From positions 1-16,000 of the forward strand of contig CAYTNQ010000100.1 of the NCBI GenBank assembly GCA_964439175.1: a stretch of 16,000 nt of DNA, written 5' to 3'. The DNA comes from an uncultured Anaerolineales bacterium (GTDB lineage: Bacteria > Chloroflexota > Anaerolineae > 4572-78 > NAK82). Both the position numbers and the translations under genes were made by a program. Positions 1 through 16,000 of this stretch are shown here, piece by piece. The notes beneath the pieces are model-generated. The model saw only the letters and a list, made by a program, of their open reading frames with translations. It was not told where the DNA came from and ran no database searches. How positions within the stretch are numbered: the stretch's first letter is position 1; each line of letters begins with the position of its first letter.

Positions 1-145
1 CGTCGTCCCAAGATGCCGACATGCTCCTAATCCCACGGGCCACCCTGTTTTCCTTGCTTGAAGTGGCCTGTTACTCAACCTAAATTGGACAAAGTCCAGT
101 AATATATATCATCCTGTGTTCCAGAAAGGATAGCCGCACCTGCTT

Positions 146-3100
146 CTACGACCTCGAGACAGGCAACCTGACAAGCATCATCGTGCCGTCAGCTCCTGTC
201 TTTTCTATTGAAATTTCTCCTGCATACTTTTGCAACAGGAGACCGGTCAGCCACAACCCCAACCCAGAGCCCTCTCCAGGCCTCCTGGAAGGCACTGGCT
301 TGATGAAGAGCTTATCCCGTATGTTGGCTGGGATACCGGGGCCGGTATCCTGGATTTCCACTTCAAGCCGGTCGTCAACACGCCGGCTAACGATAGTCAG
401 GTTACCTCCATCGGGACTCATCGCTTTGTAACTGTTTTCGATCAGGTTGCGGAATATCTCGGTGATTTGCCCCAGAGAAGCCTGGATCAACGGCAGAGAG
501 TCGTCCAAGTTATAGGCGACCTTGACTGCCCCAAACCCGGCTCTGTCCTGATATTGCCCCCAAATCTGAGCCTGGGCCTCGCGCAGACTGGCGTTGATGT
601 CAACGGCTTGAACTTCAGTTTCCTTGAGCGGTTCCTGAATGCGGGCGATGTAATCCGAGGTGTACTGCGTGTTACGCTCGATGATGTCGAGGATTTCCTG
701 GATGGTCTCATTCGACGTGTCCACGCGCTTGCGCAGCCGGGTGACGTTGGGCACGATGATGTTGAGAGTGTTGTTGATGCGGTGCTGGATGGCGGCCGTA
801 ACCGTGCCCAGGGCAGCTAACTGCCTGGCGGCAATCAGTTCTTCACGCGTTGCTGCGTATAGATTTGCATTGTCCAGGGCAATGGCGGCCTGGCTGGCCA
901 TGGAGGAGAGGACCTGCAAATCTTGCTCGTCGTAAGCATGCTCTCGCTCCCAATCATAGATGGCGAGGACACCTATTACTCTCTCGGCAACTACCATCGG
1001 GACCGCAAGATGAGAAGCGGAAACTTCACCAACATACTCTCGATGGCCTGGTTCGTTATACCATGCCAGCGCTTCCGCGTGGGTTTTGTGCAAGATTGGT
1101 TTTCGAGTCAAGATGACTTCTTCTGTCTTCCCTCTCTTCGCTTTATCGATCTTGCGCGGTGCGAAACCCTTCTGCTGCTCAACATCTACACGCCTGCCTC
1201 TCTCCATCACCAGCCTGAAGGTAATAGTATCAGTTTTTTCATCGTACAAGGCAATGTAAATGTTCTGTGTACCGGTTAGTCTACGCGCTTGCCCGTAGAT
1301 TAACTTCAGGATTTCATCTTCCTTCAAACGAATGCCGGAGGTCAAGGTTTGCCCCACTTCGTTCAAGGCGCTGAGCGCATAAACACGCCGCTCAAGGTCC
1401 TGGTAGAGCCGCGCATTTTCGATGGCGATGGCCATCTGGTTGGCTATGGTTATTAACAGGTTGCGGTCATCATTATCGAATACGCAGGGCTGATCAAAGT
1501 TCTGTAATCCGATGGCACCGATGATTCTATCCTTAAAGAGGGCTGGCACCAATAAACAACATTTTACATCCTGGCGGAAAGCCTTTTCAACCTCATCTTC
1601 CCCCACAGCCCAAGCCTCAAAATCCTCGACAAGTAAGGGCTCCCTGTGGCGAATCACCCATTCGGTCAGGCCCCGACGCGTGCCAAAAGGTCGCGGGGCA
1701 TAAGGGCGACCCTCGACTTTAACCTCGTCGTCAATAAGCTGCCCCCTTTCGTAAACTAGCGGAAACCGGATAACGCCAGTATCATCTTCATAAAGAGCAA
1801 TGAACATGCTGCTGGTATCCATCAGCCCTGACATTTTTTCATATACTTGTCCGAGCTGGGCCTGAACCGGAAGAACGCTGCTGATTGCCCGCTGAAATTC
1901 GGCGACGGCCTGCAATGTGTCTTGTTGCCGGCGCAAGTTTATCGCAATTCCCAAATCCAGCGCCAGTGTCTCTAACATCTCCAGATTGTGCTGGGTAAAG
2001 CCGCCGACCTCATCTTTATCCGCAGAAATAACGCCAACGATCTCGTTCTCGATCTTGATGGGGGCTAAAATGATGGAGCGCAAGGCAGAGCGAGGTACGA
2101 CTTTGCCTGCTGTGAAGCGATCGTCGCTGGCAGCATCGTTTACCAATATTGACTCGCCAGTTTTAGCAACAGTGCCGGCTAAACCTTCGCCTGGCTTGAA
2201 ACGCCCGACTTCAGATACACCGTGAAGTGAGCCAATCCTCTCCATAGCCACTAATTCGCCCACTCTTTTATCCAGAATAAAAATAGTACTGTGACTACAA
2301 TTCAGAGTCCGTACAGCAGATTGAACAGCCACCTGGTATATCTGCTCCAGCACGGGCTGTTTAGCCAGGTTATTGGCTACATCATGGAGTATTTGGAAAT
2401 CGTTTAGCAGTGCCTGCGATTGCTGCCGCTGTTCCTGTTCTAACTGAAAGAGTCTGGCATTTCGAATGGCAACGGCAGCCTGGGCTGCAAAGGACTCGAT
2501 GACGTCCTTTTGCTCCGGGCCAAAGAACTGGGGCGTGCGATAGTTCACAAACATCACGCCCACAGTTTCACCGACTACCCTTAGCGGGATAATAGCAGAA
2601 GAAGCAACCTTCTCGCGCACCACAAATCGCTCATCCGGAGCATCATCATGGGGGATATCAAAATCTCTTGTCAACAACGAAGCCGCCCGTGCGTCGTGGA
2701 AGTACTGAGACTCCCCCATCTTTACCGCCGCCACCACTACATCGTCGTCGTATATCTTGGTCGGTATCAAATGAAGATGCAATCTCTCACCCATAAGTGT
2801 AGGCGGCAAGGCGAACTCATTGCGAGCCTGAATATACTGGTACAGATCTACTATATCAGCGTCCAGAACTTCTTGTGCGCTGTGCGCTATGTCCTCTAAC
2901 ACGCTATCCAGTGTCTGAGTTGGGTCTTCGATGGCAACCAACGATTGCCCAACCGCCTTCAACCTGGCAACCGCTTCTGCACGCATATCTGCCAATCGGT
3001 AACTCCACGAATTCGAGATAGCCATAGCAGCCTGCTGGCCGATCAGGTGGATAATCCGCTTTTCATCTTCGGAGAAAGAGTGTGGCTGCCTGTAATCAAC

Positions 3101-3538
3101 GTATAGGATTCCCAGGATGTTGTCGCCCACCCTTAGAGACAGCCCCATAAAGGCCTGGATGCCTTCTCGAGCGATGAAAGAACTCTCTTTTAGCATTTGA
3201 GGCTCTTCCCGTTCGATGTCCTCGCGGACGACCTCACCCTCTCGATGAACGCGCGCAGATAGCCGCCTCTTCTTATCGGCTTTTTCCTCGACCGGCAGAT
3301 CGTGGAGCAAGCCGCAGGCAGCGACGTTTTCCACGTCGTAGAATTCGCCAAAAGCGGGATGATAGGGATAAATTACCGCACAGTCAGCCCCGGTCATGTT
3401 ACACACGACTTCAACCAACAACTGATATACTTTCTTTGGCCTCTCAGCAATATGTCGTTGGGCCGCTTGTCCAATGGACAGGATCTGATCAAGAATCTCA
3501 GCTTGTTTCTCTTGTGATCCAAGGATGGAGCTATGCAT
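146..3538 (-). CDS. Large cytoplasmic multi-GAF sensor histidine kinase (HisKA_2-type H-box plus HATPase_c), no receiver domain
   Basis: 1130-aa ORF. C-terminus has HATPase_c motifs (EIQDTGPGIP, GSGLGLWL G-boxes). Preceding H-box AAIQHRINNTLNII resembles the HisKA_2/HWE-type dimerisation-phosphoacceptor region. The N-terminal ~850 aa consists of repeated GAF-like modules, about five. No hydrophobic TM segments seen. GGAGG Shine-Dalgarno at 3546-3550 (minus strand), 7 nt before the ATG at 3538. Confidence 0.85.
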   Translation of the reverse strand: MHSSILGSQEKQAEILDQILSIGQAAQRHIAERPKKVYQLLVEVVCNMTGADCAVIYPYHPAFGEFYDVENVAACGLLHDLPVEEKADKKRRLSARVHREGEVVREDIEREEPQMLKESSFIAREGIQAFMGLSLRVGDNILGILYVDYRQPHSFSEDEKRIIHLIGQQAAMAISNSWSYRLADMRAEAVARLKAVGQSLVAIEDPTQTLDSVLEDIAHSAQEVLDADIVDLYQYIQARNEFALPPTLMGERLHLHLIPTKIYDDDVVVAAVKMGESQYFHDARAASLLTRDFDIPHDDAPDERFVVREKVASSAIIPLRVVGETVGVMFVNYRTPQFFGPEQKDVIESFAAQAAVAIRNARLFQLEQEQRQQSQALLNDFQILHDVANNLAKQPVLEQIYQVAVQSAVRTLNCSHSTIFILDKRVGELVAMERIGSLHGVSEVGRFKPGEGLAGTVAKTGESILVNDAASDDRFTAGKVVPRSALRSIILAPIKIENEIVGVISADKDEVGGFTQHNLEMLETLALDLGIAINLRRQQDTLQAVAEFQRAISSVLPVQAQLGQVYEKMSGLMDTSSMFIALYEDDTGVIRFPLVYERGQLIDDEVKVEGRPYAPRPFGTRRGLTEWVIRHREPLLVEDFEAWAVGEDEVEKAFRQDVKCCLLVPALFKDRIIGAIGLQNFDQPCVFDNDDRNLLITIANQMAIAIENARLYQDLERRVYALSALNEVGQTLTSGIRLKEDEILKLIYGQARRLTGTQNIYIALYDEKTDTITFRLVMERGRRVDVEQQKGFAPRKIDKAKRGKTEEVILTRKPILHKTHAEALAWYNEPGHREYVGEVSASHLAVPMVVAERVIGVLAIYDWEREHAYDEQDLQVLSSMASQAAIALDNANLYAATREELIAARQLAALGTVTAAIQHRINNTLNIIVPNVTRLRKRVDTSNETIQEILDIIERNTQYTSDYIARIQEPLKETEVQAVDINASLREAQAQIWGQYQDRAGFGAVKVAYNLDDSLPLIQASLGQITEIFRNLIENSYKAMSPDGGNLTIVSRRVDDRLEVEIQDTGPGIPANIRDKLFIKPVPSRRPGEGSGLGLWLTGLLLQKYAGEISIEKTGADGTMMLVRLPVSRS

Positions 3539-3628
3539 ACTTCACTACCTCCGCGCCAACCATATCAACTGGTTGTGATTGCAGATCCAGGCGTCCACGA
3601 GTTGAACGCAGTGATACCGGCAAATCTG

Positions 3629-5014
3629 TCAGCGACTGGCAGCGTTCGGCGCGAGCACCGTGCAGCGCCACTGCTCAACCGCCTTCCGATACTCGTGTTC
3701 CCTGAACTCTAATCCCTTGTGGGCCAGAGAAACTCTTAACAAGGGAACGGGAATGCCAAACTGTTTAACTAGCCTGACGAGGTCTTTTCCTTCCAGCGTG
3801 CAGCCATCGTTTCTGGCGAGAAGCCGGTCAAGTTGGCGGTAGCCACGAGACAAAGTGCGGTCGAAGGCCTGAGCCTCCGCTTCTATGTATGCCAAAAGTC
3901 TGTCACGTCCACGGCCAAGATTTGGATGCCGTTTCCCATCCAGAACGATTTCGTGGTCAATGAGAGCCGGCAAGCAGCCAAGCGGATCAATCTGCAAGAT
4001 TCGCATCTGGGCCAATACCCTGCGAATCAGGATCCTCATCAGGCGTCTTCGTCCACCTTTTCCAGGCGGAGGTGCGCCGTCGGCAGCCAGGAATACCAAC
4101 GCCCTTAAGTGGTCTACCAGGATACGCTCGCTCTCTCTGGCATTGAAGGCGACTTCTACGTTCCAGTGGGAGTAGAAAGACCTCAAATCTTCAATGAGCG
4201 GTCGTACCGTCTCAATTTCAAAAACCGTCGGCTGACTCTCCAAGATCATTGCCACCCGTTCAGTGCCAATGACCGTTTCAGTAAAGGGATCTGCCATCAA
4301 AGACAGAGCGTCGGTCTCGGCATCTATCTCGGCAAAAATGAAGAGTGAATTGGCGAATTCGACAAACCGTCCACATTTACACCCAGGGCGACAATCAGGT
4401 CTACAACTCAGTTGAGAGCCACGGTCAAAGAACAACTCCGTATTTGGTCCACATTTTCGACTGGTTTCCTGGCCGTCAATCCCTCCGCCCTGCTTCCAGA
4501 AGTTGTGATCTGCCCCCAAGCCAACGACACGATCTTCAGGTAAGCCGAGGTCCCGCCAAGCTTGATAGGTTTCAAGGTCCTGGTTAAAGCGATGTCCCGA
4601 AATTTTCCCGCCAGCGAAGTAGGTTGCCCATAGGCGACTTGAGTCAATCTGCAGATCACGCGTCAAAAATTCCCACATACGTCGTATGGCGATTCGTCTA
4701 GTGTTGTGGCCGAATGAGAAAGCGCCGGGCATCTCAAACAAGCTGAGGTGGAGGTCACTCTTGCCGATTCTGTCCACGTCAAAGTGCCTGAAGCAGTTTT
4801 GTACCATCACGTAGTCATCATCGGGAGATCGACTCCCGAGTTGATCGATGGCGGTCTCGACCTCGGCCAGGCCAGCGCTCATGACAAACGTCATCGGGAT
4901 AGAAGGATGCAGCAGTGAGGTGCCCGGCAACTGCTTGAAGCCCAGGCTTTGATAGTAACGAACAAACCGGTCGCTGATTGCTTGTGGGTGCATAGGTTGG
5001 TCAGCTTTAAGCAC
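3629..5014 (-). CDS. Stand-alone alanyl-tRNA synthetase N-terminal-fragment paralog (class II catalytic core plus tRNA-recognition domain; no editing or C-Ala domains)
   Basis: The 461-aa ORF aligns with AlaRS along the whole catalytic fragment. [14 protein letters not shown] matches [25 protein letters not shown]...[11 protein letters not shown] matches QRCVRAGGKHND...FFEMLGNFSFGDYF. NFWKQGG...[10 protein letters not shown] matches [35 protein letters not shown] matches [28 protein letters not shown] matches [29 protein letters not shown]...[13 protein letters not shown] matches ADHIRACAFLIADG...RGYVLRRIIRRAV. It ends at the position equivalent to about residue 461 of E. coli AlaRS. The GTG start at 5014 overlaps the stop of the upstream SPFH gene by 8 nt; an alternative ATG lies at 4993. 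Confidence 0.8.
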   Translation of the reverse strand: [461 protein letters not shown]

Positions 5015-6020
5015 TCAATCGTTGGTTGTGTTCCCTGCGCGGCACACGCTTCAAAATGGCGAGATCGTCCTTGGTCAGAGGTCGGGATGGTCCAGGGGGA
5101 AGGTCGCTACGAGTTTCTGGACGCGCAGGTTGGCGTTCTGCGGCTGTATCTCGTTTCTTCGCCTTCGGTCTGGTGATGACGTTTGGCCCCTCCCCATCTC
5201 TGGCCATCTCGAACTCGACCTCAGACTCGGTATCTGCATCGTGCTCCAGGAGCAGGCGCTGGACTTTACCCGCGTCCACACCTTCAATGGAAGCCAACAT
5301 TTGAGCCAGCACGGCGTTGGACACGCCAGGAAAGCGCTGGCGCAAGCTATCCACATAGTTCGTCAGCCATTCGCTATCGATCTCCCTACCCCGACGACGT
5401 TTAATAGCTTCCACCACTTCATTTGATAAATTTCGCCCGGTCAGCACGATAGAGTGGGCAGGGTTTAAGATAACCCCCACTGAAGGCAATGTCTGCTCCA
5501 GTTCACGCTTAACCCCTTCAAGGAGCTGGCGGTAACGAGGCCCCCCAGGCGCTAAGGCTATAACGCCATCCATCGACGTAGCCTTAGGTGGCAACGGCAT
5601 GCGTTTTTGTAAATCTGAAATCTGGTTAACCAACGCCTCACGCATTTTTACCTCAACCTGGCGGTGACGCTCCCCCTCCCTGATTTGTACAAGCCTGGCC
5701 AACTTATCCCGGTCGCCCCCGGCTGCCTGCACCGGGTCAAAGCTACACCACAGGTTAAGTGTCAGTTCGTTGGGCACACCAAAGGCAAAGAGTCCAGGTA
5801 CAGTGACCTCGATGGGATGATCCCGTACTTCGACAGTTCGGACGACTCGCTCCAGTCCGGGGATTACCAGCACCAGGCCTGGACCCACTACACGCCGAAA
5901 ACGCCCAAGCCGATAGATCACCAGGCGCTCTTCATGAGGGACCACGCGCAGCGTAGCTCTGAGCACAATCGCGATGAGTATTACCAGCAAGACAACTCCG
6001 ACGATCAACAGGATTTCCAT
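5007..6020 (-). CDS. SPFH/band-7 (stomatin/prohibitin/HflK-like) membrane protein with N-terminal TM anchor and charged, probably disordered C-terminal tail
   Basis: N-terminal hydrophobic helix (EILLIVGVVLLVILIAIVL). Then VVPHEERLVIYRLGRFRRVVGPGLVLVIPGLERVVRTVEVR, which matches the SPFH consensus (vVpegeravvfrfGk..rvlgPGlhfiiPfidrv.kvdlr). The ORF-table start at 6026 is a TTG; the ATG at 6020 is preceded by AAGGAG (8-nt spacer). That Shine-Dalgarno overlaps the TAA stop of the upstream NTPase gene. Confidence 0.75.
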   Translation of the reverse strand: MEILLIVGVVLLVILIAIVLRATLRVVPHEERLVIYRLGRFRRVVGPGLVLVIPGLERVVRTVEVRDHPIEVTVPGLFAFGVPNELTLNLWCSFDPVQAAGGDRDKLARLVQIREGERHRQVEVKMREALVNQISDLQKRMPLPPKATSMDGVIALAPGGPRYRQLLEGVKRELEQTLPSVGVILNPAHSIVLTGRNLSNEVVEAIKRRRGREIDSEWLTNYVDSLRQRFPGVSNAVLAQMLASIEGVDAGKVQRLLLEHDADTESEVEFEMARDGEGPNVITRPKAKKRDTAAERQPARPETRSDLPPGPSRPLTKDDLAILKRVPRREHNQRLSA

Positions 6021-6032
6021 ATGCAAAACTCC

Positions 6033-7049
6033 TTATCCTTCATAGGTGCTCAGAAATTGAGCAAAGAGAGGGCTGAACCAGGTAGTGGGGGCTGACAGCA
6101 AACCGCGGCGGACCAAATGATCTATCGTATCTTGATGGTCTGGTGTATGCTGGCCTCGCGCCGCCAGCAAAGCTACCTCTTGCTCCTGCTCATGCAAACT
6201 CAGCAAAATCCGCCGGCATTCCTGCTGAACGTCAGGCTTGGCTGCAAAGTAGGTCAGTGGATCAGCACCCGACACCCCCTCGTTGACCCAGGTGTTAAAA
6301 ACAATCTTAAGCAACTGAGCATGGCCACCAGCAAGTGCGCGAATTTGGGTAAGCTCTTTGTTGTTAAGAGGTTTACCGGCGACTTCATTCAAGTGCATCA
6401 ACATTTGGCGTGCATCATCCGGAGTGTATGGCTCCAGAGCGTAGATATTGTGGCGAAATAGATCGTAAAACTTCGATCCGTTTTCCATATGATGGCTTTG
6501 TCCCAAAATGTGGGGCAGACGCTTAGTAAAGACCAGATAACTCAGCGCCTCGCGATTGCCTTCACTCCGCAGACCGTTCAATCGCTCCAGCATCGCCAGC
6601 GGTCCCGTCTGGAACACCGCATCGAAATCGTCTAAGACAAACATAACTTTGTGTTTGAGCTCCTGGCAAACCCATCCCAGCCGCGCCCGCAGCGTGCTCA
6701 ATGCACGTTCTTCTTCAGAAATGGGGATTATCTTATTGTCGTCTGGGATTGGGGCAAGTTCCTTCGTCGCTTGGTTCAGCGCATCCAGCATCATCTTCCA
6801 CAGGCTAATGGGATCACCCGGCCAATGTGTTGCGTCCACAATAGGAAAGTGCATACGCTCTACATTTTGCTCAATGTGTTGGGCATTGCGCTGAATATCG
6901 CGCAGGAAGTTGACGAGATTAGATTTGCCAATACCAGCGACACCGACAAAACCCAGAGACTCCCCGCGCAATGCGAAGCGAATGATCAAATTGATTTCAT
7001 CTGCGCGATACGTAGGCTGATAGCGAGGTGAGATTATGTTACGTGTCAT
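6033..7049 (-). CDS. AAA+/P-loop NTPase with C-terminal winged-helix-like region (Orc1/Cdc6- or STAND-like ATPase)
   Basis: Walker A GVAGIGKS (GxxGxGKS). Walker B VMFVLDDFD. Sensor-like LVFTKR. C-terminal DHLVRRGLL helix-turn-helix-like segment. Start is ambiguous: ATG at 7049 (MTRNIISPRY...) or TTG at 7124 as in the ORF table; neither has a strong Shine-Dalgarno. The stop is translationally coupled to the SPFH gene. Confidence 0.7.
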   Translation of the reverse strand: MTRNIISPRYQPTYRADEINLIIRFALRGESLGFVGVAGIGKSNLVNFLRDIQRNAQHIEQNVERMHFPIVDATHWPGDPISLWKMMLDALNQATKELAPIPDDNKIIPISEEERALSTLRARLGWVCQELKHKVMFVLDDFDAVFQTGPLAMLERLNGLRSEGNREALSYLVFTKRLPHILGQSHHMENGSKFYDLFRHNIYALEPYTPDDARQMLMHLNEVAGKPLNNKELTQIRALAGGHAQLLKIVFNTWVNEGVSGADPLTYFAAKPDVQQECRRILLSLHEQEQEVALLAARGQHTPDHQDTIDHLVRRGLLSAPTTWFSPLFAQFLSTYEG

Positions 7050-7167
7050 CTGAAACTTGTCCCATTCGACTATATGAAAGATGACCTTGTGAAGGGAGAG
7101 AGGAAGACAGAAGCTGACCCACAACGGATTGCTCGGGCTTGCGCTGTTTTATGTTATCATAAGTTAG

Positions 7168-7194
7168 ATTACAATATAATCACCCCATTGTCAA
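7168..7194 (-). promoter_or_regulatory. Candidate sigma70-like promoter for the NTPase-SPFH-AlaRS-like operon
   Basis: On the minus strand: TTGACA (7194..7189), 15-nt spacer, TGTAAT (7173..7168). It sits in the AT-rich 211-bp divergent intergenic region. The plus strand of the same region has a TATAAT at 7175-7180 that could serve ybaK. Confidence 0.3.
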
Positions 7195-7245
7195 GAACGA
7201 ATTTCAAGTCGTGGGGCGTTTCAAAGGGAGCAAATAGGAGGGAGT

Positions 7246-7332
7246 ATGGCTCAACTGAAAAAACTGGTTTGTGCAAAAGCCCGAAAAGCTTATAATCGTG
7301 AGTTACGAAAATCCATTGATGCTGGCCGCTGA
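7246..7332 (+). CDS. Hypothetical 28-codon small basic ORF (MAQLKKLVCAKARKAYNRELRKSIDAGR), possible leader or small protein upstream of ybaK
   Basis: ATG at 7246 is preceded by AGGAGGGAG (Shine-Dalgarno, about 4-5 nt spacer). It is in the same frame as ybaK. TGA at 7330-7332 is followed by 3 nt and then the ybaK ATG. The product is rich in Lys and Arg. It is below the ORF-track length cutoff. Confidence 0.3.
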   Translation: MAQLKKLVCAKARKAYNRELRKSIDAGR

Positions 7333-7335
7333 TCT

Positions 7336-7824
7336 ATGAGTAACGACAAGACAAACGCCATGCGCGTCCTGGATGCGCGCAAAATCCCGTATCAAGTTTT
7401 CACCTTTTCGCCCGACATCCACTCGGCCGCTGGCGTGGCTGAGGCCATCGGACTGCCACCCCGGCAAGTTTACAAAACCCTGGTGGTGCTGCGTTCCCAG
7501 GGAAAGCCGATGTTGATTATGGTCGCCGGCGACCGAGAGCTGGATCTGAAACGGGTAGCCAAGGCAGTAGGCGAGAAGAAAGTGCGCATGGCTTCGCACA
7601 AAGAGGCGGAAGCGCTGACCGGCCTGCAGGTGGGAGGTATTTCGGCGTTGGCGCTCCTCAATCGCCCATTCGAGGTGTTCATCGACCGTCCCGCCACTGA
7701 ACTGTCCCACCTGTTGGTCAGCGCCGGCAAACGGGGAATCAACCTGCGGCTGGCCGTCCCAGACCTCATCCGCGTCACCCGTGCCCACATCATCGAGGCG
7801 ACCGAACAAGCCGAACATTCCTGA
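7336..7824 (+). CDS. ybaK: YbaK/ProX-family aminoacyl-tRNA trans-editing deacylase (Cys-tRNA(Pro) deacylase-like)
   Basis: 162 aa. N-terminus TNAMRVLDARKIPYQVFTF matches E. coli YbaK TPAVKLLEKNKISFQIHTY. PPRQVYKTLVV matches the conserved (R)VFKTLV motif. Length matches stand-alone YbaK (about 159 aa). Confidence 0.85.
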   Translation: MSNDKTNAMRVLDARKIPYQVFTFSPDIHSAAGVAEAIGLPPRQVYKTLVVLRSQGKPMLIMVAGDRELDLKRVAKAVGEKKVRMASHKEAEALTGLQVGGISALALLNRPFEVFIDRPATELSHLLVSAGKRGINLRLAVPDLIRVTRAHIIEATEQAEHS

Positions 7825-9361
7825 TTTGGAAATCGTCCCAGGCAAATTCATCGTGTTGCAAGTCCGGTGCCAGACGGGCGGCAGTGACGGTTAATTCGTT
7901 GTAGCCGGGCCGCAAGGCCGAGACCGGTACGTCACGACGCACGGTCAACCAGCGACGGGCGAAATCTTCCATTGGCAGGTCAGGCGACAGGGCCACATCG
8001 TTAACCACCAGACTGGCCCCGATCTCGTTCTGTTGCATCAATTCCAATACCAACACCCAATCGGAGGTCCCAGGGTCGCGCAGGTAAAAGCCGCCAGTCC
8101 AGGCGATACTTGGCTTGTGCCCCGCAAAGAGAGGCCACCACGGCGACAGGAGGTCGCTGTCGCCCAGGTGCACTACCGCGTCCGGCGCCAGTATCGGCAC
8201 CACCCCGACCTCAGCCCCAGTTGCAAACTGCTCAGAGTGATCGCCACCTTTTGCCTCCAGCCCCCTGCCCCTGGCCCCCAACTTCTTGCTCCCCTCCGCC
8301 TGGCGCCACATCTCATATGCTGGCCGGGGATCCCCTGTCGAGTCAATCAGGCTATAGCCTCCAAAAGGATCTCCTGGCTCTGGCTGCGACAGATTCCACA
8401 CCGTCACCAATTCCACCCAGGGCCATTCGCGGCGGACGCGGTCCAAGGCACCAGTCAGATACGCTCCCTGCTGCGCCAGGCTCACACCGAGGCCCGGCTG
8501 ATCGGGCGGCGCGTCCACTGTCCAACCCATCTCAGTAATCCACACCGGCTTATCGCCATCGCCCTGTTCGAGCATAATGGCCCGCAGATCCTCGAGGCGA
8601 GCAAAAACCAGCCCGTCGTTGGCACTTTCTGGCGCGTCAGGAGGCAGTCCGAAGCCATACGGGTGTGCGCCCAGCACGTCGAAGTAAGGAGCAGCGCCCG
8701 CCTGATACATGCCCCGCAAAAAGATGCGTTCATCCATGGCACGCTCGCCATCGCCGTTGGTCGGGGCCAGGCCCGCCGCAATCACCAGCGCGTCGGGGTC
8801 ACCCGCCTTCACTGCCTGGTAGCCAGCGCGTAACAACTGCACATAAGCAGCCGGATCGGGCGCATGGCCACCCCACTCCAGCGCCAGGTTGGGCTCATTC
8901 CAGATGATATAGGCTCGGATGCGACCCCGGTAGCGCCAGGCAACTCGCTCCACGAAGTGCCGATAGTCTCCCAGCGCCTCAGGCGGTGCGTTGAGCGGTG
9001 GTTGCACATCGCTGACCCAGGGCGGATGCTGGTCGAGGCGCACCACCAAATCCAGGCCATAATATTCGGCGCCAGCGACTACCTGGTCAGTCACTTCCCA
9101 GTGGAACTGGCCCCGGGTGGGCTCGATCTCGCGCCAGGCAAAGACCTGCACCACGGTGTCAAACCCGGCTGCCCGCGCCAGCGCCAACGAACGGTCATCG
9201 GCGCGTAAGGTGTGGGCTGCCAGTCGCAGCCCTCGCTCCCCCGACCGCCGGGACAGCATGTCGATTGGGTCAGGTGAGGTGCGAGTGCACCCAGTTCCGA
9301 TCAGCAGCCAGGCAAACGCCAACAGAATAAGGGAGGCGATAGTGTGTACCAAACGCTGCAT
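7790..9361 (-). CDS. Secreted clan GH-A (GH5-like) glycoside hydrolase, probable lipoprotein, with extra C-terminal domain
   Basis: N-terminal signal peptide ending LLIGTGC (lipobox-like). FAWREIEPTRGQFHW and IIWNEPN (acid/base Glu in the NEP motif). WITEMGW (nucleophile Glu in the TE motif). The last ~150 aa have no recognisable domain. Its 3' end overlaps the ybaK 3' end by 35 nt (convergent). Confidence 0.75.
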   Translation of the reverse strand: MQRLVHTIASLILLAFAWLLIGTGCTRTSPDPIDMLSRRSGERGLRLAAHTLRADDRSLALARAAGFDTVVQVFAWREIEPTRGQFHWEVTDQVVAGAEYYGLDLVVRLDQHPPWVSDVQPPLNAPPEALGDYRHFVERVAWRYRGRIRAYIIWNEPNLALEWGGHAPDPAAYVQLLRAGYQAVKAGDPDALVIAAGLAPTNGDGERAMDERIFLRGMYQAGAAPYFDVLGAHPYGFGLPPDAPESANDGLVFARLEDLRAIMLEQGDGDKPVWITEMGWTVDAPPDQPGLGVSLAQQGAYLTGALDRVRREWPWVELVTVWNLSQPEPGDPFGGYSLIDSTGDPRPAYEMWRQAEGSKKLGARGRGLEAKGGDHSEQFATGAEVGVVPILAPDAVVHLGDSDLLSPWWPLFAGHKPSIAWTGGFYLRDPGTSDWVLVLELMQQNEIGASLVVNDVALSPDLPMEDFARRWLTVRRDVPVSALRPGYNELTVTAARLAPDLQHDEFAWDDFQIRNVRLVRSPR

Positions 9362-9396
9362 CAGAATCCCCTTACGCTATACGGCATACAAAGTAC

Positions 9397-9473
9397 TGCG
9401 TATTGCGCGCTTCGCGTGCGTATTGCGTGTTGCGTAGTGGATATTGCGTCCGGGATGCTGAGTGCGCGCAATA
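9397..9473. repeat. TATTGCG direct repeats (9401, 9421, 9442; about 20-bp spacing) plus inverted copy CGCAATA (9467-9473) upstream of the glycosidase gene
   Basis: Read directly from the sequence: TGCGTATTGCG at 9397-9407 and 9417-9427, TATTGCG at 9442-9448, and CGCAATA at 9467-9473. They lie in the 127-bp region between the glycosidase start (9361) and the oxidase stop (9489). Confidence 0.35.
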
Positions 9474-9488
9474 GGCAGGTTCCAAGAT

Positions 9489-11108
9489 TCACGGAAATAC
9501 CAGCTTGCCCGGATTCATCACACCTTCGGGGTCGAAAGTTCGGCACAGGCTGCGCAGGGCTGCCATACCCACTTTCCCCTTTTCGGCCGGCAGGTAGGAG
9601 GTGTGGTCGACGCCCACGCCATGTTGGTGGCTGATGGTACCGCCGGCGGCGACGATGACATCGCTGGCGGCGGCCTTGAGAAGACGCCAGCGCCGCAGGG
9701 TCTCGCCGGGGTCTATGCCGTGCGGGCTGGAGTCAGCCAGAGGCAGTCGAAAGAGGTAGGTGACGTAGATGCTGGCACCGTCGGTGTAAATGTGAGACAA
9801 ATGGGCGAAGACATGGACACGCTCCCCAACCTCCTTTAGCCCATCCCGCAGGGCGCGCCGTATGGCATCCGCTGTGGGGAAAACGTCTAACCAGCGGACG
9901 GCAGTCTCCAGTGTATCCACAGCGTAGCCTCGCTCCCAGAGCGTGTTGCGCAGGTAGGGAGTGCGAAAGCGGCTCTTGCGCCACTCTTCCCCCAACTTAC
10001 GTCCCACACAGACACCGCCGTAAGCGCGGGCGACTTCCATCACCTGCTTGCGGGTTGCTTTCACTGCGTCGTCACACCCAGTGATACCAACAAAAAGTAT
10101 ACACCTGTTCGGACCCAGTCCACGCAGACGCAGCAGCCGCTCCAACAAGCTCACCAGCCCTTCGTGGCCGGCCAGGGCCAGGGTGGTGGTCGTCTCGACA
10201 GTGTCGCTCAGGCGCAACATTGAAAGAGGCAGCCGGGCCTGAGCCATCTCGCGGACGGCAGCCACACCCTGCGCCCAAACCGGGAAGAAGATGGCGTGGA
10301 ACTCCTCCCGTTCGGGCAGCGGGCTGACCCGCAGAGTGGCCTGGGTGATGATCCCCAGCCGCCCCTCGGAGCCAAGCACAAGCTGCCGCAGGTCAGGCCC
10401 CGCGGCACTGGCAGGGAAAGGTGGCAGATTCAGCCGCCCCATGGGCGAGAGCAGCCGTCCGCCTGCGAACAACTCTTCAATGCGTCCATAATACAGGGAT
10501 TGCTGTCCACTGGAGCGGGTGGCGATCCAGCCGCCTAGCGTAGAGAGCTCAAAGGATTGGGGAAAGTGCCCCAAGGTATAGCCTCGCGCCCGCAGACTTG
10601 CCTCCAGGCGTGGACCGTCTACCCCGGCACCAAAAGTCGCGAGCCGGCTCACCTCGTCGAGGGCAAACCGGCGGTTGATGCGGCCCATATCCATGGTGAG
10701 AACCGGGGCATGGCCTGGAGACGGATTTACGTGACCCACGACGCTCGTCCCGCCGCCATAAGGAATGAGGTGGGCACCAACCCTGGCAGCGAATGTGATA
10801 AGTTGCGCTACCTCTTCCTCAGATGAAGGGAAGGCAATGCCATCCGGGAAGGCCGGAATATGCCCACTCCGAATAGCAACCCAGTCAGGTAGACTCTGGC
10901 CGCAAGCGTGGCACAAGCGCGCTTCGGCGTCAGTGGTTACCAGCGGATAGGCAGGCAGGCGACCGCGAGGGACGGCGCGAAGCACTTGGGCTAACGCGGC
11001 GTCTTGCGGCGGCGTCGCTGGGCCGAGAACCTCCTCCAGAAAGCGAAGCGCCGAGGGAGAAAGGGGATACGCAACGGCCTGGTCACCCCATCCATTCCAA
11101 CGTCGCAT
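9489..11108 (-). CDS. FAD-linked oxidase, alkyldihydroxyacetonephosphate synthase (AGPS)-like (FAD_binding_4 plus C-terminal oxidase domain)
   Basis: N-terminal RRWNGWGD motif characteristic of AGPS-like enzymes. PYGGGTSVVG FAD-binding segment. C-terminal HQHGVG typical of vanillyl-alcohol-oxidase-family FAD oxidases. ATG at 11108 (TTG at 11111 in the ORF track) is preceded by GGAGG at 11118..11114 with a 5-nt spacer. Confidence 0.8.
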   Translation of the reverse strand: MRRWNGWGDQAVAYPLSPSALRFLEEVLGPATPPQDAALAQVLRAVPRGRLPAYPLVTTDAEARLCHACGQSLPDWVAIRSGHIPAFPDGIAFPSSEEEVAQLITFAARVGAHLIPYGGGTSVVGHVNPSPGHAPVLTMDMGRINRRFALDEVSRLATFGAGVDGPRLEASLRARGYTLGHFPQSFELSTLGGWIATRSSGQQSLYYGRIEELFAGGRLLSPMGRLNLPPFPASAAGPDLRQLVLGSEGRLGIITQATLRVSPLPEREEFHAIFFPVWAQGVAAVREMAQARLPLSMLRLSDTVETTTTLALAGHEGLVSLLERLLRLRGLGPNRCILFVGITGCDDAVKATRKQVMEVARAYGGVCVGRKLGEEWRKSRFRTPYLRNTLWERGYAVDTLETAVRWLDVFPTADAIRRALRDGLKEVGERVHVFAHLSHIYTDGASIYVTYLFRLPLADSSPHGIDPGETLRRWRLLKAAASDVIVAAGGTISHQHGVGVDHTSYLPAEKGKVGMAALRSLCRTFDPEGVMNPGKLVFP

Positions 11109-11136
11109 CAACGCCTCCGGTTTCTTCGTGACCGAA

Positions 11137-11255
11137 TTATCCCAAAACGATTTGGGATAATTTTGGATAAATTATAGAGATATTCTAAGAATCGGCGACC
11201 AACTTGGCATAAATTTGGGATAAACTTGGGATAACTTTGGGATAACTTTGGGAAT
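11137..11255. promoter_or_regulatory. Array of TTGGGATAA-type 9-mers with strict 11-bp periodicity plus a perfect 10/4/10 palindrome, in the oxidase promoter region; candidate operator or iteron array
   Basis: Palindrome TTATCCCAAA-acga-TTTGGGATAA at 11137-11160. Direct copies start at 11152, 11163 (TTTGGATAA), 11204 (TTGGCATAA), 11215, 11226, 11237 and 11248 (TTGGGAAT). Every offset within a cluster is exactly 11 bp. A TATAAT sits on the minus strand at 11176..11171 between the two clusters. GANTC sites at 11189-11193 and 11252-11256. Confidence 0.6.
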
Positions 11256-11271
11256 CTCAGACGTGATTGGC

Positions 11272-12645
11272 TTATTTCAGTATGTAATACGTGCCCCGTT
11301 TGTCGCCCACTTTGAGCAGCAAGCCTTTGTCTACCAGATCGGCCAAGTCGAGGCGCAAGGTCTCGGGGGAGACGTTGGGGCAGATGGTGCGGTAGTCGCG
11401 GTTTGTGATGCGCCCGAACTCACGCACGTGAGCCAGCGCCCGCATCTGGCGCTCGTTCATATTCTGCTCCCATGGTGGGGATGGGCGCCGTTCGCGCACA
11501 TTGCGGAGGGTAACGCTGAAAGAGTAAGGCGTGGCTTTGAAATCGGGTGGCGGGTGGCCGCGCTGCAACATCTCTTCGATCATGCGATCGATGCCCAACC
11601 CCAACTCCTCAATGTAGCCCCACTGAAAGAGGCCAGCCACGATGCGGGGATTGCGCGAAAAGTGCTCTTCGACGATGTTATCTACCGTGATATAGCCGGG
11701 TAGGCCGCCGGGGCTGATCACTTCCAGCCGATCTTCGAACATGCGGATCTCCACGCGCCGGCCGGAGAGGCGGTAATCCCGATGGGCGATGGCGTTTACC
11801 AGCGCTTCGCGTACGGCGAAGCTGGGATATTCAGGTTGCTCCTCCCGCTGAAGGCCGACTACCACGGCCCCTACGCGCATCTCTTCCCAAACGATGTTCC
11901 ACGCTGATTCCAGCAAGCGAGCTAACGGTCCTTCCAATTCGGCGCGCCGGCCATATCCGGCCAAACCATCCTTGCCACGCGGCTCGCTGCCCACAAAGCG
12001 CACGAAGACAATGCCGCTCTGGGATATGAACTCCTGCGGGCACTTGCCGAAGAGAAGTAAACCCGAAACGGTGGGCGTGCCGTCCGGGGTTAAGGCACCG
12101 ATACTGATTAAGTGATCGTCCACTGTGCCGCTAACCGGACGCCGTCCTCGCTCTGCCCGCTTCTCCAGATATTCTTCAATGACGGCGTCGTCCATATCGG
12201 TGCGGCGCGCGCCGCCGACTGGCTCCGCCTCGAAGTCGCCACTGGACTTGGTGGCAGCGAGCTGGCGGATAGCGTCGCCCCCCAGCGGCCGGTTCCCGGG
12301 ACCGTGGCGGATGAGCACCCGGCCATCGGCTAGGCTATGTAATTCCGGGCTGCGGGCCACACTGATGTGCACTACGGTGCCCTGGGGCAATTCGGCCTGC
12401 CCCCATTCGGTAGCGACGGGAGGACGGCACAATCCAAGAGCTTGCTGAAGAAGCCCTTCCACATCCTCGTCCAGCACATCGCCGGTCACTTGCCCCTCCG
12501 GCGTGATACCAATCAGAATGGTGCCACCATCGGCGTTGGCGAAGGCGACCAATGTCTCGGCCAGCCCCTCCACCTCAGGATCCGGCAAAAAGGCGGTGGT
12601 TTGATTCGGCCCGCGAGCTAGCAAATTAGAAAGGTGAGTTCGCAT
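11272..12645 (-). CDS. AlbA_2 (Schlafen-like divergent AAA) plus HATPase_c_4 plus C-terminal winged-HTH putative transcriptional regulator (often misannotated as a RecG-like helicase)
   Basis: N-terminal LAETLVAFANADGGTILIGI (AlbA_2 signature). REALVNAIAHRDY (HATPase_c_4 signature). C-terminal ITNRDYRTICPNVSPETLRLDLADLVDKGLL winged helix. Confidence 0.85.
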   Translation of the reverse strand: MRTHLSNLLARGPNQTTAFLPDPEVEGLAETLVAFANADGGTILIGITPEGQVTGDVLDEDVEGLLQQALGLCRPPVATEWGQAELPQGTVVHISVARSPELHSLADGRVLIRHGPGNRPLGGDAIRQLAATKSSGDFEAEPVGGARRTDMDDAVIEEYLEKRAERGRRPVSGTVDDHLISIGALTPDGTPTVSGLLLFGKCPQEFISQSGIVFVRFVGSEPRGKDGLAGYGRRAELEGPLARLLESAWNIVWEEMRVGAVVVGLQREEQPEYPSFAVREALVNAIAHRDYRLSGRRVEIRMFEDRLEVISPGGLPGYITVDNIVEEHFSRNPRIVAGLFQWGYIEELGLGIDRMIEEMLQRGHPPPDFKATPYSFSVTLRNVRERRPSPPWEQNMNERQMRALAHVREFGRITNRDYRTICPNVSPETLRLDLADLVDKGLLLKVGDKRGTYYILK

Positions 12646-12761
12646 CCTATCTCACTGCACCTAGACTCTACAAGAGGACTAATCAACTTCTCCAACCATT
12701 CTACTTCATCACATCTTCTTTTCCAAAATTTGAACAAATACCAAGTCCTCCCAAACGTAGC

Positions 12762-13865
<1,104 letters not shown>

Positions 13866-13907
13866 TTACACCGGCCCTTGTTCTACAATCTACCCCCCCT
13901 GACTAAG

Positions 13908-15071
13908 CTAAATCTGATCCCAAAAACCTAGCTGGTGAGAGGGGCGGTGACCATTGAGCAAAATGAAGGGAGCAGTCCGGCCCGCGACGGCGCCCAAGGC
14001 ACGCAAGTCAGACAGGTTCTGCAGGTGACCCTGGCGGCGCGCACGCAAAATGGCGTCAGCGCTGCGCGGACCAATGCCCGGCACGCGCAATAACTCCCTG
14101 CGGCTGGCCCGGTTGATTTCTAACGGCTGCTCCGCCAGGTGCTGGCGCGCCCAGGCCAGCTTGGGGTCGACGCCAACCGGCAGCAGGCCCCGGTGGTCGA
14201 AAGGGAGTTCGTCCAGGGTGAAGCCGTAGAAACGCAGGAGCCAGTCAGCCTGGTAGAGGTGGTGTTGGCGGATGGGAGGCGTGCGATCAGCACCGGCCAG
14301 TGGCGTGTCGGGCACAGGGTTGAAGCCAGAGTAGTAGGCACGGGCTAATTTCACCTGGCGGTAGAGTTGGTCGGCAGCCATCAGTAGCTCGCGGTCGCTC
14401 TCGCCCGCCGGGCCGACGACGAATTGCGTCGTCAGGCTAGGTGTTTTGGCCAGCAGCCCTTGTGCCCTGGGAATCTCGTAAGCCCAGCGCATGGCCTGCA
14501 GCAACTCCCCGGCAAAGTCCTTTTGCGGGGCCAGGCGGGCCAACCTGGCCGCGTTCGCGCCTTCCAGGTTAATGGATACCCGGTCGGCCAGGCGAAGCGC
14601 ATGCTCTACCTGCGACCGTTCGGCCCCCGGCATGATCTTCAAATGGACGTAGCCGCGATATGCGTATTTACGCCGGATCAACTCGACGCTGGCCAACATC
14701 GGATCCATGGTTTTGGTCCCGCCACCAACGACCCCGCTGCTGAGAAACAGCCCTGTGACGACCCCCGCCTGCTGCATACGGTCGAATTCGCGGGCCAGTT
14801 CGTCGGGGCTCAAACGGACGCGGACGGTGCTGCCCCGCCCCGCCCGAAAGGGACAGTAGTGACAGTTCCGCTCGCAAGCGCTGGTCTGCATGGTGCGCAG
14901 CACGGTCATCGGACCGTCCGGCCGCTGAACCTGATAGAGAGACCTGTCCAGAAAATCGCGCTTGGCTTGTTGGCGAGGCGTCAGCATCGGTTCGCCATCA
15001 CACTCAAGCCTGCTCTCATGGGCCAGCAGTTGCAGCTTCTGTTGAGCGTCAGGTGTGATAAGCGTGTGCAT
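13908..15071 (-). CDS. Radical SAM protein with C-terminal helix-hairpin-helix (putative DNA modification/repair radical SAM family)
   Basis: CxxxCxxC motif (CERNCHYCPF) about 65 aa from the N-terminus. C-terminal LRVPGIGPRSADAIL HhH motif. Length 387 aa. Confidence 0.7.
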   Translation of the reverse strand: MHTLITPDAQQKLQLLAHESRLECDGEPMLTPRQQAKRDFLDRSLYQVQRPDGPMTVLRTMQTSACERNCHYCPFRAGRGSTVRVRLSPDELAREFDRMQQAGVVTGLFLSSGVVGGGTKTMDPMLASVELIRRKYAYRGYVHLKIMPGAERSQVEHALRLADRVSINLEGANAARLARLAPQKDFAGELLQAMRWAYEIPRAQGLLAKTPSLTTQFVVGPAGESDRELLMAADQLYRQVKLARAYYSGFNPVPDTPLAGADRTPPIRQHHLYQADWLLRFYGFTLDELPFDHRGLLPVGVDPKLAWARQHLAEQPLEINRASRRELLRVPGIGPRSADAILRARRQGHLQNLSDLRALGAVAGRTAPFILLNGHRPSHQLGFWDQI

Positions 15072-15102
15072 ACTCCTATTATACGAACGTTTGTTCGGTA
15101 CG

Positions 15103-16000
15103 TCAAGAAGATATCTCGCGAGCCAGGCTCGCCCATTCGTCCAGACTGAGCGTCTGGGCGCGGCGTCGGGGATCTACCCCAGCCCGAGTCAGAGCGCCGA
15201 CCATTTCGGTCGGGGACAGATCCAGGCCGGCAGCTAAGGCATTCTTGAGTTGCTTGCGCTTCTGTCCAAACCCGGCGCGGACGACGCGGAAGAAAGTCTC
15301 TGCGTCGGGCACCTGGACCGGCGTTGCGTCGTAGGTGTCAATACGGACCACTGCCGAATCCACTTTGGGAGGTGGGACGAAGGCCCCGGCAGGGATTTTG
15401 GCGACGATCCGCGGCTGGCCGTAGAACCGTACGCTCACCGCCAGCATACTCATGTCACCCGGTCTGGCGACCATCCGCTCGGCAACCTCACGCTGCACGG
15501 TCAGCACCAGCCGCCGGGGGGGCGGGTCCGCCTCCAGCAGATGGCGGATGGCGGCCGAAGTGATGTAATAGGGCAAGTTGGCGACGACGACGTATATAAG
15601 AGGAGACTGGAGATTGGGAGATTGGAGATTGGCAGATTGCCTGCCCCCCGGCCCGCTGGCGCGAGCCCGGGCGGGCTGGCGGGTAGGCCAGGGGAGATTG
15701 GGGGGCTGAGGGCCACGCATTAAGGCGGCCGGGTCAAGCTGCAAGATGTCCCCCTGTACCAATTCTAGATGGGGCAGGTACGCCAATTCCTCCCGCAGCA
15801 GGCCGATCATCGCCTGATCCAGTTCGACGGCGACGACGCGTCCGGCAGCCCGGGCCAACAAGCGGGTAAGAGTCCCCAGGCCGGGTCCGATCTCCAGCAC
15901 CGCCATCTCGGATGATAGTTCCGCTGCCTCGACGATCTTGCGTAGAATATTGGGGTCAGCCAGAAAGTGCTGCCCCAGCCCTTTACGCGGGCGCAGATTG
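15103..16000 (-). CDS. rsmA: 16S rRNA (adenine1518/1519-N6)-dimethyltransferase RsmA/KsgA, 5'-truncated by the window edge, with an approx 35-aa Pro/Arg-rich insertion
   Basis: VLEIGPGLGTLT (SAM motif I). VVANLPYYITS (KsgA NLPY motif). The reading frame stays open from 15906 to the window end, and the upstream codons translate to NLRPRKGLGQHFLADPNILRKIVEAAELSSE, the canonical KsgA N-terminus. The true start is therefore beyond 16000. Confidence 0.85.
   Translation of the reverse strand, partial: NLRPRKGLGQHFLADPNILRKIVEAAELSSEMAVLEIGPGLGTLTRLLARAAGRVVAVELDQAMIGLLREELAYLPHLELVQGDILQLDPAALMRGPQPPNLPWPTRQPARARASGPGGRQSANLQSPNLQSPLIYVVVANLPYYITSAAIRHLLEADPPPRRLVLTVQREVAERMVARPGDMSMLAVSVRFYGQPRIVAKIPAGAFVPPPKVDSAVVRIDTYDATPVQVPDAETFFRVVRAGFGQKRKQLKNALAAGLDLSPTEMVGALTRAGVDPRRRAQTLSLDEWASLAREISS
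15602..15639. repeat. Tandem heptamer (G)AGATTG x4-5 inside rsmA, encoding the SANLQSPNLQSP part of the insertion
   Basis: ggagactgg-agattgg-gagattgg-agattgg-cagattg, read directly at 15602-15639. Confidence 0.6.

Follow-up and report, generated by a model that had tools for sequence, protein, structure and literature searches.

Gene content and base composition of the window

The window, a stretch of 16,000 nucleotides from an uncultured Anaerolineales bacterium (GCA_964439175.1, CAYTNQ010000100.1:1-16000), contains the following features:

1..145, no strand: spacer 3' of the kinase gene, 49% GC; the cassette described below runs on beyond the window
146..3538, minus strand: cytoplasmic sensor histidine kinase with five GAF domains and HATPase_c, 1130 aa; GC 52.0%, GC3 0.581
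3629..4993, minus strand: paralogue of the AlaRS catalytic and tRNA-recognition domain, 454 aa from Met8; GC 53.5%
5007..6026, minus strand: SPFH/Band_7 protein, 339 aa; GC 55.8%
6033..7049, minus strand: AAA+ ATPase with C-terminal winged-helix region and Cdc6/Orc1/STAND-like fold, 338 aa from Met26; GC about 50%
7050..7200, minus strand: promoter-like element and leader of the cassette, from the alignment of cassette copies
7201..7335, no strand: ybaK-proximal half of the divergent intergenic region; aligns only among the window and the loci L010 and L001
7336..7824, plus strand: ybaK, Cys-tRNA(Pro) deacylase; GC 60.1%, GC3 0.724; first gene of the GC-rich block
7790..15906, minus strand: GC-rich block (59-65% GC) encoding a glycoside hydrolase, a FAD-linked oxidase, an AlbA_2/HATPase_c_4 protein, a CcrM-like methyltransferase with RAMA domain, a radical-SAM/HhH protein and KsgA

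The left block of the window represents the first 7 kb, with the first four genes, of a cassette of about 11-12 kb. The AAA+ ATPase gene is gene 1 of the cassette in the window's lineage. Since all relatives start this gene at Met26 (ATG at 7049), the divergent intergenic region extends from 7050 to 7335; the reading made earlier from the sequence only had rightly described it as AT-rich (43.4% GC) but had placed its limits at 7125-7335. The N-terminal hydrophobic stretch of the SPFH/Band_7 protein is read as a putative transmembrane helix. In the kinase, the HATPase_c domain was detected with E=4e-16 (Pfam). Compared with the 968-aa orthologue of L010, this kinase has diverged or expanded in its central GAF region (nt 902-2443).

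The sequence-only reading had reported a sharp compositional break on the basis of eight 60-nt windows counted by hand, and these counts proved exact on recount (51.7, 50.0, 45.0 and 46.7% GC at 2401, 4201, 5401 and 6601; 61.7, 65.0, 65.0 and 66.7% at 7441, 8401, 13201 and 14401). The split into two levels held for the blocks as a whole, but the block means are milder than the 45-52% and 62-67% sampled: 1-7124 has 52.6% GC, 7125-7335 has 42.7% and 7336-16000 has 61.3%, resulting in a step of 8.7 points between left and right. At a window size of 60 nt the GC content has a standard deviation of 6-8 points, and the two blocks overlap.

The break itself was confirmed by changepoint analysis, GC3 and codon usage. 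By maximum likelihood, the single changepoint falls at 7408 (log-likelihood gain 67.5); when 300-nt blocks were permuted 1000 times, the gain never exceeded 28.5. GC3 values of the four left genes (0.555-0.581) and the seven right genes (0.688-0.750) do not overlap (Mann-Whitney p=0.006, the minimum possible), and GC1 and GC2 are likewise lower in the cassette genes. Synonymous codon usage, which the sequence-only reading had proposed to compare with the whole genome, differs between the blocks of the window (chi2=176, df 41, p=1e-18) and is homogeneous within each of them (p=0.52 and 0.64); AGA and AGG account for 25% of the Arg codons on the left vs 5% on the right. All genes of the window except ybaK lie on the same strand, so strand does not explain the step.

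These deviations in GC, GC3 and codon usage, the excess of AGA/AGG and the sharp boundary at an AT-rich intergenic region are what would be expected if the block were a recent acquisition of this genome from a foreign source of about 50% GC, whose composition has not been ameliorated. A tetranucleotide comparison did not set the blocks of the window apart: the correlation of z-scores between the blocks (r 0.28-0.29) falls inside the range found within them (0.20 and 0.35). This argues against a foreign import, with low power at this sequence length.

The GC step, at about 7.2-7.4 kb, separates an accessory cassette (about 53% GC) from ordinary chromosomal genes with about 61% GC, a native background estimated from 8.7 kb of the window and from cbiQ in relatives. 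A point against this reading is that ordinary genes of related genomes also reach the low-to-mid 50s (GT2 50.6-52.9%, a TPR gene 55%, a class II aaRS fragment 53.7%), showing that GC heterogeneity between genes is considerable.

The cassette in related genomes

In contigs with about 89% identity to the window, the kinase gene is followed by REC, REC, REC-TCAD9 and REC-CHAT genes and then by a convergent cbiQ. Loci L011 and L012 share about 91% nucleotide identity with the window over the shared part, and the longer alignments with L010 and L013 about 89%. The distal boundary is seen in L011 and L012, where the REC-CHAT gene (52.3% GC) is separated by 30 nt from cbiQ (66.3% GC, GC3 0.81). The cassette is thus bounded on both sides by genes with at least 60% GC, ybaK in the window and cbiQ in L011/L012. 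In the window's lineage it is ordered as AAA+/winged-helix ATPase, SPFH protein, AlaRS-like paralogue and multi-GAF histidine kinase, and continues, judging from the close relatives, with two stand-alone receivers, a receiver joined to the kinase-like TCAD9 and a receiver joined to a CHAT (caspase-like) protease.

Metagenome contigs can be chimeric, and an intergenic GC step could resemble a mis-join of two organisms of different GC near 7.2 kb. The chance of such an assembly artefact is negligible here: the alignment runs unbroken through the junction (window 2444-10837, 88.8%) in L010 and L013, which were assembled from other samples, and the junction between ybaK and the cassette is also present in L001. 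The same junction in the independent assemblies L010 and L013 refutes a chimeric contig.

Pooled GC values of cassette and flanks were compared in the window and in eight loci (L010, L011, L001, L002, L005, L006, L094 and L096). The cassette lies below its flanks by 3.9-13.1 points in GC and by 7-22 points in GC3, in one direction throughout, and the deficit holds in the eight further loci, which represent seven distinct genomic contexts, down to 48% identity of the AlaRS-like protein. Exceptions occur in two copies: the AlaRS-like gene of L002, and in L096 both this gene and the Band_7/TPR genes, have a flank-like GC content. Since the deficit recurs in all eight loci, it is a property of the cassette and not the trace of one donor.

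The core of AlaRS-like protein, GAF kinase and REC proteins adjoins varied neighbours (ybaK, spoU/dnaE, suf/thiS, an ABC transporter, a flavoprotein gene, Band_7/TPR), and the effector end varies as well, with CHAT, EAD7-REC or EAD11-trypsin. The distribution of the cassette is patchy in the Chloroflexota (Anaerolineae, Thermoflexia).

Upstream of the first gene lies a promoter-like element, consisting of TTGACA at 7194-7189, 17 nt and then TGTAATCT with TAATCT at 7171-7166. A strict sigma-70 scan did not call this element. The motif TTGAC-N12-AT.T.GTA..CTA is kept in six of six aligned cassette copies, independent of the flank and of the first gene. The cassette is probably a transcription unit in its own right, headed by this conserved promoter-like element, and is gained, lost or relocated as one block. 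On the other side of the intergenic region, the window, L010 and L001 are the copies with a common ybaK junction, and the island border lies approximately within 7201..7335.

Occupied and empty sites and the origin of the GC step

A direct comparison of an occupied and an empty site was possible for L097. Here, L097 and L014 share 90% identity over nt 1-666, as far as the beginning of ybaK, and again 83% from 2 nt before tRNA-Pro onward, while the gap between ybaK and tRNA-Pro amounts to 12,278 nt in L097, with the cassette inside, vs 71 nt in L014. L014, the closest sampled kin of L001/L097, thus lacks the cassette at the same locus. Loci L015, L016 and L090 are empty as well, with ybaK, a short spacer and tRNA-Pro, and the spacer contains a hairpin common to L014, L015 and L090. 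In the GH tree, L015 branches outside L001 and L014. L001 is therefore nested among empty-site relatives that share the hairpin spacer, so that occupancy in L001 is derived, and the 12.3-kb insertion in L001/L097 is an island gain.

The comparison of presence and absence between related genomes that the sequence-only reading had proposed thus separates L001/L097 from L014, L015, L016 and L090. Its alternative suggestion of a distinct genomic island is supported by the cassette borders on two sides, the differing contexts and the pair of empty and occupied sites. Conserved synteny of the block across relatives, named there as evidence against an imported island, is found in very close relatives and in one more distant relative but not in the others. 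Apart from the oxidase, the gene order of the GC-rich block is syntenic in L001, L010 and L030.

Classical pathogenicity or fitness islands are inserted beside tRNA genes. The cassette resembles such islands in that it forms a distinct block whose GC and codon usage deviate and whose presence is polymorphic between close relatives. The L001/L097 copy also adjoins a tRNA-Pro(TGG), which abuts the island at the 3' end of the tRNA, with a ParE-type toxin-antitoxin pair beside it. In contrast to classical islands, the window copy has no tRNA at either end, and no tRNA or tRNA-Pro fragment was found in the window, L010 or L011. Pfam and NCBIfam searches of all window genes, and the Pfam content recorded for related loci, revealed no integrase, transposase or other mobility gene. 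Direct repeats of at least 10 nt shared by the two ends were absent from L010/L011 and L097, with none of relevance in the window, and a partial tRNA duplication was found at none of the copies examined. No means by which the cassette could move is visible. The earlier statement that the window shows no tRNA, integrase, transposase or terminal repeats was therefore correct. A further difference from classical islands is that the cassette is confined to one phylum and that its GC deficit recurs across deep divergence without decay.

The split from the relatives with about 89% identity sets a minimum age for the presence of the cassette in the window's lineage, in which no empty site was found. 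Between the window and L010, dS is 0.25-0.67 for the cassette vs 0.18-0.54 for the flanks. The dN/dS values are 0.05-0.31, and the cassette genes are under purifying selection. Homologues with an organism name, a minority of the matches, belong to the Chloroflexota with three exceptions (AAA ATPases labelled Rubrivivax and Candidatus Parcubacteria, and a REC-CHAT protein labelled Deltaproteobacteria), and the named AlaRS-like matches all come from Anaerolineae, Chloroflexi or Thermoflexia MAGs. Plasmid and phage collections contained no AlaRS-like paralogue, only canonical alaS with less than 30% identity.

The absence of the block from the same locus in some relatives would also fit a recent import. 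However, a deficit of identical direction in every copy examined, dS values to L010 equal to those of the flanks, named homologues of the 454-aa type that are all from Chloroflexota, plasmids and phages holding only canonical alaS, and the lack of mobility genes, att repeats and tRNA remnants speak against it. The sequence-only reading had taken the size of the GC change to suggest horizontal acquisition by this genome; as stated, this is not supported, and we consider a recent foreign import highly improbable.

It might also be possible that the cassette is native and vertically inherited, with its low GC reflecting low expression or relaxed codon selection of large signalling proteins and with its absences reflecting deletions and rearrangements without lateral movement. 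The AlaRS-like proteins of the window and L001 share 72% identity, similar to the flank proteins of these two loci (66-91%), the equal dS of cassette and flanks fits, and the ybaK-proximal spacer common to both loci could reflect common descent of that junction. GAF kinases outside the cassette are also somewhat GC-poor in relatives (GC 54%, GC3 0.635-0.65), and the cassette has a slightly larger mean dN/dS than the flanks (0.20 vs 0.14). Against vertical inheritance stand the empty state in L014, L015 and L090 with a homologous hairpin spacer and with L001 nested within them, as well as a neighbourhood that differs in nearly every lineage while the cassette retains its own promoter-like element. 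Moreover, the flank genes (methyltransferases, hydrolase, ybaK) are not of highly expressed types and yet have a GC3 of about 0.7, and GC1 and GC2 are reduced in the cassette along with GC3. Altogether, this explanation appears unlikely.

The reading that we prefer, with a probability of roughly 0.7, is that the GC step marks the edge of an accessory cassette and is the standing signature of a circulating, class-restricted module rather than the scar of a recent foreign import, since the cassette lies 4-13 GC points under its neighbours in each context that was examined. The deficit may persist through repeated lateral exchange within the class, through selection or gene conversion that favours GC but acts more weakly on accessory genes, or through both. 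As a general rule, coding GC is higher in the core than in the accessory genome (Bohlin et al. 2017, BMC Genomics, PMC5303225). The cassette, with coding GC below that of neighbouring conserved genes, follows this rule; in contrast to such a genome-wide average (PMC5303225), its offset reaches up to 13 points and was traced for one cassette across many genomes.

The AlaRS-like paralogue and the proposed function of the cassette

The AlaRS-like protein lacks the editing and C-Ala domains. It covers only positions 2-421 of the alaS model (847 positions) and scores 215 bits against a cut-off of 457. In the alanine pocket, 22 of 22 family members carry Glu in place of the canonical D235 and Val in place of G237; the motif-2 Arg is invariant, the G-x-E-R motif and the Asn are kept, and an invariant Cys4 insert is present. 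The partial architecture, the score below the cut-off and the replacement of Asp235 and Gly237 rule out a canonical alanyl-tRNA synthetase.

A truncated AlaRS-like protein is also known from ascamycin biosynthesis, where AcmF acts as aminoacyl transferase (reviewed in PMC12945691). AcmF carries D232E and N219Q, and most of its ATP-binding residues are reported missing (PMC12945691). Set beside AcmF by description, the cassette protein likewise has Glu instead of the Asp that binds the alanine amino group (AcmF D232E; Glu239 here). However, the cassette family has lost neither the motif-2 Arg nor the Asn nor the G-x-E-R motif; it adds G237V and the Cys4 insert, and is encoded in a signalling cassette instead of a biosynthetic cluster.

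Receiver domains are present in all four downstream proteins of L011. In the REC-CHAT family Asp52 and Lys109 are invariant and Asp8 is near-invariant, and the catalytic His350/Cys400 dyad is invariant as well. With a HATPase_c kinase and receivers bearing a phospho-acceptor Asp, the predicted parts of a two-component phosphorelay are present. The GAF kinase could signal to the four receiver proteins and thereby activate the caspase-like protease, and the AlaRS-like protein might serve as the input or signal-generating component. Judged by domain content, such a phosphorelay would constitute a regulated cell-fate or anti-invader system.

More specifically, and only tentatively, the cassette may represent a conflict or cell-fate system that is new to the literature and belongs to the Chloroflexota, in which a two-component phosphorelay with a multi-GAF kinase controls a CHAT or trypsin protease via receiver fusions. 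The diverged AlaRS paralogue (Asp235Glu, Gly237Val, Cys4 insert, tRNA-recognition domain retained) would couple it to tRNA or aminoacylation status, and the AT-richness would reflect continual lateral circulation in the phylum without self-encoded mobility.

In PADLOC-DB 2.0, the four cassette proteins of the window had no match, and there is no model for the gene set of the cassette; the downstream proteins gave only weak generic matches (SAVED_CHAT 6e-8, receiver-like matches to SduA). NTP-dependent conflict systems of multicellular bacteria have been described, with Chloroflexi among the carrier lineages (Kaur, Burroughs, Iyer, Aravind 2020, eLife, PMC7159879; Kaur et al. 2021, PMC8195603). 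One of them, the vWA-MoxR ternary system (vWA, MoxR ATPase and VMAP; Kaur et al. 2020), does not account for the cassette: vWA or MoxR was recorded in none of the cassette copies. The cassette core consists of a multi-GAF histidine kinase and four receivers, whereas theirs is vWA-MoxR or a GTPase, and no histidine kinase is among the effectors according to Kaur et al. (PMC7159879/PMC8195603). An AlaRS-like component, as present in the cassette, is mentioned in neither PMC7159879 nor PMC8195603. The cassette does share with these systems (PMC7159879, PMC8195603) TCAD9, EAD7, EAD11, Trypco1, effectors of the caspase superfamily (CHAT) or trypsin type and STAND/AAA+ NTPases, and it resembles them in its variable effector end.

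The GC step and the genes on its two sides

The sliding GC profile of the window runs at 48–57% up to about 7.25 kb and lies mostly at 58–67% past this point. The GC content is 52.6% for positions 1–7124, 42.7% for 7125–7335 and 61.3% for 7336–16000. A single changepoint fits best at 7408; its log-likelihood gain of 67.5 compares with a maximum of 28.5 in 1,000 permutations of 300-nt blocks. The step is present at every codon position of the window genes and is strongest at the third, where GC (GC3) is 0.555–0.581 in the four left genes and 0.688–0.750 in the seven right genes. Synonymous codon usage differs between the blocks (chi2 176, df 41, p=1e-18) and is homogeneous inside each of them (p=0.52 and 0.64); AGA and AGG make up 25% of the arginine codons in the left block versus 5% in the right block, and GARP amino acids account for 27.9% versus 34.9%. 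The tetranucleotide signature, which has low power at such a length, did not separate the blocks. Since all genes in the window except ybaK are encoded on the minus strand, strand bias is not the cause of the step.

The sharp GC break noticed in the sequence-only reading is thus confirmed. Its eight hand counts of 60-nt stretches were reproduced exactly, but they overstate the contrast, since the true step is 8.7 points. The absence of mobility genes, tRNAs and repeats from the window was likewise borne out: no tRNA, no mobility-related domain and no meaningful repeat were detected. A chimeric assembly of the window can be excluded, since the junction recurs in independent assemblies. Purely as a compositional finding, the step is ordinary.

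The left block consists of four minus-strand genes spaced by 6–90 nucleotides, and the two blocks contain the following genes.

6033–7049, minus strand: AAA+ ATPase, 338 amino acids, start at Met26 as set by the relatives
5007–6026, minus strand: SPFH/Band_7 protein whose hydrophobic N-terminal stretch is read as a transmembrane helix
3629–4993, minus strand: paralogue of the AlaRS catalytic and tRNA-recognition domains, 454 amino acids
146–3538, minus strand: cytoplasmic histidine kinase with five GAF domains, 1130 amino acids
Right block, plus strand: ybaK
Right block, minus strand: glycoside hydrolase (GH), FAD-linked oxidase, AlbA_2/HATPase_c_4 protein, CcrM-like methyltransferase with a RAMA domain, radical-SAM/HhH protein and KsgA

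In a fold search, the predicted model of the ATPase (pLDDT 82.9) matches winged-helix AAA+ proteins, namely Cdc6/Orc1 and archaeal ones, and has weaker matches to the STAND proteins Avs3 and RPP1. On these matches, a TniB or transposition-type role of this AAA_22-like ATPase was rejected.

Several features of the right block were observed in addition. The AT-rich spacer that separates the FAD-oxidase gene from the AlbA_2 gene holds, at 11150–11253, an 11-nt tandem repeat, TTGGGATAAAT, in 4.5 copies together with a related 10-nt pair, which explains why GC falls to about 54% there. The FAD-oxidase gene itself (9489–11111) is present in the window and in its close relative L010 and missing between the GH and AlbA_2 genes of the related loci L001 and L030, a second indel polymorphism. 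The AlbA_2/HATPase_c_4 protein (11272–13859) is the most conserved of the region, with 91% identity to L001, and matches an Argonaute-associated PADLOC model (pAgo, 8e-27); its gene adjoins those of the apparently orphan CcrM-like adenine methyltransferase and of the radical-SAM/HhH protein, a type linked to uracil-DNA glycosylase. In ksgA, an in-frame 7/8/15-nt tandem repeat at 15602–15639 encodes NLQSPNLQSP and sits in an insertion of about 28 amino acids relative to the L001 protein.

The low-GC cassette in related loci

The AlaRS-like protein is one of a family of proteins of about 450 amino acids, and every member that carries a name stems from an Anaerolineae, Chloroflexi or Thermoflexia MAG. 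We compared the neighbourhoods of nine family members, and in all nine the AlaRS-like gene is followed by a multi-GAF kinase gene and at least one receiver (REC) gene. Most neighbourhoods have two REC genes, usually followed by REC-TCAD9, which has a kinase-like domain, and REC-CHAT, with a caspase-like protease domain. Ahead of the AlaRS-like gene, the window, L006, L007, L010 and L013, and probably also L005 and L008, have the AAA+ and SPFH genes, which the cassettes of L001, L002 and L094 lack. The close relatives L010–L013, with about 89–91% DNA identity to the window, have an unchanged gene order. According to them, the genes past window position 1 are REC, REC, REC-TCAD9 and REC-CHAT, with a convergent cbiQ gene (66.3% GC, GC3 0.81) 30 nt beyond REC-CHAT. 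With these distal genes, the low-GC block of the window lineage spans about 11–12 kb and has sharp limits at both ends. The following variants were found.

L006: cassette ending in EAD7-REC
L002, 16823–19045: nSTAND1-HATPase protein after the kinase
L094: Trypco1 added
L096 (a Thermoflexia MAG), 1–15643: REC-EAD11 and an EAD11-trypsin effector at the end

Nearby in L096 are also two Band_7 genes, a TPR gene and a divergent EAD7-NB-ARC STAND protein.

Pooled coding GC (%) of cassette and flank at nine loci
Window: cassette 52.7, flank 62.2
L010: cassette 53.1, flank 62.0
L011: cassette 53.1, flank 66.3
L001: cassette 51.7, flank 60.3
L002: cassette 49.8, flank 57.3
L005: cassette 53.3, flank 57.1
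L006: cassette 51.2, flank 56.7
L094: cassette 48.0, flank 57.6
L096: cassette 52.7, flank 62.4

The GC deficit is a property of the cassette and not of the window's genome. At GC3 it amounts to 7–22 points, and the copies compared range in AlaRS-like identity from 93% down to 48% and lie in different neighbourhoods. Flank-like GC inside cassettes was seen for the AlaRS-like gene in L002 and L096 and for the Band_7/TPR genes in L096. In general, accessory coding DNA has been found to have a lower GC content than core coding DNA (PMC5303225), and the deficit fits this pattern. Its persistence might be due to the cassette being exchanged repeatedly between hosts, or to selection for GC or gene conversion being weaker on accessory genes.

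When the regions upstream of six cassette copies (window, L001, L002, L005, L006 and L010) were aligned, a promoter-like element, TTGAC-N12-AT.T.GTA..CTA, proved to be conserved in all of them, independent of the flank and of whether the ATPase or the AlaRS-like gene comes first. In the window its hexamers are TTGACA (7194–7189) and TAATCT (7171–7166). A scan with the strict sigma-70 consensus did not call it, the -10 hexamer matching at 3–4 of 6 positions. This conserved motif (7166–7194) suggests that the cassette copies might share their regulation. An Rfam search of the window and five further loci for a T-box or other leader RNA preceding the AlaRS-like gene had no hit in any cassette.

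Empty and occupied sites at ybaK and the age of the cassette

Scanning metagenomes with the adjacent glycoside hydrolase turned up relatives in which no cassette follows GH-ybaK. In L014, L015, L016 and L090, GH-ybaK is followed by a short spacer and tRNA-Pro(TGG), located at 2270–2344 in L014, 2646–2720 in L015, 2641–2715 in L016 and about 1779–1840 in L090, the last being a sequence match only, with no ARAGORN call. The longer contigs L014–L016 continue with a Zn-ribbon/TPR/PD40 gene and then GT2, and L015 also with a TPR gene and ThrRS. The same tRNA-Pro (12947–13021), PD40, GT2, TPR and ThrRS genes lie past the cassette in L097, the extended L001 contig. The gene ybaK encodes a Cys-tRNA(Pro) deacylase, so that an editing factor adjoins the tRNA type it proofreads.

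The occupied and the empty site can be aligned directly. Positions 1–666 of L097 match L014 with 89.9% identity up to the ybaK start codon (blastn), and from 12945 on L097 matches L014 again (83.1%), starting 2 nt before the tRNA 3' end. Between these ends lie 12,278 nt in L097 versus 71 nt in L014. The 12,278 nt comprise the cassette (50–52.5% GC), a ParE-type toxin-antitoxin pair and a small TPR-like gene (57–59%), and 355 nt of spacer at 42% GC. The GH tree places L014 next to L001 as its sister (87% amino acid identity), has L015/L016 as the next branch and puts the window and L010 in the other clade. The empty-site spacer has a hairpin common to L014, L015 and L090, so the empty state is ancestral in this clade and the island was gained by the L001 lineage. 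A tree of the AlaRS-like proteins was star-like and singled out no donor of this island.

No direct repeats, tRNA fragments or integrase were found for the L001 island; across the window and the relatives' loci compared, no direct or inverted repeats join the island ends, and tRNA-Pro fragments were absent from the window, L010, L011 and L001. The window lineage has no tRNA-Pro at the ybaK locus. At L097 11714–12591, a ParE-type toxin gene, an adjacent small gene (putative antitoxin, no domain hit) and a small TPR/SNAP-like gene, with flank-like GC, lie between cassette and tRNA-Pro. Their presence suggests that the cassette was once carried as part of a larger mobile unit.

In the window's genome the cassette is probably neither recent nor foreign. 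Between the window and L010, dS is 0.25–0.67 for cassette genes and 0.18–0.54 for flank genes; dN/dS is 0.05–0.31. Cassette and flanks were therefore inherited together, and the cassette genes are functional. Against L001, the AlaRS-like protein of the window has 72% identity and the flank proteins 66–91%, a comparable divergence. The kinase (48%) and REC-CHAT (49% between L001 and L011, which is about 89% identical to the window) evolve faster. The ybaK-proximal spacer can be aligned in the window, L010 and L001 only. In plasmid and phage collections the AlaRS-like paralogue has no close homologue, only canonical alaS with <30% identity.

The sequence-only reading had suggested that the left block was horizontally acquired or part of a distinct genomic island. 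The island reading is supported by a bounded cassette and the empty/occupied pair L014/L097. Recent or foreign acquisition, read from the size of the step, is not supported, given the same deficit in nine loci and flank-like dS. The step marks the edge of an accessory cassette that probably moves among related Chloroflexota, and the AT-richness of this cassette is probably a standing property. For genome annotation the case is a warning: a 9-point GC step with odd codon usage correctly flags an accessory island; it is no guide to acquisition date or foreign donor, because the deficit follows the cassette in 9/9 loci and across deep divergence.

Domain content and possible function of the cassette

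The cassette, which is conserved in Chloroflexota, combines a modified AlaRS paralogue with a multi-GAF kinase, four receiver proteins and a caspase-like protease. It is a variant of known conflict or signalling systems. TCAD9, EAD7, EAD11 and Trypco1 are among the domains known from conflict systems of multicellular bacteria (PMC7159879, PMC8195603); the published descriptions of those systems include no histidine kinases, and an AlaRS-like protein is unmentioned in both papers, whereas the cassette has both. PADLOC has no model for the cassette protein set, and no description of the cassette as such was found in the literature searched. The REC-CHAT family retains the receiver Asp/Lys and the caspase His/Cys dyad. 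From the domain content we infer that the cassette would encode a phosphorelay-controlled protease system.

Members of the AlaRS-like family have retained the motif-2 Arg, NFW Trp, pocket Asn and G-x-E-R motif. In the family alignment (P0001 numbering), Glu239 in place of the canonical Asp235 and Val241 in place of Gly237 are invariant. The AGGK loop is missing, and the canonical GGPPGSPEEDGDR loop is replaced by an invariant Cys4 insert, C-x3-C-x3-C-x-C (C197, C201, C205 and C207; window gene 3629–4993). These changes might represent a metal or redox site combined with an altered ligand pocket. AcmF, an enzyme with Ala-tRNA as its acyl donor, is reported to share both the Asp-to-Glu change at the alanine pocket and the truncated AlaRS architecture (PMC12945691). 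Should the cassette prove to be a regulated suicide or immunity system, it would add a phosphorelay-driven type to the conflict systems known from multicellular bacteria, and the truncated Asp-to-Glu AlaRS would have, after AcmF, a second context in a non-translational role.

The central GAF region of the kinase (902–2443, within 146–3538) does not align at the DNA level to relatives with about 89% identity, whereas both ends do. The kinase has 1130 amino acids in the window versus 968 in L010 and 603–1783 across the relatives, and its dN of 0.21 is the highest of the region. Judged from these sequence comparisons, the GAF array appears to be quickly gained, lost or replaced.

Follow-up and report, generated by a model that had tools for sequence, protein, structure and literature searches.

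The left part of the window, by which we mean the whole 16,000-nucleotide stretch of DNA analyzed here, is a low-GC island (1..7335; GC 52.3%, GC3 55-58%) containing four minus-strand genes. In order of transcription, these encode an AAA+ NTPase (6033..7049, 338 aa), an SPFH/Band 7 protein (5007..6020, 337 aa), an AlaRS-like protein that we call AlaRSL (3629..4993, 454 aa), and a cytoplasmic multi-GAF histidine kinase (146..3538, 1130 aa). The low-GC block reaches from the left edge of the window to about position 7335, and the remainder has a GC content of 61.3% (GC3 69-75%). A first-pass annotation had taken the first three genes as a complete operon, a boundary that proved too short: the kinase gene, itself 52.0% GC and preceded by its own GGAGG, lies 90 nt downstream of the AlaRSL gene in the same island. 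Because the low-GC block also takes in this gene, the operon has at least four genes. A fifth begins near position 21, where AGGAG-N-ATG (1..21, minus strand) opens a reading frame (MSASWDD...) that is cut by the window edge; synteny suggests that it probably encodes a response regulator of the stand-alone kind, since such genes come after the kinase in relatives. A YbaK-type deacylase gene (7336-7824) adjoins the island; its GC content is host-like, and it is not conserved beside the relatives.

Of the first-pass description of this locus, the genes stand, while the stop/start overlap, the promoter and the size of the GC drop do not hold as given. The three minus-strand open reading frames lie where they had been placed, with gaps of 12 nt and 13 nt read from the sequence, and Pfam, with structure models of the NTPase and AlaRSL, agrees with their assigned identities. 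The TAA stop of the NTPase gene (6035-6033) does overlap the AAGGAG Shine-Dalgarno sequence of the SPFH gene (6034-6029; together 6029..6035, minus strand), whose ATG follows 8 nt on at 6020. The SPFH stop had been thought to overlap a GTG start of the AlaRSL gene; this GTG exists at 5014, but we place the start at ATG 4993, 13 nt past the stop, because almost every full-length homolog has a length of about 454 aa and the source gene call is also 454 aa. The candidate promoter TTGACA-15 nt-TGTAAT upstream of the NTPase gene (7168..7194, minus strand) is present as sequence but is weak evidence only: its 15-nt spacer compares with the usual 16-18, a consensus scan with spacers of 16-18 did not pick it out, and promoter-like sites in the region are not enriched over shuffled sequence (6 found, 6.4 expected). 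The GC drop, put earlier at 12-15 points, measures 8.3 points (53.0% versus 61.3%).

The NTPase start at ATG 7049 agrees with the source gene call, and the protein carries a Walker A motif (GVAGIGKS, 6921-6944) and a Walker B motif (MFVLDD, 6627-6644), both on the minus strand; family members are 338-345 aa long. Its Pfam scores are weak (AAA_22, 26.1 bits; AAA_16, 21.4 bits; both under cut-off). The AF2 model (pLDDT 89.8) resembles ORC/Cdc6 AAA+ plus winged-helix structures, with the winged helix at the C-terminus, and its best Foldseek matches are archaeal Orc/Cdc6, PAB2304 and SSO1545, followed by STAND proteins, bearing out the winged-helix AAA+ identity first assigned. The SPFH protein matches Pfam PF01145 (Band_7; 35.3 bits, cut-off 23.6) and has a hydrophobic helix at the N-terminus (MEILLIVGVVLLVILIAIVL) and a charged C-terminal tail; Escherichia coli QmcA is its best PDB sequence match.

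The AlaRSL gene does recur beside NTPase and SPFH genes, an order common to all close relatives examined (L006-L010, 72-85% identity) and found in a diverged version at L015. The SPFH gene always follows the NTPase gene at L006-L010 and L091-L093. At L091-L093, however, the pair occurs without an AlaRSL gene, and one MAG carries the pair alone at L091 and its AlaRSL gene (L001) without the pair. The NTPase-SPFH pair is a separable, portable two-gene module, and what lies upstream of AlaRSL genes depends on their clade in the AlaRSL tree. In 11 of 37 loci, SPFH genes are found no more than four genes upstream of the AlaRSL gene; because they are of differing types and recur in at least two separate AlaRSL clades, the SPFH link may be more than accessory.

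The near-invariant partner of AlaRSL is the GAF histidine kinase. In the kinase of the window, Pfam identifies five GAF domains and a HATPase_c domain; codon 919 (782-784) is the H-box histidine. Among the 68 related loci with downstream sequence, which span two phyla, a GAF(-kinase) gene directly follows AlaRSL on the same strand in 66, and a small open reading frame intervenes in the other two. AlaRSL is also fused to GAF(-kinase) proteins in at least four independent protein clusters (P0260, P0261, P0242 and P0243), of which P0260, an AlaRSL-GAFx5-HATPase_c protein, is found on six contigs from different sequencing runs. AlaRSL distances correlate more strongly with those of the N-terminal 190 aa of the kinase (Mantel r 0.47, p 5e-4) than with those of its catalytic end (r 0.18). 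This partnership, together with the occurrence of the NTPase-SPFH pair without AlaRSL, argues against the functional three-gene unit first proposed.

AlaRSL contains the aminoacylation and tRNA-recognition domains only, as judged by Pfam, alignment and its AF2 model. Because its tRNA-synt_2c match (219.7 bits) spans only profile positions 2-423 of 552, it lacks the editing and C-Ala parts, as the first-pass annotation had recognized for editing. The model (pLDDT 87.8) superimposes on AlaRS catalytic fragments with TM scores of 0.75-0.79; with the canonical bacterial fragment (E. coli AlaRS 1-441/461N; PDB 3HXU), AlaRSL has the two-domain fold in common (TM about 0.77, about 25% identity) and identical ATP-site residues. 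In contrast, its pocket, motif-2 loop and tRNA readers are altered. All 110 members of the family retain R69, W170, E183, E209, N212, E241 and R242, and all 110 carry M43L, V214L, D235E and G237V together with deletion of the AGGK loop. On the minus strand of the window, these changes appear as QNCFRHFD at the AGGK deletion (4778-4801), EFANSLF with V214L (4340-4360) and ETVIGTER with D235E and G237V (4256-4279); a four-Cys insert lies at 4364-4408. The motif-2 loop, which closes over ATP and the acceptor end, is four residues shorter in all members, and both readers of G3:U70, YDTYGFP and SNEGRGY, are replaced throughout the family, in the window by ten residues at 4043-4072 and by LVKQFGIP at 3749-3772. 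This signature is kept in divergent members and fusions and is mutually exclusive with the canonical D-T-G-x-G-x-E-R motif. AlaRSL has thus kept the class II fold and the ATP/adenylate-site residues, and its amino-acid pocket is remodelled and smaller. Charging or mischarging of tRNA(Ala), as had been suggested, is unlikely given that no family member retains Asp235, Gly237, the AGGK loop or either of the G3:U70 readers.

Because the window ends before any response regulator, the output arm must be drawn from relatives, in which response-regulator genes follow the kinase. Response_reg domains occur in 45 of 58 sampled downstream proteins, CHAT in 9 and SLFN_AlbA_2 in 9; further domains are TIR, trypsin, caspase, PNP_UDP_1, Metallophos, HD-CE, EAD7/EAD11, TCAD9/APH and nSTAND1. 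Many of the response regulators themselves carry CHAT, TIR, Schlafen, trypsin, caspase, PNP or metallophosphatase domains.

With about even confidence, we read the window as the leading portion of a signalling cassette gained by horizontal transfer, in which AlaRSL would be a synthetase-derived input module for a kinase-driven conflict or cell-death cascade. The conserved core would be AlaRSL plus the cytoplasmic multi-GAF histidine kinase, with the NTPase-SPFH pair docked upstream in the clade of the window as an accessory membrane module outside that core. AlaRSL may bind ATP with a small ligand resembling an amino acid, or else a tRNA acceptor end, and may pass its state to the first GAF domains by direct contact; gene order and fusions are what point to this ligand and contact. 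The kinase would then phosphorylate stand-alone 'buffer' receivers and receiver-effector fusions (CHAT, TIR, Schlafen, trypsin, caspase, PNP, metallophosphatase or TCAD9-kinase), whose genes are seen in related loci only. Because this layout matches that of Detocs, the cascade would end in arrested growth or death of the cell, whether as phage defence or as programmed cell death. We found no description of an AlaRSL-kinase cassette in the literature, and the AlaRSL-GAF-kinase signalling cassette is apparently undescribed.

Several other readings must be weighed. The close spacing and common orientation of the NTPase, SPFH and AlaRSL genes, in the window and its closest relatives, and the recurrence of SPFH genes upstream in other clades could suggest a membrane-localized, NTP-gated aminoacylation or mischarging machine, acting as a toxin or in lipid or wall aminoacylation. 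We find this highly improbable: the pair and AlaRSL each occur without the other, even in one MAG, it is the kinase that constantly accompanies AlaRSL, all members have changes in the residues that bind alanine and recognize tRNA(Ala), and nothing places AlaRSL at the membrane. Homology, and superficially the neighbouring YbaK-type gene as a trans-editing partner, might instead recommend a housekeeping AlaRS whose editing and C-Ala parts are encoded by separate genes. That possibility is negligible: the TIGR00344 score is 215 bits against a cut-off of 457, a clear profile score gap separates AlaRSL from canonical AlaRS of 860-900 aa, fusions to histidine kinases exist, and the YbaK gene has the composition and lack of conservation described above. 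AlaRSL is not a housekeeping AlaRS because D235E, G237V and V214L are invariant, the AGGK loop and G3:U70 readers are gone, and a four-Cys insert has been gained.

A less remote alternative, though still an unlikely one, is that AlaRSL is an active adenylate-forming enzyme whose small signal is read by the GAF array. The cassette would then pair a signal synthase with a receptor kinase, and the signal might be a product derived from an aminoacyl-adenylate, a dinucleotide of the Ap4A type, or a metabolite or protein that has been aminoacylated. GAF domains bind small molecules and nucleotides, and paralogs of aminoacyl-tRNA synthetases such as PoxA, the aa:CP ligases and AsnA are usually still enzymes. 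The ATP, Mg and motif-3 residues are invariant, the change in the amino-acid pocket is fixed and conserved, as in a specificity shift rather than decay, and AlaRSL-GAF fusion suits a locally made ligand. Such strict retention is no less in keeping with a working enzyme than with a passive sensor. However, no acceptor or product suggests itself as a candidate, all members have the shortened motif-2 loop, and an N-terminal place on a kinase is typical of a sensor domain. We consider it rather improbable that the cassette has no part in defence or cell death and serves instead in everyday physiology, for instance as a two-component system that reads amino-acid or nitrogen status or governs development in filamentous Chloroflexota. 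These phyla make wide use of multi-GAF kinases and CheY-like receivers as housekeeping regulators, the sequence available at many loci shows plain receivers only, PADLOC models gave no match among the window proteins, and viral contigs and plasmids yielded no relatives. Against this, the receiver-fused domains (among them EADs) are conflict-typical and vary by locus around a constant core, and the cassette sits in a low-GC island. The defence role first suggested fits the effector repertoire of related loci. AlaRSL also resembles AcmF, a truncated AlaRS-like aminoacyl-tRNA-dependent transferase of ascamycin biosynthesis, in its two-domain architecture and in an Asp-to-Glu replacement at the residue that holds the alpha-amino group (D232E in AcmF; PMC12945691), so that it might transfer Ala or Gly from charged tRNA onto a nucleotide-like acceptor in the adenylate pocket. 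This is very unlikely: AcmF is reported to have lost most ATP-binding residues and to have N219Q (PMC12945691), whereas AlaRSL retains the ATP residues and N212, has lost both G3:U70 readers, and occurs in a signalling context rather than a biosynthetic cluster. AlaRSL also differs from AcmF in its four-Cys insert.

Parts of the locus resemble known systems. The window pair, in which an N-terminally anchored SPFH protein is encoded beside a P-loop ATPase gene with translational coupling, recalls the SPFH cages that have an AAA+ partner (HflK/C-FtsH) and the SPFH-NfeD operons (QmcA-YbbJ), but the ATPase here is a soluble ORC/Cdc6-like AAA+ protein with a winged helix, not FtsH, and the locus has no NfeD gene. 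The preferred reading, AlaRSL as input module of a kinase, has its closest analogies in HisZ and in the HisRS-like domain of GCN2 (for GCN2, PMC13580269), synthetase paralogs that serve as regulatory or sensor modules. Like these, AlaRSL is a synthetase-derived, probably non-charging module coupled, and sometimes fused, to a protein kinase or regulated enzyme; its partner, however, is a bacterial histidine kinase, its ancestor is AlaRS and not HisRS, its binding of tRNA or amino acid is putative, and the likeness is one of analogy, not homology. For the operon as a whole, the closest known counterpart is Detocs, a defensive two-component system of a kinase (DtcA), a stand-alone receiver (DtcB) and a receiver-effector (DtcC) (Rousset et al. 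2023, bioRxiv 10.1101/2023.01.24.525353). Related loci follow the same logic: the histidine kinase comes first, one or two stand-alone receivers come next, and fusions of a receiver with an exchangeable lethal effector domain, PNP among them, close the series. They differ at both ends: a multi-GAF array and an AlaRS-like protein serve as kinase input in place of the TPR repeats of Detocs, and the outputs are dominated by CHAT, Schlafen, TCAD9-kinase and TIR rather than PNP.

Four co-oriented open reading frames on the minus strand fill positions 146-7049 of the window. In order of transcription they encode a P-loop NTPase (6033-7049, 338 aa), an SPFH/Band 7 protein (5007-6020, 337 aa), an AlaRS-like protein that we call AlaRSL (3629-4993, 454 aa), and a kinase of 1130 aa with five GAF domains, an H-box, and a HATPase_c domain (146-3538). 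Pfam and NCBIfam profile searches supported the gene identities given in a first-pass annotation, which had joined the upstream three genes into an operon for membrane-localized aminoacylation or mischarging. As had been read from the sequence, the TAA stop of the NTPase gene overlaps an AAGGAG element that itself lies 8 nt ahead of the SPFH ATG. A GTG start for AlaRSL overlapping the SPFH stop found no such support: the AlaRSL ATG comes 13 nt past that stop, and the upstream GTG is disfavored because the 454-aa form is the one seen in nearly every full-length homolog and in the gene calls of the source (454, 338, and 337 aa for AlaRSL, NTPase, and SPFH). The kinase gene starts 90 nt past AlaRSL with GGAGG in front; the gap between the two genes showed no terminator-like site, and comparison of this spacer among related loci left the Shine-Dalgarno sequence as its sole conserved element. 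A fifth gene, marked by a Shine-Dalgarno sequence and an ATG 125 nt past the kinase, begins at the window edge, where the sequence stops 145 nt past the kinase and ahead of any receivers.

The low-GC segment reported for this region is a real compositional island, but one with a smaller GC drop and a greater length than claimed: positions 1-7335 have 52.3% GC (GC3 55-58%), against 61.3% (GC3 69-75%) in the remainder of the window. The promoter proposed just upstream has a 15-nt spacer. The region holds 6 promoter-like sites where 6.4 would be expected, so there is no enrichment of such sites. No tRNA gene or Rfam family was found anywhere in the window.

AlaRSL matches the domain model PF01411 (tRNA-synt_2c) with 219.7 bits, the match being limited to positions 2-423 of the 552 in the profile, and scores 215.1 bits against the alaS model TIGR00344, short of the equivalog cut-off of 457. 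The chain stops at residue 454, and for the editing and C-Ala domains no tRNA_SAD or DHHA1 match was found in it with Pfam. Its AF2 model (pLDDT 87.8) resembles AlaRS catalytic fragments with a TM of 0.75-0.79 at about 25% identity. When the family was aligned with the AlaRS of E. coli and A. aeolicus and the canonical numbering was checked at R69, K73, W170, N212, V214, D235, and G237, twelve residues of the ATP/adenylate machinery proved invariant in 110 of 110 members (R69, D76, H86, F90, M92, W170, E183, E209, N212, G239, E241, and R242), among them motif-2 Arg69 and motif-3 Arg242 of the class II catalytic fold. The alanine pocket, by contrast, is changed in every one of the 110, with D235 replaced by E, G237 by V, and V214 by L; in canonical AlaRS, Asp235 binds the alpha-amino group. 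The AGGK(70-73) loop is deleted, M43 and H87 are both replaced by L, and R85 is hydrophobic. SNEGRGY has become PPGKGGRxR and YDTYGFP has become VKxxGxP with an invariant Lys; the first change removes the Asn of a helix and the second an Asp, the two residues that we take to be the G3:U70 readers of the canonical enzyme.

Family-specific inserts are conserved as well, namely AGGxxxGHxF, GGIDGQE after W170, and a four-cysteine element, SCxPDCRPGCxCGRF (window 4364-4408, AlaRSL residues 196-210), which stands in place of the canonical GGPPGSPEEDGDR loop, has no counterpart in the canonical AlaRS catalytic domain, and is probably a zinc knuckle. Divergent members of 400-420 aa keep QxCFR[HY]FD and, in a motif 3 of the form E-x-x-x-G-x-E-R, Glu235, and a few of them have lost Val237; one divergent member, P0287 (405 aa), lies on a 1.5-kb contig. 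The AlaRSL signature and the canonical D-T-G-x-G-x-E-R motif are mutually exclusive. We read AlaRSL as a selected, functional protein in which nucleotide binding is very probably still present, and which is unsuited to canonical alanine activation or tRNA(Ala) recognition.

A search of 5.8 billion proteins with AlaRSL returned 564 matches, the best 120 of which share 47-100% identity with it; full-length members are nearly all 435-490 aa, and the named records come from Anaerolineae and other Chloroflexota metagenome-assembled genomes (MAGs). A scan of genome contigs with one protein as query gave a single locus, which added a second phylum in the form of a Desulfobacteraceae MAG (L005). When 1.84 billion cluster representatives were searched with a profile, the scores showed a clear break: about 55 AlaRSL clusters (50% identity) score 310-1115 bits, and canonical AlaRS of 860-900 aa begins at 303 bits or below. 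Metagenomic loci of the family number in the hundreds, and apart from the one Desulfobacteraceae MAG its members are mostly from Chloroflexota. IMG/VR viral contigs yielded no relatives, and the plasmids searched held canonical alaS only, at no more than 30% identity.

In these loci AlaRSL has a constant partner, the GAF histidine kinase. Ninety loci were collected, ten through exact look-ups and a genome scan and eighty through a metagenome scan with the family alignment; the window proteins served as seeds for the iterative HMM searches that assigned labels to their open reading frames. Downstream sequence of 400 nt or more is available for 68 loci after removal of redundancy, and in 66 of them a GAF-containing gene lies directly 3' of AlaRSL on the same strand, at intergenic distances of -94 to +242 nt; in the remaining two a small ORF intervenes before the GAF kinase. 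The Desulfobacteraceae locus reads GAFx2 protein, AlaRSL, overlapping GAF kinase, response regulator (RR), and RR-metallophosphatase. Four separate 50%-identity clusters are Rosetta-stone fusions of AlaRSL to GAF domains: P0260 (1718 aa; AlaRSL-GAFx5-HATPase_c), P0261 (1300 aa; AlaRSL-GAFx5), and P0242 and P0243 (about 1450-1490 aa; AlaRSLx2-GAFx2-HATPase_c). P0260 occurs on six contigs from different sequencing runs and is followed by RR, RR, RR-APH/TCAD9, and RR-CHAT genes; behind P0242 come an RR and a PNP_UDP_1 protein. Tandem AlaRSL modules are also encoded in single ORFs of 910-920 aa (L089, 3138-5894; L090, 1597-4356; and P0241), both modules being complete and bearing the E/V signature, and the existence of these tandems suggests that the AlaRSL module may act as a dimer. 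Distances among AlaRSL sequences track those of the first 190 residues of the adjacent kinase (Mantel r 0.47, p ~5e-4, uncorrected for phylogeny) more closely than those of its catalytic end (r 0.18), modest evidence that AlaRSL co-varies with the N-terminal part of the kinase.

The two genes upstream of AlaRSL behave differently. The NTPase falls just below the Pfam cut-offs for AAA_22 and AAA_16, but the earlier label 'winged-helix AAA+' is correct: members of its family (338-345 aa) carry Walker A GxAGxGKS and Walker B MFVLDD, the window protein has the lid of AAA+ proteins and ends in a winged helix as in ORC/Cdc6-like proteins, and its model (pLDDT 89.8) matches archaeal Orc/Cdc6 over its full length in Foldseek (E 4e-7 to 2e-6), and the 'archaeal ATPases' PAB2304 and SSO1545 with a TMq of 0.54-0.57; the STAND proteins Avs3 and Dark are more distant structural matches. 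The SPFH protein scores 35.3 bits against PF01145 (SPFH/Band 7; gathering threshold 23.6), its N-terminal hydrophobic 20-mer, read from the sequence, is a predicted membrane anchor, and Pfam found no NfeD partner gene in the window. A homolog of the SPFH gene comes next after the NTPase gene in every context examined, including three where AlaRSL is absent (L091, L092, and L093). The first of these (1083-8715, minus strand) comes from MAG GCA_964612485.1, whose own AlaRSL-kinase locus (L001) lacks the pair; there the pair adjoins divergent AAA_16-TCAD9-APH and ATPase_2-TPR genes, the latter encoding a 1616-aa protein. In the second it is followed by a 970-aa AAA protein, and in the third (5086-6621, plus strand) by two 208-aa proteins, with a PNP_UDP_1-bDLD3 protein beside it. 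The AAA_16-TCAD9-APH, ATPase_2-TPR, and PNP_UDP_1-bDLD3 genes are of a conflict type, and the pair may itself belong to defense-like neighborhoods.

What lies upstream of AlaRSL is specific to clades of the AlaRSL tree. The window's clade has NTPase-SPFH, in a diverged version in L015, and a second has a large GAF(+RR) protein. A third has a block, preceding AlaRSL-kinase-RR genes, of a membrane protein of approximately 330 aa that bears a Zn ribbon at its N-terminus, a paralogous SPFH pair of 450-485 aa, and a TPR/peptidase-S24 protein (L032, 4241-9173; also L027, L029, L031, L033, L034, L040, L042, L052, and L054). The remaining loci show none of these three contexts. The 316-368-aa protein ahead of the third-clade SPFH pair was considered as an NTPase relative and rejected (hhalign probability 0.1%), being the membrane Zn-ribbon protein; the fused gene of L094 does have a distant NTPase relative upstream, in divergent orientation. 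An SPFH gene stands no more than four genes upstream of AlaRSL in 11 of 37 loci. SPFH and NTPase modules thus recur beside AlaRSL as optional neighbors, and the pair also exists apart from it, as would suit an accessory input or a scaffold rather than a subunit of the core.

Downstream of the kinase, 58 sampled genes were scanned against Pfam, and 45 contain a receiver domain. Effector domains among the 58 include CHAT (9), Schlafen/AlbA_2 (9), TCAD9/APH (4), TIR (3-5), trypsin, EAD11, and metallophosphatase (2 each), and HD-CE, PNP_UDP_1, caspase, EAD7, and nSTAND1 (1 each). The usual order is the kinase, one or two stand-alone receivers, and then receiver-effector fusions, which is the architecture of Detocs; the window itself has only the kinase. 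For Detocs, a buffering role against leaky activity of the kinase has been proposed for the stand-alone receiver, and one effector domain can be exchanged for another (bioRxiv 10.1101/2023.01.24.525353). No PADLOC model matches any of the four window proteins, the kinase included, and receivers from the relatives gave weak PDC-M60B/C matches alone. A constant sensing core, variable lethal effectors, and a compositional island together argue, with moderate strength, for a role of the cassette in defense or programmed death.

Outside the island, a gene for a YbaK-type Cys-tRNA(Pro) deacylase (7336-7824, plus strand) is divergent to the NTPase gene and belongs to the high-GC flank; its product scores 143 bits with TIGR00011, whose cut-off is 153. 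An aminoacyl-tRNA editing protein gene adjoining an AlaRS paralog is eye-catching; composition (60% GC, GC3 72%) and missing synteny speak against it as a functional neighbor of AlaRSL, and the adjacency is probably a coincidence, since its GC is host-like and the gene is absent beside the relatives. Positions 11272-15071 (minus strand) of the flank encode a Schlafen AlbA_2-HATPase_c_4 protein (11272-12645), an N6/N4 DNA methylase with RAMA, and a radical-SAM and helix-hairpin-helix protein. Schlafen/AlbA_2 is a frequent receiver-fused effector in related cassettes; the window copy has no receiver domain. In the AT-rich spacer between this gene and that of a FAD-linked oxidase (9489-11111, minus strand), an 11-nt unit, TTGGGATAAAT, occurs in 4.5 copies (11204-11253; TRF score 72) in what looks like an iteron or regulator-binding array. 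A (GGAGATT)n repeat at 15602-15639, within an RsmA/KsgA-like rRNA adenine dimethylase gene (15103-15906, minus strand; PF00398, 151 bits in Pfam), encodes an NLQSPNLQSP insertion that is part of a longer Pro/Arg-rich insert.

Beyond what is directly observed in gene order, fusions, active-site signature, folds, and the relatives' effector repertoire, AlaRSL would be the input module of the kinase, and in the version we prefer a ligand-binding sensor that informs the GAF array of some cue related to translation. This might be ATP together with a small amino-acid-like ligand, an option raised because the three pocket substitutions all add bulk, or an acceptor-end RNA held by the retained basic helix; the kinase would then drive the receiver-effector cascade. 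The main rival holds that AlaRSL is still an enzyme, making a ligand that the GAF domains read, and draws its strength from the strict conservation of the catalytic residues. Less likely is an aminoacyl-tRNA-dependent transferase like AcmF, with which AlaRSL shares a truncated two-domain architecture and the Asp-to-Glu change at the alpha-amino site (PMC12945691). The AcmF type, compared here by description, is reported to have lost ATP-binding and activation residues and to carry an N-to-Q change at the N212 equivalent (PMC12945691), whereas AlaRSL keeps its ATP site, with R69, E209, N212, and R242 invariant, and lacks the G:U readers. With SPFH and NTPase optional, the membrane aminoacylation machine of the first-pass annotation is poorly supported, as is a housekeeping AlaRS split from its editing and C-Ala parts, for a protein whose alanine pocket is uniformly altered. 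Our confidence is high for the anatomy and associations of the cassette, and low for the exact ligand of AlaRSL.

Full-text searches found no description of the AlaRSL family or of an AlaRS-like partner of histidine kinases; these, like searches pairing aminoacyl-tRNA synthetases (aaRSs) with histidine kinases or conflict systems, gave only AcmF, the sole characterized truncated AlaRS-like enzyme found in the literature, and general reviews, and Kaur et al. (2020 and 2021) leave an AlaRS-like component unmentioned. The two-component conflict cassette is known as a system type; what is new is that its input derives from an aaRS, that the active site has undergone a fixed redesign, and that SPFH/AAA+ serves as an accessory. 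Here a sizeable family with a fixed, re-engineered AlaRS active site is tied to multi-GAF histidine kinases, in some cases by fusion, and these kinases feed lethal effectors coupled to receivers. Each aaRS paralog found in a new job, such as HisZ, PoxA, AcmF, or the GCN2 HisRS-like domain, has brought some biology of its own to light. We know of no account of how Detocs detects its trigger; AlaRSL, if indeed a sensor, would show how a two-component defense or cell-death system does so, would be the first aaRS-like sensor of such a pathway, and would link surveillance of the translation apparatus to bacterial phosphorelay signaling. The cassette is directly testable because compact fused versions exist, as in L094, with one fusion gene and four receiver genes. 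The proposed working mode resembles that of HisZ and of the GCN2 HisRS-like domain, with homology to neither. Tentatively, and as a conjecture we think rather doubtful, AlaRSL may be a bacterial counterpart of the GCN2 idea, reading the state of translation substrates (a tRNA acceptor end that is uncharged, damaged, or foreign, for example, or else amino-acid/ATP availability) into a histidine-kinase phosphorelay that would let loose suicide effectors such as CHAT or caspase proteases, TIR, Schlafen, or PNP, with SPFH-AAA+ as a membrane-damage co-input in some lineages.

Follow-up and report, generated by a model that had tools for sequence, protein, structure and literature searches.

The window (the whole stretch of DNA analysed, 16,000 nt) carries a gene for a protein related to alanyl-tRNA synthetase (AlaRS) on the minus strand, next to a gene for a multi-GAF histidine kinase. 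The relevant genes are the following:

146..3538, minus strand: cytoplasmic histidine kinase with five GAF stretches, an H-box AAIQHRINN (His919) and a HATPase_c domain (Pfam, 4.2e-16)
3629..4993, minus strand: AlaRS-like gene, 454 aa, start codon ATG at 4993, coordinates verified by translation
5007..6020, minus strand: SPFH/Band 7 protein with an N-terminal hydrophobic helix (Pfam Band_7, 1.5e-8)
6033..7049, minus strand: P-loop ATPase with weak matches to AAA_22 and AAA_16, start codon confirmed

An intact open reading frame was confirmed on the minus strand at 3629-5014. The GTG at 5014 overlaps the stop codon of the upstream gene, and the start was assigned to the ATG at 4993 because the identical database protein (P0001) and all homologues begin there. 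The AlaRS-like protein is currently annotated as alanyl-tRNA synthetase by JGI and as alanine--tRNA ligase-related by NCBI. The kinase gene begins 90 nt downstream of its stop codon, and the stop codon of the Band 7 gene lies 13 nt upstream of its ATG. Linkage of the Band 7 and ATPase genes is restricted to the closest relatives, with orthologues of the former in the same position at three loci (L007, L008, and L009) and of the latter at two of them (L008 and L009). The ATPase gene is the first of a low-GC block (GC3 of 0.555 vs. 0.65–0.75 in the flanking genes), and the operon lies within this block, which by its base composition looks horizontally acquired.

Scans of positions 1–7900 for promoters and terminators yielded counts no higher than those in shuffled sequence and are uninformative on operon structure. 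A search for a T-box or other RNA leader gave no Rfam match in the window. A dedicated tRNA partner was rejected because the window contains no tRNA gene and only 5 of 60 related loci have any, with mixed identities.

Fold and ancestry of the AlaRS-like family

The AlaRS-like protein has the fold of the aminoacylation and tRNA-recognition fragment of AlaRS. It matches the Pfam family tRNA-synt_2c (PF01411; E = 8.8e-65) over profile positions 2–423 of 552, and its sequence matches in the PDB are exclusively AlaRS catalytic fragments (E ~1e-39), covering residues 7–432 of the E. coli enzyme. The best Foldseek matches of the AF2 model (pLDDT 89, pTM 0.88) are AlaRS catalytic fragments of the AlaRS441/453 type (TM 0.75–0.81); structural matches to GlyRS-alpha are far weaker (E ~1e-7, TM ~0.3), and kinship with that protein was rejected. 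The domain content is limited to the aminoacylation and tRNA-recognition domains, and the protein ends after the latter, with a long C-terminal helix in the model. The first-pass annotation, which had described an AlaRS paralog of this extent, is on this point borne out by Pfam, PDB, AF2, and Foldseek alike, and the catalytic motifs and the helical-domain motif DHLRAL..DG..RRR..R are present as described there. It had also considered a split AlaRS completed by a separately encoded polypeptide. Editing (tRNA_SAD) and C-Ala (DHHA1) domains are absent in cis, and no gene encoding them adjoins the paralog, either in the window or in the related loci that were inspected, so that a split AlaRS was rejected.

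More than 500 homologues of 440–470 aa were found. In a profile search against 1.84 billion representatives, about 55 clusters of the family rank ahead of canonical AlaRS of 880 aa, and a neighbour-joining tree separates the family from canonical AlaRS by one clean bipartition. The mean distance between the two groups is 1.77, as compared to 0.92 among canonical sequences. The protein of the window scores well below the cut-offs of the alaS equivalog TIGR00344 (215 vs. 457 bits) and of NF002436 (182 vs. 529 bits). Together with the invariant residues described below, the tree and the TIGR00344 score sustain the earlier argument that the divergence speaks against a recent truncation, and the catalytic domains form the distinct clade whose existence had been raised as a question. 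The sequences support the view that the family is an old, divergent, and monophyletic paralog of AlaRS.

A scan of 185,579 GTDB species genomes with three exact peptide patterns located relatives at about 90 places, which is a lower bound. The family is represented in Anaerolineae, Caldilineaceae, Phormidium, Spirulina, Moduliflexus, Thiothrix, Thiofilum, and Saprospiraceae and is concentrated in filamentous bacteria. A phage origin was rejected because no relative was found on the viral contigs of IMG/VR.

Remodelling of the active site and the tRNA-reading surface

The differences between the family and canonical AlaRS are located in the following features of the AlaRS-like gene:

4868..4906, minus strand: FVMSAGL region, residues 30–42, a family-invariant substitute for the canonical DPTLLFTNAGM motif
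4712..4801, minus strand: motif 2 region QNCFR-HFD...FEMPGAFSF, residues 65–94, from alignment to the AlaRS of E. coli, A. aeolicus, and Methylomonas
4586..4615, minus strand: family-specific insertion of 10 residues, residues 127–136, family consensus YFaGg...gh.f
4373..4405, minus strand: Cys cluster CX3CX3CXC, residues 197–207, with C201, C205, and C207 invariant and C197 in >90%
4343..4360, minus strand: EFANSL, residues 212–217, with E212, N215, and L217 each in 110/110 members
4256..4288, minus strand: motif 3 region, residues 236–246, with E239, V241, and R246 each in 110/110 members
4043..4081, minus strand: PSN-to-PGK region, residues 305–317, which substitutes DGVMPSNE-NRGY and has Gly in place of Asn303, a reader of G3:U70
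3764..3766, minus strand: K410, at the position of the G3:U70 reader Asp400 of E. coli, with YDTYG replaced by VKQFG

The replacement of FTNAGM by FVMSAGL, already recognized in the first pass, was confirmed; invariant columns of the family in this region are P33, M34, F36, V37, S39, A40, G41, and L42. The confidence of the AF2 model is lowest here (mean pLDDT ~53 for residues 31–40). Motif 2 retains R69 and has lost the four residues AGGK (E. coli positions 70–73, including K73). The family-specific insertions are two, of 10 and 7 residues. In EFANSL, the E. coli residues E209 and N212 are kept, W211 is replaced by Ala or variable, and V214 is replaced by Leu. In the motif 3 region, the Arg is kept and the substitutions D235E and G237V, which had previously been proposed with some reservation, are the same in three independent alignments and present in all 110 family members. 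Just upstream of this region, M233 of the window protein occupies the position of L229 (L219 in Methylomonas), where the family has Met in 68 and Leu in 39 of 110 members. The AGGK deletion, V214L, L229M, the replacement of Asn303 by Gly and of Asp400 by Lys, and the two insertions had not been noticed in the first pass.

The alanine pocket comprises R69, M92, W170, N212, V214, D235, and G237, of which the last three are changed in 110/110 members and the other four are kept. Its conservation on alignment had been named as a finding that would speak for a canonical enzyme; V214, D235, and G237 are not conserved. R69, E212, N215, and R246, which are class II ATP-site residues, are present in all 110 members, as are M88 and W166. 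The invariant residues of the family are concentrated in the active-site motifs, a pattern that speaks against a dead, decaying protein. The signature L217/E239/V241/PGK/K410 cleanly separates the family from canonical AlaRS, which has V/D/G/PSN/D.

The Cys cluster, described earlier as an insertion and a possible metal site, is real and nearly invariant, but it is neither an insertion relative to E. coli nor specific to the paralog. The loop has the same length as residues 186–205 of the E. coli enzyme, and the complete set of four Cys occurs in 56 of 63 domains of the family vs. 64 of the 87 best-scoring full-length canonical representatives. A Firmicutes AlaRS also has the four-Cys loop (GCGnPDCKPGCDCERF). 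An innovation of the paralog was rejected, as the cluster is common in canonical AlaRS; judging from these alignments, it is probably a metal site inherited from a canonical AlaRS of the Cys-cluster type.

The surface that reads the G3:U70 pair has changed as well. Asp400 has an established role in the recognition of G3:U70, and both readers, Asn303 and Asp400, are conserved in more than 95% of AlaRS (PMC6055181). In the family, the K410 position is Lys in 109/110 members vs. Asp in canonical AlaRS, and G311 and K312 occur in 108/110 and 104/110 members, respectively, where canonical representatives have P-S-N. The tRNA-recognition domain as such is retained in all members, with a net charge of +3.4 vs. 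−5.5 in canonical AlaRS, which makes binding of RNA by this basic domain plausible.

Published mutants bear on the pocket. In the AlaRS of Methylomonas, V204L combined with L219M abolishes activity on Ala, Ser, and Gly (PMC12143591), and the window protein has both residues, Leu at the position of V214 (V204 in Methylomonas) and Met at that of L229. The comparison suggests closure of the pocket, although results from mutants of a canonical enzyme need not hold for a pocket whose residues have evolved together. The replacement of both readers, the deletion of the K73 loop, and the presence of this pair speak against the earlier expectation that the fragment should charge tRNAAla and G3:U70 minihelices. 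The loss of Asn and Asp alone is not decisive against AlaRS activity, because the mini-AlaRS of Tupanvirus (TuAlaRS, 461 aa) lacks both readers and still charges tRNAAla (PMC10036535).

Linkage to histidine kinases and possible function

The feature that best explains the AlaRS-like gene is its association with a histidine kinase in operons and fusions. Neither the conserved operon with a multi-GAF histidine kinase nor the occasional fusion had been recorded in the first-pass annotation. Of 60 GTDB species-level loci that extend far enough downstream, 54 have a gene for a GAF protein (a multi-GAF histidine kinase) immediately after the AlaRS-like gene and on the same strand; the median distance is about 35 nt, and 4-nt overlaps occur in several pairs. 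In 43 of 48 loci, genes for receiver proteins come after the kinase. Five homologue loci were inspected individually, and each has the order AlaRS-like protein, GAF kinase, receiver proteins, and receiver–effector fusions. Downstream of the kinase are two small receiver proteins, followed by fusions of receiver domains to CHAT (caspase-like) proteases, TCAD9/APH-like kinases, Schlafen/AlbA_2, or HD-CE/EAD7 modules. In P0150 (1718 aa), an AlaRS-like domain is fused to four GAF domains and HATPase_c; its gene occurs on six contigs that stem from separate sequencing runs and lies in the same kind of operon. Two AlaRS-like domains are joined to GAF domains and HATPase_c in P0132 and P0133, and one is joined to five GAF domains in L052/P0151. 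These fusions, with either a single AlaRS-like domain or a pair, are independent of one another.

The kinase neighbour is absent in a few members (two CPR bacteria and one Verrucomicrobium), so that the remodelled pocket is not strictly tied to kinase signalling. The CPR members sit among housekeeping genes, and a distant member (L083) adjoins an NRPS-like adenylation-carrier protein. PADLOC returned no match for the AlaRS-like protein, the kinase, the Band 7 protein, or the ATPase, and a known defence system was rejected on this ground; the effectors of homologue loci gave only weak receiver-type matches.

The most conserved residues of the family line the former active site and the former G3:U70 surface, in states unlike those of AlaRS. 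The AlaRS-like gene is probably not a spare translation enzyme. The preferred reading, to which a probability of about 0.6 is assigned, is that the protein is a neofunctionalised AlaRS fragment that serves as the input (sensor) module of the multi-GAF histidine kinase and does not supply Ala-tRNA. The module would bind a ligand in its remodelled pocket and on the basic helical domain, most likely an adenylate-type nucleotide or a tRNA acceptor end with or without its amino acid. Such binding would change the autophosphorylation of the kinase, and the phosphorelay would then activate the receiver-fused effectors, resulting in a response to stress or infection or in a decision on cell fate. We infer only that the sensed entity is a tRNA end, a nucleotide, or a small ligand.

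A more specific version can be put forward tentatively. By analogy, the module may be the bacterial counterpart of the HisRS-like domain of GCN2, a sensor of tRNA acceptor ends (of their charging state, of damage, or of foreign tRNA) that gates a phosphorelay to caspase-like proteases and other cell-fate effectors in multicellular (filamentous) bacteria. If so, the status of translation would feed directly into programmed decisions on cell fate or on defence against infection. This version is weakened by the deletion in the motif-2 loop, which normally contacts the tRNA 3' end. Also, with R69, M92, W170, E209, N212, and the motif-3 Arg invariant, ATP binding and some adenylation could persist, which would make the protein an enzyme and not a pure sensor.

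An enzyme that makes the signal is an unlikely alternative. It would use ATP to make a small molecule that is read by a GAF domain of the kinase; candidates for this molecule are adenylates (acyl or aminoacyl) of a non-standard substrate, dinucleoside polyphosphates, and aminoacylated metabolites. Apart from the ATP-site residues, M88, and W166, which are found in every member, this reading is favoured by a pocket that has been remodelled to a new invariant state and not lost, by the general capacity of GAF domains to bind small molecules and nucleotides (PMC7159879), and by the tight operon coupling and the fusions, which put the maker and the reader of a signal together. However, fusion at the N terminus, the usual sensor position of histidine kinases, needs no catalysis; release of a product alone would not need the whole, more basic tRNA-recognition domain; the loop of motif 2, which closes over ATP and the acceptor, is four residues shorter; and no candidate substrate can be named.

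Improbable is a transferase that binds Ala-tRNA or another aminoacyl-tRNA from the housekeeping synthetase and passes the aminoacyl group on to an acceptor, which could be a relay protein or a small molecule. The model is AcmF of ascamycin biosynthesis, an AlaRS-like aminoacyl-tRNA-dependent transferase in which the Asp-to-Glu substitution is also present and the Glu holds the alanyl amino group (PMC12945691). AcmF likewise consists of aminoacylation and tRNA-recognition domains only and has a non-translational role; the substitution is invariant in the family (E239), whose basic tRNA-recognition domain would suit such a function, and the NRPS-like neighbour of L083 is in line with it. However, AcmF has lost most ATP-site residues and has Gln for Asn, whereas the family keeps R69, E212, N215, and R246 and adds G237V and V214L, which should leave scant room for an alanyl side chain. 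AcmF is encoded in a nucleoside-antibiotic (nucleoside sulfamate) cluster with AcmD and AcmE; by contrast, the AlaRS-like genes have no biosynthetic cluster context, and their conserved neighbours form a two-component relay.

It is also improbable that the protein is a decoy or guard, a catalytically irrelevant mimic of AlaRS that is bound by a phage or toxin factor attacking AlaRS or tRNA and thereby trips the kinase. Inactive enzyme copies have been proposed as decoys in the conflict systems of multicellular bacteria (PMC7159879), with which the loci have effectors in common (CHAT, TCAD9, EAD7, Trypco1, nSTAND1, and Schlafen-like), and the low-GC3 block would fit acquisition by transfer. However, a decoy should resemble its model, whereas neither the pocket nor the motif-2 loop nor the tRNA-reading residues have stayed AlaRS-like, and their new states are fixed across phyla instead of diversifying; neither the PADLOC results nor the viral contigs lend it support.

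Least probable is the view of the first pass, a mini-AlaRS without editing that either charges tRNAAla correctly or loads it with a non-cognate small amino acid: despite an extent that equals the classical active fragment, the retention of catalytic Arg and Glu residues, the functional Tupanvirus precedent, and the housekeeping neighbours of the CPR members, it is opposed by V214L, L229M, D235E, and G237V, which all narrow the pocket (the V-to-L and L-to-M pair alone abolishing activation of Ala, Ser, and Gly in Methylomonas AlaRS), by the missing AGGK with K73, by a score far under the alaS equivalog cut-off, by the small number of places with relatives (a lower bound), by the nearly constant association with a kinase operon or fusion, and by the lack of a linked tRNA gene.

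Comparison with known systems

The closest structural relatives of the AlaRS-like protein are the catalytic fragments of bacterial AlaRS (E. coli AlaRS441/461, A. aeolicus AlaRS453, and Methylomonas AlaRS429; PDB 3HXU, 1RIQ, and 9JC7), which have the same two-domain fold, are about 25–30% identical to it, and have R69, M92, W170, E209, N212, and the motif-3 Arg in common with the family. Unlike bacterial AlaRS, the family has no editing or C-Ala domains encoded nearby, lacks AGGK70–73, carries two insertions, has V214L, D235E, and G237V in all members and L229M in many, has replaced Asn303 by Gly and Asp400 by Lys, and has a histidine kinase as its genomic neighbour or fusion partner. TuAlaRS resembles the AlaRS-like protein in its domain content, the absence of the Asn and Asp readers of G3:U70, and the long C-terminal helix. 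However, it is a working AlaRS close to the enzyme of its host, with conserved motifs 1–3, whereas the AlaRS-like family has a deletion in the motif-2 loop and a remodelled pocket and forms a deep, separate bacterial clade within a signalling operon.

The conflict and apoptosis-like systems described by Kaur, Burroughs, Iyer, and Aravind in 2020 (PMC7159879) likewise contain CHAT, TCAD9, EAD7, Trypco1, and nSTAND1 and show the same bias towards filamentous or multicellular bacteria. Their MoxR-vWA or GTPase core was not found in the annotated homologue loci, and AlaRS is not mentioned by Kaur et al. in 2020 or 2021. A literature search that covered AlaRS-like proteins linked to histidine kinases, paralogs of AlaRS in Chloroflexi, and bacterial kinases with synthetase-like domains retrieved nothing relevant. 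Unlike in the conflict systems, the regulatory core of the present loci consists of a histidine kinase, receiver domains, and the AlaRS-like partner.

To our knowledge, few paralogs of aminoacyl-tRNA synthetases with non-translational roles are understood (HisZ, AsnA, PoxA, GluQRS, and AcmF), and the only well-known case of a synthetase-like domain that controls a protein kinase is the eukaryotic GCN2. GCN2 is an eIF2-alpha kinase with a HisRS-like tRNA-sensing domain, and HisZ is a HisRS paralog that regulates ATP phosphoribosyltransferase. In both, a module derived from a synthetase acts outside translation as a regulatory part of another enzyme, and the logic proposed for the AlaRS-like family would be alike; as with GCN2, the module is fused to a protein kinase in some members. 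The parent of GCN2 and HisZ is HisRS, whereas AlaRS is here combined with a histidine kinase with GAF arrays, and the systems are not homologous as wholes. The family would be a bacterial, AlaRS-derived case of kinase control by a synthetase-like domain, with caspase-like outputs, whose current database names need correcting. It may serve as a natural experiment in the repurposing of the AlaRS pocket and the G3:U70-reading surface and offers a testable entry to the question of how, in multicellular bacteria, decisions on cell fate are made to depend on the state of translation or on an attack against it.

A conserved operon with a multi-GAF histidine kinase

The best-supported reading of the AlaRS-like gene is that its product would be an input module, derived from AlaRS, of a phosphorelay run by a GAF histidine kinase, and the decisive evidence for its role is the genomic context.

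Genes and open reading frames in the window
146-3538, minus strand: GAF kinase, 1130 aa, cytoplasmic, with five GAF domains, an H-box and HATPase_c
3629-5014, minus strand: open reading frame of the AlaRS-like gene
5007-6020, minus strand: membrane-anchored SPFH/Band 7 protein, upstream of the AlaRS-like gene
6033-7049, minus strand: P-loop ATPase of ~340 aa, with weak AAA_22 and AAA_16 matches
7303-7851, minus strand: 182-aa ORF, no family match
7790-9361, minus strand: 523-aa protein, weak glycoside-hydrolase matches only
11272-12645, minus strand: Schlafen/AlbA_2 and HATPase_c_4 protein
12762-13859, minus strand: CcrM-like N6-adenine methyltransferase with a C-terminal RAMA domain
13908-15071, minus strand: radical SAM protein of the UDG-linked DNA modification/repair type, with helix-hairpin-helix motifs
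15103-15906, minus strand: RsmA/KsgA, model match in two separate stretches

On the same strand, 90 nt separate the AlaRS-like stop codon from the start of the next gene, that of the GAF kinase. This order recurs in each of the five homologue loci that had precomputed annotation, where a multi-GAF histidine kinase (1027-1783 aa) comes after the AlaRS-like gene and is itself followed by two small receiver proteins and finally by receiver-effector fusions, whose partners are a TCAD9/APH-like kinase, a CHAT protease, Schlafen/AlbA_2, and HD-CE/EAD7; some of these loci add a Trypco1 or an nSTAND1-HATPase protein. Among the loci from species genomes, whose ORFs were called and then labelled by BLAST against the proteins of the annotated loci, the gene immediately after, on the same strand, encodes a GAF protein in 53 of the 60 that extend 1.5 kb or more downstream (54 with one extra locus identified by Pfam), with a median gap of ~35 nt and a 4-nt overlap in several pairs; in three more, the kinase lies a few ORFs from the AlaRS-like gene. 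Where 6 kb or more of downstream sequence is available (48 loci), receiver proteins follow in 43; in the window, the receiver genes expected after the kinase would fall past its left end. From the genomic context, it can be regarded as established that the AlaRS-like protein and the GAF kinase function together.

The exceptions that have no kinase neighbour are distant members of the family, encoded by two CPR bacteria and one Verrucomicrobium. The genes of Saccharibacteria (locus L079, 10001-11218) and Roizmanbacteria (locus L082, 7305-8537) encode proteins of 405-410 aa that lack a neighbouring GAF kinase and share the derived signature of the family (AGGK deletion, E-T-V pocket, PxPGxxGR); that of Saccharibacteria is located in a housekeeping neighbourhood between ribosomal protein L25 and HrcA/GrpE. 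In Verrucomicrobia (locus L083, 5439-8556), a distant AlaRS-like protein of 397 aa (31% identity) is followed directly by an NRPS-like adenylation and carrier-domain protein, a context that points to natural-product chemistry and is perhaps nearer to enzymes of the type of AcmF, the AlaRS-like transferase of ascamycin biosynthesis.

The AlaRS-like domain also occurs in fused and duplicated forms, and the family signature is retained in every fused domain. The N-terminus of a histidine kinase is the usual place for sensory input.

Fused and duplicated AlaRS-like proteins (database proteins)
P0150, 1718 aa: AlaRS-like domain, four GAF stretches and HATPase_c (profile search)
P0132 and P0133, 1488 and 1448 aa: two AlaRS-like domains, GAF and HATPase_c (profile search)
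P0131, 910 aa: two AlaRS-like domains (profile search)
P0151, of locus L052: AlaRS-like domain and five GAF stretches

Six contigs, obtained in different sequencing runs, carry P0150, which has the REC, REC, REC-APH/TCAD9, and REC-CHAT genes of the operon downstream and is therefore no assembly error. Tandem AlaRS-like copies are found as adjacent genes (loci L058 and L060) or within one polypeptide (P0131, P0132, and P0133); both copies retain the family signature, and a tandem module may form a pseudo-dimer that matches the dimeric kinase. On the contig of P0132 (JGI 3300075153), the genes after the fused kinase encode a 278-aa receiver and a 699-aa PNP_UDP_1 protein (nucleoside phosphorylase superfamily), which replaces the CHAT/TCAD9 effectors.

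The position of the ATPase and Band 7 pair ahead of the AlaRS-like gene is restricted to the window and its closest relatives (loci L007, L008, and L009; 72-74% identity); a few further loci (L022, L032, and L051) encode related ATPases at another place. The lower GC (0.50-0.56) and GC3 (0.555-0.582) of the ATPase, Band 7, AlaRS-like, and GAF kinase genes (window 1-7300) compared with those of the seven genes at 7300-16000 (0.58-0.65 and 0.645-0.75) suggest that the four-gene block was acquired horizontally. The boundary falls at the 182-aa ORF and the 523-aa gene, which overlap by ~60 nt. The genes at 11272-15906 are apparently unrelated to the AlaRS-like finding.

Fold and former active site of the AlaRS-like protein

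The AlaRS-like protein matches Pfam family tRNA-synt_2c (E = 8.8e-65; profile positions 2-423 of 552), and its sequence matches in the PDB are exclusively AlaRS catalytic fragments (Methylomonas 9JC7/9JDN, E. coli 3HXU, A. aeolicus 1RIQ, and human 4XEM; E ~1e-39), covering E. coli residues 7-432. Foldseek with an AlphaFold2 model based on a 52-sequence family alignment (mean pLDDT 89, pTM 0.88) recovers the same fragments at TM 0.75-0.81, with far weaker matches to GlyRS-alpha and other class II cores. The protein therefore consists only of the aminoacylation and tRNA-recognition domains and ends where the editing domain would begin, as the first-pass annotation had proposed. The reading frame reported there is real, but the true start codon is the ATG at 4993, which is shared by the identical database protein and all homologues and yields 454 aa (the numbering used here for the family); the GTG at 5014 overlaps the stop codon of the upstream gene.

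Two alignments, one of 110 family members with the AlaRS of E. coli, A. aeolicus, and Methylomonas, the other of 150 representatives that a profile search retrieved among 1.84 billion proteins, agree on the residues kept and changed. All 110 members keep R69 (motif 2), M88 (FEMPG), W166, the motif-3 arginine R246, and E212 and N215, which correspond to E. coli E209 and N212. The FTNAGM motif is fixed as FVMSAGL across the family, and E. coli V214, D235, and G237 are replaced by Leu (L217), Glu (E239), and Val (V241), each in 110 of 110 members; the last two replacements, already called from the window sequence, are found in both alignments and the calls are therefore right. At position 233 (E. 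coli L229), 68 of the 110 have Met, as does the window protein, and 39 have Leu. The differences from canonical AlaRS outnumber those first listed: the motif-2 loop lacks four residues (AGGK70-73), the family carries two insertions of 10 and 7 residues, and both readers of G3:U70 are replaced too, with Gly at the position of Asn303 in 108 of 110 members (PSN to PGK) and Lys at that of Asp400 in 109 of 110 (YDTYG to x-K-x-x-G).

In the AlaRS of Methylomonas, the methyl group of alanine is 3.4 Å away from Val204 (E. coli V214); a V204L exchange reduces the activity on alanine, and V204L together with L219M (E. coli L229) leaves no activity on Ala, Ser, or Gly (PMC12143591, published in 2025). 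The window protein has Leu and Met at the equivalent positions, plus Val for G237 and Glu for D235, and all four changes (V214L, L229M, D235E, and G237V) are predicted to add bulk to the minimal alanine pocket, which argues strongly against a normal AlaRS reaction, with the caveat that the mutant data were obtained in a canonical AlaRS background. The residues that read G3:U70 are conserved in >95% of AlaRS, and D400A or D400N cuts kcat/Km ~25-fold (PMC6055181); a second caveat is that the mini-AlaRS of Tupanvirus charges tRNAAla despite missing the Asn and Asp readers (PMC10036535). The window protein also reaches 215 bits with TIGR00344, whose cut-off is 457. The minimal AlaRS activity initially proposed is not supported. 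With no editing or C-Ala gene adjacent to it in the window or the related loci examined, the protein is not half of a split AlaRS, and it is probably not a spare one.

The invariant residues of the family cluster in the former active-site motifs and the former G:U-reading segment, suggesting that the site is repurposed and under selection rather than decayed. The most conserved motif of the family is located at residues 30-42 (window 4868-4906). The same residues form the only internal low-confidence region of the AlphaFold2 model (mean pLDDT ~53 at 31-40 and <50 at 34-37), possibly a loop that becomes ordered only on meeting a ligand or partner.

Four cysteines (C197, C201, C205, and C207), previously noted as a Cys-rich insertion, are real and almost invariant in the family, but their loop has the same length as E. 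coli 186-205 and is not inserted. Of the 87 full-length canonical AlaRS representatives with the best scores, 64 have the same four residues, among them enzymes of Firmicutes and Wallbacteria, which excludes an innovation of the paralog; the cluster is inherited from one type of bacterial AlaRS. In many canonical bacterial AlaRS of ~880 aa (P0182, P0192, P0199, and others), a CX4CX3CXC cluster is conserved before the RYIEIWN motif, and it is absent from the enzymes of E. coli and A. aeolicus. It is probably a metal site in the catalytic domain, and no discussion of it was found in the literature searched.

Origin and distribution of the family

A word-indexed search retrieved >500 relatives of 440-470 aa, mostly from Chloroflexota MAGs, which are currently labelled alanyl-tRNA synthetase (JGI) or alanine--tRNA ligase-related protein (NCBI). 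When the exhaustive profile search ranked the 1.84 billion proteins, the canonical AlaRS of 880 aa came after ~55 clusters at 50% identity. A neighbour-joining tree separates 45 Glu-type from 84 Asp-type canonical sequences in one clean bipartition, and the mean distance in this sample is larger within the AlaRS-like family (1.29) than among canonical AlaRS (0.92), in agreement with the earlier view of a divergent paralog rather than a truncation.

The family was located in ~90 places by scanning 185,579 species, each represented by one genome, for three exact peptide patterns, and the use of such patterns makes this count a lower bound. The matches fall among Anaerolineae, Caldilineaceae, Thermoflexia, and Promineifilaceae; Phormidium, Spirulina, and Leptolyngbyaceae; Candidatus Moduliflexus; Thiothrix, Thiofilum, and Thiolinea; Saprospiraceae; some Desulfobacterales and Methylococcaceae; and a few CPR bacteria. 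Most of these carrier groups are filamentous organisms. Because alaS is essential and the AlaRS-like family is rare, we infer that the carrier genomes also encode a full-length alaS.

Mode of action and comparison with known systems

It is established that the former substrate sites of the AlaRS-like protein are conserved in a new state, and the mechanism we favour would be that of a sensor. Every family member retains the whole tRNA-recognition domain, which is more basic (net charge +3.4) than that of real AlaRS (-5.5) and fits the continued binding of an RNA acceptor helix. Such a helix would still be bound, now without G:U specificity, beside a pocket closed to alanine. A catalytic role is also possible because the ATP-site residues are intact. 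The protein might be an AcmF-like transferase using aminoacyl-tRNA, since AcmF, compared here by its description, has the Asp-to-Glu change in common with the AlaRS-like family (PMC12945691), or it might make a ligand that is read by the GAF domains.

In its favoured role as a sensor, the AlaRS-like protein has an analogy in GCN2, whose HisRS-like domain senses tRNA, and a second one in HisZ. PADLOC holds no model for the core genes of the operon, and the literature searched yielded no description of an AlaRS-derived input module of a histidine-kinase relay. A review of cyanobacterial orthocaspases (PMC7475262) provides a candidate for a direct caspase fusion related to the AlaRS-like system, or else a spurious domain match. 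The CHAT, TCAD9, EAD7, Trypco1, nSTAND1, and Schlafen-like outputs match those of the conflict and apoptosis-like systems of multicellular prokaryotes (PMC7159879), whose taxonomic bias likewise matches that of the AlaRS-like family.

What the first reader, a model, noticed from the sequence alone, without database searches (positions are those of the whole stretch)
11137..11255. Helical-phase (11-bp) array of seven TTGGGATAA-like boxes plus a perfect 10-4-10 palindrome between the promoter and start of the AGPS-like oxidase gene
There are two clusters of direct repeats with exactly 11-bp centre-to-centre spacing, so the boxes would lie on one face of the helix. They flank a TATAAT (minus strand) -10 element. 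A perfect palindrome, TTATCCCAAAacgaTTTGGGATAA, lies between the -10 and the Shine-Dalgarno. This is the architecture of a cooperative operator or iteron array. The array ends 11 bp from the 3' end of the AlbA_2/HTH regulator gene. The box resembles a DnaA box on the complementary strand (TTATCCCAA versus TTATCCACA, 7 of 9; the TTTGGATAA copy is 8 of 9), so DnaA-dependent regulation, or even an origin-like element, is an alternative. Two GANTC sites, the predicted target of the nearby CcrM-family methylase, fall inside the array and suggest possible methylation-sensitive regulation.
Basis: partly seen in the sequence, partly recalled or inferred. Interest (0 to 1): 0.6.

Follow-up and report, generated by a model that had tools for sequence, protein, structure and literature searches.

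The report
Regulator's own binding-site array after its gene
The repeated TTATCCCAA boxes are real and are most likely the docking sites of the DNA-binding protein encoded just upstream, because related proteins in bacteria and at least one archaeal genome bin often carry their own different 11-bp repeat array right after their stop codon.

Summary
The 160-bp spacer holds seven TTATCCCAA boxes (at most 1 mismatch) plus one degenerate box. Five are spaced exactly 11 bp apart, and there is a perfect 12-4-12 palindrome.

They also extend it.
- In Anaerolineae the same boxes start 4-60 bp after the stop codon of this gene's orthologues, and are never found upstream of it.
- In 75 family members found by protein similarity alone, 40 have 10-12-bp-phased direct repeats just after the stop. 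Controls give 8/69, 11/75 and 2/75.
- The repeat motif changes with the winged-helix sequence. Two archaeal paralogues in one locus each have their own array.

In the window the array also covers the predicted -35 and the early transcribed region of the FAD-oxidase gene, so repression is the likely outcome.

The DnaA alternative is not excluded. The same box is the only repeated motif upstream of dnaA in six relatives, it sits at four dnaN promoters, and Anaerolineae DnaA lacks the canonical Asp433. An origin at this site is unlikely. The GANTC idea has no support. All binding is inferred, not shown.

The parts
11204..11256 (-). Distal tandem array. Five head-to-tail units with exact 11-bp spacing: GATTCCCAA (degenerate), three TTATCCCAA, and TTATGCCAA. 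It begins 15 nt after the stop codon of the AlbA_2/HATPase_c_4 gene.
   Evidence: The same array (gAGATTCCCAAAg plus 3-4 boxes) is conserved after the orthologous stop codon in L029, L075, L089 and L200-L204.
11135..11170 (-). Promoter-proximal triad. Two head-to-tail boxes (11162-11170 TTATCCAAA, 11152-11160 TTATCCCAA) plus one inverted box (11137-11145). Together they form the perfect 12-4-12 palindrome 11135-11146 / 11151-11162. The triad lies between the predicted -10 and the Shine-Dalgarno of the FAD-oxidase gene.
   Evidence: The direct-direct-inverted arrangement is the commonest architecture in relatives. The inverted box is missing in the 97%-identical relative L200.
11182..11210 (-). 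Predicted sigma-70-type promoter of the FAD-oxidase gene: -35 ATGCCA (11205-11210, inside the TTATGCCAA box), 17-nt spacer, -10 TAGAAT (11182-11187).
   Evidence: 1 site found against 0.2 expected. The -10 position is conserved as GAGAAT, TATAAT or TAGAAT in L029, L075 and L200. This is a consensus match only; no transcription start site data exist.
11171..11176 (-). It is a possible alternative -10 element.
   Evidence: Not conserved in L029, L075 or L200.
11106..11118 (-). Shine-Dalgarno GGAGG (11114-11118) and ATG (11106-11108) of the FAD-linked oxidase gene (9489-11108).
   Evidence: FAD_binding_4 plus FAD-oxidase_C.
11272..12645 (-). Gene for the 457-aa AlbA_2 (Schlafen-like) / HATPase_c_4 (GHKL-like) / C-terminal winged-helix protein, the proposed binder. 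The winged helix is about residues 398-457 (nt 11275-11454). The predicted recognition helix is residues 427-439, PETLRLDLADLVD.
   Evidence: AlphaFold model with mean pLDDT 79.6 and a helix / short strand / two helices / two-strand wing (H-b-H-H-b-b) topology at the C-terminus. Foldseek hits are 3LMM, Schlafen N-domains, histidine-kinase ATPase domains, and MarR/AspA winged helices.
12762..13859 (-). CcrM-like N6-adenine methyltransferase with a RAMA domain, upstream of the AlbA_2 gene. In relatives its stop overlaps the AlbA_2 start by 4 bp.
   Evidence: (NCBIfam CcrM model 561 bits, below its cut-off of 830).
11189..11193 (.). GANTC site (GAATC) between the predicted -35 and -10.
   Evidence: Conserved in L029 and L200, not in L075.
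11252..11256 (.). GANTC site inside the degenerate first unit of the array.
   Evidence: Present in 5 of 7 close relatives.

Best explanation
The spacer is a composite binding array for the C-terminal winged-helix domain of the AlbA_2/HATPase_c_4 protein encoded immediately upstream.

The distal five units are this clade's version of a trait common in the sampled part of this protein family. That trait is a head-to-tail array of short boxes with about 11-bp (one helical turn) spacing, starting at or a few nucleotides after the gene's own stop codon, with a sequence matched to that protein's winged helix. The proximal three boxes are the same site reused as an operator of the downstream FAD-oxidase gene.

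Proposed mechanism. Several protein copies bind side by side on one face of the DNA. Occupancy covers the -35 hexamer, which lies inside the TTATGCCAA box, and the first ~10-45 bp of the transcribed region. This shuts off, or at least gates, the FAD-oxidase promoter. It probably also blocks read-through from the methylase/AlbA_2 operon.

Placing the site directly behind a C-terminal DNA-binding domain would favour binding in cis, because in prokaryotes the protein is made next to its gene. It would also keep the protein and its site genetically linked.

Shown: the repeats, their phasing and conservation, their position relative to the gene, and the co-variation of motif with protein. Inferred: that the winged helix is the binder, cooperativity, the sign of regulation, and any role of the ATPase-like and Schlafen-like domains.
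For: 1. Lineage-wide motif. An exact-pair scan of 185,579 genomes gave at least 119 loci, overwhelmingly Anaerolineae.

2. Position relative to the gene. Thirty of those loci carry a 60-91%-identical orthologue of the window gene. In 24 of them the boxes begin 4-200 bp (mostly 4-60 bp) after its stop, always direct-first. None lie within the 400 bp upstream of the gene (one box at its start in L032). In L005, L009, L030 and L090 the gene on the other side is convergent, so the array is tied to this gene and not to a downstream promoter.

3. Unbiased sample. Eighty metagenome loci were found by protein pattern only. Phased 6-mer direct repeats in the 120 nt after the stop occur with 2 or more copies in 40/75 and with 3 or more copies in 13/75. 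Controls: 8/69 and 0/69 upstream, 11/75 and 0/75 inside the gene, 2/75 and 0/75 shuffled. With a strict score, 15/75 against 2/69, 0 and 0; the period is 11 in 12 of 15, and the start is 0-14 nt from the stop in 11 of 15.

4. Motif tracks the winged helix:
- ETLRLDL class: TTATCCCAA.
- ETIRRDL class, also labelled Anaerolineae: T(T)ATCCCACA (L155, L157, L192, L194, L230).
- L123/L127 (45% identical): TTGCGTCAG.
- L139/L153 (44% identical): AGTTGGCGATT.
- L134/L135: TGGCGCGAT.
- L136/L145: TTCCGGCA.
- L124: six GTCGCAAATAA.

5. One Altiarchaeota-labelled locus has two paralogues with two arrays. L007a has four TTATCCCAAAT. Its winged helix is 55% identical to the window's (by my own manual count from the alignment, not a tool output) against 33% for the whole protein. 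L007b has three TGAAACGATTAA starting in its stop codon. L195 (33% GC) has three TTATGCCAA at its stop.

6. Boxes are conserved while the 2-bp spacers vary, which argues for selection on the 9-mer rather than recent slippage.

7. The promoter prediction overlaps the boxes.

8. The model shows a canonical winged helix.
Against: - No binding experiment exists for any member of this family. The closest structure, 3LMM, is annotated only as an uncharacterized protein, and the literature searches found no functional study.
- About 41% of ETLRLDL-class loci in the unbiased sample have no box within 300 bp downstream. The four plasmid-borne family members inspected lack clean arrays. The trait is therefore common but not universal.
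- The box is 7/9 to the DnaA consensus. It is also the only repeated motif upstream of dnaA in relatives, often as single boxes that do not fit the tandem grammar. DnaA may therefore bind the same DNA, instead of or as well as this protein.
- A site 3' of the regulator gene is an unusual place for an operator.
- The sign of regulation and the real transcription start are unknown.
Confidence: 0.6

Rival explanations
1. The boxes are the DnaA boxes of Anaerolineae, a lineage-specific variant of TTATCCACA. The window array would then be a non-origin DnaA-box cluster that titrates DnaA and/or puts the FAD-oxidase promoter under DnaA control. The neighbouring AlbA_2 protein would not be the binder.
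For: - The match is 7/9 to TTATCCACA, and 9-mers separated by 2 bp are the classic DnaA array grammar (established knowledge of E. coli oriC low-affinity arrays).
- In six Anaerolineae lineages the 550-760-bp dnaA-upstream spacer carries 3-7 [T/A]TATCCCAA boxes. These include two conserved composites, TTATCCCAA-tgttaaaa and T[TA]T[TA]CCCAA-ccttaaaa. There is no canonical box and no other shared repeated 7-mer apart from an AT-rich one.
- Tandem pairs sit between -10 and RBS of dnaN in 4 loci. That makes 7 of about 100 Anaerolineae loci at dnaA or dnaN, against about 0.06 expected by chance (my own estimate, assuming ~3,500 intergenic regions per genome).
- Canonical TTATCCACA boxes sit in phase within variant arrays in L012 and L038.
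- All 116 Anaerolineae DnaA homologues lack Asp at the E. coli-433 position (T, K, S, A or R), and most have Ser at 435. Residues 399, 423, 433, 434, 435 and 439 are the base-contacting ones (PMC7561715, PMC5043019).
Against: - It cannot explain why other subfamilies of the same protein carry quite different 11-bp arrays at the same place, nor the two paralogues with two arrays in the Altiarchaeota-labelled locus L007 (archaea have no DnaA), nor the low-GC L195 case.
- Among exact-pair loci the AlbA_2 3' end is about 10 times more frequent than dnaA (30 against 3). That is the pattern of a factor's own gene, not of an origin.
- The box does not change with the residue at position 433.
- The CAA end replaces the ACA end, which in model organisms is strongly required.
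- With about 20 different subfamily motifs, one resembling a DnaA box at 7/9 has roughly a 5% chance (own estimate).
Confidence: 0.17
2. The site is, or is part of, a chromosomal replication origin.
For: Clustered DnaA-box-like repeats with an AT-rich stretch of about 33 bp between the two groups.
Against: - There is no dnaA or dnaN in the 16 kb.
- All 11 large genes on both sides are on the same strand.
- There is no GC-skew turning point at 11.2 kb.
- The spacer is only 160 bp, and the AT-rich part coincides with a promoter.
- Homologous arrays in relatives sit in spacers of about 57-150 bp, some between convergent genes.
- Far better origin candidates exist upstream of dnaA in relatives.
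Confidence: 0.02
3. The repeats are a slippage-generated tandem repeat or an RNA-level element (a 3'UTR or 5'UTR hairpin, or a terminator) with no sequence-specific DNA-binding partner.
For: - The arrays must be transcribed as the 3'UTR of the upstream gene.
- The palindrome can fold as a 12-bp hairpin.
- Tandem repeats can arise by slippage.
- An 11-nt unit is not a multiple of 3, as in phase-variable loci.
Against: - The RNA fold is not better than shuffles (z = -1.2), and no Rfam family reaches threshold.
- The palindrome is absent in the 97%-identical relative L200.
- The 9-bp boxes are conserved while the spacers vary.
- The same motif is kept between proteins only 44-65% identical, and it also occurs at unlinked promoters and in phage contigs.
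- Most subfamily arrays are direct repeats that cannot form hairpins.
Confidence: 0.06
4. The promoter is switched by CcrM-type GANTC methylation.
For: - A CcrM-like methylase lies two genes upstream and is translationally coupled to the AlbA_2 gene in relatives.
- One GANTC lies between the predicted -35 and -10.
Against: - Two sites in 160 bp is not significant.
- The sites are lost in L075 and L201.
- The methylase accompanies the AlbA_2 gene only in the closest clade: 3 of 119 loci.
- The methylase's specificity has not been tested.
Confidence: 0.05

Closest known systems
DnaA-box arrays (oriC low-affinity arrays, datA, B. subtilis DnaA-box clusters)
   Same: - 9-bp boxes separated by 2 bp (11-bp phasing), including oppositely oriented groups.
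- 7/9 identity to TTATCCACA.
- The same box marks dnaA and dnaN upstream regions in relatives.
   Different: - Positions 7-8 are CA instead of AC.
- The array is tied to the 3' end of an unrelated gene.
- Sister subfamilies of that gene carry unrelated motifs at the same place, including in an archaeal genome bin.
Plasmid iterons with their Rep gene, and cis-acting RepA of IncFII/R1, whose binding site lies downstream of repA
   Same: Head-to-tail repeats next to the gene of a winged-helix protein. A site placed 3' of the gene, which favours action in cis (established knowledge of R1 RepA/CIS).
   Different: - The units are 11 bp, not 17-22 bp.
- The protein is not a member of any known Rep family.
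- The locus is chromosomal and conserved across a whole class.
- There is no adjacent unwinding element.
Partition centromeres bound by small DNA-binding proteins (parC/ParR of R1 with ten 11-bp repeats; AspA of pNOB8; parS next to parB)
   Same: - 11-bp direct repeats bound cooperatively on one helical face.
- The site is encoded next to the binder's gene.
- The C-terminal domain has weak fold similarity to AspA (4RS8/5K5Q, E about 0.01-0.03).
- Family members sit beside parA/parB on two Chlorohelix megaplasmids.
   Different: - There is no partner motor gene in the window.
- The fold match is the generic winged-helix level.
- The Chlorohelix copies lack clean 3' arrays.
Direct-repeat operators of winged-helix regulators (OmpR/PhoB type)
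   Same: Tandem 10-11-bp-phased half-sites overlapping -35, and head-to-tail binding.
   Different: - A different protein family, with Schlafen-like and GHKL-like domains and no receiver domain.
- The main site lies after the regulator's own stop codon rather than in a promoter.
DIP2311 of Corynebacterium diphtheriae (PDB 3LMM), COG2865-type 'RecG-like' / 'ATP-binding' proteins
   Same: The same three-domain architecture (phmmer E 1.8e-20, Foldseek E 3.6e-26).
   Different: 3LMM is annotated only as an uncharacterized protein. No DNA site or function was found for any member in the searches made here.

Membership tests
DnaA-box cluster / DnaA-regulated promoter | 9-mer matching the stringent consensus TTATNCACA (TTWTNCACA) | tested here: not met
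   The consensus box TTATCCCAA differs at positions 7 and 8. The best copy, TTATCCAAA, differs at position 8. Consensus as quoted in PMC5043019.
DnaA-box cluster / DnaA-regulated promoter | The same box is used at the organism's own dnaA/dnaN/oriC region | tested here: met
   In relatives, not in the window organism itself. Six dnaA-upstream regions and four dnaN promoters carry the box, with no canonical boxes.
DnaA-box cluster / DnaA-regulated promoter | DnaA with a DNA-reading surface compatible with the box | tested here: inconclusive
   Asp433 is replaced in 116 of 116 homologues, and Thr435 is mostly Ser. This fits altered specificity, but the box does not co-vary with the residue at 433.
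DnaA-box cluster / DnaA-regulated promoter | Physical binding by DnaA | not testable with these tools
   Needs EMSA, footprinting or ChIP.
Chromosomal origin (oriC) | Next to dnaA/dnaN or at the GC-skew switch, with divergent gene orientation | tested here: not met
   No dnaA or dnaN by Pfam or tblastn. All genes are on the - strand. There is no skew inflection at the site.
Chromosomal origin (oriC) | AT-rich unwinding element beside the box cluster within a spacer of several hundred bp | tested here: not met
   The spacer is 160 bp. The only AT-rich stretch (about 33 bp) coincides with the predicted promoter.
Cognate operator of an adjacent transcription factor | The site is linked to the factor's gene across genomes | tested here: met
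   24/30 genome loci and 17/29 unbiased metagenome loci of the same winged-helix class have boxes just after the stop.
Cognate operator of an adjacent transcription factor | Site sequence co-varies with the DNA-binding domain | tested here: met
   At least seven winged-helix classes each have their own motif, and two paralogues in L007 have two arrays.
Cognate operator of an adjacent transcription factor | The site overlaps core promoter elements of a regulated gene | tested here: inconclusive
   It overlaps a consensus-predicted -35 and the region downstream of the -10. No transcription start data exist.
Cognate operator of an adjacent transcription factor | Physical binding by the factor | not testable with these tools
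   No experimental data for the family were found.
Plasmid-type iteron origin | A Rep-family initiator gene beside the iterons | tested here: not met
   Pfam, NCBIfam and PADLOC give AlbA_2, HATPase_c_4, weak HTH_DeoR, and pAgo-fusion-like hits. No Rep family is matched.
ParR/parC-type centromere | A partner partition NTPase gene in the same operon | tested here: not met
   None in the window. parA/parB are neighbours only on the Chlorohelix plasmids.
Phase-variable simple sequence repeat | Identical units, including spacers, and no conserved core across species | tested here: not met
   Spacers vary (at, gt, ag, ac) while the 9-mer is kept across a class.
CcrM/GANTC methylation-controlled promoter | Conserved GANTC in the promoter, plus a cognate methylase | tested here: inconclusive
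   A methylase is present. The sites are partly conserved and not enriched.

The most novel reading that the evidence does not exclude
AlbA_2 (Schlafen-like) / GHKL-ATPase-like / winged-helix proteins may form a widespread and so far uncharacterised class of site-specific DNA-binding ATPases. Each would carry its private 11-bp 'home' array at its own stop codon, as a cis loading or nucleation site comparable in logic to parS/ParB or RepA/CIS.

In Anaerolineae one member has become a conserved single-copy chromosomal factor. Its box is the same sequence that marks the dnaA-upstream origin-like region and the dnaN promoter. It would therefore act with, or compete with, a DnaA that has lost the canonical Asp433 base contact. 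That would be a new layer of replication-initiation control.
Probability: 0.25. Interest if true: 0.85.

Novelty: new variant of a known kind. Interest (0 to 1): 0.68.

Why it matters
- **A function for an uncharacterised family.** This family, usually mis-annotated as 'RecG-like helicase' or 'ATP-binding protein', has thousands of members in bacteria, with members also in genome bins labelled archaeal. No function or DNA target was found in the literature searched. The finding gives each subfamily a predicted DNA target that can be read straight from the genome, next to the stop codon. The family becomes directly testable by EMSA, DAP-seq and helix swaps.
- **An unusual regulatory layout.** The site sits after the gene rather than before it. 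This may reflect cis-loading, or a linked 'domain plus site' module that moves together.
- **A question about replication in a poorly studied class.** What do Anaerolineae DnaA proteins, which lack the conserved Asp433, recognise? Is the TTATCCCAA box at dnaA and dnaN read by DnaA, by this protein, or by both?

Tried and rejected
- **Exact-sequence look-ups of the two window proteins** found nothing, so the source contig could not be extended.
- **The primary DnaA-DNA structure paper (PMC153737)** is not held. The contact residues were taken from two reviews or papers that cite it.
- **A search for 'Asp433/His434/Thr435'** gave only irrelevant papers.
- **Test for co-variation between the DnaA residue at position 433 (S, T, K, A) and the box upstream of dnaA:** no co-variation, so it is uninformative.
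- **Phototrophicus methaneseepsis complete genome:** the record starts at dnaA, so its upstream region was not retrievable.
- **Plasmid-borne family members** (Chlorohelix, Aeromonas, two Hymenobacter) were inspected to generalise the 3' array. None shows a clean array; Aeromonas and one Hymenobacter show weak repeats. The trait is therefore not universal.
- **Rfam and RNA folding** of the spacer gave nothing significant.
- **Literature searches** for HATPase_c_4, AlbA_2, COG2865, DIP2311 and 'DnaA box' with Chloroflexi found no description of these arrays or of an Anaerolineae DnaA box.
- **Co-occurrence of the TTATCCCAA-class and TATCCCACA-class proteins in one genome** could not be checked.
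Full report
**1. What is in the window**

All large ORFs in the 16 kb are on the minus strand. The finding lies in the 160-bp spacer between two genes.
- Upstream is a 457-aa protein with Schlafen-like AlbA_2 and HATPase_c_4 domains (11272-12645).
- Downstream is a FAD-linked oxidase (9489-11108).

Read on the gene-sense strand, the spacer runs as follows:
- stop codon, then 15 nt;
- GATTCCCAAAG, TTATCCCAAAG, TTATCCCAAGT, TTATCCCAAAT, TTATGCCAAGT, with exact 11-bp spacing;
- 29 nt;
- TATAAT;
- TTATCCAAAA, TTATCCCAAA, tcgt, TTTGGGATAA;
- SD, then ATG.

Support from the repeat tools:
- TRF reports a period-11 array.
- The repeat finder reports a perfect 12-4-12 palindrome.
- The motif count is 12 against 2.5 expected, with 0 of 200 shuffles reaching it.

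**2. The motif is lineage-wide**

Nearly all are MAGs of the Chloroflexota class Anaerolineae (Promineifilaceae, Ardenticatenaceae, Aggregatilineales, Caldilineaceae, Phototrophicaceae and others). By my own estimate, about 17 chance hits are expected in 596 Gb, which accounts for the scattered other taxa. A common architecture is two direct boxes, 5-8 nt, then one or two inverted boxes.

**3. Link to the AlbA_2 gene**

- Thirty of the 119 loci encode a 60-91%-identical orthologue of the window protein.
- In 24 of them the boxes start 4-200 bp (mostly 4-60 bp) after its stop codon, direct boxes first. None of the 30 has a box within the 400 bp upstream of the gene, apart from one at the start of the gene in L032.
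- The gene beyond the array varies: GAF histidine kinase, acyl-CoA dehydrogenase, a VWA/GATase1-like protein, and the FAD oxidase. In L005, L009, L030 and L090 it is convergent. The array therefore belongs with the AlbA_2 gene and not with a particular downstream promoter.
- In close relatives (80-97% identity) the tandem part is conserved directly after the stop, while the downstream gene changes.

**4. The 3' array is common across the sampled part of the family, and the motif co-varies with the protein**

A protein-pattern scan of metagenomes gave 80 further family members at 29-68% identity to an archaeal member. They were chosen without reference to repeats.

Repeat counts against controls:

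| Measure | After the stop | Upstream | Inside the gene | Shuffled |
|---|---|---|---|---|
| Phased (10-12 bp) 6-mer direct repeats in 120 nt, 2 or more copies | 40/75 | 8/69 | 11/75 | 2/75 |
| Same, 3 or more copies | 13/75 | 0/69 | 0/75 | 0/75 |
| Strict self-match score | 15/75 | 2/69 | 0 | 0 |

With the strict score, the period is 11 in 12 of 15 arrays, and 11 of 15 start within 14 nt of the stop.

The motif differs between subfamilies and follows the C-terminal winged helix:
- ATTTGCGTCAG / TTGCGTCAGGT (L123, L127)
- GTCGCAAATAA, six copies (L124)
- GTGTTGAGTGC, four copies (L131)
- AGTTGGCGATT (L139, L153)
- TGGCGCGATAC (L134, L135)
- TTCCGGCA (L136, L145)
- T(T)ATCCCACA for the ETIRRDL class (L155, L157, L192, L194, L230)
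- TTATCCCAA for the ETLRLDL class

Proteins that share a motif are only 44-85% identical.

Three further cases strengthen the link:
- In the Altiarchaeota-labelled locus L007, two tandem paralogues each have their own array: four TTATCCCAAAT after L007a, and three TGAAACGATTAA beginning in the stop codon of L007b.
- L007a is 33% identical to the window protein overall. By my own manual count from the alignment, it is 55% identical in the winged helix, with the same ITNRDYR...SPET-RLDL...YYIL pattern.
- A 33%-GC contig (L195) has three TTATGCCAA at its stop.

A single host factor such as DnaA cannot explain these observations. A cognate protein-site pair can.

The structural data fit a DNA-binding role:
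- The AlphaFold model (mean pLDDT 79.6) shows a canonical winged helix at residues 398-456, with recognition helix 427-439.
- Foldseek finds 3LMM, Schlafen N-domains, histidine-kinase ATPase domains and MarR/AspA-type winged helices.

**5. How it probably works in the window**

- The promoter scan predicts one site: -35 ATGCCA, 17 nt, -10 TAGAAT.
- The -35 lies inside the TTATGCCAA box. Its G variant is conserved in L029 and L075.
- The proximal triad lies about 10-45 bp downstream of that -10.
- Occupancy of both box groups would therefore occlude RNA polymerase and block elongation, including read-through from the upstream methylase/AlbA_2 operon. In relatives those two genes overlap by 4 bp.

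These mechanistic steps are inference. The position of the family array at the stop codon of a protein whose DNA-binding domain is C-terminal suggests cis-preferential loading and tight genetic linkage of domain and site. This too is inference.

**6. The DnaA question**

Evidence that keeps DnaA in play:
- The same box is strongly over-represented at replication genes. Three loci have it upstream of dnaA and four at dnaN, among about 100 Anaerolineae loci.
- In six lineages the dnaA-upstream spacer contains 3-7 boxes and two conserved composites next to AT-rich DNA. There is no canonical DnaA box and no other shared repeat.
- Anaerolineae DnaA proteins never have Asp at the E. coli-433 position (116 of 116 homologues) and mostly have Ser at 435. 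Both are base-contacting residues in the model systems.
- Canonical boxes occur in phase with variant boxes in L012 and L038.

It is therefore plausible that DnaA reads TTATCCCAA in these organisms.

Evidence that weakens it:
- The box is unchanged whichever residue occupies position 433.
- The AlbA_2-linked site is about ten times commoner than the dnaA-linked one among exact pairs.
- The motif family TTAT[CG]CCA[AC] also occurs with relatives of the protein outside Anaerolineae.

I cannot separate three readings: 'AlbA_2 protein only', 'both proteins share the box', and 'DnaA only'. I rank them in that order.

An origin at this position is unlikely for four reasons:
- gene orientation and skew;
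- spacer size;
- absence of dnaA or dnaN in the window;
- the existence of better candidates upstream of dnaA in relatives.

**7. Other rivals**

- RNA-level or slippage explanations fail on several counts: box-against-spacer conservation, loss of the palindrome in L200, an unremarkable fold and no Rfam match.
- GANTC control is unsupported statistically and only partly conserved.

**8. Comparison with known systems, and novelty**

The array works like a cooperative operator or iteron, and shares grammar with three known kinds of site:
- DnaA arrays;
- OmpR-type direct repeats;
- parC/ParR centromeres.

It fails the membership tests for oriC, plasmid Rep-iteron origins, partition loci and phase-variable repeats; the details are in the membership table.

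The protein belongs to the DIP2311/COG2865 type, for which I found no described function or target.

The window locus is thus a new member of the operator kind. The pattern seen in about half of the sampled family (a private 11-bp array abutting the stop codon and co-varying with the winged helix) appears to be a new variant not described in the literature I could search.

**9. Limits**

- All binding is inferred.
- The trait is frequent but not universal: 53% of the unbiased sample, and absent in several plasmid-borne members.
- MAG taxonomy labels, including 'Altiarchaeota', are taken from the records as deposited.
They gave strong hits at E about 1e-113.

Noticed in passing
window 12762-13859 and 11272-12645; L201-L204: The CcrM-like methylase (N6_N4_Mtase plus RAMA) and the AlbA_2 gene overlap by 4 bp (ATGA) in 80-86%-identical relatives. 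This suggests a translationally coupled operon. In the window they are 116 bp apart. The pairing is limited to the closest clade.
   Followed up: partly
L028, L041, L042, L210, L228, L229 (dnaA-upstream spacers): Two composite elements are conserved upstream of dnaA across Anaerolineae lineages whose DnaA proteins are 61-65% identical: TTATCCCAA-(a)tgttaaaa and T[TA]T[TA]CCCAA-ccttaaaa(tgttaaaa). They look like origin-type box plus AT-rich modules.
   Followed up: partly
P0121-P0240 (DnaA homologues); L028/L041/L042 DnaA: Anaerolineae DnaA proteins have GGR[T/K/S/A/R]H[S/T]TV instead of the near-universal GGRDHTTV. The Asp of the conserved Asp-His dyad is never present in 116 sequences.
   Followed up: partly
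L002, L077, L114, L097: A tandem box pair sits directly after a TATAAT-like -10 and before the RBS of dnaN in four genomes. dnaA and dnaN are not adjacent in these genomes.
   Followed up: partly
L205/L212 and L211 (Candidatus Chlorohelix allophototropha plasmids NZ_CP128401, NZ_CP128402): On both megaplasmids an AlbA_2-family gene lies beside the parA/parB partition genes and an HTH-protein gene of about 340 aa. This hints at a role in replicon maintenance. No clean 3' array is present there. Two 61-nt repeats with a palindrome lie between parB and the gene on plasmid 2.
   Followed up: partly
L213-L227 (IMG/VR viral contigs): Fifteen viral contigs carry the exact tandem pair. Several high-GC ones place it next to promoter-like hexamers. 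L227 (35% GC) has eight phased boxes (three TTATCCAAC plus five TTATCCCAA). None of them encodes the AlbA_2 protein or DnaA.
   Followed up: partly
window 1-7400 versus 7400-16000: GC content steps from about 52% to about 62% near position 7400. This may mark a boundary of horizontally acquired DNA (GAF histidine kinase, truncated AlaRS-like gene, SPFH, AAA).
   Followed up: no
window 9489-11108 versus L201/L202: The FAD-oxidase gene is absent in the 86%-identical relative. There the glycosyl-hydrolase-like gene (window 7790-9361) directly follows the array. The oxidase gene with its promoter-proximal boxes is therefore an insertion or a deletion between relatives.
   Followed up: partly
L133, L140, L138, L142 and others: In some family members the ORF reads through into repeat-like DNA. 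This gives repetitive C-terminal tails (AKMTQKMTQK, AKITQKITQ, TKGLTKGSKGS), as if the array had been absorbed into the coding region.
   Followed up: no
L143 (after stop); L161 and L183: L143 has four GTAGACA(A/G) units with an 8-bp period, followed by four inverted copies, which could form a long hairpin. L161 and L183 share a GTGCGACGCAC palindrome after the stop, resembling a REP element or terminator.
   Followed up: no
window 11272-12645 (protein): PADLOC's pAgo model PDLC02394 and the Argonaute-associated SIR2-PNTD models match the AlbA_2/HATPase_c_4 part (E 8e-27). Some prokaryotic Argonaute systems therefore contain a homologous module.
   Followed up: no
window 15602-15639: A GGAGATT(G) tandem repeat (7-8-bp period, about 5 copies) lies inside the rsmA/ksgA-like methyltransferase gene (15103-15906).
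   Followed up: no
window 3629-5014: A 461-aa protein matches only the N-terminal catalytic part of class II alanyl-tRNA synthetase (tRNA-synt_2c positions 2-423 of 552). It is a truncated AlaRS-like paralogue.
   Followed up: no
L040 5932-6112: In a Thermoplasmata-labelled contig, a short remnant encoding only the winged-helix end (...GAKRGTAYTFT*) is followed by three boxes (GTATCCCAA, TTATCCCAA, TTATCCCAA) among toxin-antitoxin genes. This is consistent with the C-terminal domain and its site moving or decaying together.
   Followed up: partly
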